A DNA stretch of 64,000 nt, taken from the NCBI GenBank assembly GCA_030704615.1, contig CM060731.1, positions 8,060,001 to 8,124,000 on the forward strand. The letters run 5' to 3'. The position numbers and the translations under genes were made by a program. This document shows, piece by piece, positions 1 through 64,000 of this stretch. The notes beneath the pieces were generated by a model. The model made no database searches and had not been told where the DNA came from. It worked only from the letters and a program-made list of their open reading frames with translations. Within the stretch, counting starts at the first letter, position 1. Each line of letters begins with the position of its first letter. The stretch is from Takakia lepidozioides. Taxonomy: Eukaryota; Plantae; Bryophyta.

Positions 1-115
1 GAATGCTCAAAGGGTTCCTCCATCAATGGCCAAAGTCAAGCCAATTTATCAACAACTTCAGGTGTAGCCCAAGCCTGCCTTCAGTCACATAGTTGAATTT
101 GTTTGTTATACGCAG

Positions 116-828
116 TTGAATCCAAAGAAGATACGAAAAGGTGTGACGCTCAAGGCTGATCAGGACTGGGTTCAATGTGACAAGTGTCTTAAGTGGCGCA
201 CCTTGCCAGAGGGCATGGTTGCCAATAACTTGCCTGCAGAATGGTGAGTTGAAGCAAGGACATACCACATGTTTTTGATATTACCTGTACAATATCATTG
301 CAAACTGCTTCTCTGTCATTCCCTGGACATTCTTACAGTCGGTGCCCAAAAAATGAATGGACTGTTGTTGAAAGGAAAAAGGTTTCATGGCAGACTCATC
401 AAATAGGTCCAATGAAGTTTGTTATCGTTGTAGCCATGGAATCTAGTTTCCTTTGTGGCATTCTGATCTTTCAATTTGTCTCTCGCCACAGGTTCTGTTA
501 CATGCATCCCTCTACTACGATGAAGTGCAGTGTGTCTCAGGAAAAGCCTGATTGTGACGTTGTCACAGTTGCTGTGCAAAGGTCTGGAAATACAGTAGCT
601 CAGCAGCTGGTTGACAGCTTGGATCAGGATGTTGCAGCCAATATAGGCGACACCATGTCAAAGGGTGGGGTATCTCTGTTAATGGACGGAACCAAGAAAG
701 TTCTGGTGATTGGAGATGAGGAAGAGGAGGTTGATGTGAGAGTTCCCTACAGGATAAGAGCAGAAAGAAAGAGGCCTAGTTCTTCTGGACATCTTGGAGG
801 TCGGGGGAGTTGGGAACGAGAGAGATAG
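116..828 (+). CDS. 3' exons of a MORC-family CW-type zinc finger protein (gene begins upstream of or at the window edge)
   Basis: Exon 116-243 (cag|TTG...GAA TG|gtgag) spliced to exon 492-828 (cag|G TTC TGT) gives ...ADQDWVQCDKCLKWRTLPEGMVANNLPAEWFCYMHPSTTMKCSVSQEKPDCDVVTVAVQRSG..., a zf-CW motif (WVQCDxCxKWR...WxC...C). The following VVTVxxxRSG resembles plant MORC-CW proteins as I recall them. Stop TAG at 826-828. Confidence 0.75.
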
Positions 829-1083
829 GATTGCATGCTGATTATGGATTCTTTGATTTCTGGGAGTAAGGACCATGTCAAAGGGTGGGGTATCTTTGTT
901 AATGGACGGAACCAAGAATGTTCTGGTGATTGGAGATGAGGAAGAGGAGGTTGATGTGAGAGTCCCCTACAGGATAAAGGCAGAAAGAAAGAGGCCTAGT
1001 TCTTCTGGACATCTTGAAAGTCGGGGGAGTTGGGAACGAGAGAGACAGGATTGCATGCTTATTATGGAGTCTTTGATTTCTGG
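652..1083 (+). repeat. Tandem duplication, 220-bp unit, overlapping the zf-CW gene stop codon
   Basis: ACCATGTCAAAGGGTGGGGTATCT... starts at 652 and again at 872. The copies are near-identical; copy 1 has GAGAGATAG and copy 2 has GAGAGACAG. Confidence 0.95.
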
Positions 1084-2211
1084 AGGAAGGAGGAGGGGTG
1101 ATAAGGACAATTTTCCTGCCAGTAGTGCGAGTCAGCAGTGGGGAAGTTAGTTGATAAGGGGGGAGGCTGAGGCTTTATAGACCATGTCAGTAAGAATGAA
1201 GCAGTGACAAAAGCAGGGACGCATAAGCAGAGGCAGCCACAACATGGTGCGAAGACCCAGCAAGAAGTGCTCAGAGAATCGAGCGACCAACCTTGTCAGA
1301 GCAGAGAACAAAGTCAAGATCACTGGTTCAGATAAGGAATGGCTATAAGAAGATTGGAAAGAGAAGCCTAAGTCCAGAGCTGACTGTTTTGAGCTCTCAC
1401 AAGCATGCAGATCCTTCTACCGAGCAATGAGGAGAATGAAGGGTTGCAACTTTGATCTCAAGGTTGACAGCACTTGTTCCCTTCCTTGACAGCCTCTGTT
1501 GAGACAGCCTGTGTATAGTACAATGTTGGTAGACAGTTTGCAGATATTCACCAAAGAAAGCGGAAAAGGGAATGAGGTCTCTGAGCTAAATTTTCCTCCT
1601 ATAGTTTTCATTTGTATGCATGATGTAGAAGGTTGACATTCAATGGAATTGGAGTTCTCAAGCCCAATATGAAACATGTGCGATGGGCGGATGACTAATG
1701 TCTCTTTAAGCATGCATGTTTCTTGCATATTTGTGAGGAATTTGTATTTGAAGCAGAAGTCTGCTATTTGAGTCAAATTTTGAGGTTTTGAATCATCATC
1801 AAAGTAGAACTTTGGATTTCCCACGTTTGCAGTTCAATGCTGCAAAAAGTCTGAAGATTTGCAAAGGGAGATAAAGGAAGCCTAGAAGCTTGAATCTGAG
1901 GTTGCTTTGTGGAAGCTTAAACCCCCATCATCATCAAACCTGAATTAGATTGAGGGTCGCACATGTGCATGCTAGTATCCCAGAATTTGGAAGTTGGTTG
2001 GACTTGACAATCCATCATCAAGTTAAAAGGACCGTGCTTTGCAACATTACTAGGCCGGCCGCGGCATACCTCCCTTATACAGGCTGGGACAACCTTTCAT
2101 GATATAAGGTTCAGGGTCAATTCACCAAACTGATGCGTAGTCCCTACGTCCCTACCCTTAGAGAAAGGGCAGGGCCAACAAATCATAATCTTAGAATCTA
2201 GCGGAAAACCA

Positions 2212-2241
2212 AAACCCTAACCTAGCCTAACCTAACCTAAC
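2212..2241 (+). promoter_or_regulatory. Telo-box (AAACCCTAA) plus degenerate CCTAA repeats near the ZNF593/BUD20 transcription start
   Basis: AAACCCTAA at 2212-2220 followed by cctagcctaacctaacctaac. Telo-boxes are typical of plant ribosome-biogenesis and translation gene promoters, which fits the downstream gene. Confidence 0.55.
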
Positions 2242-2468
2242 TCTGAGGTAGCTGTGTGTCCTCTCTGTCTCCTTGAGTACATTCTCTCTCCTTGAGCTCT
2301 GCTTACTGGTGTCGGCATCCTCTTTCCAGAATTCATACGCTTGGTTTGGCTTGTGGGTTGTTGGGCTTACTTGGTTTGTTGTAAAATTCATCCGTGGTGG
2401 GCGCGAAGGGGAGGAATTGAGGAGCCGTTCTGAGCGGAGCTGGAGACGGCGATACTAAGGTTGCCGCG

Positions 2469-4406
2469 ATGGGTCGGTGTCCGAATCACAAGAACAGCCA
2501 CGGGAAGCACTACTCCCATAAGACTGCTCGTCGTTCGAAGTTTCTTGTCAAAGATATCCTTTTAATCCCCTTCCTTCCCCTGCTTAGCCCCGCCCCGTCC
2601 TCTGATCCTCTGTTTGATTTTTTTGACCTCGGAGGACAGTAGCTGCGCTGGCATAAACAATGTGGTTTCTAACATGAAAGTGGATACCGAGCCCGTACAC
2701 TAACACTTGAATCCTTAAACTTGTCTGAATTTCAGTATCTGGCTTAAATTAAACCCACGACAGTTCTGCAAGGGGTCATCTCGCAGGGGACTATGCGCTA
2801 AAGGATATTTCATTTCCCTCGTTGGCATCTCTCCCTCTCTCTCTCTGCAGTGGTGATGGTTAATTTTGTCCCTTTTAGCTTGGAGTAGTGGTTCATGTGT
2901 TAGGATCCGGGGGTCTGCATTAGTTTTTGTATATGTTTCGAGCGAGAGGACTCCAATCCTAATGTTAAATCTCTGAGTCCACGCACTCTAGATTCACGTC
3001 TACCTGAATATTTTGTTAGAGCCCGCTTCAAGCTTATGTGGTTAGTTTTTGTTAGCTTTCACTCAATGACCCTTTCATCAACCATCAATATCCAGTTCAA
3101 GCATCTGCAGGCCTTGTAGAACTCCTGGCGTAAACACAGGTGCACCATGAATGGGGGATGAATTTGTCAAACCTGAACTTTTAAATCAACTTTGTGTCCC
3201 TGTTCTACTTAGGTGCAGGGAAATCTGAATCCTGGAGTAGTATGGAGGGAAAAGAAAAGAGCACTGTAGACATGATACATCATCTCTGCATCCACATGAT
3301 TGCAGCCTTCTACCTTTTTTATGGTCGATAATGGGGAAGGACACAGTGACCTTGACAGATGTTGGATCACGGGACGACTTGATCCATGCAGAGCTTAAGA
3401 AAGAGGAACCCAAGAATCAAGCCCCTGATCCAGACCTTCCAGGCATGGGCCAATTTTACTGTCTACATTGCGAGTAAGTTGTATTTTCACCCTACAAGTT
3501 GTAATGATTGAGTGAAGGAGATTCGTGTTTGCAAAAAATTTGGGATTAAAATCATTAATGTCCAAATGTAATGGAGTTGGAAGTTGTGACAAAGAGGGTG
3601 ACAAAGTTGTCCTGTAGTGACAGCCTTGACTGCATCTGCAGTTGCTATGTGTGTGGCCAGTCCCTCTCAAGAACATTGAGATTAACTTTTATTGTGCTAG
3701 ACAGCACTGGAGGGAACTTGCTCTTGCACAAAGTAGAGTTGTTAACAAGGGATGGAGTGGCTGTGCAGTCGGTATTTTAGCAATGCGGCTATTCGAAATG
3801 ATCACTACAAGACAAAAAAGCACAAGAAAAGGTATGTCACTCTTCTCTTCCCTCTGCTCCCTTCCCTTTTCCTTCTCTCTGTCTTCTCACACTTTCTTGC
3901 CAACTTTGCTGTTTATTGCTTTCTGCTTTTTTGTTGTTTCTTCTTGTAATTTTCAATTATTTCAACTGTGATTGGTGTAAATAGCTGCTGGAGCATCGGA
4001 CACTCCTTTTCTGGTTTGGCAGATTACTTCTCACATGCTGTCAAGCCCGCATACCATGGATGGATGTTTGTCTTTCATGAGCTGTATTTGTTGTGGTTGT
4101 CACCCTAGGCCTGAGCATCTGGACACAGTTATTGCGTTCTTCCAGTGTTGGGACCGAAACAGGGAGTCAAAACAATGTTAAAGAGAAGGAAAATGCAAGG
4201 AGCTTGCCTGTAGTGTGCCATTTTGAAGCCTGGTATATATTGCAGTAGCCGGGGGTTCATGGATGGTTGGTGTTGTGGATGACAGGGTAAAAATGATGGA
4301 CGGTGCGGCCCCACATACACAGACCGATGCAGACATGGCAGCAGGCATGGGCTCACCTGATAATGGCATTCAGTTACGAGGGGGGGGCATTGCAATGGCA
4401 ATTTGA
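2469..4406 (+). CDS. ZNF593: Zinc finger protein 593 / BUD20-like 60S ribosome biogenesis factor (123 aa, 4 exons)
   Basis: Exons 2469-2553, 3371-3473, 3769-3831 and 4286-4406 splice in frame to MGRCPNHKNSHGKHYSHKTARRSKFLVKGDDLIHAELKKEEPKNQAPDPDLPGMGQFYCLHCDRYFSNAAIRNDHYKTKKHKKRVKMMDGAAPHTQTDADMAAGMGSPDNG...*. The DLPGMGQFYCLHCDRYF...H....KHKKR zinc finger and PHTQ.DA..AAGMG are family motifs. Introns 2 and 3 are GT-AG; intron 1 is AT-AC. Confidence 0.95.
2554..3370 (+). other. U12-type (minor spliceosome) AT-AC intron
   Basis: 5' site |ATATCCTTT at 2554, branch-point-like GACCTTGAC at 3348-3356, and 3' site ...TCAC| at 3370. Removal restores the K-G-D-D frame. Confidence 0.92.
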
Positions 4407-6583
4407 ACCCATCCAGGACCATAGTGTTGAGATTAAGGAATAGGGATGACACTGAATAGGGAGAGTTCTTTTCTATTCGGAAGATGGTGGCAGGAATGTT
4501 CAGCTTCAATGTATCATGTTTAAGTGTCCAGGAGGACCACTTTTGTATGTTCAAATCTTTGTTGAAATGATTATATATGTATACAATACCACAATCACTC
4601 GGATTTCAAACTCGTCTGACAATTCATTATGGTGAGCAAGAACTCTTGCAATCAATATTCTGGGTGGTGGTTTCGATTAACATCTGGCGAATGTGGTTGG
4701 CACAGTGGCACTACTGTCATTGTTACTGGAATAACTCTTTTTTGGCTGAGTCATTTCAAGTTGGGGTAGAGAGATGGCATTGGTTTCTGTTTGAGCACCT
4801 GCCTAGTCTCACCGGAAGTATGTGAAGGAGGTGCTGAAGCATTAGGCGTTTGCAGGTACCTCCGCACCTACCATGAAGAACTCAGAAAATGTGATGATCA
4901 TCCTACTTGTTCACAAACCACATAAATTTCCAGTAAATCTTGTTTCTGATAAGGCACATTAGTGGGCACAATTGTGAGCCCAGTTTACAGATGTAGATCT
5001 CCAGGAAGGCAGAGAATTCTCCAGTTTTCTGAGAGCTTGGGGACGGGTCTCTTCGAGAGCAAGGGTCAGGCTCCAGTTATTAAATCTACTTGAATGGGTC
5101 TCCTGGAGCTAGCTTCATTGAAGGCAAAATAGGTGCTACCAGACCGGACAGTTCTGTGCGGAAATAAATGGCAGTTACCATTTCTATAGAATTATCTGCT
5201 CACAGGCTTGAGTTACTTGAATTTGTTCATGCTTATAGAACAATGGTACAGGAGGAATACACAACACTGCACCTTAACAGTAGCTCCTTTCAGGACACTT
5301 CCGCGCTTATTGAAAAGCTTCCCTGACTAGACATTCATAAGTTACAAATTACCAGACATAGCAAGAAAGATAAGAGTGAGCAAGTTCATAATTAGAAGAC
5401 TACATGTAGAGCTTTGGGAAAAAAAACGAAGTGCCCAACATGACAAAGGGGAACAACAGGACCTCTCTGCAAGGCCCCCTGCACAATACAATTCCTTAGA
5501 ACCAAGCCAAAATTGCAAGCTAAATATAGCCTTCTGGTCCTAAAATGTGAAGAGGAGTTCTGCAGAACTAATGAATTGTATCTTTGTTGTGAAGAGCTCC
5601 AGGCTCGGCCCCCAGTCTTGGTAAAGGGCTCTAAAACAGCCTGACACATGAATGTCAAAACACTTTGTTGACAACAGCCTTGGGACAGACCGCAGTGAAA
5701 AGAAGTGGGCACATTCAAACAAACCAACACACCAGGCCTGTCCTCACAAAGTCCCTGGACATCTACTAGAAACCCTGATGACAAAGACTGTCAAGCACAA
5801 ATAATGAATCTGCAAAAACATGCGACTAGAACAGCAAAGTTGACATCTTTACTTTGATATAACAGCAATCTGGAGCATTTTCACAGTTTCTGGTATAGTA
5901 GTGGTCAAAATTTCTTAGCCTCACTATCGGAGTGAACCAACCATGCCTGCCACCCCAAATGCCCACAAAAAAACGGTAGCAATTCTGAGTTCAGCTCCTC
6001 TACAAGGAACAGATGGCAACAGTTCAGGGCATACAGATTGTATGAAAGCGAAAGCAGACGGATCATCAGATATATATGGAAACTGCAGCTGCAGACCATC
6101 AAAGTGGAGATTTGGAAGGTGCGGCAAGGCCTCAGGACAGTGAGGGCAGGTGTCAATGAAGGCTGTCCATGTGCTATGCTATGAAGTCCAGCTTCGCAAT
6201 CATGCCACTCGGAGCTCCTTTCTTCAGGAGGCCAGTGGCTTAGCATAGAAGATAACAAAGAATGCCAACATCCTCCAACAACACAGTATCTTAATCCAAG
6301 ATCAAAACCGCAATCTTGACATAGCACTGAAATCCATCTCAACGGAGTGCTGGAAAACATTGAGACGGTCCCCTCACTCAAAATGAAGGTGGGTCAGGGT
6401 AAGAACTGCATCTTAACTGATCCAAGTTTTTATCGAATCCCACCAGATTGTCGCAATGAGAGGAGAAAAAAGGTCAAGGTCTCATATACCACATCCCACT
6501 CCCTCAAACCACATCCCACTCAAAACAAAGCTCTTGAGGAGGGCAGAGAAAGTTGCAAGGATCTACCCCTCAACCTTCAGATC

Positions 6584-8905
6584 TTAACCAGTGCCCCCGT
6601 GCGGCTGGGGGGAGCCAAGTGGGGTATTCTCATTGGATGCTCGTTGCTCCTGTAGGAAAGGGTGGCCTGCTGACAGCATCATGAGGGAAGGCATGGGAGC
6701 CCGCTGCCCAAACCTGCCCTGCGTCTGCTGAGAAGCATTGAAGAAAAGAGAGTTAATATGGTTGATTGATGCCCGTCCAGCAAAGTCCCGGGTGTCCAGA
6801 GCAGGCCTTCCTCCAAAATCACCCCTGCCAACGAAGTCCCTAGGGTCGAGCGTCCCCCTTCCACCACCAAAATCTCTTGCATCTAGAGTGTCAGCACTGA
6901 AGTAGGCAGCAGCTCCTGGGTCATCTTTTACCCCTGACGAATCCCTGTCTCTACCATCAGAGGCAGCCTGACCACATGGCAGGAACCCACCAGAAAGCCC
7001 ACCCACAAAAGGGTTCCCAGTTAGGCGGACGCTTGGTGCCCCTTCACTGGAGGCTGGGGAAGCAAAGGGTGAATTTGATATGCATCCAGAGCTGGGGTGC
7101 ATGAGGGTCATAGATGAGCTGTTAGAGTGTTGCCCTGCTCCCATGTGTCGGGGAGATGCAGTGGTAGAACAGTTACCATCCCGTAGATCACCACCATCTG
7201 TCATGATGCCAGCCAAAGTGCAGTTGAATCCTGTCTGTAGGTTCCCACCAGTCGGCAGTATTGTGAGCCTACTACCAGAAGGACCTTGCTGGCGCAGGGA
7301 ATGCTGATGGCTGCTGGATGGCTGTGGAAGGCCCTGCCACACATCACGGTCAACCTGTGTTATGTCAGTATACAACTTCAGACATAGCCTCCAATGCTAT
7401 ATCATCACCCCATAATAAGGATGATGTTGATCAGACTTCCCATAACCTTTGACTCTCGAAGCTTAAAAGTTCAATGTAAAGTAGAAGACAAAACATATTT
7501 CTAGATACTTGGTCACTGTATAAAAAAGTCAGGCCCCCTGGCCCCAGACTTCGAGGAAAATAAGAACCAACAGTCAATACGCACATTTCAGAAACCAACT
7601 TATTCACAACCCTACTTGGCAGATGTAACCAACGTTTACATGTGATCAGACTTGGCCAACGTATTCACCCCACACACATACGACTTGATGTCTAGTGAGA
7701 CTTTCAGGCATTGTTGTTAATGTGATCTCTACTGGCAAAAGGTGAACAACAGTTGGACACATCGCCAATGATATCTTTTGAACAAACAGATACTGTCCTA
7801 ACTTCCGTTTTCCAGGTTACTAGTTTCCTTGGCTCATCTTTCAACCATAAAACGCCCATCATCCCTAGAGAATACAGTCAGGACAGAAGCCCAGTTTTCT
7901 TCCGAGGGATCCGAAAAGGGAGATATAGAGTAATACACCTCGCAAAACCCCATTTTCAAACAAGGCATCTGAGCGGGACAGCTTCCTGGCACAACTACGT
8001 TTGCCACACCATTTCAGATGGCAAGAACCAAGAGTTTTAATTATCATACCGGTGGCATTCCAGCGAATGTTCAATAACCGTAAGACACGATCTTTCAGAC
8101 TGGTGACAGGGATCAACGTCAGTCCTCTTCAGGGTAAGACACTCGAAAGATGATAAGGCTCCAGCACAGAAGCACTGCACGATACTAATAAGGAACAAGA
8201 AGGGAATTGAGTTAGACTCCCGCTCTCATGGCGCTACCTATGGCCAATCACTCTCCATCCTTTCAAGTGTAATACAGGATTCGGGAACCCAGAGGAACTT
8301 CAACCCCACAGCATACTCTCTTACGTTCCTTTGACAGAAACGAAGATGGACACAAGCGCTTGTTAAGCTGAAAGAAACGTGACGTTACAGAAGCTGGTGA
8401 CTTGATTCTCAGAAGTTTGACACTGCGACGCGGTTTCTAGCTGCTTCCCAGACACCGAAGGATAAAGCGAACATCTACGTTTCCCAAATCTGACCTCTCT
8501 GTTTCAGCATTGTCCCCCATTCCCTTTAGCATTGTCAATCCTCCTCCCTTATTTCTGCTTCTCCAGATCTTCCGCACTCACTCTCTCCCATTGTGCACCA
8601 TTCCCATCTACCCGTCCTTCCCTCTCACCCACAACAGGAAGCCCGAGTCTCACCTGCGAGCGATAGGTGTTCCCATCAGCTTCCACAGTCCAGCCCGCCT
8701 CAGCCGCCAGCGCCTTCAGCACATCATTGATATCAGCACGGGGAGGAAGGTTATAGCCCCCATACTTACGAAGCCCAGCAAAGATTTTGGTGGTTATGGC
8801 TCGTCGCTGCCTCTCTCTCAGCTTCGTCTTCTCCTTCTCGCTCGCACTCAGCTTTGCCATGCTGCTGGTCTCCGAGTCCTCCTCCCGAGGCCCCTCTTCC
8901 TGCAT
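6584..8905 (-). CDS. BZR/BES1-family transcription factor, probably non-canonical (type-B-like); about 340 aa, 2 coding exons
   Basis: Exon 8905-8654 encodes the BES1_N domain ([65 protein letters not shown]|gtgag). Exon 7354-6584 (cag|GTT) is in phase 0 and ends ...[22 protein letters not shown]. No beta-amylase domain and no C-terminal LELTL EAR motif. The start could be the second Met (MAKLS). Confidence 0.88.
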
Positions 8906-9382
8906 CAGTCACCCCTTCCTGGCATGCAATAGCAGCTTCTCCCCCATCAGTACACGGTAGCTTCTCCCCCACCTACCCAAATGCTGCAGTCGGAACAACG
9001 GGAATGCAGCTTGCTTGCCAAGTTACCCCAGTTCCCCTTGTATGTTCCCTTGGTTTTACAAGACAGCAGGGAGAGAGACACACACCCACACTCCCTCTTC
9101 TTCCCACAAACCAACCACCACCCCAAAGAGTAGCTCTGCAGAGACGACAGGGCTGCAAGAGAGGCAGAGAAGGCAACTAGCCAACTAGTCCCAGGCCTCC
9201 CTAGTGAGTTCAGAGCGACATGGCCCACAAGCGCACGTCGTCGCCTCCCCACCCCCCTAGCACCGACTCCATCCCCCTCTCTACTACCACAACCCACTGG
9301 AGGCACCAGCACTCCCTGCTCTCAAACCCTCCAAGCCCAGGCCTTGGGTTCCAATCCCCCTGACCTTGTTCTTTTTTCTTTC

Positions 9383-10149
9383 AAAGAAAAGAGGGACAGA
9401 GGCCTCAAAAGCTTTATATTTATTAAGAATTTATTATTTAATAATAATTATTTATTAATTAAATTAAAAATAAAATATAACCTTGTTCTCTCTTGTCTCT
9501 TTTTTTTTTTTTTTTTTTGGGGGTTGGGTTTGTGGGGGAAAGGTGCAAGAGGAAGCCCTACAAAAGACTTTATTTAGGAAAGATTATTGGACTCATATTT
9601 CCCCTTCCATTGTCGCAAATGCGATTTTGTTGTCAGCCCGACATACAGGAGTAGGCGAACCAAATCCGTTGTCGCAAATGCGATTTTGTTGTCAACCCAA
9701 CATACAGGAGTAGGCAACCAAATCCGTTGTCGCTAATGCCGTTGGGTTGTCCAACTGACCTCACCCCCTATCTAGAAATATATGAGTGGGTGCACCACAT
9801 CCATTGTCGCAAGCGCCATTGTGATATATTAGTGAGTTTACCACCACAAACAAAATATACGTAACCCGGGACGTGCTAAATCTCTCATATGTCCACTCTC
9901 ATCACGATGTCAAACCGAACAACTTAACCGTCCATCGTCGGAGGGTGTTGGATGACGCTTGGTCGATTTCAGTTGCATGCACCATAGAAGGTAATACAAG
10001 AACAAGAAGTGGTGATATTATATAAAGATAAAGAAGAAGAATAAGAACTGAAATACTATTATGCATTTACACTAGACAGCTGAGGTTATGGGGTGTTTAT
10101 CTCCCCCCTTATCTATAAAGTTTTTGAGGCCTCTGTCCCTCTTTTCTTT
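9383..10149. mobile_element. Segment bounded by a 36-bp inverted repeat (MITE-like)
   Basis: AAAGAAAAGAGGGACAGAGGCCTCAAAAGCTTTATA (9383-9418) is the reverse complement, with 1 mismatch, of 10114-10149. No clear TSD seen. Confidence 0.5.
9607..9751. repeat. Tandem repeat, about 59-bp unit, 2.5 copies
   Basis: TTGTCGCAAATGCGATTTTGTTGTCA...CATACAGGAGTAGGC.AACCAAATCC occurs twice, followed by a degenerate partial third copy. Confidence 0.85.
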
Positions 10150-11220
10150 TTTTTTAAAAAGAGAAAAAAAGAGGAAATGAAATGATATAATACATAGAGC
10201 AACAAGAAGAAGAAGAAGTTTCCCTTTTAAACACAATTATAAAACAATTTTAAGAAAGAAGAAGAAGAAGAAGAAGAGAGTAAAGAGGGGAGTAAAGAGA
10301 TCGCCCTGCCTCATCGTGCCTCGTTCCTTTGGATGAACGCCGTGCGTTGTGATCGCCAACCGAAACTCCATCCGCGGTAATAGATCATATTTCCACGGTA
10401 ATATGAAACGTTTCCACGGGAACAAGTACTACATCCACGGTAATAGGAACTACGGTAATGAGGGTATATAATGTATTTTAACTGCGGTAGTATTGCAGTA
10501 TTAATAGCCGTATTAATACTGGTCAACTGGATGCTTCTATCTCCGATGCATCGGACAGTAAATCAGGTTTTACCTCAACGCAAAAGGTTAAATACTGAAG
10601 CAAGTGGGCGGCAGTCCTTCACACGCGCCACCTTAACTCACCCTGGGTCAGGATCTGACCACCAGTCAACGACATCGCCGCCTGCCATTAAACTCGTCAA
10701 TGCTAAGTGAACAGATTAGGGCTGCAATTATTTATTTATTAGCATAATCACTTTGGTTAGGATGCTAATGCAATCTTTGCAATCAAGCGGTCATTAAACA
10801 CGTAGATCTAATGAGGTGTCATGGCATGCTTTCACTTGATCAGGATTACCTACTGATCTACTTGGCTTATCTTCAGCATCATTACTGATTATTCCTTGCC
10901 TCTTTTGGGATGCTTAACTTATTTACTTACCCACAATCATGGGTTGATAATTATAGTGATGAGATCCAGTGACTAGGTAGACTCAAACAAAGAGTTATTA
11001 GTACCACTGAGAGTGGAAATACTAATAATTCCAAATAAAATTTCATCCACGCCCTGTCCCCTGTTTTAAGAAAAATATATAGAAAAAGGAACGTGATTAG
11101 TAATACAAATAAGTTCCCCGCGGCTGGCTTCTTATGGCTTCTTATTCTTATAGCATGAGAATAAATATTACCCCAAATACCTCAAAAGTGAAAGTTGGCT
11201 TTATGGATATGCCAAGTTAA

Positions 11221-11284
11221 TATTTTTGTTATTTTTTTTTCTTAAACACCTGGGAGTGACAGCTCACAAATCAGGCCCCTTAAT
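11221..11284 (-). mobile_element. 5'-truncated 3' end of SINE family 1 (or of its partner LINE)
   Basis: CCTGGGAGTGACAGCTCACAAATCAGGCCC next to a T-rich tract matches the 3' end of the full element at 21257-21501. Confidence 0.65.
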
Positions 11285-11548
11285 TATTGGGAATATTTGA
11301 GAAATTCAAACCTTTGAAAGTCGTTGTTGGATTTGCCCAAGATATTTCAGATTCTTTGGTGATTTTGAAACAACTTTCAAAGAACCGCACCATGTGTTGG
11401 GATGAGCAATTTTTTGTGTTTTCTTCACGTCTTGAACTTTGCTTATGGTTCTATGACTCTAAAAATGTGGTCAGTGTTTTACGGTGTGTTAGATTGCTAA
11501 GAAAGAAAACATAAGATTCTTATTTAAGCGTAACTTATGGAGAAATTT

Positions 11549-12215
11549 TGTCGCGGCCCTTTGCCTTGAGGACAGGGGTCGGGACACCAGCTGTGGTTGG
11601 GGCAGTGGCAACAATAGATGCAGGGGCTAAAGGACGCGGAGGCGCTCACTAGGTGGAGACCCGCACACCGGGTTGCGATGGGGGTGGTTCCACGAGGGGT
11701 GGTGATAGCTTAGTGGGTCTTAGTGGGGGTGGCATAAGACTCACCATAGGGCGGAGACCTTGTGGTGGGAGTCGTGGGGAGTCGTGGGATCCAATGGGGC
11801 CGTGGTGGGTGGGCCAAGACTCATCACCGAGAATCGAGGGTCTTCTCAGTGGTTCGCCATAAAATGGCATGGTTGTTTGTGGAACCCTCGCGGACAGTCA
11901 CAGAAGTATATATAGGGAGTAGTAACTCCGAGAACGGTGCAAGCCCGTTGGTAACCAAAAGCTAGTGAGTGAGCGAACGGACGAGCCGGAAAGCGACCAA
12001 GGAGTGGGGAGCTATTCCGGACTGCCATCTACCAAAAGGAATTTCCACTAGGCCCAAATTGGTGGAGGGTTGTTGGAGGAGCAAAGGGACCGTTGTGTCC
12101 CGGCGAGCAGCCGAAGCTTCGAGTTGGTCCGGCGGCCAGGTGGGGAGTTAGGTGCGCGCATCAAAGCGAGTAACTATGACTTGAAGGGGAGCTTACCGAA
12201 GTGAGGTGCGCAACA
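11549..12215. mobile_element. Solo LTR (667 bp)
   Basis: Starts TGTCGCG and ends CGCAACA (TG...CA with an imperfect terminal IR). Flanked by a 5-bp direct repeat AATTT (11544-11548 and 12216-12220). Internal TATATA near 11907; GC-rich relative to the flanks. Confidence 0.88.
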
Positions 12216-15200
12216 AATTTCACCTTAAAAAATTACCACAAACAAAAATATTAATCATGGAGACCAAATTGCTATCAAGTCCTGTAAGATTTGCTTAACA
12301 ATGGTAACAACGAGGTGCATTGCAATATCCAAGCTTTGACAACTTTATCAAAAATTTAAAATAGTTTAGTATAATGTTTGTCTATGTCTTTTATGGTCAT
12401 CATCTTCTTTATATTGTTAGATTGGAGGTCATAGTAATCACGGCAAATATATATGTAGCATGAGCAAATTATCGGTGTGTACAATGATGCTACTTAATTA
12501 TGTCTTTTGCTATATGCGATTTTATTTTCATTGGCTCATAGATGTTTCACAATGACGTATCAAAAGCGAAAATAAGGTTGACATTGCTCAAAGAAGAACA
12601 CGACAACCCTTTGTTGCCTAGAGGCCAAAGGTTTGTGGACATCATGGGTGGCTGTTTGGATGTCAATTTGCTTATTCACAATAAGCTCTAAGAAGACGAC
12701 CTCAATGTCATCCGGGGGAAGGTGGTTGACAACTACAACTATGGATTAGGGGAGGCATCTAAGCGGTGAATGATTTTGTGTCGAGGAGTACTCATCCCAG
12801 AATGAGAATTCTAGTCGGATCTCTTTGAGGTTCTCCACCTCATCTTGAACCATTTTCATGTCTTCCTCATAACAGCCAATTTGTGCCTCCATTCTACCCT
12901 CAATCCGAGCCTCCTAACAAGCCTCCATTTGGACCATTCAGACCAGCTCTATGGCCATATCCGTGGCAATCGATATCATGCGTCCCGACAATGAACCCAA
13001 TGTCATTTTTGTCACCTCCCACTACTTGCTTCGGATCTCTTGGGAGCCTGTGTATAAGGATTCTAATCATGTCACTTTGACATGTAGTTAGAGATCAGGA
13101 TAGAAGTCAGTTGTAACAAGAACCAAAAGAAATGAAAGAGCTTTAGGCAAAATGGTGAAGCAAAAAGGCCATGATGATGAAAAATGCAAAAGATCACAAA
13201 CATTCAATGAGACAATATTGCATGATACTAAATTGGTCAAAAAAATATAAGATGATGTGATTCAACGGATGTTTGATAATATGATATTAGATGAAATGAG
13301 ATTCCTTGGTTTAATAAAGTTTTCCTAAGGGCAACTATCCCTGTTTGTTTTTTTGAAATACTTTATAAGTGTTATTTTCAGGGTTCTTCCAAATATGTAA
13401 TAACCATGATATTGGTGGCTCAAAGTTACTCATTCCACCTGGAATAAAGTCGTTATAATATACAACTGTTACAATTTGTATGCAATGCCTTGGATAAGTG
13501 ATGTAGAAAGCGTAAATTATGGGGACTACTCAGGACTACTACCTTATGTTGGAAGGATGACACTTTGAACCCTAGATCACATGGGTTGTTATGCATGGGC
13601 AGGGCACAAACTCTCAACCACTTGGCTACGCACTCTTTGGTGCCTACCTACATGAAATATGATTGTGACATATGTGAGTATGTTTATTCCTTGTAATATC
13701 TTTAGACTTCTAGTATAAAGGACCATTTGCTCCCGCATAAAAGCTTTCACAACATTCACCACTGGAAGATCAAACTTCTTCACTACTATTAGTAAGCCAT
13801 GATAAAGATAAAGATAAAGATTCTTTAACGTTCAGTGAAGATGTTCTCCTTCTCCACATTTACAATATACTTTTTCAACCTAATTACACGATTTGTGAGA
13901 AACCCCTATTACACCATGAGGCACTGACACCGTAATCAATGAATACATGAACCCTATACTCCAATAGCCGGTGATTGCCACGAAACAGTAATCTGAAGAC
14001 ACTTTCTCAAAAATCAAGGCGAGGTAGAAATTGCCTGGATTGGACTAAGAACATAGCAGGGCATTAAAGCCCAATTCCAATAAGATTGAGTAACCATGAA
14101 TTTGGCCATTTACTGACCTAATTTGCAAAGTACATTTTACAATGAAGAAAGTAGACTTTTCATAACACAAAACACATAACATTTTCCCTTTGTAAATCTT
14201 AGAAAGTATAGAATCCTAACAGATATAGAGAAATAACACTTATCCCTCCTTGGTAACTCCAAAGCCCCTAAGTAACCATGAGTGATGAATGACTTGTTTT
14301 TCTAAGTTGAAATATTGGATATAAGGGGTGTATCTAATGTACTTGACTACTACTTATCAAACCAAGTAGGATGTCAATACTAATATTGTTAGTAAATGTT
14401 GGGTGGGTGTATAACAATGGATGAGAATTGTAATTGCAGGATAATGCTAGTTTTTTTCCAATTATTTATTTAAGAAAACCTGCCAGTATAAGTTTGAAGC
14501 CTGCTCAACATTAGTAGGTTGCCAAAATCCATTATTTTCTTATACAAAAATTATTCTTACATATATGCATTGTGGTGGATGAGAGTCACTACTAACCCTT
14601 AATATCCCTCTAAGGTGGGTTTGAAGTTTTTGTAACCTTGCTGCTCTAAAATCAGTGCAAACTACCATACCTACCACCATTCATCCACAAATTGCAACCG
14701 GATAACATTGAGCTTAGTTCACTTACGCATCACACTCCTTCAAAGTTGACAAGATTCTCCAACGGATTTTAAAAAAAAACATGTTTTTGTAGACTTGGAA
14801 ACTGCCAGACTCCTATACAAAACTCCCACAAAGTTACTTTTCCTAAATTTCCCAAGCTTAAGACTGGTGCACTTCTTTTCAAAGTGCAAATTTTCCAAAC
14901 TTTTTGAAGAAACCCTGATATTTTTGATTTTTGATTTTTCTTAAATTTAGAAAAGCGAGTGGACACCCTTGAACTTCATGAAAACAGGGGGACAAAGCTG
15001 TCCCAGCAGACCCCGACTATAGATGTGACTAAGTAATGCACCACAATGTCCAAAATTTTCTAGAATTGAGAAAATTACCGGCCCCATTGCACCAATCCCT
15101 ACCACGTGTCCAGTCAGCCGTGGATTCCCCATTCCCAAAGGGTGAGTGATCGTGGGCGGAGATCGTGGGCGGAAATTCGCCCATGTCATACCTTTTCTGT

Positions 15201-16744
15201 CCTTAGGGAGAGGCTGGATGAGAGGGACCCCAACAGTTTTCGTGCAGAAGTCATCCCAATCCGATAGCATCTGCGGATGCTATGGAGATTCTCCCAAAGG
15301 TTGAATGTAATGATCGTGGGTTCAATTCCTTTAAGACATGGTGCTTATTTTTCTCCACTAGATTAGTGGTTTGGATGGTGGACTTTGAGATGAAAAGGTG
15401 CCTACGGAGGAGGATTAAATGCACAAAAGTGCTATGAAGCCAAGAAAAATGGATGAAAATTTAGGTTTATCATCCAGAACTGTACAAGTGTTGGAAAATA
15501 TTACTTCAACTTTTAAATCAAGTTGTCGCCTGGTATAGCAGGTTTTCTCTCATTCAGGCAGGCCTGTCTTCAATTTAACCTAATTGGGCACCCCAATGTT
15601 ATAGTTGAGGCCATGATATATCTACTATACCATGTGTACAACATATACTTGGAACATTTTGGAGGCATCTGTACATGTACAACAGAGAGAAGCCGATAAC
15701 ACTCAAGGTCATGGTACTCACATTCAAGGCGACATTTGACAACATTGAAAATCATATACTTGACCACATATGATCACATGAGATCCTATGAGAAGTTAGA
15801 CAAGTCCCAGCTGTGCCCTTCAATTGGAGGAAAGACCTTCTTACAAAGTTACACACTGTGTCTGTTGGCATCAACGGCCTAAGGTTGGTTTCCTTTGGAG
15901 ATAGCTGGCAGGGTCTGTCCCTTGAATACCAAGGCAATTCTCTGGCAGATCTTTACGTGCATGAATTCGATTCTGTCCTTTGTGTATCAACTATCAGCGA
16001 GCTGCTGCCCAATTAGTTTATCATTTCTGATCACACGCAGACGCGTATAGTATGGTTCAAGTTTCCATTTGCATGTGGACGATCGATTTGGCGACGGCAA
16101 ATCCAAAGACGGCGAGGCACAGTAACGGCGCTCGAGTCCCGAGTATCGGTGCTATTAAAAGAGCGACAAGTCTCTGCCCAATTCCCAGGCGCCGCTCGGA
16201 CATTTTGTAAGTATTTGTTTTAGCCTTCTGTTTTGTAGCTGGGAACGCAGGTCGAGGGGTGCCATGCTTCCAACACGTAGCCCACTAGCTATGTTAGTTA
16301 GGGCGCTCTGCGCTAAATTGGGTTTGAGTCCACACATCGATGTAATGTTGCGTTGTCAAAATTGAGTGCTTTTGACTCAACAAGAAATTTGACTCTGGAG
16401 TCTCCTGGGGATAAAGATCACGACAATGGGAATGGCCTTTGGAAACGCGACAGTCCCACCTCTCACGCTATATTATTAGTAGATCCGGTGCCCGTCCTCT
16501 TGGCTGGTGTTTCGATGGATCAACATGCTCCTGAAAATTTTATTGCAATTAGGGAAGTAAGCAAATGGGACTTGACAACGAGTCATATCCTAAACAAGAC
16601 CTGGTAACTGGCGAGCTGTGAGGTTCTCTTCTGACTAGAAGTTTGAGTACGTAGATTCAAAGAGGTAGAGTCAGTTCTCGTCAGTCAGATTCTAAATGAG
16701 TGGGGGCACAGCAGGCAGGTCTGGCGTGTTGTTGATTCCTTTTC

Positions 16745-18079
16745 CCTTGGGTCAAGTTCTAACTTGTACAGTGGGTCCCACACAAAATGATCAAATTCAA
16801 CTACACACCTACCCTCTCTCTCTTGATTGGCAAAACATCGTACAAAGAGGGTCTCTCTGATCTGACAACTTTCTCTGCCTGGATTTGAGGGTCCTTAATT
16901 TGACTACATCTCCCTGGAAAGTGCATCTAGAATCTGGCGGCGCAGTCTTTTAGCTCTAACACTGCCAGCCTACAGCAACCTTATCTGCCCTTCCCCCTTT
17001 CAATGGGGCTGGGATAATGAAAGGGACATCCAATCACCCACAACGGGACAAAAACGTGCCAAGATAGCCAGAAAAGAATGCCTGACCCATGAGCTCTGAT
17101 TTTAGATACTCTAAGGACACCTTTGCACTGTCACTCAGATCTCACATGGCTTCTAAAAACCCCCCACCCTCTCCCCCATTTTTTTTTTAGCTTTTTCTGT
17201 TTTCATTGAGCTACAGCCTCTTATTATAGCAGAAAATATTAGCATTGTACCTAGTCACAATTTTTTTTTGTTTTACACAAATTCTTCAGCTGGCACTGAT
17301 AAAACAAAAAGGCGAAACTGTAGCTTTGCTCAGGTAGATAGTAACGGCTACAGCTTGCCATCGTAACTGCCTGCCTACAAGTACTGCCCTTGCCATCATT
17401 CCACCAAAAATGTTTATGGCTAAACAAGTACTCCCAATATTGGCTAATCAAACACCAACTCACTACCCTCACACAACACCCTCAAATTATTGATCTCGTT
17501 GATTGCTGTGACACTGATAGGCACATTGTTCCATTTAACCCTAGCTATTATTTCCAATATAATTTGATATTTATTAAATACTTATACAAAAAACAAAGAG
17601 AGGGAATTAAAAAACAAAAAAAAGTGCTAGGTATACAATTTATGTGAACAGTGCTCTTGGCCTAATTTTGGCTCACGAACTCCCATATTAGTAAACCCAT
17701 GTTTAGGAAACTGTGATAGCACTCAGTTAGTGACTCTTCACACGAAGCCACTGAATTAGAAACTGTAAGTGACACGTAAGACAGTGCCAGAGAGTAAAAG
17801 TAAATATTGTCTAACGTCCAGTGAATTTACAGAGCCTACTGCTCAACACACAGGCCATCGAGTGCAAGAGAAAGAGAGACTATAGGAGGATGGATGACGA
17901 GTAGTCATCCATCGATTCCCCATCCGTTAGGGCAACTTGCTCATCCACCGGAGCCGGGTCAACGGTCAACGTGTCGACGTATACATACTGTGGCCAGGAA
18001 TAGTACGTACGTACACACAGATGGATCCCGGCCTTTACATGCCCGCCACGTACTTGACACCTTGTGCGACCACACGTGT
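16745..18079. promoter_or_regulatory. Putative cis-regulatory module A (paralogous to module B)
   Basis: Shares 17 collinear exact motifs of 7-20 bp with 20164-22038, including TAACTG/TAACG MYB-like cores, a CCAAT box (ATTGG) and a CACGTG G-box. No shared ORF. Confidence 0.55.
17791..17862 (-). mobile_element. 5'-truncated copy of SINE family 2
   Basis: The reverse complement of 17817-17862 (CTCGATGGCCTGTGTGTTGAGCAGTAGGCTCTGTAAATTCACTGGA) matches 48012-48057 with 2 mismatches. Confidence 0.75.
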
Positions 18080-19349
18080 CCGCGTAGCTAACCACCTACC
18101 GCTGAGCTTAGGGTGGTCCCGAGCTCAAATCTCCAGAGGGTATGGAGCATCCTTCCATAATAAACCACACGAAGTTGTTGGTGGGTGGTATGGAGTATGG
18201 AGGAGTAAATATAAATAATGCGGGGAAGGAAGGGTTCATTATTACGCAAAACGTGTCAGAGTGTAAGAAGATCTTTCCGTGATATTAATAACTAGCCTCA
18301 TCATCGCCTCGCCATCCCATACATTCAGCCCAGACAATCCAACATCAGAATTTAAAGACAAAAAAAGTATAATAAACATAGATAAAAATACTCATAATTA
18401 GACTAATACACAATCTTATACTATTGAATAATTGAAATACCGGAAAATTGGTTTTTCTTGTTTCATCCGCGGAGATAGGGTCTCCTCCACGGTCATAGGA
18501 CGCTGGTGGGGGACAGGTGGTGGCAGCACGCTAGATTCCAGCCCCATCTTTCGCACGTGCCACATTAACTGAGACTGGGGACCCAGTCAACGCCGCCGCC
18601 AGCAGTTAAGGTCTTAAATGGGCTGCTTAGTCAGAGCTGCGGTGGGTAATTAGTGGAGGGACGGGTTAGTAGACACTGGACAGTAAATACTTAAAACTAA
18701 GCGGTCTAGTAATCAGAGGTGTGTTAGGGGTGTTAAGTAGAAAGGGGGAGCATGAGTGATGGGGGTGTTGAGGGTGATGAAGTGGGGTTAAGCACAAGTA
18801 CAAAGGGCTTGCATATCACAGTAAATAAGCCCGACAAGGAGGTCACAAATGAATCATGATGTAGATTACAACCATAATGAGAGTGACAGTACTGCTACCC
18901 AAGCTCTCAATCAGAATGATGACATTTTTATGACTGCCAATCAGCAAAATAAAATGAAAAACATTTGCAGCAACGGCTATGTAGAGGCCAACACTAAGTT
19001 AGTGTATGCTGAACAAGTGTATCCCTCCTTCCCTGTTTCACACCAATTTAGGTTTCCTTGTTCTTTTTTCTTTTCTTTTTTTTCTTTTGGCTTCCTGGTA
19101 ATATAAAATATCATAAAGTTGTCTAGAAAACTAGTCATGTTCTGTCAGTAATAACCTAAATTGAAACTGGAGTTGGGCATCAAACATTTCTAAGTTAGCA
19201 CTAACTGTTTTAAGTGGGGCAGACCCTTATATGGACACTTTGATGAATTTACATACATTTATTCATACCCAGTTGAGAAATGCGATTCATAACCATAATT
19301 TATCTGAGTCCAGCAATGGAAGAGGCTTTGCCAGGCTAGTTATTTAGTA

Positions 19350-19446
19350 TTATAATTGTTGTTATTATTATTTTTCTTATTCTTATTTTTATTTTTTTGA
19401 AAGGGAAACACCTGGGAGCGACAGCTCACAAATCAGGCCCCTTAAT
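19350..19446 (-). mobile_element. 5'-truncated 3' end of SINE family 1
   Basis: CCTGGGAGCGACAGCTCACAAATCAGGCCCCTTAAT preceded by a T-rich tract (an A tail on the minus strand). Confidence 0.65.
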
Positions 19447-19800
19447 AGTGAGAGGATCTTTCACAGTAACCAGTGCCACGGAGGCTGAGAAATGGGACAG
19501 TGACCGCCCAGGTGTTATTATTATTCCTGGGTTTCCACGGAATGACCAAGTTAGCAACTGGTTAAATTTGCTGTGTTGTATATATGCCAGGCAAGGAACA
19601 ATGAACATGCTGTGACAAATTTGCAAGGGGAACACTTAATATTCAGCAAAAGAATTGTACGTTTTGATTAAGAGGTCAACATACCTTCATAACCACAGTC
19701 AATCTTCCTGACACTAAGGACTCTTACTTACATCTGCATGTACCTGGGGTTACATGACAGTCATGACCTACTGAGCTTTCTGTGCTTCTTTACAGACTAC

Positions 19801-19916
19801 CTCAAGAACACAGAAATTTAGATTGGGGAGCTCAAATATTACTTACTGATTAGTAAATCTCAAGAACACAGAAATTTAGATTGGGGAGCTCAAATATTAC
19901 TTACTGATTAGTAAAT
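19801..19916. repeat. Perfect tandem duplication, 58-bp unit
   Basis: CTCAAGAACACAGAAATTTAGATTGGGGAGCTCAAATATTACTTACTGATTAGTAAAT at 19801 and 19859. Confidence 0.95.
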
Positions 19917-20163
19917 TAATCTCGTCGCAAAGTTAGGTTATTCCCATGCCATTTCCGAAAATGACGGAGGTAAAGTCTGCATCAGTAATGACAAAAAACA
20001 TTCTCAGCTGTTGGTTGACATTTTTAAATGTGTAAAGTCTAATTTATTCTCTTGTTAGCTTCCTAGGGCAGTGAGCCCATAAATCATCCTCTCCCTCCTT
20101 TCTTCTGATCGCAACCCCGGGCCCTCATCAGTTCCCTCCATTGCTTTTCCACACTCCAAACTT

Positions 20164-22038
20164 CCTTGGGCTCAGTTGCTAAGACAATATAAGACTGTGA
20201 TCTGACAAGAGGTAGCACAGTTATGTGAGCCTGGATTTGAGGGTCCTTTGTTTGTAGGCAGCTGCCAGACTTCTCCCTGGAAAGCTGCTAGTTCATGGAA
20301 TCTGCAGGCAGCAAAGAGCTCAGAGCTCATCAGAGCTCAGGACTCATGTGAAGATATATTTTTGTTTAAGAAGGGCCTGACCCACCAGCCAATTATCAGC
20401 ATCGTTGTGGCGTCGGCGTGCGCAAACTACCTACCCTCTTCTTGCCATGACTCCCTTTTGAAACTCCTGTCTTTCAATATCATTTCCAATCAAAGAGTTG
20501 TGGTGTTGTGCAGACAAGTACAGAGAACATGAAGGAGGTGACACAAGGGTGGGGCAAGACTCTGTGTGTTCCCAGTGTTGTGATAACAGTAACGTCCACA
20601 GGCTGTCACTGTAACTGACAACTTGTACTGCTGCAGGCTTCTTGTGATATTCACCAAAAAATTTGTGATTGTTGATTGGCTGTAGCTGCCCATCAAGAGC
20701 TTTCCACCTTACACAATTTGCCCACTTCTACTATGTTTTGTTTTTCCAAGGCTCAAGCTATTTGAAGCTATCTGTTGTATTTTACTATTACTTTATTTTT
20801 ACTTCAATTTTTACAAGAACCTCTAGTAATTTTTAGACTCTGGATTGTAATGAAACTGCTTAAGATTGGGTTGTCAAGCATCAAGGTGTCTCTACAGACA
20901 TGCAGCTCCACCATTGCAAGTGGCAATACCAAGACGGGGACATCTTTATCATGTTGGTCACATTTTTAGGGTTCATTTCATCTATGGCACGGCTCTACAG
21001 AAGGTGCCCAGAAGGTTGAGTTTGTGATTGAATGTGTGGGAAGATTGAATTATGCTACCGACATGATTCGTCATCATGAGTATGTAACACAAGTCCTTTT
21101 CTTGCAAGATTTCACATAGATAGGGTGAGCTTCATAACTCAGCATCCAAAGGACAGTATGCTGTTAAGTAGATAGATAATCTTTGGCAACACTGAGAAAC
21201 TCAAAAACTTAAACTCAGTTAACTTACACGCAGTAAAAGTGGGTCATTTGTCATTTTTTATTTTTTATTTTTTTTTAATAAAAAAGGAAACCTGGGAGCG
21301 ACTGCTCACAATTCAGGCCCTTGAGGAGGGGGAAAAATTAACCCCCTTTCAGATAAGCCATTAGGCACCCAGGTGGGAAACGTCACCACCAGACCAGCCG
21401 GTCACGAACAATCCACACACCAGGCAGGGCAGCGGGTTTGAACCCCGAACCACCAAGGCGACACACTGTGCACTTACCAGCTGAGCTACCAGCTGATGTG
21501 CTTGTCATTTCCCTTTCTGAAAAAAACTCCTACACCCCAATGTTTCTGAATAAATGAAACATATCTCCATTTGTTTCCATTAGAAAAATAAATTATAAGT
21601 AGAAAAGAAAAGAAAAGAAAAAATGATATTTTAGGGGTTCTCCCATGATGTCCCCCTGCTTTAATGGTGTAAAAAACAAATCTAGTGCATGATATGGGGC
21701 CTGAACAAACGAGTAAAATATATGAATAGAGAGAGACGTGCAGTAAAGGAAGGTGATGATTAACTAACCGTCCATATTAAATAACGGCTGAGAATCTGCT
21801 CTGCTATTGGCTGCCACCTTTTCTTTTCTCTTGTATGTCCTTTTTCCTCCTCATCGTCCTCAGGCCATGGATGAATGAACGTGGTGAGTACAGTGATGGA
21901 AGGAAGGATGTAGAAAGGAAATCATCCATCCATAAGGGTCAAAGGGAGGTCCATATACATACGGTAGCGCGTACGTATAGGAATGGGGGCCAGTACCAGA
22001 ACGCCACGCACGAAAACCTCACGTGGGTTCGCACGTGT
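20164..22038. promoter_or_regulatory. Putative cis-regulatory module B (paralogous to module A)
   Basis: Same ordered motif series as 16745-18079, for example GCCTGGATTTGAGGGTCCTT at 20229-20248 and TCTCCCTGGAAAG at 20272-20284. Confidence 0.55.
21257..21501 (-). mobile_element. Full-length tRNA-derived SINE (family 1)
   Basis: Minus strand has Pol III A-box TAGCTCAGCTGG (21488-21477), B-box GGTTCAAACCC (21444-21434) and an A-rich tail. A 9-bp TSD TTGTCATTT lies at 21248-21256 and 21502-21510. Confidence 0.88.
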
Positions 22039-24630
22039 GGGAGTTATGAGAGTGAAAATCAGTGCTGAGCTCTGTTACCCACCAGCGGTTAAGGGACTGC
22101 AGTGCAGCAACAATGTTGGGAGCAAATATTCTTTACAAGATTTGTAGGCTGACACTAGATAATCTCTCTTGTCAATGAAGCAGTGTGGGGCCTGTTCTTG
22201 TCTGAGTTGCAGAGTGTTGTTGTTGTTGTTGTGATGAAGCAAGAAGAATGGAGCCCACAAAAACAGCAAACAGTGTGAAAGTTGGGGGAGATCACAGTTT
22301 TGACTTGGCATCTTGTGTGAGGAACAAATGTTTAGGGAGGTTGGCAGTTCTACAGAAGTTGATCCTCTGATCATATGTACAGACAGTTCTATCATTCGTC
22401 TTCGCCTCAACTTAATACTTCTGGTTGGAATTGGCCCCGGTGATCCGGGGAAAACCAGTAGCTGCAAGATCCACCAAGCGGCAGCTGAGAAATGAAATGA
22501 AATGAAATGGTACTTCAAAGAAAGTGCATTGGAATGGACTCGGAAGGAATCGACAGTGACAATAGAAGGTGCATGCATGCACAGTAGCTGGTACTAGATC
22601 ACTCGAAGAATACAAGCTTCTCTTCTTGTTGGGCTTTGAGTACTTGTGTTAGGTGGCTGTTCATGCCGGAGCTCCTCTAGCCCCTCCCCTGGTTCAGCAG
22701 ATGGTAGAGCTCAAGTTCAACAACCCGAAAAACCTTGTTTTTTGGGTGTCCAGCCAGAAGTCCGTAGAAAGCAATAAAAAAAGAGTAAAGAGGTCTCAAT
22801 AGTACAATTAGAAAGGTATTACACCTTCAATTCCTTCACCTTACAGAAGGCTCTAATTGCATAAAAGAAGGGAAGCACCGCTTTGTAAGATGAATGACAA
22901 CAGATACCCACTATCCTAATCTGTCTCCCATGGGAACGCAAAACAAATGGCTGGCTTACAATTGAGCTTGCAGAGCTTGAAAGGCAATCTAATATTACAG
23001 CCGTGTTATGAGCTCCATTAATGCAAACCCATGCTGCTTCTCATCAAACTTCTTTCAGATGCTGCAGGCCCACAGACAGAGAGAGAGTCTGACCTAGCTG
23101 AAAATGCTGAAGAGCTGTTGGAGATCCTCCATAATTGCTTCAAATCCCACACATCTGGTTGAGCTTTCCTATTATTCGACAGGGCGTGCCCATCTTGGAC
23201 TGTTCCCTGTATAACGACATATGTTCTACACTTCAGCATGGAATAGACACTGGACCTGTACGCCTGAGCGCAGATCAGACCCAATAATACTTCAGGACTT
23301 AACATTTGACATCCTCCTGACACGTGATCATATGTGGAGTGACATACACAATCAGAAAACAGACAAGTACAGCTACAATGAGAAGAAAATCTGTTTCAAC
23401 TATCACTGCTATGAGACCATTATATCCAGTTCTCAAGAATCAAGAGAAAACCACAAGCCTACTGAGAGGAGCTTTCAGGCCATTCACATACAACTGGTTT
23501 TCCTCACAGGAATTCTTCTCACCACAACCCCAAGGGTCAACTAGCTGCCTTGAAACATGTGCTGAGCAAGAGACATGGCAGAACTACTCATTTAGGAAGG
23601 ATTTAGACTTATAGATCACTGGGATCGGTCTAAGCCACAGAGTAGTATCTCTGTCTCCCATTCCTTTCAAGCAAAACTGAGTGCATGCTCATGACCATGA
23701 GGCTATTGAGTATATTTCTCTTTTCCACTAACCCCTTCCCATCTCGGAAACCTCTAGTAAGATCAAAGAATTGCTTGGAGCAATTACATATGATGTCACT
23801 GCACCTGCACTGTTGTGCTAGTAGAAACGTTTGGTCTTGTGGTGGCAAAGTTGAGAATCCTCCCAGATATTCACCAAGTTTTCCCCACTCGCGAAGGCGT
23901 GTTCGTAAGTTGTCCACTCCAACAAGTTTGCCAGAGAAAAAGGCTGGGTCAAGCCACCAACAGGCGAACTGATGATGTCCCTTCCTCCTCCTTACTACCT
24001 TGCCCTCGCTGCTCGTAGAGGAGTAGAGGCTATTTGATGCTGACAAACACCCCAGTTTTCTGTGACAAGTCAAGGCCTCAACAACATTCAATGAGTGTTC
24101 ACTTCCCTATCCACAATTACGAAATGTTCTGACACAGCACATTTCCACCTGACTGCCATTTTCTGCACTATGCCTCCCATTTCCTCAGGACATCACATTC
24201 CCATCCTCAGTCGACAGCTAAGGCGACAAGTGCCTACAGCCAGGCATAAATCATTTTCCTTCACCTTTTATAGTGCCAACAATGCTACTTAGTATGTAAT
24301 ATTTATTTCCAGACAGAAACGCAAAAGCGTACTTTTTTGAGCTCCAGGATACCACAGATGACTAGGCACAGTTCTTCTTCAACATCATGCTGGGCATGGG
24401 GAGACCCTGAGAGGGAATTAACAATCTAGCACTTGCCTCTGCAAGGTACAATGACTGCAAGAGGCGCTGCCCATTTTAAACAAAGTATTGATGTTGCAAC
24501 TCCAATACTATCTGTCTGGCCAACGTGAAAGGTCTAGCAGATGCGAAGTAGCCAAAAAACACATTATTCGAACAAGATAGCAACTACACACCTTTCTTCT
24601 GAACACCCTTGCATAAATGCCCAACAAATT

Positions 24631-25400
24631 AACTTTCATTTGCGTTCGTGTCCCAGCCTCGCAGTCCTGGAAAAGGGCAAAGGGGTCCATGCTGACATCA
24701 TTAAAGCTGGAATGGCACCAGATATGAGTCTGGAGACTGCCCTTGTTGGTCTCCTGGGGTGCACTGATCAGAGAAATATGATGTGGAAGAGACCCCCTGC
24801 ATCTATTTGACCAAATGCAACAGGAAGGCTTGAAGCTGTATGGTATCACCTTATAGCTGTTCCCTCTGCTTGTAACCATGTTGGCCTAGTGAATGAAGCC
24901 AGTCAGTGCTTTGCTTCCATGACTCGAGATCGTGGCCTTACTCCTACAGTTGAGCATTTTGGCTGCAGGCTGGCACAGGCCTTGAGAGTGCAAATGAATG
25001 TGACCCTGTCAGGCGTCACCCTTTCCCATATCATTTTGTCACAGACCCTAGAGGCCTCCCTACCACACCCATGCTTGGCATATCCTGTTATCCTTGTATT
25101 CCATGTAAACATATCTCGCTAAAGCATCTTATCAAACAATTGGCATGCGCATCCACCACATTTCCACAGTTTGCGTACATTGACAAGGGTGTTGAGTAGA
25201 AAGATGTTTGGCTTGATTTCACTATGGAGAATCTGGGCATGCACTTGCTTTCCCTCTGCTAGGCCTTGCATGCTCATGCACTCCAGCAAGATACACATGT
25301 AAGTACTGGAATCAGCCCAAATGCCCAGTTGGTTGTGCAGTGCCTCTTTCAGTCGTCCTGCCTTACGTAGTGCCTCACATCCCCACAATTGTCAGAAGAG
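24631..25400. pseudogene. PLS-class PPR pseudogene with an internal inversion
   Basis: Minus strand 25388-24961 reads GRLKEAL...DSSTYMCILLEC...AEGKQVHAQILHSEIKPNIFLLNTLV...TWNTRITGYAKHG...VTPDRVTFICTLKACASL, with a stop and frameshifts. Plus strand 24631-24966 reads LEKGKGVHADIIKAG... and ACNHVGLVNEASQCFASMTRDRGLTPTVEHFGC. Confidence 0.88.
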
Positions 25401-27379
25401 TTCTTTCTGAAGCCAGGCTGTTTGTTGATGACCTCACATTCCCATGTTTGACCATAATCTGGACATGATCACATTGTGCTCGACCTTGTAACATGGCGAC
25501 CAGGTCTGTTTTCAACCAACCCTCCCTCCATCCAGTGGGCCTCCAAGGCTGGTGATCTTGGACTTCTTGGACTTCTCTGTTAGAACCAGCAGGGGGCAGC
25601 TGAGCAGCTATATAGCTTCAACCACAGCCTGGCACAGCACCCACCATGCGCCAAGAAATTTTCAAATAACAGGGAACAGCCTGAGGAAATTATTTGCATG
25701 CCCTGATAAGAGAAAAGAATAATATGACAGTGGCAAGATCCCCTTTTGCAGCTTTTTCACAACAAAGAGCAAAAATGTCATTCATGAGTAACTGAACATG
25801 GAATCCAATCATACAAAAAAACCATTCATGCCAGCTTCAGTTATATGCTCTCCTTGCCAACATGTTTCACATCCTAGGTGAACATCTCGCCTTATCGAAC
25901 TTGTTCTGAGAAGTGTCAGAGCCGCTCTTTGTTTTTTATTGGCCTGCATGCAACATCAATGAAACACACATCCCTAACAGCTCCTACCTGTCTGAATCAC
26001 ACCCGACAGCGAATAGACATCTGCCCTTCCTCTCCATAGCTGCTTCTGAATCAAACATCATACGATTGCCATGCTGATGTCTTCCCTTATCCATAACTAT
26101 GAAAATCTTGGCTGGCACCACAGCAATGTGTGCCACATCTCTGCTAACCAATCCCTCCGCATTGAGATGAAACTGAGCTGATGGTTGCGCTTGGAACTTT
26201 GCAGCGGGATTTCAAAAGGTATGCACCAGCCCTGTCCTAACTCGATCCCAGACAGAAGACCTGATGGAAATTTCGCCCAACGGAGACGGTAGCTCACACG
26301 GGCTAATTGTTTATGGTGAGCCCCTCACCGAGGTAGTCTTTGTTCCCTCTTGTAGCACAAACAATGTCTGTAAGTGTTCTCTCTCCCTCCTCCCAACGAA
26401 TGGAAAGCAACGAGACATACGACAAGTTCAGATATCCCCCAGTGATATTGAAGGAACTGATGAAGCATACAAGGGTGTCGACTACACTCGTTTCACTACA
26501 CCCTTGCTTGAACATAGTTATCTCTTCAACCAGAATGGACATAGCTGCGGGGATGGGTCAAGGACAGGAAGTCGGATCGTAGAGTACAATACAAAACAAC
26601 ACGCAAAGAGTATGTCTACACCTCTGCTGCATGATGTAAGACGCTCACCGCAAGATCGAGACATGGTCTTGGGGCCCGGCCAGCAGCACGCTTCCCCCTC
26701 CTGAGCTCGCATGCTTCCGTCCCTGTCCCATGAGAGACACAATTTCCCCCACGCTCGGCTGCGACTACAAATCATTGGAATGTTTGGAATCAGATTGCAG
26801 CAGGGAATGGAGGCATCCGATCGGCTCCTGAAATCGATTGGGCAGGTCAGAGTAACTTGCTTGTAAGCGAATATGAGCTCTGCGGTCTTCCAGTCAGATG
26901 TACCAATGGTATACGTAGGGAATGTCCCTCTCGCCGACTGCTTACCTGGCAGAAACGGCGAGGGGAGGGGCATTCCCTCGCGTTAACGGATGACGAGGAT
27001 TATTATGTATGCACGCTTCTCCAGAATCGGCAGATATAAGTTCAAAATCCAGAACCGGCCGGACCTGCTGATTATGTAGGCAGAATCTGCTGGGCCTAGT
27101 AACACACTACACACCTATTCCGTGTTATAACCACCTATATAAAGACTCATCAAACTGCTGCACAGTTGCTTGCCAGTTCGCAGTTTGTAGAGTCGTCGTT
27201 CATCGTTCGTGTTCTATTTAACTAATTTAGCGAGATGATCTGCAATCGGAGCATTTCGATGGACCTCTCGTCCTGTGCAATGGTGAAGCTGAAGTGCTCG
27301 TTGTATATCGGTGAAACTCGAGAGTAAGCAAAAATGCCAAATGTTGAGATGGCAGCTTGCGAACAAAATGTGTTAGAAC

Positions 27380-27973
27380 CAGTGTTGGACTGGTATACCT
27401 GGTGGAATACAGGTATGAATATATATATTGAAGAACATACCGGGGGAGTATGGCTTTAGGATTCCCCGCACACATACCATGCCAGTCTGGGTATATGGAG
27501 GAATAGCATGGTCCCCATACCAGTATTGCGGTGAGTTCATGGCGAATGGAGGTAGGTATGAGTATATGTTAGTGCAGCTAGTTATACCCTGTACTGGTTA
27601 ATTCAAGGCTCCATGTTGCAATTTAGACTTCATTTACTGTTTCGTGCTACTTTGGGTTACCTTTGCCTAGTGTTTCACGGCTTGGATTAAAATTAGCTAT
27701 GTGCTAAATGATATTTATTTCTATGTATGGTGAGCTGTAGAAATACCATACCAGTGCTCATACCCCCCCCCCCCCCCAGTATCACTACAGAGAAAGGGCA
27801 ATACCAGTACCATACTCATATACAGCCCAAAGTACAACTACTCATACCAGATTCATACCCAAGTTGCTCATACCTGTATAGATACCTATACAGGCCTGGT
27901 ATGAAAAAGGGGTGGGACCCTTCATACCAGGACCAGTCTGGTATTAAAAAATGGACATACCAGTCCAACACTG
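27380..27973. mobile_element. Non-autonomous hAT element (MITE), 594 bp
   Basis: Perfect 17-bp TIR CAGTGTTGGACTGGTAT...ATACCAGTCCAACACTG, 8-bp TSD GTTAGAAC (27372-27379 and 27974-27981), and subterminal ATACC/GGTAT repeats. Confidence 0.95.
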
Positions 27974-29829
27974 GTTAGAACTCGACCCACCATCACAGTA
28001 GGTCAACTCTTCCTTGTATGTTCATCCTGATTCCTCTGGCCCTATCCTCCGTGCATCTAGTTTCATGGAGCATCTGAGGTCCAGATCTCTAAGTTTTTGT
28101 ATATTATAATATTCTGAGTATGTAGTCCTTTGCATTTTGTCTAACTACCTTGGCCGAAGAGCCAATTAGAATTTTTGAGATCAGAAATCAGCCATTAAGT
28201 TTGGACCATCCTTGGGCGGGACAGCTGGCTGGTAGTGGTTTGATTGATAAAATGTCGCATTCACCGAATTTTGAGAAGTAAAGAGACAACGTCGGTGCAC
28301 CTTCGTGTCATCCTTCTTTCCCATGCACAGGCTTTATTTCAAGATAGATATTCCAGACATCTTCCATAACAAGACCCATTTCATCAGAGGTGAGAAACAA
28401 ATCACTTGCAAAGTTAGCTCTCATGGCCTCTCCTTGAAACATGTGTTCAAATGCACGTAGAATGTCACATTGTTCCCAACTGGACACAATCATTTCTGTA
28501 TGACATACAACATGACACCAAGCCTCCCACAACCAAAGAGGTACCCACTCACGCATCTTGAATACATGTTTTTATTTTATTTTTTATTTTTATCTTGGAT
28601 ACCTGTTTCATTGTTTTGTATATTTTTATATTTTTGTCTTACGGTCACTATCTTTAGTTGCCTAATTTTAAAGATTTACACAAGATGCCTAATTTAGAAA
28701 ATTTTCTTGAAAGTGCCTAACTGCCAAATGGCCCCAAAAATAATTATTAGTCAGCCAAGTACCTAACCGGATATCCCACTACGGTACTAGAATCCAGCAT
28801 TGGAGCTCTACCCATTTCTACTTGTGTAGATGTGATACATATTTTTGTAGTGGCAAAACCAGTCAACAGAAAGATAAAAAGAAAAACATCTACCCCCCTG
28901 GATTGCATAGTTGTATCAAATGTGGTTGTGCTTGCACTCATAGACGCAGCTGCATTGATATGGTCATGCTGTCGATTCACCTCTTCGCTCTTGCGAACGT
29001 TTCACTTGATGTCTCTTGTGACTTTAGGTGTGCATGGAAAGCTTTGAGTTTCTATGTCGGTAGCAATGAACACCAACCATTAATCTATTTCATTCCATTT
29101 GTTTTTCTCCTAATTAATGTGGGAGCGTCGGGATGGGAGGAAGGCAGCCATTTCTCCCTTTTTCCAAAGTTTTTTGTGCATTTGGTTAAAATGTCCTTGT
29201 ATGAATCTCTAGGTTTCAGGATCTCCATGTGAAAATGTTGAATATTTTTTCAGGCTATGCATCTGGTAATGCAAGATTCCCCTCACATGGTTCTTCTTTT
29301 GCAGGCAAATTCTAGGAAATCCCCTCCTACATTATAAGGGAAATTCTCAAAACATCCGTGTGTATCTTATTTCAGGTTGCTCAATGATCGGCTTACATAC
29401 ACCACAATCAGACGAGAGAGCGGAACAAATAGTGCATTGTGACGTGAGGCCCTGCTACATGCGAAACTGTCATAGCATTTCTAGGGATCTAACTTACAAA
29501 TAAGCCGCATTGCATAGGGGTGCACCATGGGTAAGTGAGGTGGTGTGAGGAGTTAGGCTGGTTGTAGATGCTTTGCTAGCAGCCTCTACTCCGTTTCTGC
29601 ATGAAGGTTCCAGGTGACCGCACAACTCACTCCCTCGGGTTGTTTGAGCTCAATGAAGACGCATAGATGCAGATACTACCTTAGAAAGCTTCAAATGATC
29701 TTGACATTAATTTTAAGAAACAGCAACCGGTAGCAACCACTCTATAGGGTATAGAGAATTATTCACCCCAAACCTATCAAAACCTCAAAACTTTAGGGAC
29801 AATATTGTATCTTGCCTTCAGTCATCATC

Positions 29830-30110
29830 TGCTGGGACTATATCTACGGAAACATCATATTAATTTACATTTTTTTCTATATAGTTTGCAGTATCAAATA
29901 ACCAAACATTGATTTGCCGATTACTCAATTTGGTACTCTTCTTGGACTGAAGATTACTGGGAGAAGAATGCATGCTGGGACTATATCTGCGGAAATATCA
30001 GATTAATTTACACTTTTTCTATATTTGCAATATCAAATAACCAAACATTGATTTGCCGGTCACTCAATTTGGTATTCTTCTTGGACTGAAGATTACTGCA
30101 AGAAGAATGC
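29830..30110. repeat. Diverged tandem duplication, about 143-bp unit
   Basis: TGCTGGGACTATATCT...TTCTTGGACTGAAGATTACTG..AGAAGAATGC begins at 29830 and 29973. Confidence 0.9.
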
Positions 30111-30886
30111 TTGAAGAGGGAAAGAGAGTAGGCGCCTCGAACCTCTTACCATATTGTTCTCTATTTGGAATAGAGAGAGAGATATGGAATAAAATTGAGG
30201 GTAAAATGTTTGTGTCGATGAGAGGATCTACATATGTAGAAGACTAAAGCCGAAACTGTAACTTATGAGATAGTATTTTGATGGCTTTGAAAAAAGAGAC
30301 GGGATACAATATTATTATTATCCAACAGCCTTTGTTGTCTCTGATGCCGGTTCAATGCTACAAAGGCGGAACAAGACATTGACACAAAAGCCAAGTATTA
30401 AGAGTTTTGGCACTATCATCAATGTTAGCATTATCATATTTGTGATATATATATCTGTGTACTATTGAAATATATAAATTGAAACGTGCTCACCACAAAA
30501 CCAAAATAGTTTTTAGAAGTGTTGCAACGAATTATGTAAAGAAACAAAAGAACAAAAGAACCAAAAAAAAAAAAACACTCAAACTTGCTCTACTATCTTA
30601 CTTCTTCAGTATATTGGTAAATAAAATAGTATTAGAACAGCAATTCAGCTGAATAAAGACGTCGATGACATGGCTGACAATGATGCGGCACTATGGCACC
30701 CTATTCCTGCTCTACATTAAAACTAAGACCCCACTTAACAAGCTTTGTTGTGTAATAGTATTAGGAGTCAAGAATAAACATCCACTTCACCATAGGTTAG
30801 GCAATATTAGAGATCACCTCTTGTGAGTGTCTTGAAAAAAGCGTAAAGAATTTTTAGAAAATTTCCTTTGTATTTGAGTGTGCTTA

Positions 30887-33800
30887 AGGTAGTTACACCC
30901 AAATGTGAGCATTTAAGCAGTGGGGCCCACTCAAAGGGTGCAGTTACAACCAAAATTACACGAGAAAATTAGCAATTCAACAATGAGTTTGTGATATCAA
31001 TTGTAAAATTTTGGAATGAGTTGGCTAATTAATATGAATCATCAAAGTCTGTGTACACATCATCCCAAATCTGAGCGGTAGAGGGGGCTATAAAGGACAA
31101 AAGTTGATACTAAAAAAGATTGTGCATGTGGCATGTCATGCACGAGTTATGCACCTAAACTTAACTCCATTGACAAGCTATCACAGCCCATAAAGACACC
31201 TCAAAGCCTGGCCCACTAAAGCAAAAGGGGTATCCTATGGTGTTGAAACCAATTAAAGTGTCTGACATTAATGAGGCTTGGTCAGCCCAAATTCAACTCC
31301 AAAATGTGTCAAACTGAAATTCGTCTCAATGAAAATGTGAGCAGGCGGAGAGGTAATATAAATTTGCCCATGGTGTCGCTCACACCAAGTCCTTCCCTAA
31401 TCTGTCATTTTGTGCACCCAGGTATCTCCTCGATTGGCCGACAACAGCTCTCGTCCTCCCGCCATTTTCATGGTAGTCTTCTTATGTGTTGCTCCTCCTT
31501 CCCACCACCATGGCCCGCTGCTACAAACCTTTTACTCCATTGCAGGTGGTCCCACTCTTGATTGATGCGCCCATGGGGGAGAGATGAGGGTGAAACTGCT
31601 ACTGTCTTCACCACGCTACTTGGCCCGACGTTTGGCTATGGCCATTTTTTAATTGTGCTTGCACACCGCTGGAGCCCACCCGCAGAAAGGGGGGACCCGT
31701 GCACCTGGTGGAGATGGAATGTTGTTTTTAATGGCTGCATGTAGTTTATCTCCTGCCTCTGCACAGGCCTTCGCTGACCAACGCATGTCGAAGGCTTTCT
31801 TGGCCTGACGTTCCTCAACGCGGGCCCGCTTAGCCTCAGCTTGAGTGGTTTTTTTTTCTACACTTTGGTTTTGGCTGCAAGGGCCTCCTCTTTCTTCCGC
31901 TCACGAGCTTTAATGGCCTCCTCTTTTAGTCTAGTTTTTTGTTCCAGAGATGCTAAGTATACATCTGATGTCATGATTATTGACTTGCTATAATCTACGA
32001 TGGGATCGTTGGCATTCAATCTGACCCTCCTGTTTGTATGTGCAGGTGCCTCTGATAGCGTAAGGAAGCGCAAGATTGAGCTTGGCCTTGGCAGGGATGG
32101 CTGGCCCACCACCAGCGAGGAGTCATCGTCGACCTCCAGGGCTCCTGACTCGCCCCCACTGCCTCCTCTTCATCGTCGCCGACGTCATTGGGCTGATCTT
32201 GGTCGTCCCCATCGTCAACCACCACAAAGTAGTGTGTTGGTCTTCGGTTGTATCCGACACACAAGTACCCAATATCTCTTCCACGTGCAGCTCTGAAACC
32301 AGGTCTTCTTCCTCTGGTTCTGGAGTGGTAGGATGCATGGGGTCTGTGCAGGTCTGCTCTTCTGTTTGGTTTGAGAAACACTCAGATGGGCCCATTTTCC
32401 CCACCATAGCTTCAGAATTGAGTGGCGAAATGCATGTAGTCTTGAACCCCTTTGCAATGTTGTGGGGGGTCAGTTCCTTCTTCAAGGCACGTGAGACCCA
32501 TTGGGCCAGATCTTCCTTGAGAGCTCCTCTACCCTTGTGAGCTATGTTCCACATATCTCCGTACTTCCGGAAAGCTGTCTTGAATGGCTTGAACACAACC
32601 ACATCAAGAGGCTAGAGTGCATGGGAAGTGCGGGAAGGAAGTGTAATCACGTCCAGTCCTACTGATCTAGCTTATTTGACAACATCTATAGTGACATGCG
32701 AGTTATGACCATCCAAGATTAGCAAGTGCCTATTTGTGACCGAGATGTCATTGCCCATTGCCTTTGCTGACTCCAAGAAATGTGAGATCCATTTGTGAAA
32801 TAATATTGATGTCATCCATGCCTTCCTTTGCATTGCCATTGTAGCACCAGATTCGCATTTGTGAATGTAATTACGACGAAATCTTTTACCTTTGAAAATG
32901 TAGAAGTTCGGAATATAACTTCCTGCAGCGTTCATGCAGGTGAGGACACTCAACCATTCGCGTTGATCTGGCGTTATCGAATGGACAGCTCTTGAACCAA
33001 CCTTGGCAAGCACAACAACACCTCCATTTCGCCCAGCTTTGGCCCCTGACTCGTTGGGCCCCATAGTTATGCTTGTTGTACATTTTTGTCAAGTTAGCAT
33101 AGAATGTTTGAACATTTTCAGGACATAGTCCCTTGACTCTTCCACTCTCAAGTCCTTGAGCTACTCTGAGACTTAGGTGTGGATGTCTAGACCTGAACCA
33201 TCTCACCCACCCCCAGCCAGGGATCCCTTGTGTGAAAGGTGTGAGCCGTTCTTGAGTAACTTCTGCTATCTTGAGACGGAGTTAGGTCAGTGTTAATGGG
33301 TGACCAATATCTTGCATTTTTTCAATGTACTTCACTAGTTCATCTTCCTCATTGGCATCTAGCATTCCCTTGTTACCTCTCTTCTTTGTCGTAGTAACTC
33401 CATACCAATGGTTTCGTAGACTAGTTGCAGGTACCCCAAACATCCGTGCCGCAGATCTGATGCCGTCCCCACGATCAACAGCTGACATGGCTCCTTGGAG
33501 CTGCACATCAGTCCAGTTCCCGTTTTTATGTGGACGTGGTCCTCTTCTTGGTCGCCCTCCCGTCCTAGCAAGAACGTCTTCATTACTCTCCACATTGAAA
33601 TTAGCTGGATCTGATGGTCTTTTTGTTGCATGTGTAGTTGTATCGATCATCACTTCAGGTGGAAACTCTTTTGCAGATCCATGACCAACTTGAAATTCAA
33701 CATTGGAATCCTGCCCTTGGCCCCATTGATAATATTGATCACTCTCGTCTTCACTTTGACTGCCCTCATTTGCTGCATGTTCACAACGAGTGCATGAATT

Positions 33801-33898
33801 GAATGCAGTGTCTCCATTTAAGGGGTGCATGAACCCACTTTATGGCCCAAAAATAGGGGTCCATTTCAAGACCCGCTCATATTTGGGTGTAACTACCT
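30887..33898 (-). mobile_element. pogo-type Tc1/mariner-group DNA transposon (3012 bp)
   Basis: 24-bp TIR AGGTAGTTACACCCAAATGTGAGC / GCTCATATTTGGGTGTAACTACCT (1 mismatch), TA on both sides (30885-30886 and 33899-33900), and internal transposase remnants. Confidence 0.95.
31858..33830 (-). pseudogene. Disrupted pogo transposase (psq-like HTH, CENP-B-like HTH, DDE_1), DD35D spacing
   Basis: WTDVQLQGAMSAVDRGDGIRSAARMFGVPATSLR; EEDELVKYIEKMQDIGHPLT; GWGWVRWFRSRHPHLSLR; LLILDGHNSH with 35 codons to the D of PLDVVVFKPFK. Stops at 33282, 32672 and 32612, plus a deletion/frameshift at the first catalytic Asp (about 33060). Confidence 0.92.
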
Positions 33899-34226
33899 TA
33901 TATGCGTAAAGGAACCCTCCTGAACCGTATCCTCTCACGAGTGCGTTACGGTCTATAACGCACCATGACAGTGGGTTACATTTTGTAATCGCATTCCAAG
34001 TGTATTTTCTTTTTCTCTTAGAAGAGTTTCTTTACCTGTGTAGAAAGATTTCTACACAAAGGACATGGAAAAGATAAAATGACCTGGTTGACAAAAATCT
34101 TGCCAGGTTGCAAAGTGGGAAGAGAAATTTTCTAAAATTTTCTTTACGCTGGATAAAACACTTGTGGCAAATCGCTCAAACAGGTGAAGCAGCTTGTAGG
34201 AATGCTTTACCCTACACATTATTGCC

Positions 34227-34316
34227 ACAGCTCATGCTTCTTTAACGATCCCCCTTATGGTTATGCCTCTGATGATAGGTGGATTTGGTAATCGGTTCGT
34301 TCCTATTCCCATAGGC
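34227..34316 (+). pseudogene. cox1: Nuclear copy of a mitochondrial cox1 fragment (NUMT), unedited state
   Basis: Translates TAHASLTIPLMVMPLMIGGFGNRFVPIPIG versus the conserved COX1 [30 protein letters not shown]. Six of the seven differences are correctable by C-to-U. Confidence 0.9.
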
Positions 34317-37300
34317 AATATTAAGAAGCTTAGGTTGACCCACAATGATGTATTAAGCCATTTTGGCCACTCAAGTGCAGATTTATTTGCCATATCTTTG
34401 CACACCCTGTTCCTACCTACCTCTGTATACACATGGAGTCCCACCATATGGCTTGCAAGTTCGACGTGGAATTCAACTACCTAGTGTAGAAGCTGTAAAA
34501 ATGTCACAACTCTTATCGACTTTTACACATGGCTGATCCAATGGACATGACATTAATAAAAAACAAGGTCTTCGGAAGCATTTCAATTTTGTTGTAAATG
34601 ATTTTATTTCCGCTTGGTACAAATCTATCATTTAATGGGTATAGGTACTACCGAACTAGGATAATGTTTGTCCCTGCAGCCAACAAGGCTTACAAAATTC
34701 AGAGGCGTCTATGGAGTACGTCCTTGCTGGGCATGTTGTCACCCTTTTGAATGTTTAAAAAAAATCCTGCCCTTTGTTGCTGTCCTGGGAGGCTCCCCAT
34801 GTCTGTTTTGCCTTACAGTATGGCCCTGTCAGGGTTATATCTTCCTTCTTTTCCCTTCTTAATTTGAGTGACAGGGCCTCCATCCTCTTTTATTTTAGAA
34901 AAAAAATTCAATACTCCCATCAGTTAGAAACTTAGTCCCATAATATGGATGCAATCCATCCATGGGGATCTCACAGCAGCCATCTGTTTTGGGGGGCTCA
35001 ACAACCAACAAGCCCTTTGAACGAAGGGCGACCCCAAGGCAGGCAACCCTAGACCCACAGCCGCATTCATAGCAGGCGGAGGACCCACTTTCACTCCCAC
35101 TTTGCAGGACAGACTCACAAGATCTCCGGATTTATTCCGATGCTATATCATGCTTTCTGCCTTGTAGTGGCCATAACTTTTTCCTCTTCCGGCCAATGCA
35201 GCTCAGTCAGGTGGCGTTGGAAAGTCCTCAATCTGGCCTACACTTCTCCCATTTGCAGCTTTTCAATTGCACCTAGATCAAGAAAGTTATGGCTGTGTTG
35301 GAAAAGGGGCGGGAATATCTTAGGATGTAGGTGATGCACCGCAAAGAAAGTTCATAGTTCAAGAAGGGCACAATAGAACAGCATCCCGCAAATTCATCTT
35401 TGTTCGGGGTCTGGTCGTCTTGTCTACAGCATTCATGGAAAATGTGACATGGAATGAGAATGTTCTCAAAGTGAAGGAATTGTTGCTCATTGCAGCGTGC
35501 CATACTTTTAGTAAAGAAAATGCTGGAAGAAACGTGTAGAGCATGAAGACCTGAACGTACCACGCTCATCAATGCTGGGCCTGAAGATCTCTGAATATCT
35601 AAGAGAGGTTACTGAGAGCATGACGGGCCACCTTTTGGTTGAAATCATCCCTGACCACATCAGATCCAAGAGCATTAGTATCGCTTTACATCTTACATAT
35701 CCAACTAGTACAGTATTAGCATTACGCACATTCGATAGCCTCACAAAGATCTCTCAGGCTTTCCCTGTCCTGGACTGGATCACTCTATCTAGGAGGTAGC
35801 AGCCAAGTTCGCAGAATGGCGAAAGCAGCAGCTCGATGAGTAACATAAAAAACGCAGGGCGGGTGCTTGTACAAGAGACAGAGGGACAGTCGTTGCAATT
35901 GTCGAGCGTTGCCCTCAGAGTCGCCGACACAATTGCTGAATCAGTGCCTCCGCTACTGTAGAATGTACACCGCAAAGTGCAAACACTCGTCCGTCCGCTC
36001 TTTCTAGCCTATCCCATAACTTGTGGGATTCCAGTGCTGCTCCGGGCTCCCCGGCAAAGCCCTGTAACACTGTTTGGACCATCAGACTATTCTGAATCTT
36101 CAATAAGGTACCTGTGCGTGTGACTAAGACACCCCACACTTGTATAAAGGATTCCTGTTTTGGTCGGTTGAAAAATCCACAGTGCGCATGCATTGAAGTG
36201 TCCAAATCCTAGCACGCAATTGCATCTGTATGTAGAGAATTCTTAGAGGAAATTTTTTGCGGGAGGGGTCAAATAAAATCAGTGTGTGCCAGGGTCAGTG
36301 TTCAACCATGTTCTCTGATGTTCTGGGCTATGACAAATCCAAGGACTGTACCAAACATACCTTCCACACACTGTAGTGGAGGGCAAGTTGGCATTGAATC
36401 TGACATTATCTATCGATGTGAGTGTGTAATTAGCTCTCTCTGCCTTCACACATGCACTCATAACGAGCAGCTGTCCCACACACTTTTAGTAGAAAACTAG
36501 ACGGGCGTGTTGCCGCCTGCTGCCACAACGACCCGAAAGAAGCGTGAGGAGAAACCGCCTTATTAGTTCCCACTGTACTGTAAACTTGTCACTGGCCACC
36601 GCCGAGCAATTGTCAGGTTTCTCACCTTCAGTTCGATTAAGAGGTACATGTCCAGCTCTCTGTAACCCGCACTGAATGACATCTAGCATGCAATCTCGTG
36701 ACCACATAGATTATAAGGGCAAAAATGATGAAGGTACACAGCTGCGGTGGGAAGGTCCCCGAATAGGGAAGGGTCAGACGAGCTTCACCAAATCAACGTG
36801 GACGTCGATGGTGGAACCGGACCGGCCGACGCCCTCCCGAAAGTCTGGCAAATTGTCGAACATGTGAATTAGGGACAAGTACCACTCCTTCATCTTCCTT
36901 CTCACATTACTTTTCCTCGCAGCTACACATTTCTCCTCTCAGATTTATTCACAAACATCAACGACAGTTTCACCCCAATTGCTCTGGGATAGTTGTTTTT
37001 AATTCGTCTAGAGAGAGAGACAGGTATACATGTTACAAGTTCCAACCGTTACAAGAATGTTCATTCTGCAGATGCCAGAGCGAACTTCATAAATCGACAT
37101 ACCCTCTCAGCTTCGGCCTGGCAATAGTCAGAAACTAAAGATTGTACAAACAACAACTATCTCTTTCCCTGTCAGGTTGGATAACACCTCCTAAGCATAG
37201 CGAACCTCAACCTTCCAAGCAAAACCATACTTTTTTGGACGAGGTTTTGAACATCATGATACAATCCATTAGCAGGAGAAACATCTATGGAGACCAATAC

Positions 37301-37797
37301 AGTATTTCAATCTTGGACAAGATCTTGGAGCATGCACATGGGAATCACCGGAAGACAAGATCACCTGAAAAGTGATGGGATATTTACTCTATACTCCCCG
37401 ACAGAGCATATACCATTACAAGTGCGTGTTCAGAGGCATTATACAGGGGAGAAATAATTCCCAGAGGCATAATATGACTTATGGAGACCTCAAACCTAAC
37501 AGAAGCCACTGCAGAGCACTTTCCTGCCAGCCTCTTGCCATGGATACTCGCAGGAAAATGTTAGATTGGATCTGTAATGTACATGGGAGGAAAAGACAGC
37601 TACTTCTCCACTTGCACCTTTTCAAGTACGAAGGTATTCAAGGGTCCACCGCTTGGAAAAAGTACAACGGTTTTGCCATGAAAATACATTCGGATGGCAA
37701 GTGGCTCATTTTGATACAAGGCTCATGTGACTGCTCTACATCTTCAAAACTTCCTGCTGCAAGATGTGACAATACAGCCAAAACAACAGGGAGGATC

Positions 37798-40308
37798 TCA
37801 TGCAACTGCAGTTGTTCTCCAACCTGCAAGACCAGTGAAAAAGCGCTCATAGCTCTTCAGGAAGCTACCCAAAGAAAACTTTCCTTGCATGTCTTCTTGC
37901 GATACAACATTGGGGGCACCTTCTTTTACTTCCAGTATCATCTGCCCCATGTCACGCTGCATAGCTTGCACAATCTTCATATCCACAGGATTTCCAGCAG
38001 CATCGGTGACATAAAAAACATTCACAGCCTTGTCACCACGTGTGGCCACATCTGCCCTGGTGACTGAAAGGCCATTTTCCCGGAAGACTCTTGTGACATC
38101 TGACAGAAGGCCCACCCTGTCACTTGTGCAGAGCTCAAGCCTCAATCCCTACAGAATCACAAAAAACCCTGAGTTAGATAACCAATGTAAGTCGAAGCAA
38201 ATTTTCCAACCAGAACATTGTCCAAGAATGGTCTCATTCCACCTAATATTGATCTGCTTTCAGTGCTGAATCTAAATTTAGCATCTTCAGTCTGCATGGC
38301 TGAGATAACTCAGCCAGGAACACAACTTCGTATTAGATTCTAGTCCATCTCATTGCAAAAGCACAAAATGTACAGCAAAACTACCTCTGAGGACCTCCGC
38401 TCAAGTGCAGCCCTCAAACATTTCTTCACTCTTTCTTCAGACTCTTCATCAAGGGTGCAGCCATCCAGTTGACGGACATGATACTCCTGCACATTGTATA
38501 TCTATTTACAGGTTAGCTTCGATAACCAAAGAAGAACCATACTACTTACAATTAATCGGAACTGTAGTCACTGAGCAGAGAACCCCCCTCCAAATCAACC
38601 AAGAATCTGCATGTAAAGAAACAAACCCTTGCAGCAACTAGAGTAGGTCCAATCAAATATTTACAAAAAACCAAAACACATGAAAAGAGGAACACTCGGT
38701 ACGTTTGAAAGACAACACCCCGTGCCTGCCGTAAAAGATAGCCGATGGTATGCAGGGTTGCAGTTGATATCTGTAGTTAGCACTAACGCGGCTGATATCA
38801 GATAGTGACCGAACCGTCCACGGTAAAATACCTGGAGTGCTGTAGGACCTGAAGAGTCAATGGAGGCATGGAAAACCACGTATTGCATATCCGTCAGAGT
38901 ACAAACGGTATCGAAGACAAGCTTTGGTCGGTCAGCACACTGCACGGTGATAACTGAGTACCCACTCTCACAGTTTTGCACTGTTATCTCCGTCCTGTTT
39001 CTACCATCCAAGGTCCCAGGTCTTTCTGACTGCTCATAATCTTTGTCAGCAGCCATCATCTGGTGTAACCGTCTCTCGGTGTGTGTGAAACCCTCAGCAA
39101 AAACAGTCCTTGCTACTTTCCTATCGTCATCCCCTTTCATCACTTTGTAGAGAAGATCCTCGATACGATCTTGTTTCTTCTTGTCTGCTATGGGACCTGC
39201 GGTATCCTCATCTGTGACGTACACGACGCAAGCTACTCTCATGTTATGCGTCCAGACCTCCGCGGCATTCACCGTACACTTCAAGCTTGTCAGGACAGCC
39301 GAAACCTCCGAGAGAAGCCCGGGCCTATCGGTCCCAGTGAGCTCTATGGCTGTGTGCTCAGCTATGGATTTCACGCCCACAGACCTCCCAGGACACCGAA
39401 CAAGATCCAAAGAAGCTTTCCTCTTGATTGCCAATGTCTGCAACAGAACAGACATGACTCCGGAGTTCAAAATAGAAAGTAATTGGTCACATGGCAAACC
39501 TCGAGGGAAACTCCCGTGCGACATGAGGAGCAATATCATGAAGTTGCAAGCAAGAAATGCTAAAACAGAAACTGACCTCTTGTATGTGATTGATAGTTGC
39601 TTGGTCACGGATTTTGCAGCCTTTCAAGTCGGTCACATGAAATACTGGAAACAGAAACAACAATAGAACTCAGGGGTTAGCACACCGTGTGCGATGCTAC
39701 AACGAGAGTGCGATGACAGCCACAAGCATACACCACACACAAGAATTTCCAACCTTTCAGTTTTAGAACCAGAAAGAAACTCACCGTCCATAAACCAGCC
39801 ACCATCAGATGCAATATAGGCCTTCGAGATGGTCAACTCGAGATCTGTGAGCACTTGGACGACCTCGAGCAGGATCCCATGCTTATTGGCACTATTAACC
39901 TGCACCATATACCGCGACGGCCGTGAGTGACCCTGGTACAGACAAGTCGAAGCACAAGTGCCTGCGTCTTTACACTGCGTGAAACAGTCTTGAGACTACT
40001 GCTATTTATATTAACTGAAGTCTGGGGAAAGGGAACTACCTTTACGAGAGTGGCGTCCTCATAAGAATCGTTGTCAATTACAACCCTGCAAAAGAACAAA
40101 CCCTAGCATGATCAGACGGAGAATTCGCACGAAACGAACCCTTCTTCGAGCAGACATCAAACCGAAAAAAAGACGGCGTCGAAGTATGACAACAAACAAG
40201 GCCTTGGTTTCTGCTGCAATACCGTGGGGGGTTGATTCGCATGCCCAACGTCTCGTATTCAGGGTCAAAATACGGCCAACTCTTCGGGGCCATAGTTGCA
40301 ACAGCCAT
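37798..40308 (-). CDS. ACR: ACT domain repeat (ACR) protein, 457 aa, 7 coding exons
   Basis: Exons 40308-40223, 40085-40040, 39899-39785, 39644-39577, 39437-38832, 38486-38385 and 38148-37798 are all GT-AG and phase-consistent. Motifs include RINPPRVVIDN, VNSANKHGILLEVVQVLTDL, DGGWFMDVFHVTD, ELTGTDRPGLLSEV, HTERRLHQMM, DRPKLVFDTVCTLTDMQYVVFHA and ELCTSDRVGLLSDVTRVFRENGL. Confidence 0.96.
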
Positions 40309-43300
40309 TGCGTGGACAGATGAAGTCCTGAAAAAAATAAATGTCAGACGCAGTTAAGCTGAAACGGTTGATTTGAGAATGCACATTATCACAACTACTG
40401 CACAAACTAACACAAGCAGCCTAGAAAAAATGCTCTAAAAAGATAGCAGGAAACTCAACTGCCGACTGTAGCATTTTTCGGCTGGCTAGCGGGAAGAAAC
40501 ACACGGGAGCGAGCCATACGACATTATGAAGGAAAAACACAAGAGACATGAGAGCTCCAGTCACAATGCACTCATGTGACAGACTCTCTTCAATCGAACA
40601 AACAAACAAACAAACAAAATTGGGAACCACCTTCGTTTACCTCGCTTTGCTTCCTCCCCTGCAAATTGCAGCCACTGAAGACGCCAAAAATTACCCCCAG
40701 GCACCCAAACCCGACGACCAGAAACACCAACACCCGTCCGTCTGTAATTTCACCGGAGCCTCACCTCTACCACTCCACTTCTGCATCACCACACACACTG
40801 GAGACTCCAGAAGCTTGCAGATCCAAACAAACAACACGGGCAACAAGCGCAGGCTTTCTGGTGCAGCAAACGAGACGACTCTTCCTGACAAGACAGGGGA
40901 CACGACGAAATGGAAATGCTCCGCAGGGACAAGCACTTGACCACCACAACAGCCTTCCTTCCAAGCTCTGCTTCCCTCGCAATCCTTCGCTGCCACCCTC
41001 TCCCTCTCCCTCACATCTACCAAACACCTCCCAACACGCAATACGCACTGCACCGCACCAGCAACAAAGTAAAACAACAGCCGCAGGTAGCTCTGTTCAG
41101 ATTCCTCCCACCTCCCTATAACTTATACCACGCCACCACACCCTAACCCCGCTGCCTCTCTCTCCTGCACCCTCCCCTCCGCCACGCCCGACCTTCAACT
41201 ATTGCCTTTCTTTCTCTACTCTTACCCATCTGCCCCTCGTCGCCTATATCACCTTTTCGCTTTCCTTGTCCTTTTTGTTTTTCGACCTCTACCGTTTCCT
41301 AGTCCCGACCGCGACAGTCCCGCGGGCGACGGTTACCGATCGAGTCGACGAAAATATCCGACGATCGTCCTCCGAATCTGCGATTTCGTTCGCATCAGAG
41401 CAGTCAACCCGGAATCCGCTCTGCATCTTTTCCACTCGCCCAAACAATTCCATCATCCAACCGCTCCGATCTTCGGAACCCCACATCCAACGGTATCGAG
41501 CGCAAGAGCGTGGACGGCAGCGAGCCAACCACACAGCACCCTACCGCTGGCCAAGTGGCGCCCATAATAGCGCGCTCTAAACTGCGCCATTTTATATTTG
41601 CGCGCCATTATTGACCCTCGTAAACATTCTCTGTCCACAACCTGCTTTTCCTCCCTAAACCCCGCCTTCGTCTTATCGCTGTCTTTTCAACCCAGCTTAC
41701 TGCCCGCGCCCCCGCCAATCGCATGCGTCAACCCGCCCTCCACCAATGGCCGTAGGCCTACCGTTTTCATCCGGCAGCTAAAGCGTGCGGATCTTACCTG
41801 GCGCTACCGCTGCCTCTTGTGCTCTGCGACAGCGAAGCGGCAGCGCGAGGGCGCGGCCCGCCGCGTCGCAGAGGCTACCATCGCCGTCGGTGCACATAAC
41901 GGCAGGCTCCGTTGCGACTAGTATTATATACAATCCGCCCATGACGGCCGCCTTCACTCCCTTCTCCCACTTAATGCTGCCAAATCTCCCCGAATCCTAC
42001 CCCTTCTTATTTTGCTTCCATTACTTACGTATAGTACAGAAGATTATAGTTTTCGTAAAAGAGTCACTGGGATATCACGGGGATTCTGTTAGTAAGATAG
42101 TAAGATTAGAATAAGGGTGTCATTTAGTTCCCATGATACGAGGAGATCCGGCAAGGTTGTAACCTGGTCATGGCTAGAGGAACGTGATAATAATGAACGT
42201 AGTGTGCATGAGTGATCGGCGAGTACACAAGCTTCATCGGAATGCTCATCATCAGTCGGGTGGTTAGGATCGCGCCCCAGGCAATCGATGTAATGCGTTG
42301 GGAATGCGAAATTCTTGGCCACGTTTGTGAAAGCCTGAGCTTTTCCGAGAGGAAGTCACAAGCCGAGTGCGTCATTGGTTGTGGGTTCGAATGTTATTAC
42401 TAGTGAAAAGAGCAGGTGGGAAAGAGCTGCTCGGGTGTAACCGCCAGCAGCGCCGCCTGCCACACGTTCTCTTTAAGATAGAGTCCATAAATGCCGTCTG
42501 ATTTATAACTGAATCCGCTACTAATAGTGGGGTATTACTTTAGTGATAGACGTAATCCACGAGTGCGTTGCTCATAATGGATGCACAGAGTCTAACGTCC
42601 GGGAAGGTGGCATTGAATGGGCCCGCTTTAATGAAGCTTTGCGCAAAAAGATTGCATCACGTTACTGCAATGTAATGCATCCTACGACTACTCGCACTCA
42701 TCATCTCTTCCTTAACTTCCTTTAACTCGAAGATTGGATGAATACTGCGTCGAGGAGTGAGGTATGGATGATCATCAGCAGTCTCTGTGGATGGTCGATG
42801 GACAGAGGCAGTGCATGGATGAACGGCCACGTGTGAGTAAGGGATGAGGGGAAAAGTAGATGAAACGTCCCCGACGAATGAAAGCTAGTCACAAATGAGA
42901 AGTCGCTTTTCGTCCACTGGTATATTGGGGGCGTGGGGGCGCAGAGAGCGATGCCGAGTGGCCCCGGGAATATGAACGGCAAAAGCATCGCGCTCCGAGC
43001 GGGCAGGGGAGGGCGAGGGCCCGCCGGGAAACGACGACGGGTGGGTATATGGGGGACCACGGCGCCGCCGACACCGTACCGGAAGGTTCCCCGGCGGCAC
43101 AAAACGGGACTATTCATCCATTCACCATTGCTACGTTCATCAACTGCCAGCTCAGCAAAATATCTCCGCCAGACAGGTGTGCGAGATTAGCTGTCACTGT
43201 GGGTCCCGCCCGACCCCGCCCCGGCTACTGGTGGGCTCTTTCCCGGGCATTGGGTCAGGTCAGTGTCCCCTAGTGGGCAACCGGCGGCCAGCGGGTTGGA

Positions 43301-44136
43301 ATATATGTATTAGCAACTGGATAACACCGGCGACAGAGATGGATGGATGGGTGGACGTCTTATAAAGTCATCTGCTGACTCACCGCATCCCAGTAATTTC
43401 TATTCGTCAAATAATAATATTTTGCAGTATGACATGCGATTGGTGGGATGAATAATACTATAATGGATAAAAGGGTATCGCGCCTTATCCAAGGGAGCTG
43501 CTTGCTTCAATCACAATACAGAAAATCTAGAGGGATTGATCCTTGGCGGTAGTATATTAACTCACTATATAGTTTTTATATAATTAAATAATTATATTTT
43601 TTGAGTGATGTAGACCTGCCGACAGTTTGGTGTAGTCATCCGTTGGTGCTGTCTAGCGTCGCTTTCATCCGCCTGGAGGACTCGGACGGACGGAGCGACG
43701 TCTTCGGGACAGCCGTCGTTGGGTAAAAGCTGCCGACAGCTGGACGGACGTGGTTAACTCTATTTCGTCGCACGTTCGTCGAGCTAGGCGTCGACAGTGG
43801 CGCGGCTGACGGTGATGGGTGGTGGATCCCATATCCGCGCATTTGGCCGAAACAAAGAGACAAGAAGAAAGAGGGTCTGGTTTTGTGGAGCGGAGGTTTG
43901 GTGAGGGAGGGTGATATTAGTGATAAGAGCGCAGATGGGATGGGGCTCCACCTACCTCCACATGTCGCATTTCGCTTTCTACTCCAAGCTAACTTGATTT
44001 GACCGAGGATGTGGTGACTCATGAGTGACCTTATCCCAGTTGGGAAGAGGGAGGAAGAGAAAGCAATGGCAGAGTAGGTTCTTAGTTCTTACATGATTTT
44101 TATTATTTTTTGTTTCATTTTTAAAAGGGTAACAAC

Positions 44137-45012
44137 CAGTGTTGGCGGGGTATGGCCTCTTGACATGCATATCCGGCGGTTATTTGCCGGTTATGCACAT
44201 GTGCATAACCGGAAAGTGCAGCCCCGCAGGAACCGGCTATGGAAGGGAACCGGAAAAAAAATCGAGCTTCCTAACCGGCTAGAGAACCGGCATGTTGATT
44301 ATAAGGGTGTTATACCCGGAGCAAGATCCGGAGCAAATGTGGATGGCGTAGAGGCGCTTCTAGATAATACAAGTGTAAGGGTTAGTGATAGTAGTTATGA
44401 AATTACAATTTTGGGGAGATTAGGTGCACAACATTAATGAGAATGTCCAAGTAGGAAGTTAATTAGTTGGACATTTGGCTAAGACAATAGTTGTAAGTTG
44501 TAAGCTTAGTGTATTAGAGGGGCAGAGAGATAGATGACAGATAGATGACAGGGTTGAACGTTTGAACTTTGAACCCGAGACCCACAACCAATACTCTAGT
44601 GGCTTATCACCATGCCACAACCCTTTTGTGTATAGTTTTACACACATGCACAAAAATGCTAGAAAATGTAGAAATAAATAAAAGTGGATGAATCCCATAT
44701 CCGGTACCATGGAACCGGCATTTTTTAAGATGGCATAACCAGTAGATTGAGAACTGGACAAAAAAAATCCCATGTGTTTATTGAGAACCTGTAACCGAGA
44801 TGTTTTTCAAACCTATTGGTATACCCTGCCCCGGCCATCCATTTTTTTCAAAGAGTACGCCATAAAAAATCCCATGTGTTTATTGAGAACCTGTAACCGA
44901 GATGTTTTTCAAACCTATTGGTATACCCTGCCCCGGCCATCCATTTTTTTCAAAGAGTACGCCATAACCGGGACCGGGAGAGGGCTCAAAACATGGTACC
45001 CGGCCAACACTG
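44137..45012. mobile_element. Non-autonomous hAT element (876 bp) with an internal perfect 102-bp tandem duplication
   Basis: TIR CAGTGTTGGCGGGGTA / TACCCGGCCAACACTG, 8-bp TSD GTAACAAC (44129-44136 and 45013-45020), many subterminal AACCGG motifs, and a duplication at about 44762-44966. Confidence 0.93.
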
Positions 45013-45625
45013 GTAACAACGTAACAACCAATGTTGGACTAGTATATTGATAAGAAACCGGTATCAATACTAGTGTGAAGTCCGAGACACGTCTCGTATC
45101 ACTCCATATACCTTCTTAGGAGTTGTTGTGGGTTCAAACCACCCTGTTGGTTGTTACAAAGGTGTCCACCTTCCTACCGGAAGGCAGTAGCCCTTGTGGG
45201 TCAAGTGACACCATAAGTTGCGCTTGCTTCGGCAACGCGTTCACCCTTTTTTTGTTTTTTTTTTGTTTTTTTTGGGTATCACCTCACGCCACTACCTAGC
45301 ATATACCCATATTGGGCTGGCATTGTGTTTCCAAATACTATGGGCGATACCCTACAAGTCTAGTAGGTGGTTGAGAATCTCGTACTTGATACCAGTCCAG
45401 ATCCATTTTTGCGAGGAAAAACGAGGTATGAGTATGGACGACGCACTAATGCACAATATGGATGCGGCTTTCAATCTTGAATCTGAGCTCTTACATGCAA
45501 ATGAAGATGAAATACAAGAAGCTAAAATACTTTGACGAATAAATTCAATGAGAAGCATGCTCATTAGAATGAGAAGTGGGCCCTACTATTGGTTGTTCAA
45601 AACTGATACGGTAAAGCACCACCTC

Positions 45626-47757
45626 AATGGAGAAGACTACTCTTACCCAACGAGTTGAATGCAAGCGTGGGAGCTTTGCCGGTACGGTCGCCGAGGATGG
45701 CCGTTTGGGGGGGGGGGGGGGGGGCGCTGTCAAATCCCCAACCCCCCCCCCCTCTCCCTTCTCACCTCCAAGCCTGTAGTCTAGGATAAATAATTAAAAA
45801 ATCAGTGGCTTGGCATGAAGCTGGTAGTTTGGTAGCTAGGTGATATGCGGTGTAGTGGCGAGGTCCGTCGCAGTCCACGCAAGCTGAGTGATTGGTTGCA
45901 CATGAGACTAATTATTGGATTTTTTCATCTCCAAGAGAATTCTAAGTCCAAGATCCTCGCTCCCGATCCCGGCCTGTTCCTAGTGTCCGCTCCTCTATCC
46001 CGTCCTTGTTCCCAAGCCCGTTCCCCCATCCCTGTCCCTTGCCCGCGCTCCCCTCCTCGCCATGTGGAACGTCGCTCGTTCCCCTGTTCCCGGTCCATGC
46101 TCCCCTCCTAGCCTGTGGAATGCGGCTCGTTCCCCTGTTCCCGTCTTCGCTCCCCTCCTCGCCCCATGGAATGCAGCTCGTTCCCCTGTTCCCAATCCTC
46201 GCTCCCCTCCTCGCCCCATGGAATGCAACTCGTTCCCCTGTTCCCAGTCCTCGCTCCCCTCCTCGCCCTGTGGAATACGGCTTGCTCCCTTGTTCCCAGT
46301 CTCCGCTCCCCTCCGCCTCCCCTGTCCCAATGGGGAGCAAGGATCGAGGAGCGGGAACAGGGGAGCGAAGAGGGGAGCGGGGACTGGGAACAAGGGAGCA
46401 AAACTGGAGATTGTTTGGGAACATGGTACTAAAGGTGGGGAGCATGAGGAGGGAACAGGAGGTGTGGAGCGCTCCCCACCTTCCCAATGGGAGATGAGAT
46501 TTGACTAGTAGTTAGCAGCTCGGGGCAGCGGGTCCCACCACCTCACACACTTGCCTTAAACTCCTTGGATAAGCGTAGTCCTCGCCCACATCAATATTGC
46601 ATTATTGATACCACCATGGTATCCAAATCTTAGATTTTACCAATACTAGTGTCCCCGGTGACAACCAAGTTGTAGCCCAGTGGAAATGAATATAGTAGAA
46701 CTGAAGGGATGAATATGAAGGGAACTGAATATGATAGAACTGAAGGGATCATTTTGAAGGGAACTGAATATGATAGAACTGAAGGGATCATTCTGAAGGG
46801 AACTAAATATGATAGAACTAAGGGATAAATCGGAAGGGAACTGAATATGATATAACTGAAGGGTTAAATCGGAAGGGATAATTCCGAAGGGATTTCAATA
46901 TGATAGAACTGAAGGGATAAATTGGAAGGGAACTGACTATGATAGAACGAAAGGGATAATTCCAAAGGGAACTGAATATGATAGAACTGAAGGGAACTGA
47001 TATGATGGAACTCAAGGGATAATTCGGAAGGAAACTGATATGATACAACTGAAGGGATAATTCGGAAGGGAACTGATATGATACAGTTGAAGGTATAATT
47101 GTTCCCTCCTCATGCTTCCCACCTTTAAGACCGTGTTCCCAAGTTTGTTTCCCATAGTGGGACAGGGGAGCGAGGAGGGGAGCGGGGACCGGGAATAGGG
47201 GAGCAAGCCACGTTCCACATGATGAGGAGGGGAGCGGCGACCGGGAGCAGGGGATTCCACATGGCGGGGAGAGGAGCGGGGACTAGAAACAAGGGAGCAA
47301 ACCGCATTCCATAGGGCGAGGACAGGAGCGGGGACAAGAGACAAGGATGGGGGAGCAGGACTGGGAACAAGGAAGGGACAGAGGAGCAAATATTGGGAAC
47401 AGGGAGCGAGCAAGGATCTTGGACTTCGAATTATTTTGTAGATGAAAAAACAATTAATTAGTCACATGTGCAACCAATTATTCAATGCACTTTGACCGCC
47501 ACGATAAGAACATGAGACCCCGTCATTGTAACACATATCACCTAGCCACCATACTACCATCCACCTCTTGCCAAAATCTTGATTTTGAAGGATTTAATCC
47601 ACAATAGAGGCTCGCAGGTGAGAGGGGAGCAACAGCGGGTGGGGATTTGACAGCACGCCCTGCCAAGACGTCGCCGGTACGGCCATCCCGGGCGACCGTA
47701 CCGGCAAGGCTCCCGCGCTTGCATTCAACTCGTTGCGTAACTGTAGTCTTCTCCATT
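45626..47757. mobile_element. Foldback-like element with long imperfect inverted arms (45626-46457 and 47100-47757)
   Basis: AATGGAGAAGACTAC...AACGAGTTGAATGCAAGCG.GGGAGC.TTGCCGGTACGGTCGCC is mirrored at the right end. Similarity continues inward to AAAGGTGGG.AGCATGAGGAGGGAACA. The arms contain about 52-bp subrepeats (TCGCTCCCCTCCTCGCCCCATGGAATGC...). No TSD recognised. Confidence 0.8.
46697..47092. repeat. Minisatellite of GAACTGAATATGATAGAACTGAAGGGAT(A/C)-type units (about 38 bp, roughly 10 degenerate copies)
   Basis: Directly visible repeated units in the spacer of the foldback element. Confidence 0.9.
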
Positions 47758-47907
47758 TGGGGAAGATACATCAGAAGAAAACAATGGAAGCATGGTCTCA
47801 CATAGGGGGGAGCCAATAAAACAGTGAGAGATTGACCATGTCACAACTTAAGCCCAGTATACTAGAGGAGAAATAACCAGTGTTGGGCTGTTATTTATGT
47901 TTCACTC

Positions 47908-48087
47908 GAGCATGTAGCCTAGTGGTTGGGTGTTTGTGCCTTGCCTGTGCATAACCTAGGTGATCCTGGGTTCAATCCTTCAACATGTGCCTTCAGACCG
48001 TCCATTGGGCCCTCGATGGCATGTGTGTTGAGCAGTAGGCTCCGTAAATTCACTGGAAGTTAAAGAAACTTTATCTTATCTTTTATC
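47908..48087 (+). mobile_element. tRNA-derived SINE (family 2) with a (TTTATC)-type tail
   Basis: A-box TAGCCTAGTGG (47915-47925) and B-box GGGTTCAATCC (47968-47978). The 3' body is shared with 17817-17862 and the tail resembles 13801-13838. Confidence 0.75.
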
Positions 48088-50565
48088 TCCGGGAACCTCC
48101 ACAGTTATCTATCCAGTGAGACATATAATATATATATCCAAGATGCTAGGAGTAAATAAAAGTCTTCCCCAATTTTTTTGGTTTACTCTGTGATATATAT
48201 ATATAGGACTTTCGGAGGTGAAAATGGGCGTAGTTGGTCCAGTTAGGAACCGACGGAGGTTGGCATTCAAATATTCGGCCAGGAACTTTGAAAGAAGTGT
48301 AGGATATCTGTTGATCATTTGATGAAAACTGCTGATTATTTAAGGTTCTAATTGGAAATGCAGGTTATATCTGGCCATAAATATTTTAATAACGCCATTA
48401 CGTCTTGTTATGCCTAACCCTCCCCCCAGCATGCACCCGCCATCAAAGGTAATTAAAAGTTGGATGTAGATGTCAGATCCTTTTTTGGGTGGAGGTCACA
48501 CTTCGTATCTTGCGAGACATGTAGTAAACCCCAAATCAGTTTATGGTTTGTCTGTGCCCAAAATGTTCAGGCTACAGACGTTGCCCTGAATAACATGGGC
48601 TGTAACAGGGGGTATCCTTTCCGGCAGTGTATCTACTTTCTAGGAGAAATGTAGGATTTGATCACAAAAACTTAGATGCCAACATCATTCTCACTCAATC
48701 CGCAGTTACCTTTTATGAGACTCCCCACAATAATTGACAGATCCAAGGCTGATGCCGTGAAACTGATCTCTATTCTCCTATACAAGTTACAGGCAAATGC
48801 TGGGGGACCACCTTCCCATGGTTGCCCTATCTGAGTTGCATGGCCTGTTGATGAATCTGACTTGGAAGTGGGAAAGCAAACAACCCTGAACAACGCAGGG
48901 AACCACAAAAAGAGCAGTAACCAACCCCTTCTGGAATCTGATACAGGCTCCATAGCAGCATAATTGGTTCAACAACTGAAGGCTCTGTCTGCTTGCCCAC
49001 CACTCTCCATCTTTGCCACATCTTGCACTCATATCCTCAAACCATGGTTTGTTTCATGGACATCGCACAGCCTTGTGTAATAAGGAGACTGATATCTTCT
49101 TGCAGGCTTTCTTAAGGAAGACAGTATGCAGGCCACACTTGGGTGCGGTATCTGATTCCTGGATATGAATCCATGCTCATTACGGATGCCGTACTTCCAG
49201 ACAACAGTCTGTCCTCAGCCGCAGGTGAGAGAATGGCTCATCGCTGAAGAATCCCCTGTCCAACATCATCTTCTCCCAACTGAGCACTTAGCCTTACAAT
49301 ATGCTGGGAATTCCTTTGAGACAACTTGCAATAAACTCCAGCTCATTAGTAGAGGGGCCCACTGTAAGACCACCACCCACTAAGGGAAAATGATGGGCCA
49401 AAATATTCTCAGACATCACATGGCAGCAATCCCCAGGGATGGCCAAACCTGGACCTGTCTTTTGCAAAATAGTAGCCGAATGCTCCCACTAACATAGCAC
49501 TGAAGATGGAGTGCCCATAGAAACCTCTCTGCACCCTGCCTTTTGCCGTATGCCCCTGCTGACACAGTCCTCCAGACTTGCGGTGGAGTGCCCAGACAAA
49601 CCTCTCTGCACCCTGTGGACTTGAGTGCCTACCTTGATCTGCACAAACCCTACTAAACATGATGAACAGTTTTCACAGCATATTACGATAAGAACTGCAT
49701 ATCTGATCATACCCAGCCATCTCGCTAATCATTATCAGTCCACCCACCCATACCCCGTGTATGCAATGGTCTTCATCCTGTGTTCATTCCCCTGTAAATT
49801 CTTGCACACATGCCCACCCTGTCTACCCTCCGTTTACTTATTTAAGATGTTCCACTACTCCTAGAGTGACGAAATGCATAATCTTTACATTGTCTCACTT
49901 CCTTCCCACCATTTTTGCTCTATCCAAATTGGTCCCAGGCACAAGGATATACAGAAGAACTGTCATGAAGTATCTACCGCAAGAATTTTGTCACTAGCAG
50001 TCAAGTAAACATCAAAGGCTATTTCCAATAAGACAGGTTTGCAATACTTACGATAGAGAAGAACATCAATTGGATCTCATGCCACTGAACATATTGGAGC
50101 GGCTGTGGTCTGGTGATAAATTTGGGCTTGGTTGATTCAAGTACTGGTTTGGTGATGCCACTTGCCGATCACTGTCAACAATCCAAAGTCATAATTATCA
50201 GTGCTCCACTATTGCTACCATCTTTTTAGTCTTGCGGATAGAGACCCTGCTGGCAATGGCCTCTCCATCCTGATGGAACTGTTGTAGTTCTCTAATTTAA
50301 CCAGGTCTCTGTTGTAAAGTATATAAGGCTGGACATCCCAGGGACAATAACCGACTAGTGTGGGTATGAAACTAAACAACCATTTGCCCCACACGAAGAC
50401 ACAGAACGTGTTTGTGAGAATTTCTATCCTGTGCCCAGTTGAGTGAAGCAGCGAGAAGGGTGGGGATAATCCACCAAACAGAGCCTATGTATGAAAGAAG
50501 AGGGCGAAAAAGACAGCGGAAAGCGGAAAGATTGGCGAGGCCGCATAATTCGTGGGGAGAGAAAG

Positions 50566-53500
50566 TTACAAGAAAAAAGCAACAGATGATCCGTCAACAG
50601 ACACGGCATCCTCCAGCGTTGGGGGTGCATTGGCCACAAATGGATGCTCCAAGAGCTCTGATGCTGTTGGTCGTTCCTCAGGCTTCACACGTAAACACAG
50701 AGAAATGAAGTCCTTAGCTTCAAGGCTCAGATGTTCAGGGATTGGAGGGGCCTCCCCCTTCGTCAACTTGAAGATGAAACGGTACTGCACAACCACAACC
50801 AATTGGCCTTGAAGGGATGGAGAGAGCAGAGGAATGGTGTGCGAGGGTTGAGAGAAAAAGAAATAAACTTTTAAGAGAAATCCTGACGCTGACTGAGTGA
50901 TTCCAAATCTCACTTACTATGAAGACTCCACAAGATTGCATACAGCAGGATGTTTTGATCATGTACTGAATCATTTGGCAACAACCAGTCACTCAATAAT
51001 GGAATAGCTTGCTTCCAACAAATTTGTTTGAGCGCTTGGAAATAGTGAAGGCTCACTGATTTCAAGTCACTCCAAGGGGGTTTGCCCTCCGCCATCTCAA
51101 GCAGTGTGCACCCTAGGCTCCAGATGTCCACCTCCACACCATAGGCTCTGTTGTCCTTGGCTTTTGTCCACACCTGCAACATGTTCACATAAAGATGGTA
51201 AGAGGAATAAAAAAGGAAGAGGTTGTGAAATACGGAGAATACAACAGGAGGGAGCCTATGGTGTGGAGCCACAAGAAGCCAAATGGGCCCATTGGACACA
51301 GTAGAACAACAAAGGAGGGAAGAAACAAGAAACACTACAACATCTATCGGGCCTCTCAAGGGCCAATGAATGAAATGAAACAACAAGAACCACATCAAGG
51401 CTGCCCCAAGAGAGGGAAATGAATTGAAATGAAATGGTACGTTATTATGTCCGTGAGAAGCTCAAAGAGCTTATGGGACGAGGAAGAAAGAAAGAAGAGA
51501 GAGGAAGCGCCACCAAGCACCACCAAGCATTTCTGATCCTCATAATGAAGACCTCTGTGAGAGATTGATTATCCCAGAATAGACATTTGATTCTCCCACG
51601 GATCTCATACTGAGAAAGGAGAGAAAAAGAGAAGAGAAAAGAGAAAAGAGAAGAAGGACATGCATCTACTAAACCTGACTCACATTCACTAGATGGTTGC
51701 AACAGAATTCATATCCTTGTCCAAGCAACAAGCAGACACTGACCTCAGGCGCCATGTAGTACGGAGTACCCTTAAATGAAGTAGCAAATATGTCTATCTG
51801 CACAAGAGAGAAACAGCTTGTTGTCAAGCTCTAGCATCCTACAAATCCATGAGGCGAAACGTACACTCGTAACATTGCCAAGAGATGGGATTTTGCCAGG
51901 TATTGGCTTGGCATACAGCATTAACGCCAACAAATAGGAGTGTGCAGTTTCCAGACATGGCATCCATAAATAATCTCCTACGCAGTTGTAAGGAAAGAGC
52001 TCAAGCTTGACATTATCTCAGAGCTGCATCAAGTCACGAAAGCCAACAATGCCTAGAATGGAGAGAGTGTATTATAAACGACATATACACCTTATCCTTT
52101 GACCCAAGTATGCCATCCTATAGGGATTTGTAGGAAGCAAGAGTAACACGGTTCTAGTACCTGCTTGGCCAATCCAAAGTCAGCGAGCTTGACTTGGCCA
52201 TTGGAGTCTACAAGAATGTTGGCACATTTGATGTCCCTGTATACCAACCCAACCAAAATCTACTCAATTCACTTCTGCAAGAGTCTCTCTCTCTCTCTCT
52301 CTCTCTCTCTAGAGGAAATTTAGGAGCCCGAACAAATTGTTTATACTAAGGTAAGTCGTACTACTGGAGTGAGCCCCTCACAAAGATAGTGTCTGTTACC
52401 TCTTGTTCCACCCAAACTGAACACATGGTCTATGGCCACAAAGCTATAACAAACAACGTCTCAGGAGTACATCCTCTCTGTCTGTCTTTCTCTGCCACAA
52501 GGCTACGGCAAACAACGTCTTATGAGTACATTCTCTCTCTCTCGTAACATAAGCTCTATGAGCTTTCCGCAGAAGTTATAAGCACCATTTCATTCCATTT
52601 GCCTCTCTCTCTCTCTGTCTCCATAAGGCCCCAAACTGGGCACAGGTTCTGTGGCCACAAGGCTCCGGCAAACAAAGTCCCATGATTACATTCTCTCCAC
52701 AAGGCTACAGCAAACAACGTCGTATGAGCAGATTCTCTCTATCTCTCTCGCTCATATTTTGAGAACCAAGTTAAGCATAAAACTTCCCTGAACTTGTTTC
52801 CAGTTTGTGACATGGGTGAGGACCTTTAAGGATGATCCGAAGGGCCTACCTACCCATGGTACTAGACTGAAATTTAAACTCGGGGGGGGGGAGTCTACCT
52901 TTCAACAACAAACAGATGCAGAGAGGAAAGGGAGATTGCCCATGCCCCATGTGCGGGTGGCCTGAAAGACAATATCCATTTTCTGATACAATGTCTGGGG
53001 TATTCTCATGAGAAAGCGACCTCTTCAGAACCATCAAGAACATAGTCCCTGCACCTCTGTTCACCAAACTTCAAAATCTCAAGGCTGAGCCTAAAGCCCT
53101 GGCCCTGTCGGGTTCTAATTGCTACAGAGTGAGCCCTCTTGTTCTTCCCTCTTGTTCCGCCCAAATGGGGCGGAACGCCTATGGCTCATGAGTACATTCT
53201 CATGTTTCGGGTCCTATAGGCCCTTCAGCCTTTGTCTGCAATGAACATTTTTTCGCCTTCTTTCTTTCACTCAAATTCAACTAAAACAGCTACCTCCTGC
53301 AATCTTGTTATCTTCAGGAGCCGAAGGGTCAGAAGACCATGACAAGGGACAGACGGCAGCAACAGAAAAATGCCGATGTGAATATGGTATAACCAGCTAG
53401 AACACCATTGACAAGAGCCTGGCAATCACAATTGATCTTGTAGACATGCAAGTCTTGTTACTAGCAGTCAACAAATATTATCTCCCAAGTTCATTTGCAT

Positions 53501-56500
53501 GTCTCCAAGGTCTAATCCCCTATTCTTGGGAGGGAAAAACAAACTTAAGTTACAACAGCAGAAGAGAGGAACCTGTGGACGGTCTTCTTTCCATGCAAGT
53601 ACTCGAGACCTTTGAGGATTTGTCGAGTGTATATACTGATCAAAACTTCCTCAAAGCGACCATACTTTTTGATTATGGACTGAAGCGATCCCATCTTCAC
53701 AAACTCTAGAAAAATACACAAACACCCGTCCTCCTGGACCAGCCCACATGGAAGATGGTTTAACACGGGGCTACCACACAACATAGAACAAGACACCCTG
53801 GTGTACCGCTAAAGCCCAAATCCTAAACTCTTTTGTGCTTTCTCTCCACCTTAGGAATCATTTTCGTGCATGCACAAATACAACCAAACTTGCTAGACTT
53901 AGTGCAGATTCTCATTTCTAAGTCTTTGACAAGCATGCATAACAGATCGGAAATGTAACATACCAGGGTGGTGCCATAGTATTGGACAATATTCGGATGT
54001 CTGAGCCTGCTCAACATTGTTACCTCCTGAAGGTCAAAACCACCACACTCATTTATAATTGGCTTACTGCATAGCGAACATAATAGGGTGTTGCTTTTGT
54101 TTCTTGCTGCAGATTAGAGGTGGGTGGAAGAGGGGTTGACAAGTTAACTATCGTTATCAATTACAAAAGCAATATAAACCATGAAGACATTGTAGCCTGT
54201 CCGAAGGTGTCAAGCAAACAACTACACATTGAGTTCAGAAGATTTTAAAGCACTGGAAGGTCTGTTAAGCCAAAGATATCAGTACCATCATTGTAATGGC
54301 CACAAGAGAAGGAAGAACAGTGACCCACTTATGCCCTTGTGGAATTGATAAAATCTATGGACCAAGCTTTGTCCTTCAAACATACATTTTTAACATCATG
54401 GCATTCCAACATTCATTAATTGCAGTGAGTTCCAGCCTACCTGTTGGATCTCAGGTGGAATAGTCTCATTGTCACAAACTTTCACAGCAAAGAAGCTCCC
54501 ATCCTCCCTGTGCCAGATCAACTCTTCAGAGCTCAGATCATAACGATGCAAACACGAGATCAGAGCAAGGGAGAGAGGCAGTGAGAGGAAAAAGGAACAA
54601 AGAGGAAGACAGAGGAGCCGCAATTGAGCAAGGCTGGAGAAAGAAGAGAGAGCAAAAGAATGAATTTCCTTATGTCTCACAGGCCCAAGGGGAGAGAGTG
54701 AAAAAGAGCACTCACATATTACAAGCTTCATAGACTGTTCCAGATGAGCCTCTCCCCAAAACCTGACCCTTGCGCCACTTCCTGGGTGGCATATGTGGCG
54801 GGGACCGTGGGGGTGAATGGTGGGGTGTTCGGAGAGGGGACCTATTGGGAGATATCTGAGCAGATCTCTGTGGAGATCTTTGAGAGGCTCTAAGGGGTGA
54901 ATCCTGTGGGGAATGGTGATGAGAACAATGGGGGGACGGGAAGCGAGAGGGACTGAAATAAGCCGCGTCCAGCACTTGATCAGATGCTCTCAACTGGTCA
55001 TTGTGCTTCAAGTCTAAATGCATCGGCTGTGTCCCTCCCCTGATCAAAGAGAGAGGACGGTGCAAGGGGGAGGTTAGTGGAGTGGACAAACGCTGAGAAG
55101 GAACTGACGCCCCTGTTGCAGATCTAATGGACTGGGGCTGCTCCCTGTGGTCAGGAGGGGGGGTGGGGAGTGGGTGTGCCTCTGTGAACGGGCTAATCTG
55201 TAAGGATCCTCTAGGGCTTCTCTGAGGGGTTGATGAGCCTGATCGGTCAATGGGGCTGACTCTTGCAGTTGATGATTCAGTGCGAGGACTAAATTGCGAG
55301 GTGGATGCTGGAGAATGGCTCTCAGAGACATCTTCTGCATGTCTCAGTGTCCATGCTGGTGGCTCTGACTGATGACCCTGCAGCAGCACCCCTCCATCTG
55401 CAGTAATTCATTGATCAAAGTAATCAGCAAGTACATTAACCAAAAACTACCATGACATAATAGGGAAGACAGCTTCTCCCTCACTCTTCTTTCTTTGCAA
55501 AGGAAAGACGATGCTTTGGTCAGAGGCTCAGTCTTCAACAGAGTGATTCCTGAGCTTATCCAATTGGCCCATGTCACTTTCCAAATGTGAATATCAACTG
55601 AAGCCTCGAAAGACAAAAGCAGCACCGCACTCAACATTGAAGTCAATAGAAGTTGGTAGTCATTGGGAATTAGAATGATTGTAATCCCACATAAATATAG
55701 CAAAGGCTACATGAGTTTACTATGCCCACAGGAGGGCTGAACCCAAGGGACAAATAACCAAACCAACCAACTATGGAACTACTGAAGCAAAGCGAAGGAA
55801 TTATTGGAAGGGAGGGACAGAGTTTACATGAGGCTGTGCGTTGGACTGCCAGTGACACTGTTAAGAGGAAAGTTTGAAAGGCTATGATTACCACAGGGCC
55901 TCTGACAGCCAATGGGACGAAGTAGAAAAGTAGAAAGAGAAGAAAAAATTTATAATCTCCAGAGAGGGCCACAAGGGCTCATGGGGATAGAGACACTATT
56001 CTCCTTATATCTCTGTCTTTTGAGACTCTAACGACACCTGGACCTTGCTCACCAATTGCATAATAAAACTTTTTCCCATTTCTTCTCCCTCTCTCTTTCT
56101 CCTAACAGTCACCGGAGCTAACTCACCAATTCCGTGGGAAGTTCGAGAGATTCCAAGAATTGGCAAAGCCTGACCCGGTTTGCGGGTGTCAGACCTTCTT
56201 TGTGAGGTAGCTAGACCTGGGAAGGCCTGCGATGCAGCTCCCTCACTGGTAAATGGTGAATCACAAGAGAAAGCCTGCCCTGGACACCCACCCAAGCCTC
56301 TTTCCAAGAACCCTGAATCTGAGGCAGATGAGGGCGTGCTTACGAATGGAGTTTTGCACACGGTGAGTTCCAGCTTCGATACATGTTGCTTCATATAATA
56401 CATGATTTTAGCCTCCTCCTTCTCATCAGCACCCAGGACCTGCAGCAATACCACCAAAGGCTTAAAACACTGATGACCAATGCTAACTCAAGCTCAGCTA

Positions 56501-57066
56501 AAACTAGAAAGGTGCAGTCACAAAAAAAGCTATGTTGTTATAAGTGGTACTGTGCGTCCCATGGGCCCTTAGGGCTTCCCGGCGAGGTCTTAAACTTCTT
56601 CTCTCACACACATAACGTTTCAATCTTACATTTGTTTTTCTGATTTTGTAAACTGCTTGATTATAAGCCTCAACTCCCTCATCAGATACTGTTATTCTTA
56701 TCTGATCTACTTTCTTCACACTCGCACATACAGCCAGGTTCAAAATATCTCCTGTGGCCTGAAGCCACTTGTTAGTCTCAACATCGCTTCAAAAAGAGCA
56801 TATTTTTGTCACGCACAACAGGCCATACGAACCTCAAGTATCTTGGGAGAGAGCAAAGAGGTCCCGTTATATGATCCACCGTTTCCAGTAGGACAGTGTG
56901 CAGATTCATCAGTTGGAGAGTGCGCAGATCCAGTTCCACACAGAGAAAACACCCCCTCTGGTGCAAGATGAAAACCTCCAAATTCGGAGGAGGCTTGGGA
57001 CAGAGACGACCGGGAGGTTCCATTCGTGCCTATCACCTTCTTTTTAATATTCTCAAAAATCTTCAT
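50566..57066 (-). CDS. MEKK-subfamily MAP kinase kinase kinase (at least 715 aa; 3' end unresolved)
   Basis: Phase-consistent GT-AG exons 57066-56833, 56758-56630, 56439-56038, 55377-54716, 54507-54441, 54026-53964, 53733-53573, 52236-52161, 51797-51744, 51173-51057 and 50784-50605. Kinase motifs [64 protein letters not shown] (MEKK signature), DIWSLGCT and HPFV. The last exon either reads to the stop at 50566 or splices to further exons near 50300-49490. The three N-terminal exons are less certain than the kinase exons. Confidence 0.93.
52431..52742. repeat. Degenerate intronic repeat (about 45 bp, 4 copies) beside a (CT)n tract at about 52284-52310
   Basis: CCACAAGGCTACGGCAAACAACGTC..ATGAGTACATTCTCT-like units at about 52435, 52495, 52655 and 52697. 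Confidence 0.75.
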
Positions 57067-58904
57067 TTTCTACCCAGAATCTAATACGAATTTGTTCCAA
57101 AACTATACTGGTATTGGTTGATGTCCTAGACCGGATCACCTGGCTTTCTCTCTTCGAAAAACTCACCTTCTTTGTCTAGGATTATGTACTCTCTCAACTA
57201 CGTTACTGCCAATTAAATTTCTTTCATACTAAATCCTTGTGGATGCAGCATTGCTCTTCCATCCAAGGAGGAAATGATACCATCATCTCACAATCACTCT
57301 GATCACTCGGCACATATCGTGGAGTCCAAAGCAGATTTAATAAACTAAAACCGAGACCAAGTTCACCCGACAGCCAATTCCACAGCTCCCTAAAATATTG
57401 TCTGCCTTGCCTCCTTCGCCTCACTGCAACATATGTTCCGCCCCCGACGCCCTCGTTGATCCCTAACGCAAATCCTAGCACATGGTCCCCGTCCGCCACC
57501 CCTCCCCCTCCCCCTCCCCCTCCCCCTCGACACCCTCTGCCCCTTCACCCCCGCTTCTCACATCTCACCTCCCGTCGCTTCTCTTTCATTCTTTATACAT
57601 GTGTCTCTTCCTTCCACGCAAATCCTCCCTCTCATTTCATTTTCCCATCCAAGAATGCGAATGCAGCTCTCAGGAAACAGAAGCGAGCCTTCCCGGATTG
57701 ACTCCGCAAGTTCCACTCTAAGTTTAGGTTAACATATATCTGCCTGCTTCAAAATATGCTGCCAGCTGGAGGGAGAGCACTAGTGTCCCGATCCGCTGGG
57801 ATGGCCCACCAACACCGCCACGAGGCTCTCTCGACCACCGCTGCTAGCGTCGGCTCACGTCTGTGTTTTGTTTTGTGTTGCGCTGCTCTGTGTTGCTGTT
57901 GGTGCCGTGTGCGTCATACCGACAGACGGCCAAGCGAGTCTGTGTTCACGCTTTTTGCTTGGGGAAATGCAATAGAAACAGGGAGCGTGGAAAGTATAGG
58001 CACCTCCGGGACCGTGAAGCTTACCATGGGGCAACTTCCCCGCCACGAGCTCCACACCAAGAGTTAAAGAGCATGACCTAATTTGATCGAAAAAGCCACT
58101 CTTTTCTTTTCTTTCTTTTTTAATTTTTAGAGAACAGGGGACAGTGTCCCGGATAAATATTGAACGGTAAGGAAACAATTACCGTACAAAGAGCCATGAA
58201 GGCAGAGTAATGAGGCACCACTCCGAACCAGGAACGCCACTCTCAGTCTAGTCTGTTGCGCTGATTTTTTTATTGTTTTTTAGAGGTCAGGGACAGTGGC
58301 CCTGGTAAATTCTAGCGACGACCTAAGGTTGGAAGCTAGTTTAGCGTAGAGCAGGAATAGGGTGCCATAGTGCCACGTCATCATTGCCATGTCATCATAG
58401 ACACGTCATCGTCATCGTCAATTTCTTTGGAATCTGCCCGGACTGCCCGCCCGAAATATGCCAATAGCAATCGCCGCGTCAACTTTTTCGGAACTGCCCG
58501 CAATGCCCGGATCTTGATCTTCTTGAACTGCAGGAGCTCTGCATTTTCCGCCATCGTTCACCTTGCAAGCTGCAAGCTCTCAACGAATTGAGGAAATCCA
58601 TGCTGAGGTAGATTGTCTTGGCAGATGAAGGATCAAGCATATAAATGTCTTAATGTGGCTTTCGATATTGGGTGAGCGAGTGAGGGTTGTAAAGTTCAAC
58701 AACTGGATGGTGAACGCTATGGAGAAGTGTAGTGGAGGGGATCTGTCATGGAGAAGGTATTTACTGAAGTTGAGGTCTTGTGGATAGAACTCACATTGAA
58801 GTGAGAAAAGAAAAGTTGAAATTTGAACAGAACTGTTTGACTCTGATTGCAATGGCCTTCATTTCAGAGTTGGTTTGAAGTCAAGTTTGACATAGGCTGT
58901 CGGG

Positions 58905-60645
58905 GTGCGGGATGGAGGCTTTGGAGACCTATGAGCAAATGATGGGGGAAGGGATGAAGCCCGACCACATCACGTTTGTATGTGTTTGCAGTGCGTGTGC
59001 TGGAAAAGGGCAAAGAGGTGCATGGTTGCATCGCTAAAGCTGGAATTGTACATACTAAACCATACCCTCGTGGACATGTATGCCAAATGTGGGAGCATTG
59101 AGGATGCGGAGGGAGTGTTCAACAATATGCCTGAACGACGTCGCGTGACAGGTGGTGTGCTTGAAGTGTTCGAGATTCAACAATGCTTGCTAGAGGAAGA
59201 GTTGTCATGCATCTCTATTCAAAAACAATGTAGTGAGGGCACCTTCTTCTTAGACCCTATATCAGCCTGTTTTGCCCTCTCATCAGACTCCGCCCTGAGA
59301 TGCATATTGAATTTTGTTAGTTAGCTCGTTAGCTCGGAGCAGGGATAGAGTGTGGGTCCAGATTCATCCAAGAGGCCAGATTTCAAGCACAAGAGTACCT
59401 GTGATTCCATGTGGATCGATAGCTACAAGAAACCTGCATGGATAGATGGTCAACTGGAAGCCGCAGAAGCAGCGGCACAATTGATAAAATCAAGCATTGC
59501 TAATCAAGGCACCTTCTTCAACACATTTCACCCAATTTTTCCCTCACAACAGGAAAGCAGCCAAAAACAGGTAACAGAGATGAGGAGAAGCTGTGGAATG
59601 AATACTTTTCTGACCACATAACGTTTGTGTGCGTATGCAAGCCTGGCAGCCCTGGAAAATGGCAAAGAGGTCCATGGTTGCATCGTCAAAGCTGGAAATG
59701 TACCAAATGTAATTCTGAACAATACCCTTGTGGACATGTATGCCAAATGTGGAGGGAGTGTTCAACAATATGGCTGAATCTGCCTGTTTTGCCCTCTCAT
59801 CAGACTCGGCCCTGAGATGCATATTGAATTCTGTAAGTTAGCTCGTTGGGTGTATCTGTGGTGGTTAGGAGTGACTTTGACAAGTTACTGCCGATGTGGC
59901 AGCAGGAAAGTATCCAAAAACAGATAACATAGATGAGGAGAAGCTTGTTGACGTTTGTTTGCATTTGCAATGTGTGTGCAAGCATGGCAGCCCTGGAAAG
60001 GTGCAATGAGGTCCATGGTAACATCGTCAAAGCTGATTTGTACCAGATGTCATCCTAAACACAGCCCTGCTGGACATGTATGTCAAATGTAAGTGCATCG
60101 AGGATGCAAAGGGAGTTTTCGACAGTATGGCTGAAAGAAATGTGGTGTCGTGGAGGGCGATGATGGCAGGATATGCACAGCAAGGGGCAGGATGGAGGCT
60201 TCGGAGACCTATGAGCAAATGATGGGGGAAGAGGTGAGCCCAACATTTGTTTGCATTTGCAATGCGTGTGCAAGCCTGGCAGCTCTGGAAAGGTGCAAAG
60301 TGGTCCATGGTGACATCGTCACATCTGGAATTGCACCCAATGTCATTCTGAACACTGCCCTGCTGGACATGTATGTCAAATGTGAGTGCATCGAGTGTGT
60401 GCATTTGCAATGCGTGTGCAAGCCTGGCAGCTTTGGAAATGTGCAGTGAGGTCCATGCATGTGACATCATCAAAGCTGGATTTGTACCAGATGTCATCCT
60501 GAACACTACCCTGCTGGACATGTATGTCAAATGTGAGTGCATCGAGGATGCAAAGGGAGTGTTCGACAGTATGGCTGAAAGAAATGTGGTGTCGTGGAGT
60601 GCGATGATTGCAGGATTTGCACAGTAAGGGGCGGGATGGAGGCTT
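58905..60645 (+). pseudogene. Fragmented PLS-class PPR repeats
   Basis: Repeated TFVCICNACASLAALE...VHGDIV..G..PNVILNTALLDMYVKC..IEDAKGVFDSMAERNVVSWSAMIAG motifs with deletions, frameshifts, a stop (about 60625) and interleaved non-PPR sequence. Confidence 0.9.
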
Positions 60646-62574
60646 CACTACAACAGATGAGTGTTTTTATGACTGCAAATATGACTATTTTTTCAGTCCT
60701 ATATGCGTTCATGACTACATCACTCTATAGTGAAAAAAACCCTATCATAGCGACTAGTCTTTAGGACTGCATTTTGCAAGTCATAGCCGTGACTGCGTGC
60801 GTGGCACCTGGAGTCATGCATAAGAGAGTGATGTAGTTACAACTCTATGACTTACATACGACTAACTATATGACTACATTGTCTGATGAGCGTTACCTAC
60901 ATGGAGAGGGTTTAGATGAACACGTGCACCACTGCGCAAGCGACACGTCACGATACCTGTTGCACTTCAGATGTGACATGTGGCACTTAGACATAATATA
61001 TGACTAGCATATATGGCAGGGTTTATGCCACGTGTCATCAAGAATGTCTCTGAAAATAATTTAATAGTTATATTTGTAATTTTAAATTCTTAAATTTATA
61101 TTTTATTTTTGAAAACAGGGGATAGCAGCTTGGAATTTTTTATTAAATGGTATTATTGTTTAATTTAATAATGTTATATAAAATAAAAATAGATTAAATG
61201 ATTTAAATTCTTCATTATGTGGTGAAATTCTGATATAAAAACAGAATGGACCCCTCTTGCATACTAGCAACCACAAAGACATTCAAATAGACAAGTACAG
61301 GGAAATACACGCCCTGTAAATTATATTACAAAAATCCAAATGAGACCAATGTCCCAATGGACACCTCAAAGGCCACAAGGTCCAAAAATCCATGCCTGAA
61401 AAGTCCAGTAAGCAAAAAATAAGCAAGCCCACACATGGGCTGAATTGTTGTAATACTAGTTTGTTCTGGTGCTACTAGAATCAAGGACCCTGTTAAACAG
61501 TGCAATACTTACGGCCGATTTGATAAGAGGGAGAAACAGGGTGAAATGTGTTGAAGAAGGTGCCTTCATTAACAGTGCCTGATTTGATCAATTGTGCCGC
61601 TGCTGCTGCGGCTTCCAGTTGACCATCTACCCATGCAGGTTTCTTGTACCTATCCTTCCACAGGGAATCATAGGTAATATGGAGCTTGAAATCCGGCCCT
61701 CTTGGATGAATGTGGACCCACACATCTATCTCTGCTCCTTCAGCTATCCATGCCCCTGCACAAAATCATGCATATATCCTCGCATTGCTGCTAGCAGCTG
61801 ACAATGACAGCCAACTTCTATGACCCAAACCCAGAGTGAGCACAATGGCTTTGTAAGGCCAATGCCTACAGGGCATATTCAATACTACAATGACGATACG
61901 CAAGCAGCAGATACCATGTGCAAATAAAAAAACAATAAAGGTGGTGAAAGTGCGCAACCTGCCAAAGAGAGGGCGGAGTTGAGGAAGGATGAAGCAACTA
62001 CAGACATTGCGAAATGCTCTGGTGCGGGCAGAAGGGAAGACCCAGGCCCTGTCGGGGTTCAGCTGGCAAAAGAACAAGCTGCTGACAGCAACAACATGGA
62101 AGCAGAGTGGATACAAGTTGATTTTGACAAACCTGAGTCCATCAGACAAGGCATTAGAAGGCCCAAACAAAGAACACTGTCTAAAATATGTAATAACATG
62201 AGACACAGTCGTCACACACTAACCCAACATGGGTCTTGGCGAACTTTCAGCAAAGCTGAAACAATCACAGAAGCAAAAAAAGGGGCAGGACCTCAAGGGA
62301 AGATGTATAGAGTATCTTTTGCATTGATCAATGAGTACGTGGAAGAAGGAGAAGCTTACCCATTGCCAAGCACGGAGTACATGATGCAACCAACAGCACA
62401 AATATCATGTCAGTTCACTCATAATGAGCTGGAGGCACTGGATGAGTTGGACGAGATATACCATATAAGTGATCACACTCCAATAAGACTACAACAACAC
62501 CCCACATCAACATGTTGACACGGGGAAGTGCAAAGAAGGCCAAAATAGGGGATGGGATGCCTATTCTTGCTTGT
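60646..62574. mobile_element. CACTA (EnSpm) element, one clear end, inserted in the PPR array
   Basis: PPR sequence breaks at GGAGGCTT|CACTACAACAG, followed by many subterminal ATGACTA/ATGACTG repeats (60668-61010). PPR sequence resumes at about 62578. No intact TAGTG right end or 3-bp TSD was found, so the right boundary is approximate. Confidence 0.65.
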
Positions 62575-62577
62575 AGG

Positions 62578-63747
62578 GTATGCACAGCAGGGACGTGGGA
62601 TGGAGGCTTTGGAGACCTATGAGCAAATGATGTGCGACGGGTGAAGCCCGACCACATCACGTTTGTGTGCGTTTGCAGTGCGTGTGCAAGCCTGGCAGCC
62701 CTGGAAAAAGGCGAAGAGGTGCATGGCATCATTGTCAGAACTGGACTTGTACCAGATGTGATCCTGAACTCTGCCCTGGTGGACATGTATGCCAAATGTG
62801 GGTGCATGGAGGATGCAAAGGGAGTGTTCGACAATATAGTTGAATGAGATGTGATGTTGTGGAATGCAATGATCGCAGGATATGCACAGCATGGTTGTCA
62901 TAGGGAGGTCCTGCAACTATTTGAAGGAATGCAGAAGAACGGCTTGAAGCAGTATGTGTTCTCTATGCATGCAGCCACACTGGCCTTCTGAATGACGGTA
63001 GACGCTACTTCGATTCCCTGATTCAAGATCATGGTGTCACACAGTGTAGCACTTTGGCTGCATGGTGGACCTTCTTGGACGTGCGGGACAACTGGATGAG
63101 GCAGTGGACCTGATTAATAAAATGCCAATCAATCCAGATGTTGTGGTGTGGAAGGCCTTGTTTAGTGCCTGCAGAATCCATGACAATGTAGAGATGGCTC
63201 AATGTGCGGCAACATCTATCCTCAAGTGGAATGAACAAGATGCCACGACTTATGTTGCTATCAATCATCTATGATGCAGCTGGCAGGTGGGTTGATACTG
63301 TAAAGGTGAGAAGAATGATGAAGGTCAGAGGGGTTGAAAAGGAGCCAGGTCGCTGCTACATTGAGGTTTGCAACAGGGTGCACACCTTCGTTGTAGATGA
63401 CAAGTTGCATCCCAGAATTAAGGAAATCCATGTTGTGCTGAGAAGATTGTCTGGGAAGATGAAGGAGGCGGGGTATGTGCCTAACATGCACTTTGTATTG
63501 CATGATGTGGGGAGGATGAAAAGGATTTTTCTCTTTGCCACCACAGTGAGAAGCTGGCCATTGGTTTTGGGCTGATCAGCATGACCCCTAGGACGCCTCT
63601 CCGCCTCATCAAGAATCTTCGAGTGTGTGGTGACTGCCACACCTCCACCAAATTCATCTAAAGATTGTTGGCCGAGCAATTGTTGTACGGGACGCTAACC
63701 GCTTTCACCACTTTGAAGATGGGATTTGTTCTTGTGGTTACCGGTGA
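62578..63747 (+). pseudogene. PPR-E-DYW RNA-editing-factor pseudogene (C-terminal part)
   Basis: PDHITFVCVCSACASLAALEKG, MVDLLGRAGQLDEA, PDVVVWKALFSACRIH, PG box [35 protein letters not shown] and [19 protein letters not shown]. Premature TGA at 62846 and at least four frameshifts or deletions. Confidence 0.95.
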
Positions 63748-64000
63748 AAGGATGTCTTCTTGGAAAGATGCGAGTGTCTTGCTTCATTCATTGATCTGTG
63801 ACTTAGCTACTCACACCATCCACCATTTCCCGAAGTAGTATTGACCATGATGTACTGTTGAGTGCATTTCCTGTGCCATAAATCCACAGGAAATGATAGT
63901 GGGGTCTACCCGGCATAAGTCAGCCCATAATTGCACTTGACTAAAGGGGTGATTTTTGACTGATTCCGGTGACAGTGGATGGAAATCAGAGTGTTGTCCT

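Follow-up and report, generated by a model that had tools for sequence, protein, structure and literature searches.

Two diverged non-coding modules upstream of a moss BES1/BZR1 gene: an old local duplication with a candidate regulatory island

Introduction

Shadow, or redundant, enhancers are a feature of animal developmental genes. Redundant cis-regulatory modules have also been described in plants, SHATTERPROOF2 and the tomato CRM deletions being among the reviewed cases (PMC8824567). What defines a classical shadow enhancer is overlapping activity, usually with no detectable homology, whereas the two modules described here, A and B, are known by homology alone. The likeness to shadow or redundant enhancers lies in the presence of two separate non-coding modules with the same motif order at one transcription-factor locus, and in the third conserved block, which in both copies has the appearance of a regulatory island. 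To our knowledge validated distal enhancers are few in bryophytes, and plant redundant enhancer pairs with a duplication origin that is still readable in the sequence have rarely been documented. Mosses permit precise deletions, which makes functional tests practical.

The modules were analysed in a window of 64,000 nucleotides of Takakia lepidozioides DNA, where they sit 8-13 kb upstream of a BES1/BZR1 gene. On present evidence they are an ordinary old intergenic duplication with one suggestive island, the value of which is that of a candidate and not of a result. If block 3 proved to be active and BZR-bound in both copies, the locus would become a test case for the retention or loss of duplicated regulatory DNA and would also address BZR autoregulation in a lineage whose brassinosteroid signalling is still under study.

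The BZR Gene and Its Upstream Region

The preliminary description of this DNA placed the modules 5' of a BZR gene in a gene-free stretch, and both statements hold. The two exon ORFs (Table 1) were searched separately and never joined; exon 1 matches the BES1_N domain with an E-value of 5.9e-34, and exon 2 shares 64% identity with the BZR of Physcomitrium patens. Recognisable coding sequence is absent between 9.3 and 32 kb. A coding reading of A and B gets no support, as the Pfam search of local ORFs gave no matches and no conserved ORF or other peptide-level conservation was found between the two modules. The Rfam scan of 9-32 kb returned nothing with E below 0.3, its three weak matches all lying outside the modules, and no tRNA was found in A or B.

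No non-coding match was found at distant moss BZR loci, the exons of which share 59-82% nucleotide identity; in the protein collection searched, no relative exceeded 70% identity over exon 2 of BZR. The 20-mer common to A and B and a two-part core pattern were absent from the metagenome contigs searched, and the contigs of two small putative RNA runs cover the SINE pieces and nothing else on A or B.

Table 1. Positions of the modules, their conserved blocks, the neighbouring gene, and inserted repeats within the window
Feature	Position	Strand	Description
BES1/BZR1 gene	6584..8905	-	exon-1 ORF 8549-8905, exon-2 ORF 6584-7375
Module A	16745..18125	+	duplication copy 1; non-coding, single copy except inserted SINE fragment; depth about 55
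Block 1 of A	16855..16944	+	partner 20195-20313; best-conserved island; CpG-poor
10-mer patch GCCTGACCCA	17074..17094	+	partner 20368-20389
Block 2 of A	17337..17445	+	partner 20585-20681; weakest island
High-copy repeat fragment in A's long spacer	17801..17865		88% match to 48009-48073, minus strand
Block 3 of A	17905..18125	+	partner 21922-22072; CpG-rich island
5'-truncated tail, SINE family of B's insertion	19370..19475	-	within the non-homologous 2 kb separating the modules
Module B	20164..22072	+	duplication copy 2; depth 53-58 outside SINE
Block 1 of B	20195..20313	+	partner 16855-16944
Block 2 of B	20585..20681	+	partner 17337-17445
Full tRNA-derived SINE in B's long spacer	21246..21501	-	depth 39,000-68,000
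Block 3 of B	21922..22072	+	partner 17905-18125; CpG-rich island
CGCACGTGTG, perfect BIL1/BZR1-binding 10-mer	22030..22039		in B's block 3; the window's only one

Homology of the Two Modules

All 17 motifs reported earlier as collinear between A and B are exact at both of their positions. Their number alone proves nothing, since chains from shuffled pairs had a mean of 19 anchors and a maximum of 24; the homology signal consists of long anchors clustered on narrow diagonals. When exact matches of at least 7 nt were chained collinearly, the best chain comprised 239 bases compared with 141±14 in dinucleotide shuffles (maximum 176). After removal of low-complexity anchors it was 226 against 124±16 in 300 real genomic segment pairs (maximum 174), and with block 1 taken out it was 168 against 109±14.5 (maximum 149), while reversed and reverse-complement control chains scored 135-140. 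Just two sites each were found in the 64-kb window for the 20-mer, the 13-mer, the 11-mer, the 10-mer, three 9-mers, and the 8-mer, with no third site for the 20-mer even when 3 mismatches were allowed. Within the window the sole strong partner of A is B, on the same strand, and no third copy of either module was found there.

Local alignment of A against B with controls, as suggested in the preliminary description, revealed islands of about 65-70% identity, and blocks 1 and 2 gave Smith-Waterman scores above the control maxima. Block 1, which contains the 11-mer, the 20-mer, the 13-mer, and GAATCTG, reached a chain z of 9.2 and a Smith-Waterman score of 33.5 (control maximum 18), its alignment A1 having a mean column identity of 75% with indels of 12, 11, and 5 nt. 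The GCCTGACCCA 10-mer patch gave a local score of 12.5 (P 0.01, 500 genomic controls). In block 2 there were 27/40 ungapped matches at an offset of 3248 and a Smith-Waterman score of 22.5, higher than all 400 controls (maximum 20.5), with a marginal chain z of 2.0 (P 0.017), while block 3 reached a chain z of 7.5. The leftmost motif CCTTGGG was not significant alone (P 0.13). No homology was detected in the long spacer, in the 2 kb separating A and B, in either outer flank, or between the tails of A and B. Block 2 was aligned as A2 and block 3 as A3.

The sequence comparison makes an old duplication, as proposed earlier, a well-supported origin of the pair: with same-strand homology beyond controls, in direct orientation and at an A-to-B offset of 3.3-4.0 kb, A and B derive from non-coding DNA that was duplicated locally, once and long ago. 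This ancient event of tandem type copied roughly 1.4 kb of single-copy non-coding DNA. Neutral simulations put the divergence of the copies since then at roughly 0.4-0.6 substitutions per site, to which many indels are added, and SINEs were inserted independently into each of them. What remains alignable is three or four islands with about 65-70% identity, and the 17 motifs are identical runs inside them. Module B is longer than A because of its 1.2-kb spacer, which holds the full SINE.

Block 3 as a Candidate Regulatory Island

The CpG observed/expected ratio of block 3 is 1.19 in A and 0.99 in B compared with 0.51 for the window. It falls to 0.18-0.46 in the adjacent spacers, in the SINE, and in the DNA that separates the modules, and to 0-0.39 in blocks 1 and 2, which are CpG-poor like their surroundings; CpG richness serves here as a proxy only for methylation state. 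Both copies of block 3 have W-box, ACGT-core, and G-box motifs in common, all of them motif matches only. In A there are 6 ACGT cores within 106 nt (120 in the whole 64 kb), two tandem W-boxes (GGTCAACGGTCAAC), the element TATACATAC common to both copies, and, at the end of the block, a G-box with the left half of a BZR1 site (18071-18080). Block 3 of B carries a single W-box, ACGT cores, and G-boxes at 22020 and 22032. G-boxes are generic plant elements.

The perfect 10-bp BBS for BIL1/BZR1 is C[G/A]CACGTG[C/T]G (PMC12668046). The last common motif of B is such a perfect site, while the homologous site of A is a left half-site; in the 64-kb window there is 1 match against 0.02 expected from shuffles, an observation that is post hoc because it was made after the G-box was seen. 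In this respect the modules resemble BZR1/BES1 targets, whose elements (BRRE CGTG[C/T]G, G-box, and the perfect BBS) come from the promoters of genes that brassinosteroid represses in Arabidopsis, the moss site being matched by motif only.

The CpG-rich G-box island common to both copies looks regulatory and is regarded as a candidate. Block 3 has stayed CpG-rich twice amid CpG-poor DNA and is packed with ACGT cores, W-boxes, and a terminal G-box/BRRE; its most likely nature is therefore that of an unmethylated cis-regulatory island which both copies have kept. As a distal enhancer, or as a promoter of a cryptic or alternative kind, it could be bound by bHLH, bZIP, WRKY, or BZR-type factors, and BZR might in this way feed back on its own gene. 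Blocks 1 and 2 may simply be remnants that decay slowly. The reading of A and B as ancient duplication products with islands kept, block 3 being a cis-regulatory island in both copies, is given a probability of about 0.45, that is, slightly under even. The label of shadow enhancers is a reasonable hypothesis for such a pair. The more specific proposal, in which tandem duplication would have given rise to a retained pair of distal shadow enhancers and moss BZR, together with G-box and W-box factors, would autoregulate BZR through the G-box/BRRE island, is a long shot.

Neutral Decay and Alternative Origins

Purifying selection at the level of motifs, claimed earlier for this pair, was not upheld: the motifs are identical runs in alignments of about 65-70% identity, and selection is not required because neutral decay alone nearly reproduces the pattern. 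Uniform neutral decay gave a chain of 214±62 at K about 0.4 against the observed 226, and simulated BLAST at K about 0.6 gave 11% coverage and 63 bits against the observed 10% and 62 bits, while a 20-mer appeared in 3-7% of neutral runs. These figures agree with a purely neutral relic, namely, junk intergenic DNA that was duplicated locally long ago and is becoming unalignable, with the islands as functionless stochastic survivors, and so do the CpG-poor blocks 1 and 2 with their resemblance to the surroundings and the lack of transcript contigs on A and B in the two putative RNA runs, SINE pieces aside. A neutrally decaying tandem or segmental duplication would likewise be direct and single copy, with 65-70% islands, later independent SINEs, and near-neutral statistics. 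However, the joint pattern of chain and coverage was obtained in 0-5% of neutral runs per parameter set, no single set fitting both in more than 5%, which in these simulations is mild evidence of rate heterogeneity. Moreover, a CpG ratio near 1 in both copies of block 3 amid surroundings of 0.2-0.5 is unexpected for long-methylated neutral DNA of such divergence, and, unlike in a plain tandem duplication, no homology is detectable between the 2 kb after A and the DNA after B. A functionless relic is considered unlikely, without being far-fetched.

A transposon origin, with A and B as the two LTRs of a very old non-autonomous LTR retroelement or as neighbouring copies of an extinct low-copy family, is improbable. 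The arrangement itself is reminiscent of a LARD/TRIM-like LTR pair, since two direct repeats, 1.4-1.9 kb long, lie on either side of a short non-coding interior of 2 kb of unrelated sequence, the outer flanks and the two tails are without homology, and a TG...CA pair flanked by a 5-bp repeat was found at 16730...22033. Nevertheless, TG...CA/TSD candidates are at chance level (2 found, 0.78 expected), and the "TSD" of the 16730...22033 candidate belongs to the common CACGTGT motif. There is no primer-binding site (the best match has 4-6 mismatches of 12), no polypurine tract (11/12 purines) in either orientation, and no gag, pol, or any Pfam match in the internal ORFs at E up to 1, although a non-autonomous element would lack gag/pol remnants anyway; the CpG-rich block 3 is also unlike a silenced LTR. 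All blocks are at a single-contig depth of 53-58 in the source genome's DNA at a likeness of at least 80%, and further copies are absent at this level from the genome as well as from the window, so that the high-copy decayed transposon family considered in the preliminary description does not account for them; the search relied on likeness of at least 80% and exact words, both of which diverged copies of 60-75% identity would escape.

It was also considered that block 3 could be the core promoter of unannotated duplicated transcription units, either a non-coding RNA or alternative distal BZR first exons, with a G-box followed by a TATA-like GTATGTATA on the minus strand towards BZR. Block 3 does resemble a plant proximal promoter (CpG island, ACGT/G-box cluster), the TATA-like motif is common to both copies at a distance of 60-90 nt, and the SINE insertions lie just "downstream" of the block in both. 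Such a promoter is nonetheless very unlikely, given that the contigs of the two putative RNA runs miss A and B outside the SINE pieces, that neither a conserved ORF nor a known RNA family was recognised, and that blocks 1 and 2 have no stable or common fold. The structured RNA suggested earlier, which would be encoded by block 1 with GCCTGGATTT pairing with the GAATCTG segment, was rejected and has hardly any credibility: a short imperfect pairing is merely possible, whereas neither strand of either copy has a fold energy different from that of shuffles (z +0.43, -0.10, +0.43, and +0.61), the predicted folds differ between A and B, the segment that would form the stem contains the 12-, 11-, and 5-nt indels, and there is no Rfam match.

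Inserted SINEs

The SINE insertion described earlier in the long spacer of each module is real, with depths of 37,000-68,000 compared with about 55 in the flanking DNA. Over all bins with SINE pieces the summed contig depth is 37,000-81,000 against the same flanking value, the bin 17682-17878, which holds the repeat fragment of A, reaching 37,071. The insertion in B is recognised as a tRNA-derived SINE by its high copy number, by the pol III A box and B box read directly in the sequence at about 21420-21495 on the minus strand, and by a poly-A tail, seen as a T-run at 21254-21290 on the forward read; ARAGORN made no tRNA call on it, as expected for a SINE. The tail of this SINE matches 19370-19453 and 11217-11298, and the bin that holds the truncated copy between the modules has a summed depth of 81,420.

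Homology of the two modules

The two non-coding modules A (16745-18125) and B (20164-22072) had been described preliminarily as sharing 17 collinear motifs, and all of these were found exact at both positions (17/17), the 8 motifs of at least 8 nt having no further occurrence in the window. The motif count is no evidence by itself, since shuffled sequences form collinear chains of 19 anchors (exact matches of 7 nt or more) on average and of up to 24; two segments of 1.3 and 1.9 kb are expected to share about 150 7-mers by chance alone. The excess over chance lies in how long the anchors are and in how they gather on narrow diagonals. The best chain amounted to 239 bases with all anchors (shuffles 141±14) and to 226 with low-complexity sequence removed (300 real genomic pairs: 124±16, maximum 174), while reversed and reverse-complement partners gave 135-140; without block 1 the chain was 168 against a control of 109±14.5 (maximum 149). 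Each module has the other as its sole strong match, and this holds for the same strand only. No third copy or tandem array was found in the window, and a pair at 22459/25574 (27/40 matches) resembles chance on reading.

The homology is restricted to islands, separated by spacers (see table). The leftmost motif alone is not significant (P 0.13), no homology was detected in the long spacer (z 0.2), in the 2 kb between the modules or in the flanks outside them (all z <=1.4), and none extends to the A-tail/B-tail or pre-A/pre-B flanks.

Features of the window and of the modules (positions in A / B for the islands)
Feature	Position	Strand	Statistic or remark
Block 1	16855-16944 / 20195-20313		z 9.2; mean column identity 75%
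10-mer patch	17074-17094 / 20368-20389		P 0.01
Block 2	17337-17445 / 20585-20681		chain P 0.017; Smith-Waterman score exceeds all 400 controls
Block 3	17905-18125 / 21922-22072		z 7.5
58-nt tandem duplication	19801-19916		two head-to-tail copies, 100% identical
SINE	21257-21501	minus	pol III A and B boxes, poly-A tail
Further SINE copies	11217-11298; 48009-48073
BZR, BES1_N ORF	8549-8905	minus	E 5.9e-34 (Pfam)
BZR, exon-2 ORF	6584-7375		best 70% (Logan contig), 64% (Physcomitrium patens)
DDE_1 (pogo/Tc5-like) transposase relic	32123-33830	minus	DDE_1 match only in 32672-33064 (E 7e-12)
ACT-repeat (ACR) gene	37.8-39.6 kb
Overlapping repetitive ORFs	45940-47420	both	Gly/Arg/Glu-rich or Pro/Ser-rich
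PPR-like ORF fragments	58980-63575	both	E/DYW-type

These statistics, together with the single-copy depth at >=80% likeness, give good support to the view that A and B arose when a stretch of single-copy non-coding DNA was duplicated locally long ago. From the divergence and from moss substitution rates, the age of this duplication would presumably be some tens of millions of years. The perfect tandem duplication in the non-homologous stretch between the modules is evidently very recent relative to this event.

Copy number and SINE insertions

When contigs of the source sample were placed on 16500-22400 at >=80% likeness, the block-holding bins were without exception at single-contig depth (52.9-57.8). 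A high-copy decayed transposon family, the main refuting condition named beforehand, is thus contradicted at >=80% likeness, copies at 60-75% elsewhere in the genome being below detection. Depths of 37,000-81,000 were confined to three stretches of SINE material (17682-17878, 19258-19454, and 21228-21621), the second falling to a shoulder of 757 over the adjoining bin 19455-19651. The depth, and the pol III boxes and poly-A tail of the B element, confirm the reported SINE insertions in both modules; the other two stretches hold fragments, with further copies at 11217-11298 and 48009-48073, and one of them, a third insertion, sits between A and B. In two small runs of this species that are putatively RNA, contigs fall on SINE pieces only. 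B's spacer (20347-20564, 20792-21007) is matched with 0-1 differences by low-depth contigs of a run that bears the label "plant metagenome", and therefore the same moss species is present in that sample.

The BZR gene and its surroundings

The BES1_N domain and the matches of the exon-2 ORF to BES1/BZR1 proteins, obtained with the two exons queried separately and not joined, place the BZR transcription-factor gene on the minus strand, with A and B lying 5' of its start codon at a distance of 7.8-13.1 kb. The region had been called gene-free, which is borne out as far as protein domains tell, with a credible Pfam match in 0/20 ORFs taken from the stretch 9.3-32 kb. The next recognisable features beyond are the transposase relic at 32-34 kb, broken into several ORFs, and the ACR gene. 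Farther on, long ORFs with highly repetitive translations overlap on both strands, which suggests a tandem-repeat array and not genes, and several ORF fragments whose translations, judged by eye, are like pentatricopeptide-repeat proteins may represent clustered PPR genes or pseudogenes.

Alternative explanations

The layout, with one repeat on either side of a 2-kb unique core, is suggestive of A and B as the LTRs of one element; however, a primer-binding site, a polypurine tract, and an internal coding remnant are all absent, and TG...CA/TSD candidates are no more than chance. A coding origin was rejected, as Pfam found nothing in the 20 local ORFs, the six-frame comparison of A with B yields only the peptide implied by the 20-mer of block 1, and the A/B indels are not multiples of three. 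The structured RNA proposed for block 1 was also dismissed: on either strand of either copy the fold energy is no different from that of shuffles, and A and B fold differently. No credible RNA family or tRNA came out of an Rfam E-value scan of 9-32 kb or of ARAGORN.

The claim of motif-level purifying selection was compared with neutral decay by simulation, in which real window segments were duplicated and both copies evolved with substitutions and indels. The observed chain score is equalled at K of about 0.4 (214±62), and the observed BLAST picture (2 HSPs, 10% coverage, 62 bits) at K of about 0.6. A chain of >=200 jointly with coverage of <=15% occurred in 0-5% of runs per completed parameter set, the neutral parameter space being covered only in part, and a 20-mer appeared in 3-7% of neutral runs. 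The low frequency of the joint pattern hints mildly at slower evolution of the islands relative to the remainder and is no proof of motif-level purifying selection. Three moss BZR loci (a Physcomitrium patens chromosome, a Logan contig, and an ENA contig) aligned in exons only and are too distant to inform, a sensitive chain test and a fuzzy motif search at them being likewise negative, and the core was not found in metagenome contigs in two scans.

Block 3 as a candidate regulatory island

The reading as duplicated "shadow" enhancers is plausible for block 3 alone, which by its CpG and motif content is a candidate enhancer; the likelihood of a neutral relic is almost as high. In A as in B, block 3 forms a small island rich in CpG, with CpG observed/expected of 1.19 and 0.99 versus 0.51 for the window, blocks 1 and 2 being CpG-poor and the spacers, SINE, and stretch between modules ranging within 0.18-0.46. 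Methylated CpG decays fast, yet block 3 is CpG-rich, which argues that, ever since the duplication, it may have remained unmethylated in A and B alike.

Plants are known to possess redundant cis-regulatory modules (PMC8824567), and therefore an enhancer pair, if true, would add to a known phenomenon. ACGT cores number 6 in 106 nt of A's block 3 versus 120 across 64 kb, and block 3 also has W-boxes, TATACATAC common to both copies, and a terminal G-box. The terminal motif of B, CGCACGTGTG, perfectly matches the BIL1/BZR1-binding 10-mer as defined in PMC12668046 and is its single occurrence in the window versus 0.02 expected; the homologous site of A has the left half-site only. Because this motif was sought only after the G-box had been seen, it is taken as a lead and not as a test. 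Left half-sites occur at 18071, 18552, and 22030, three in the window. The second belongs to a G-box with the left half BZR1 site (C[G/A]CACGTG, 18552-18559), the surroundings of which have no counterpart after B and which lies about 0.45 kb past A's block 3.
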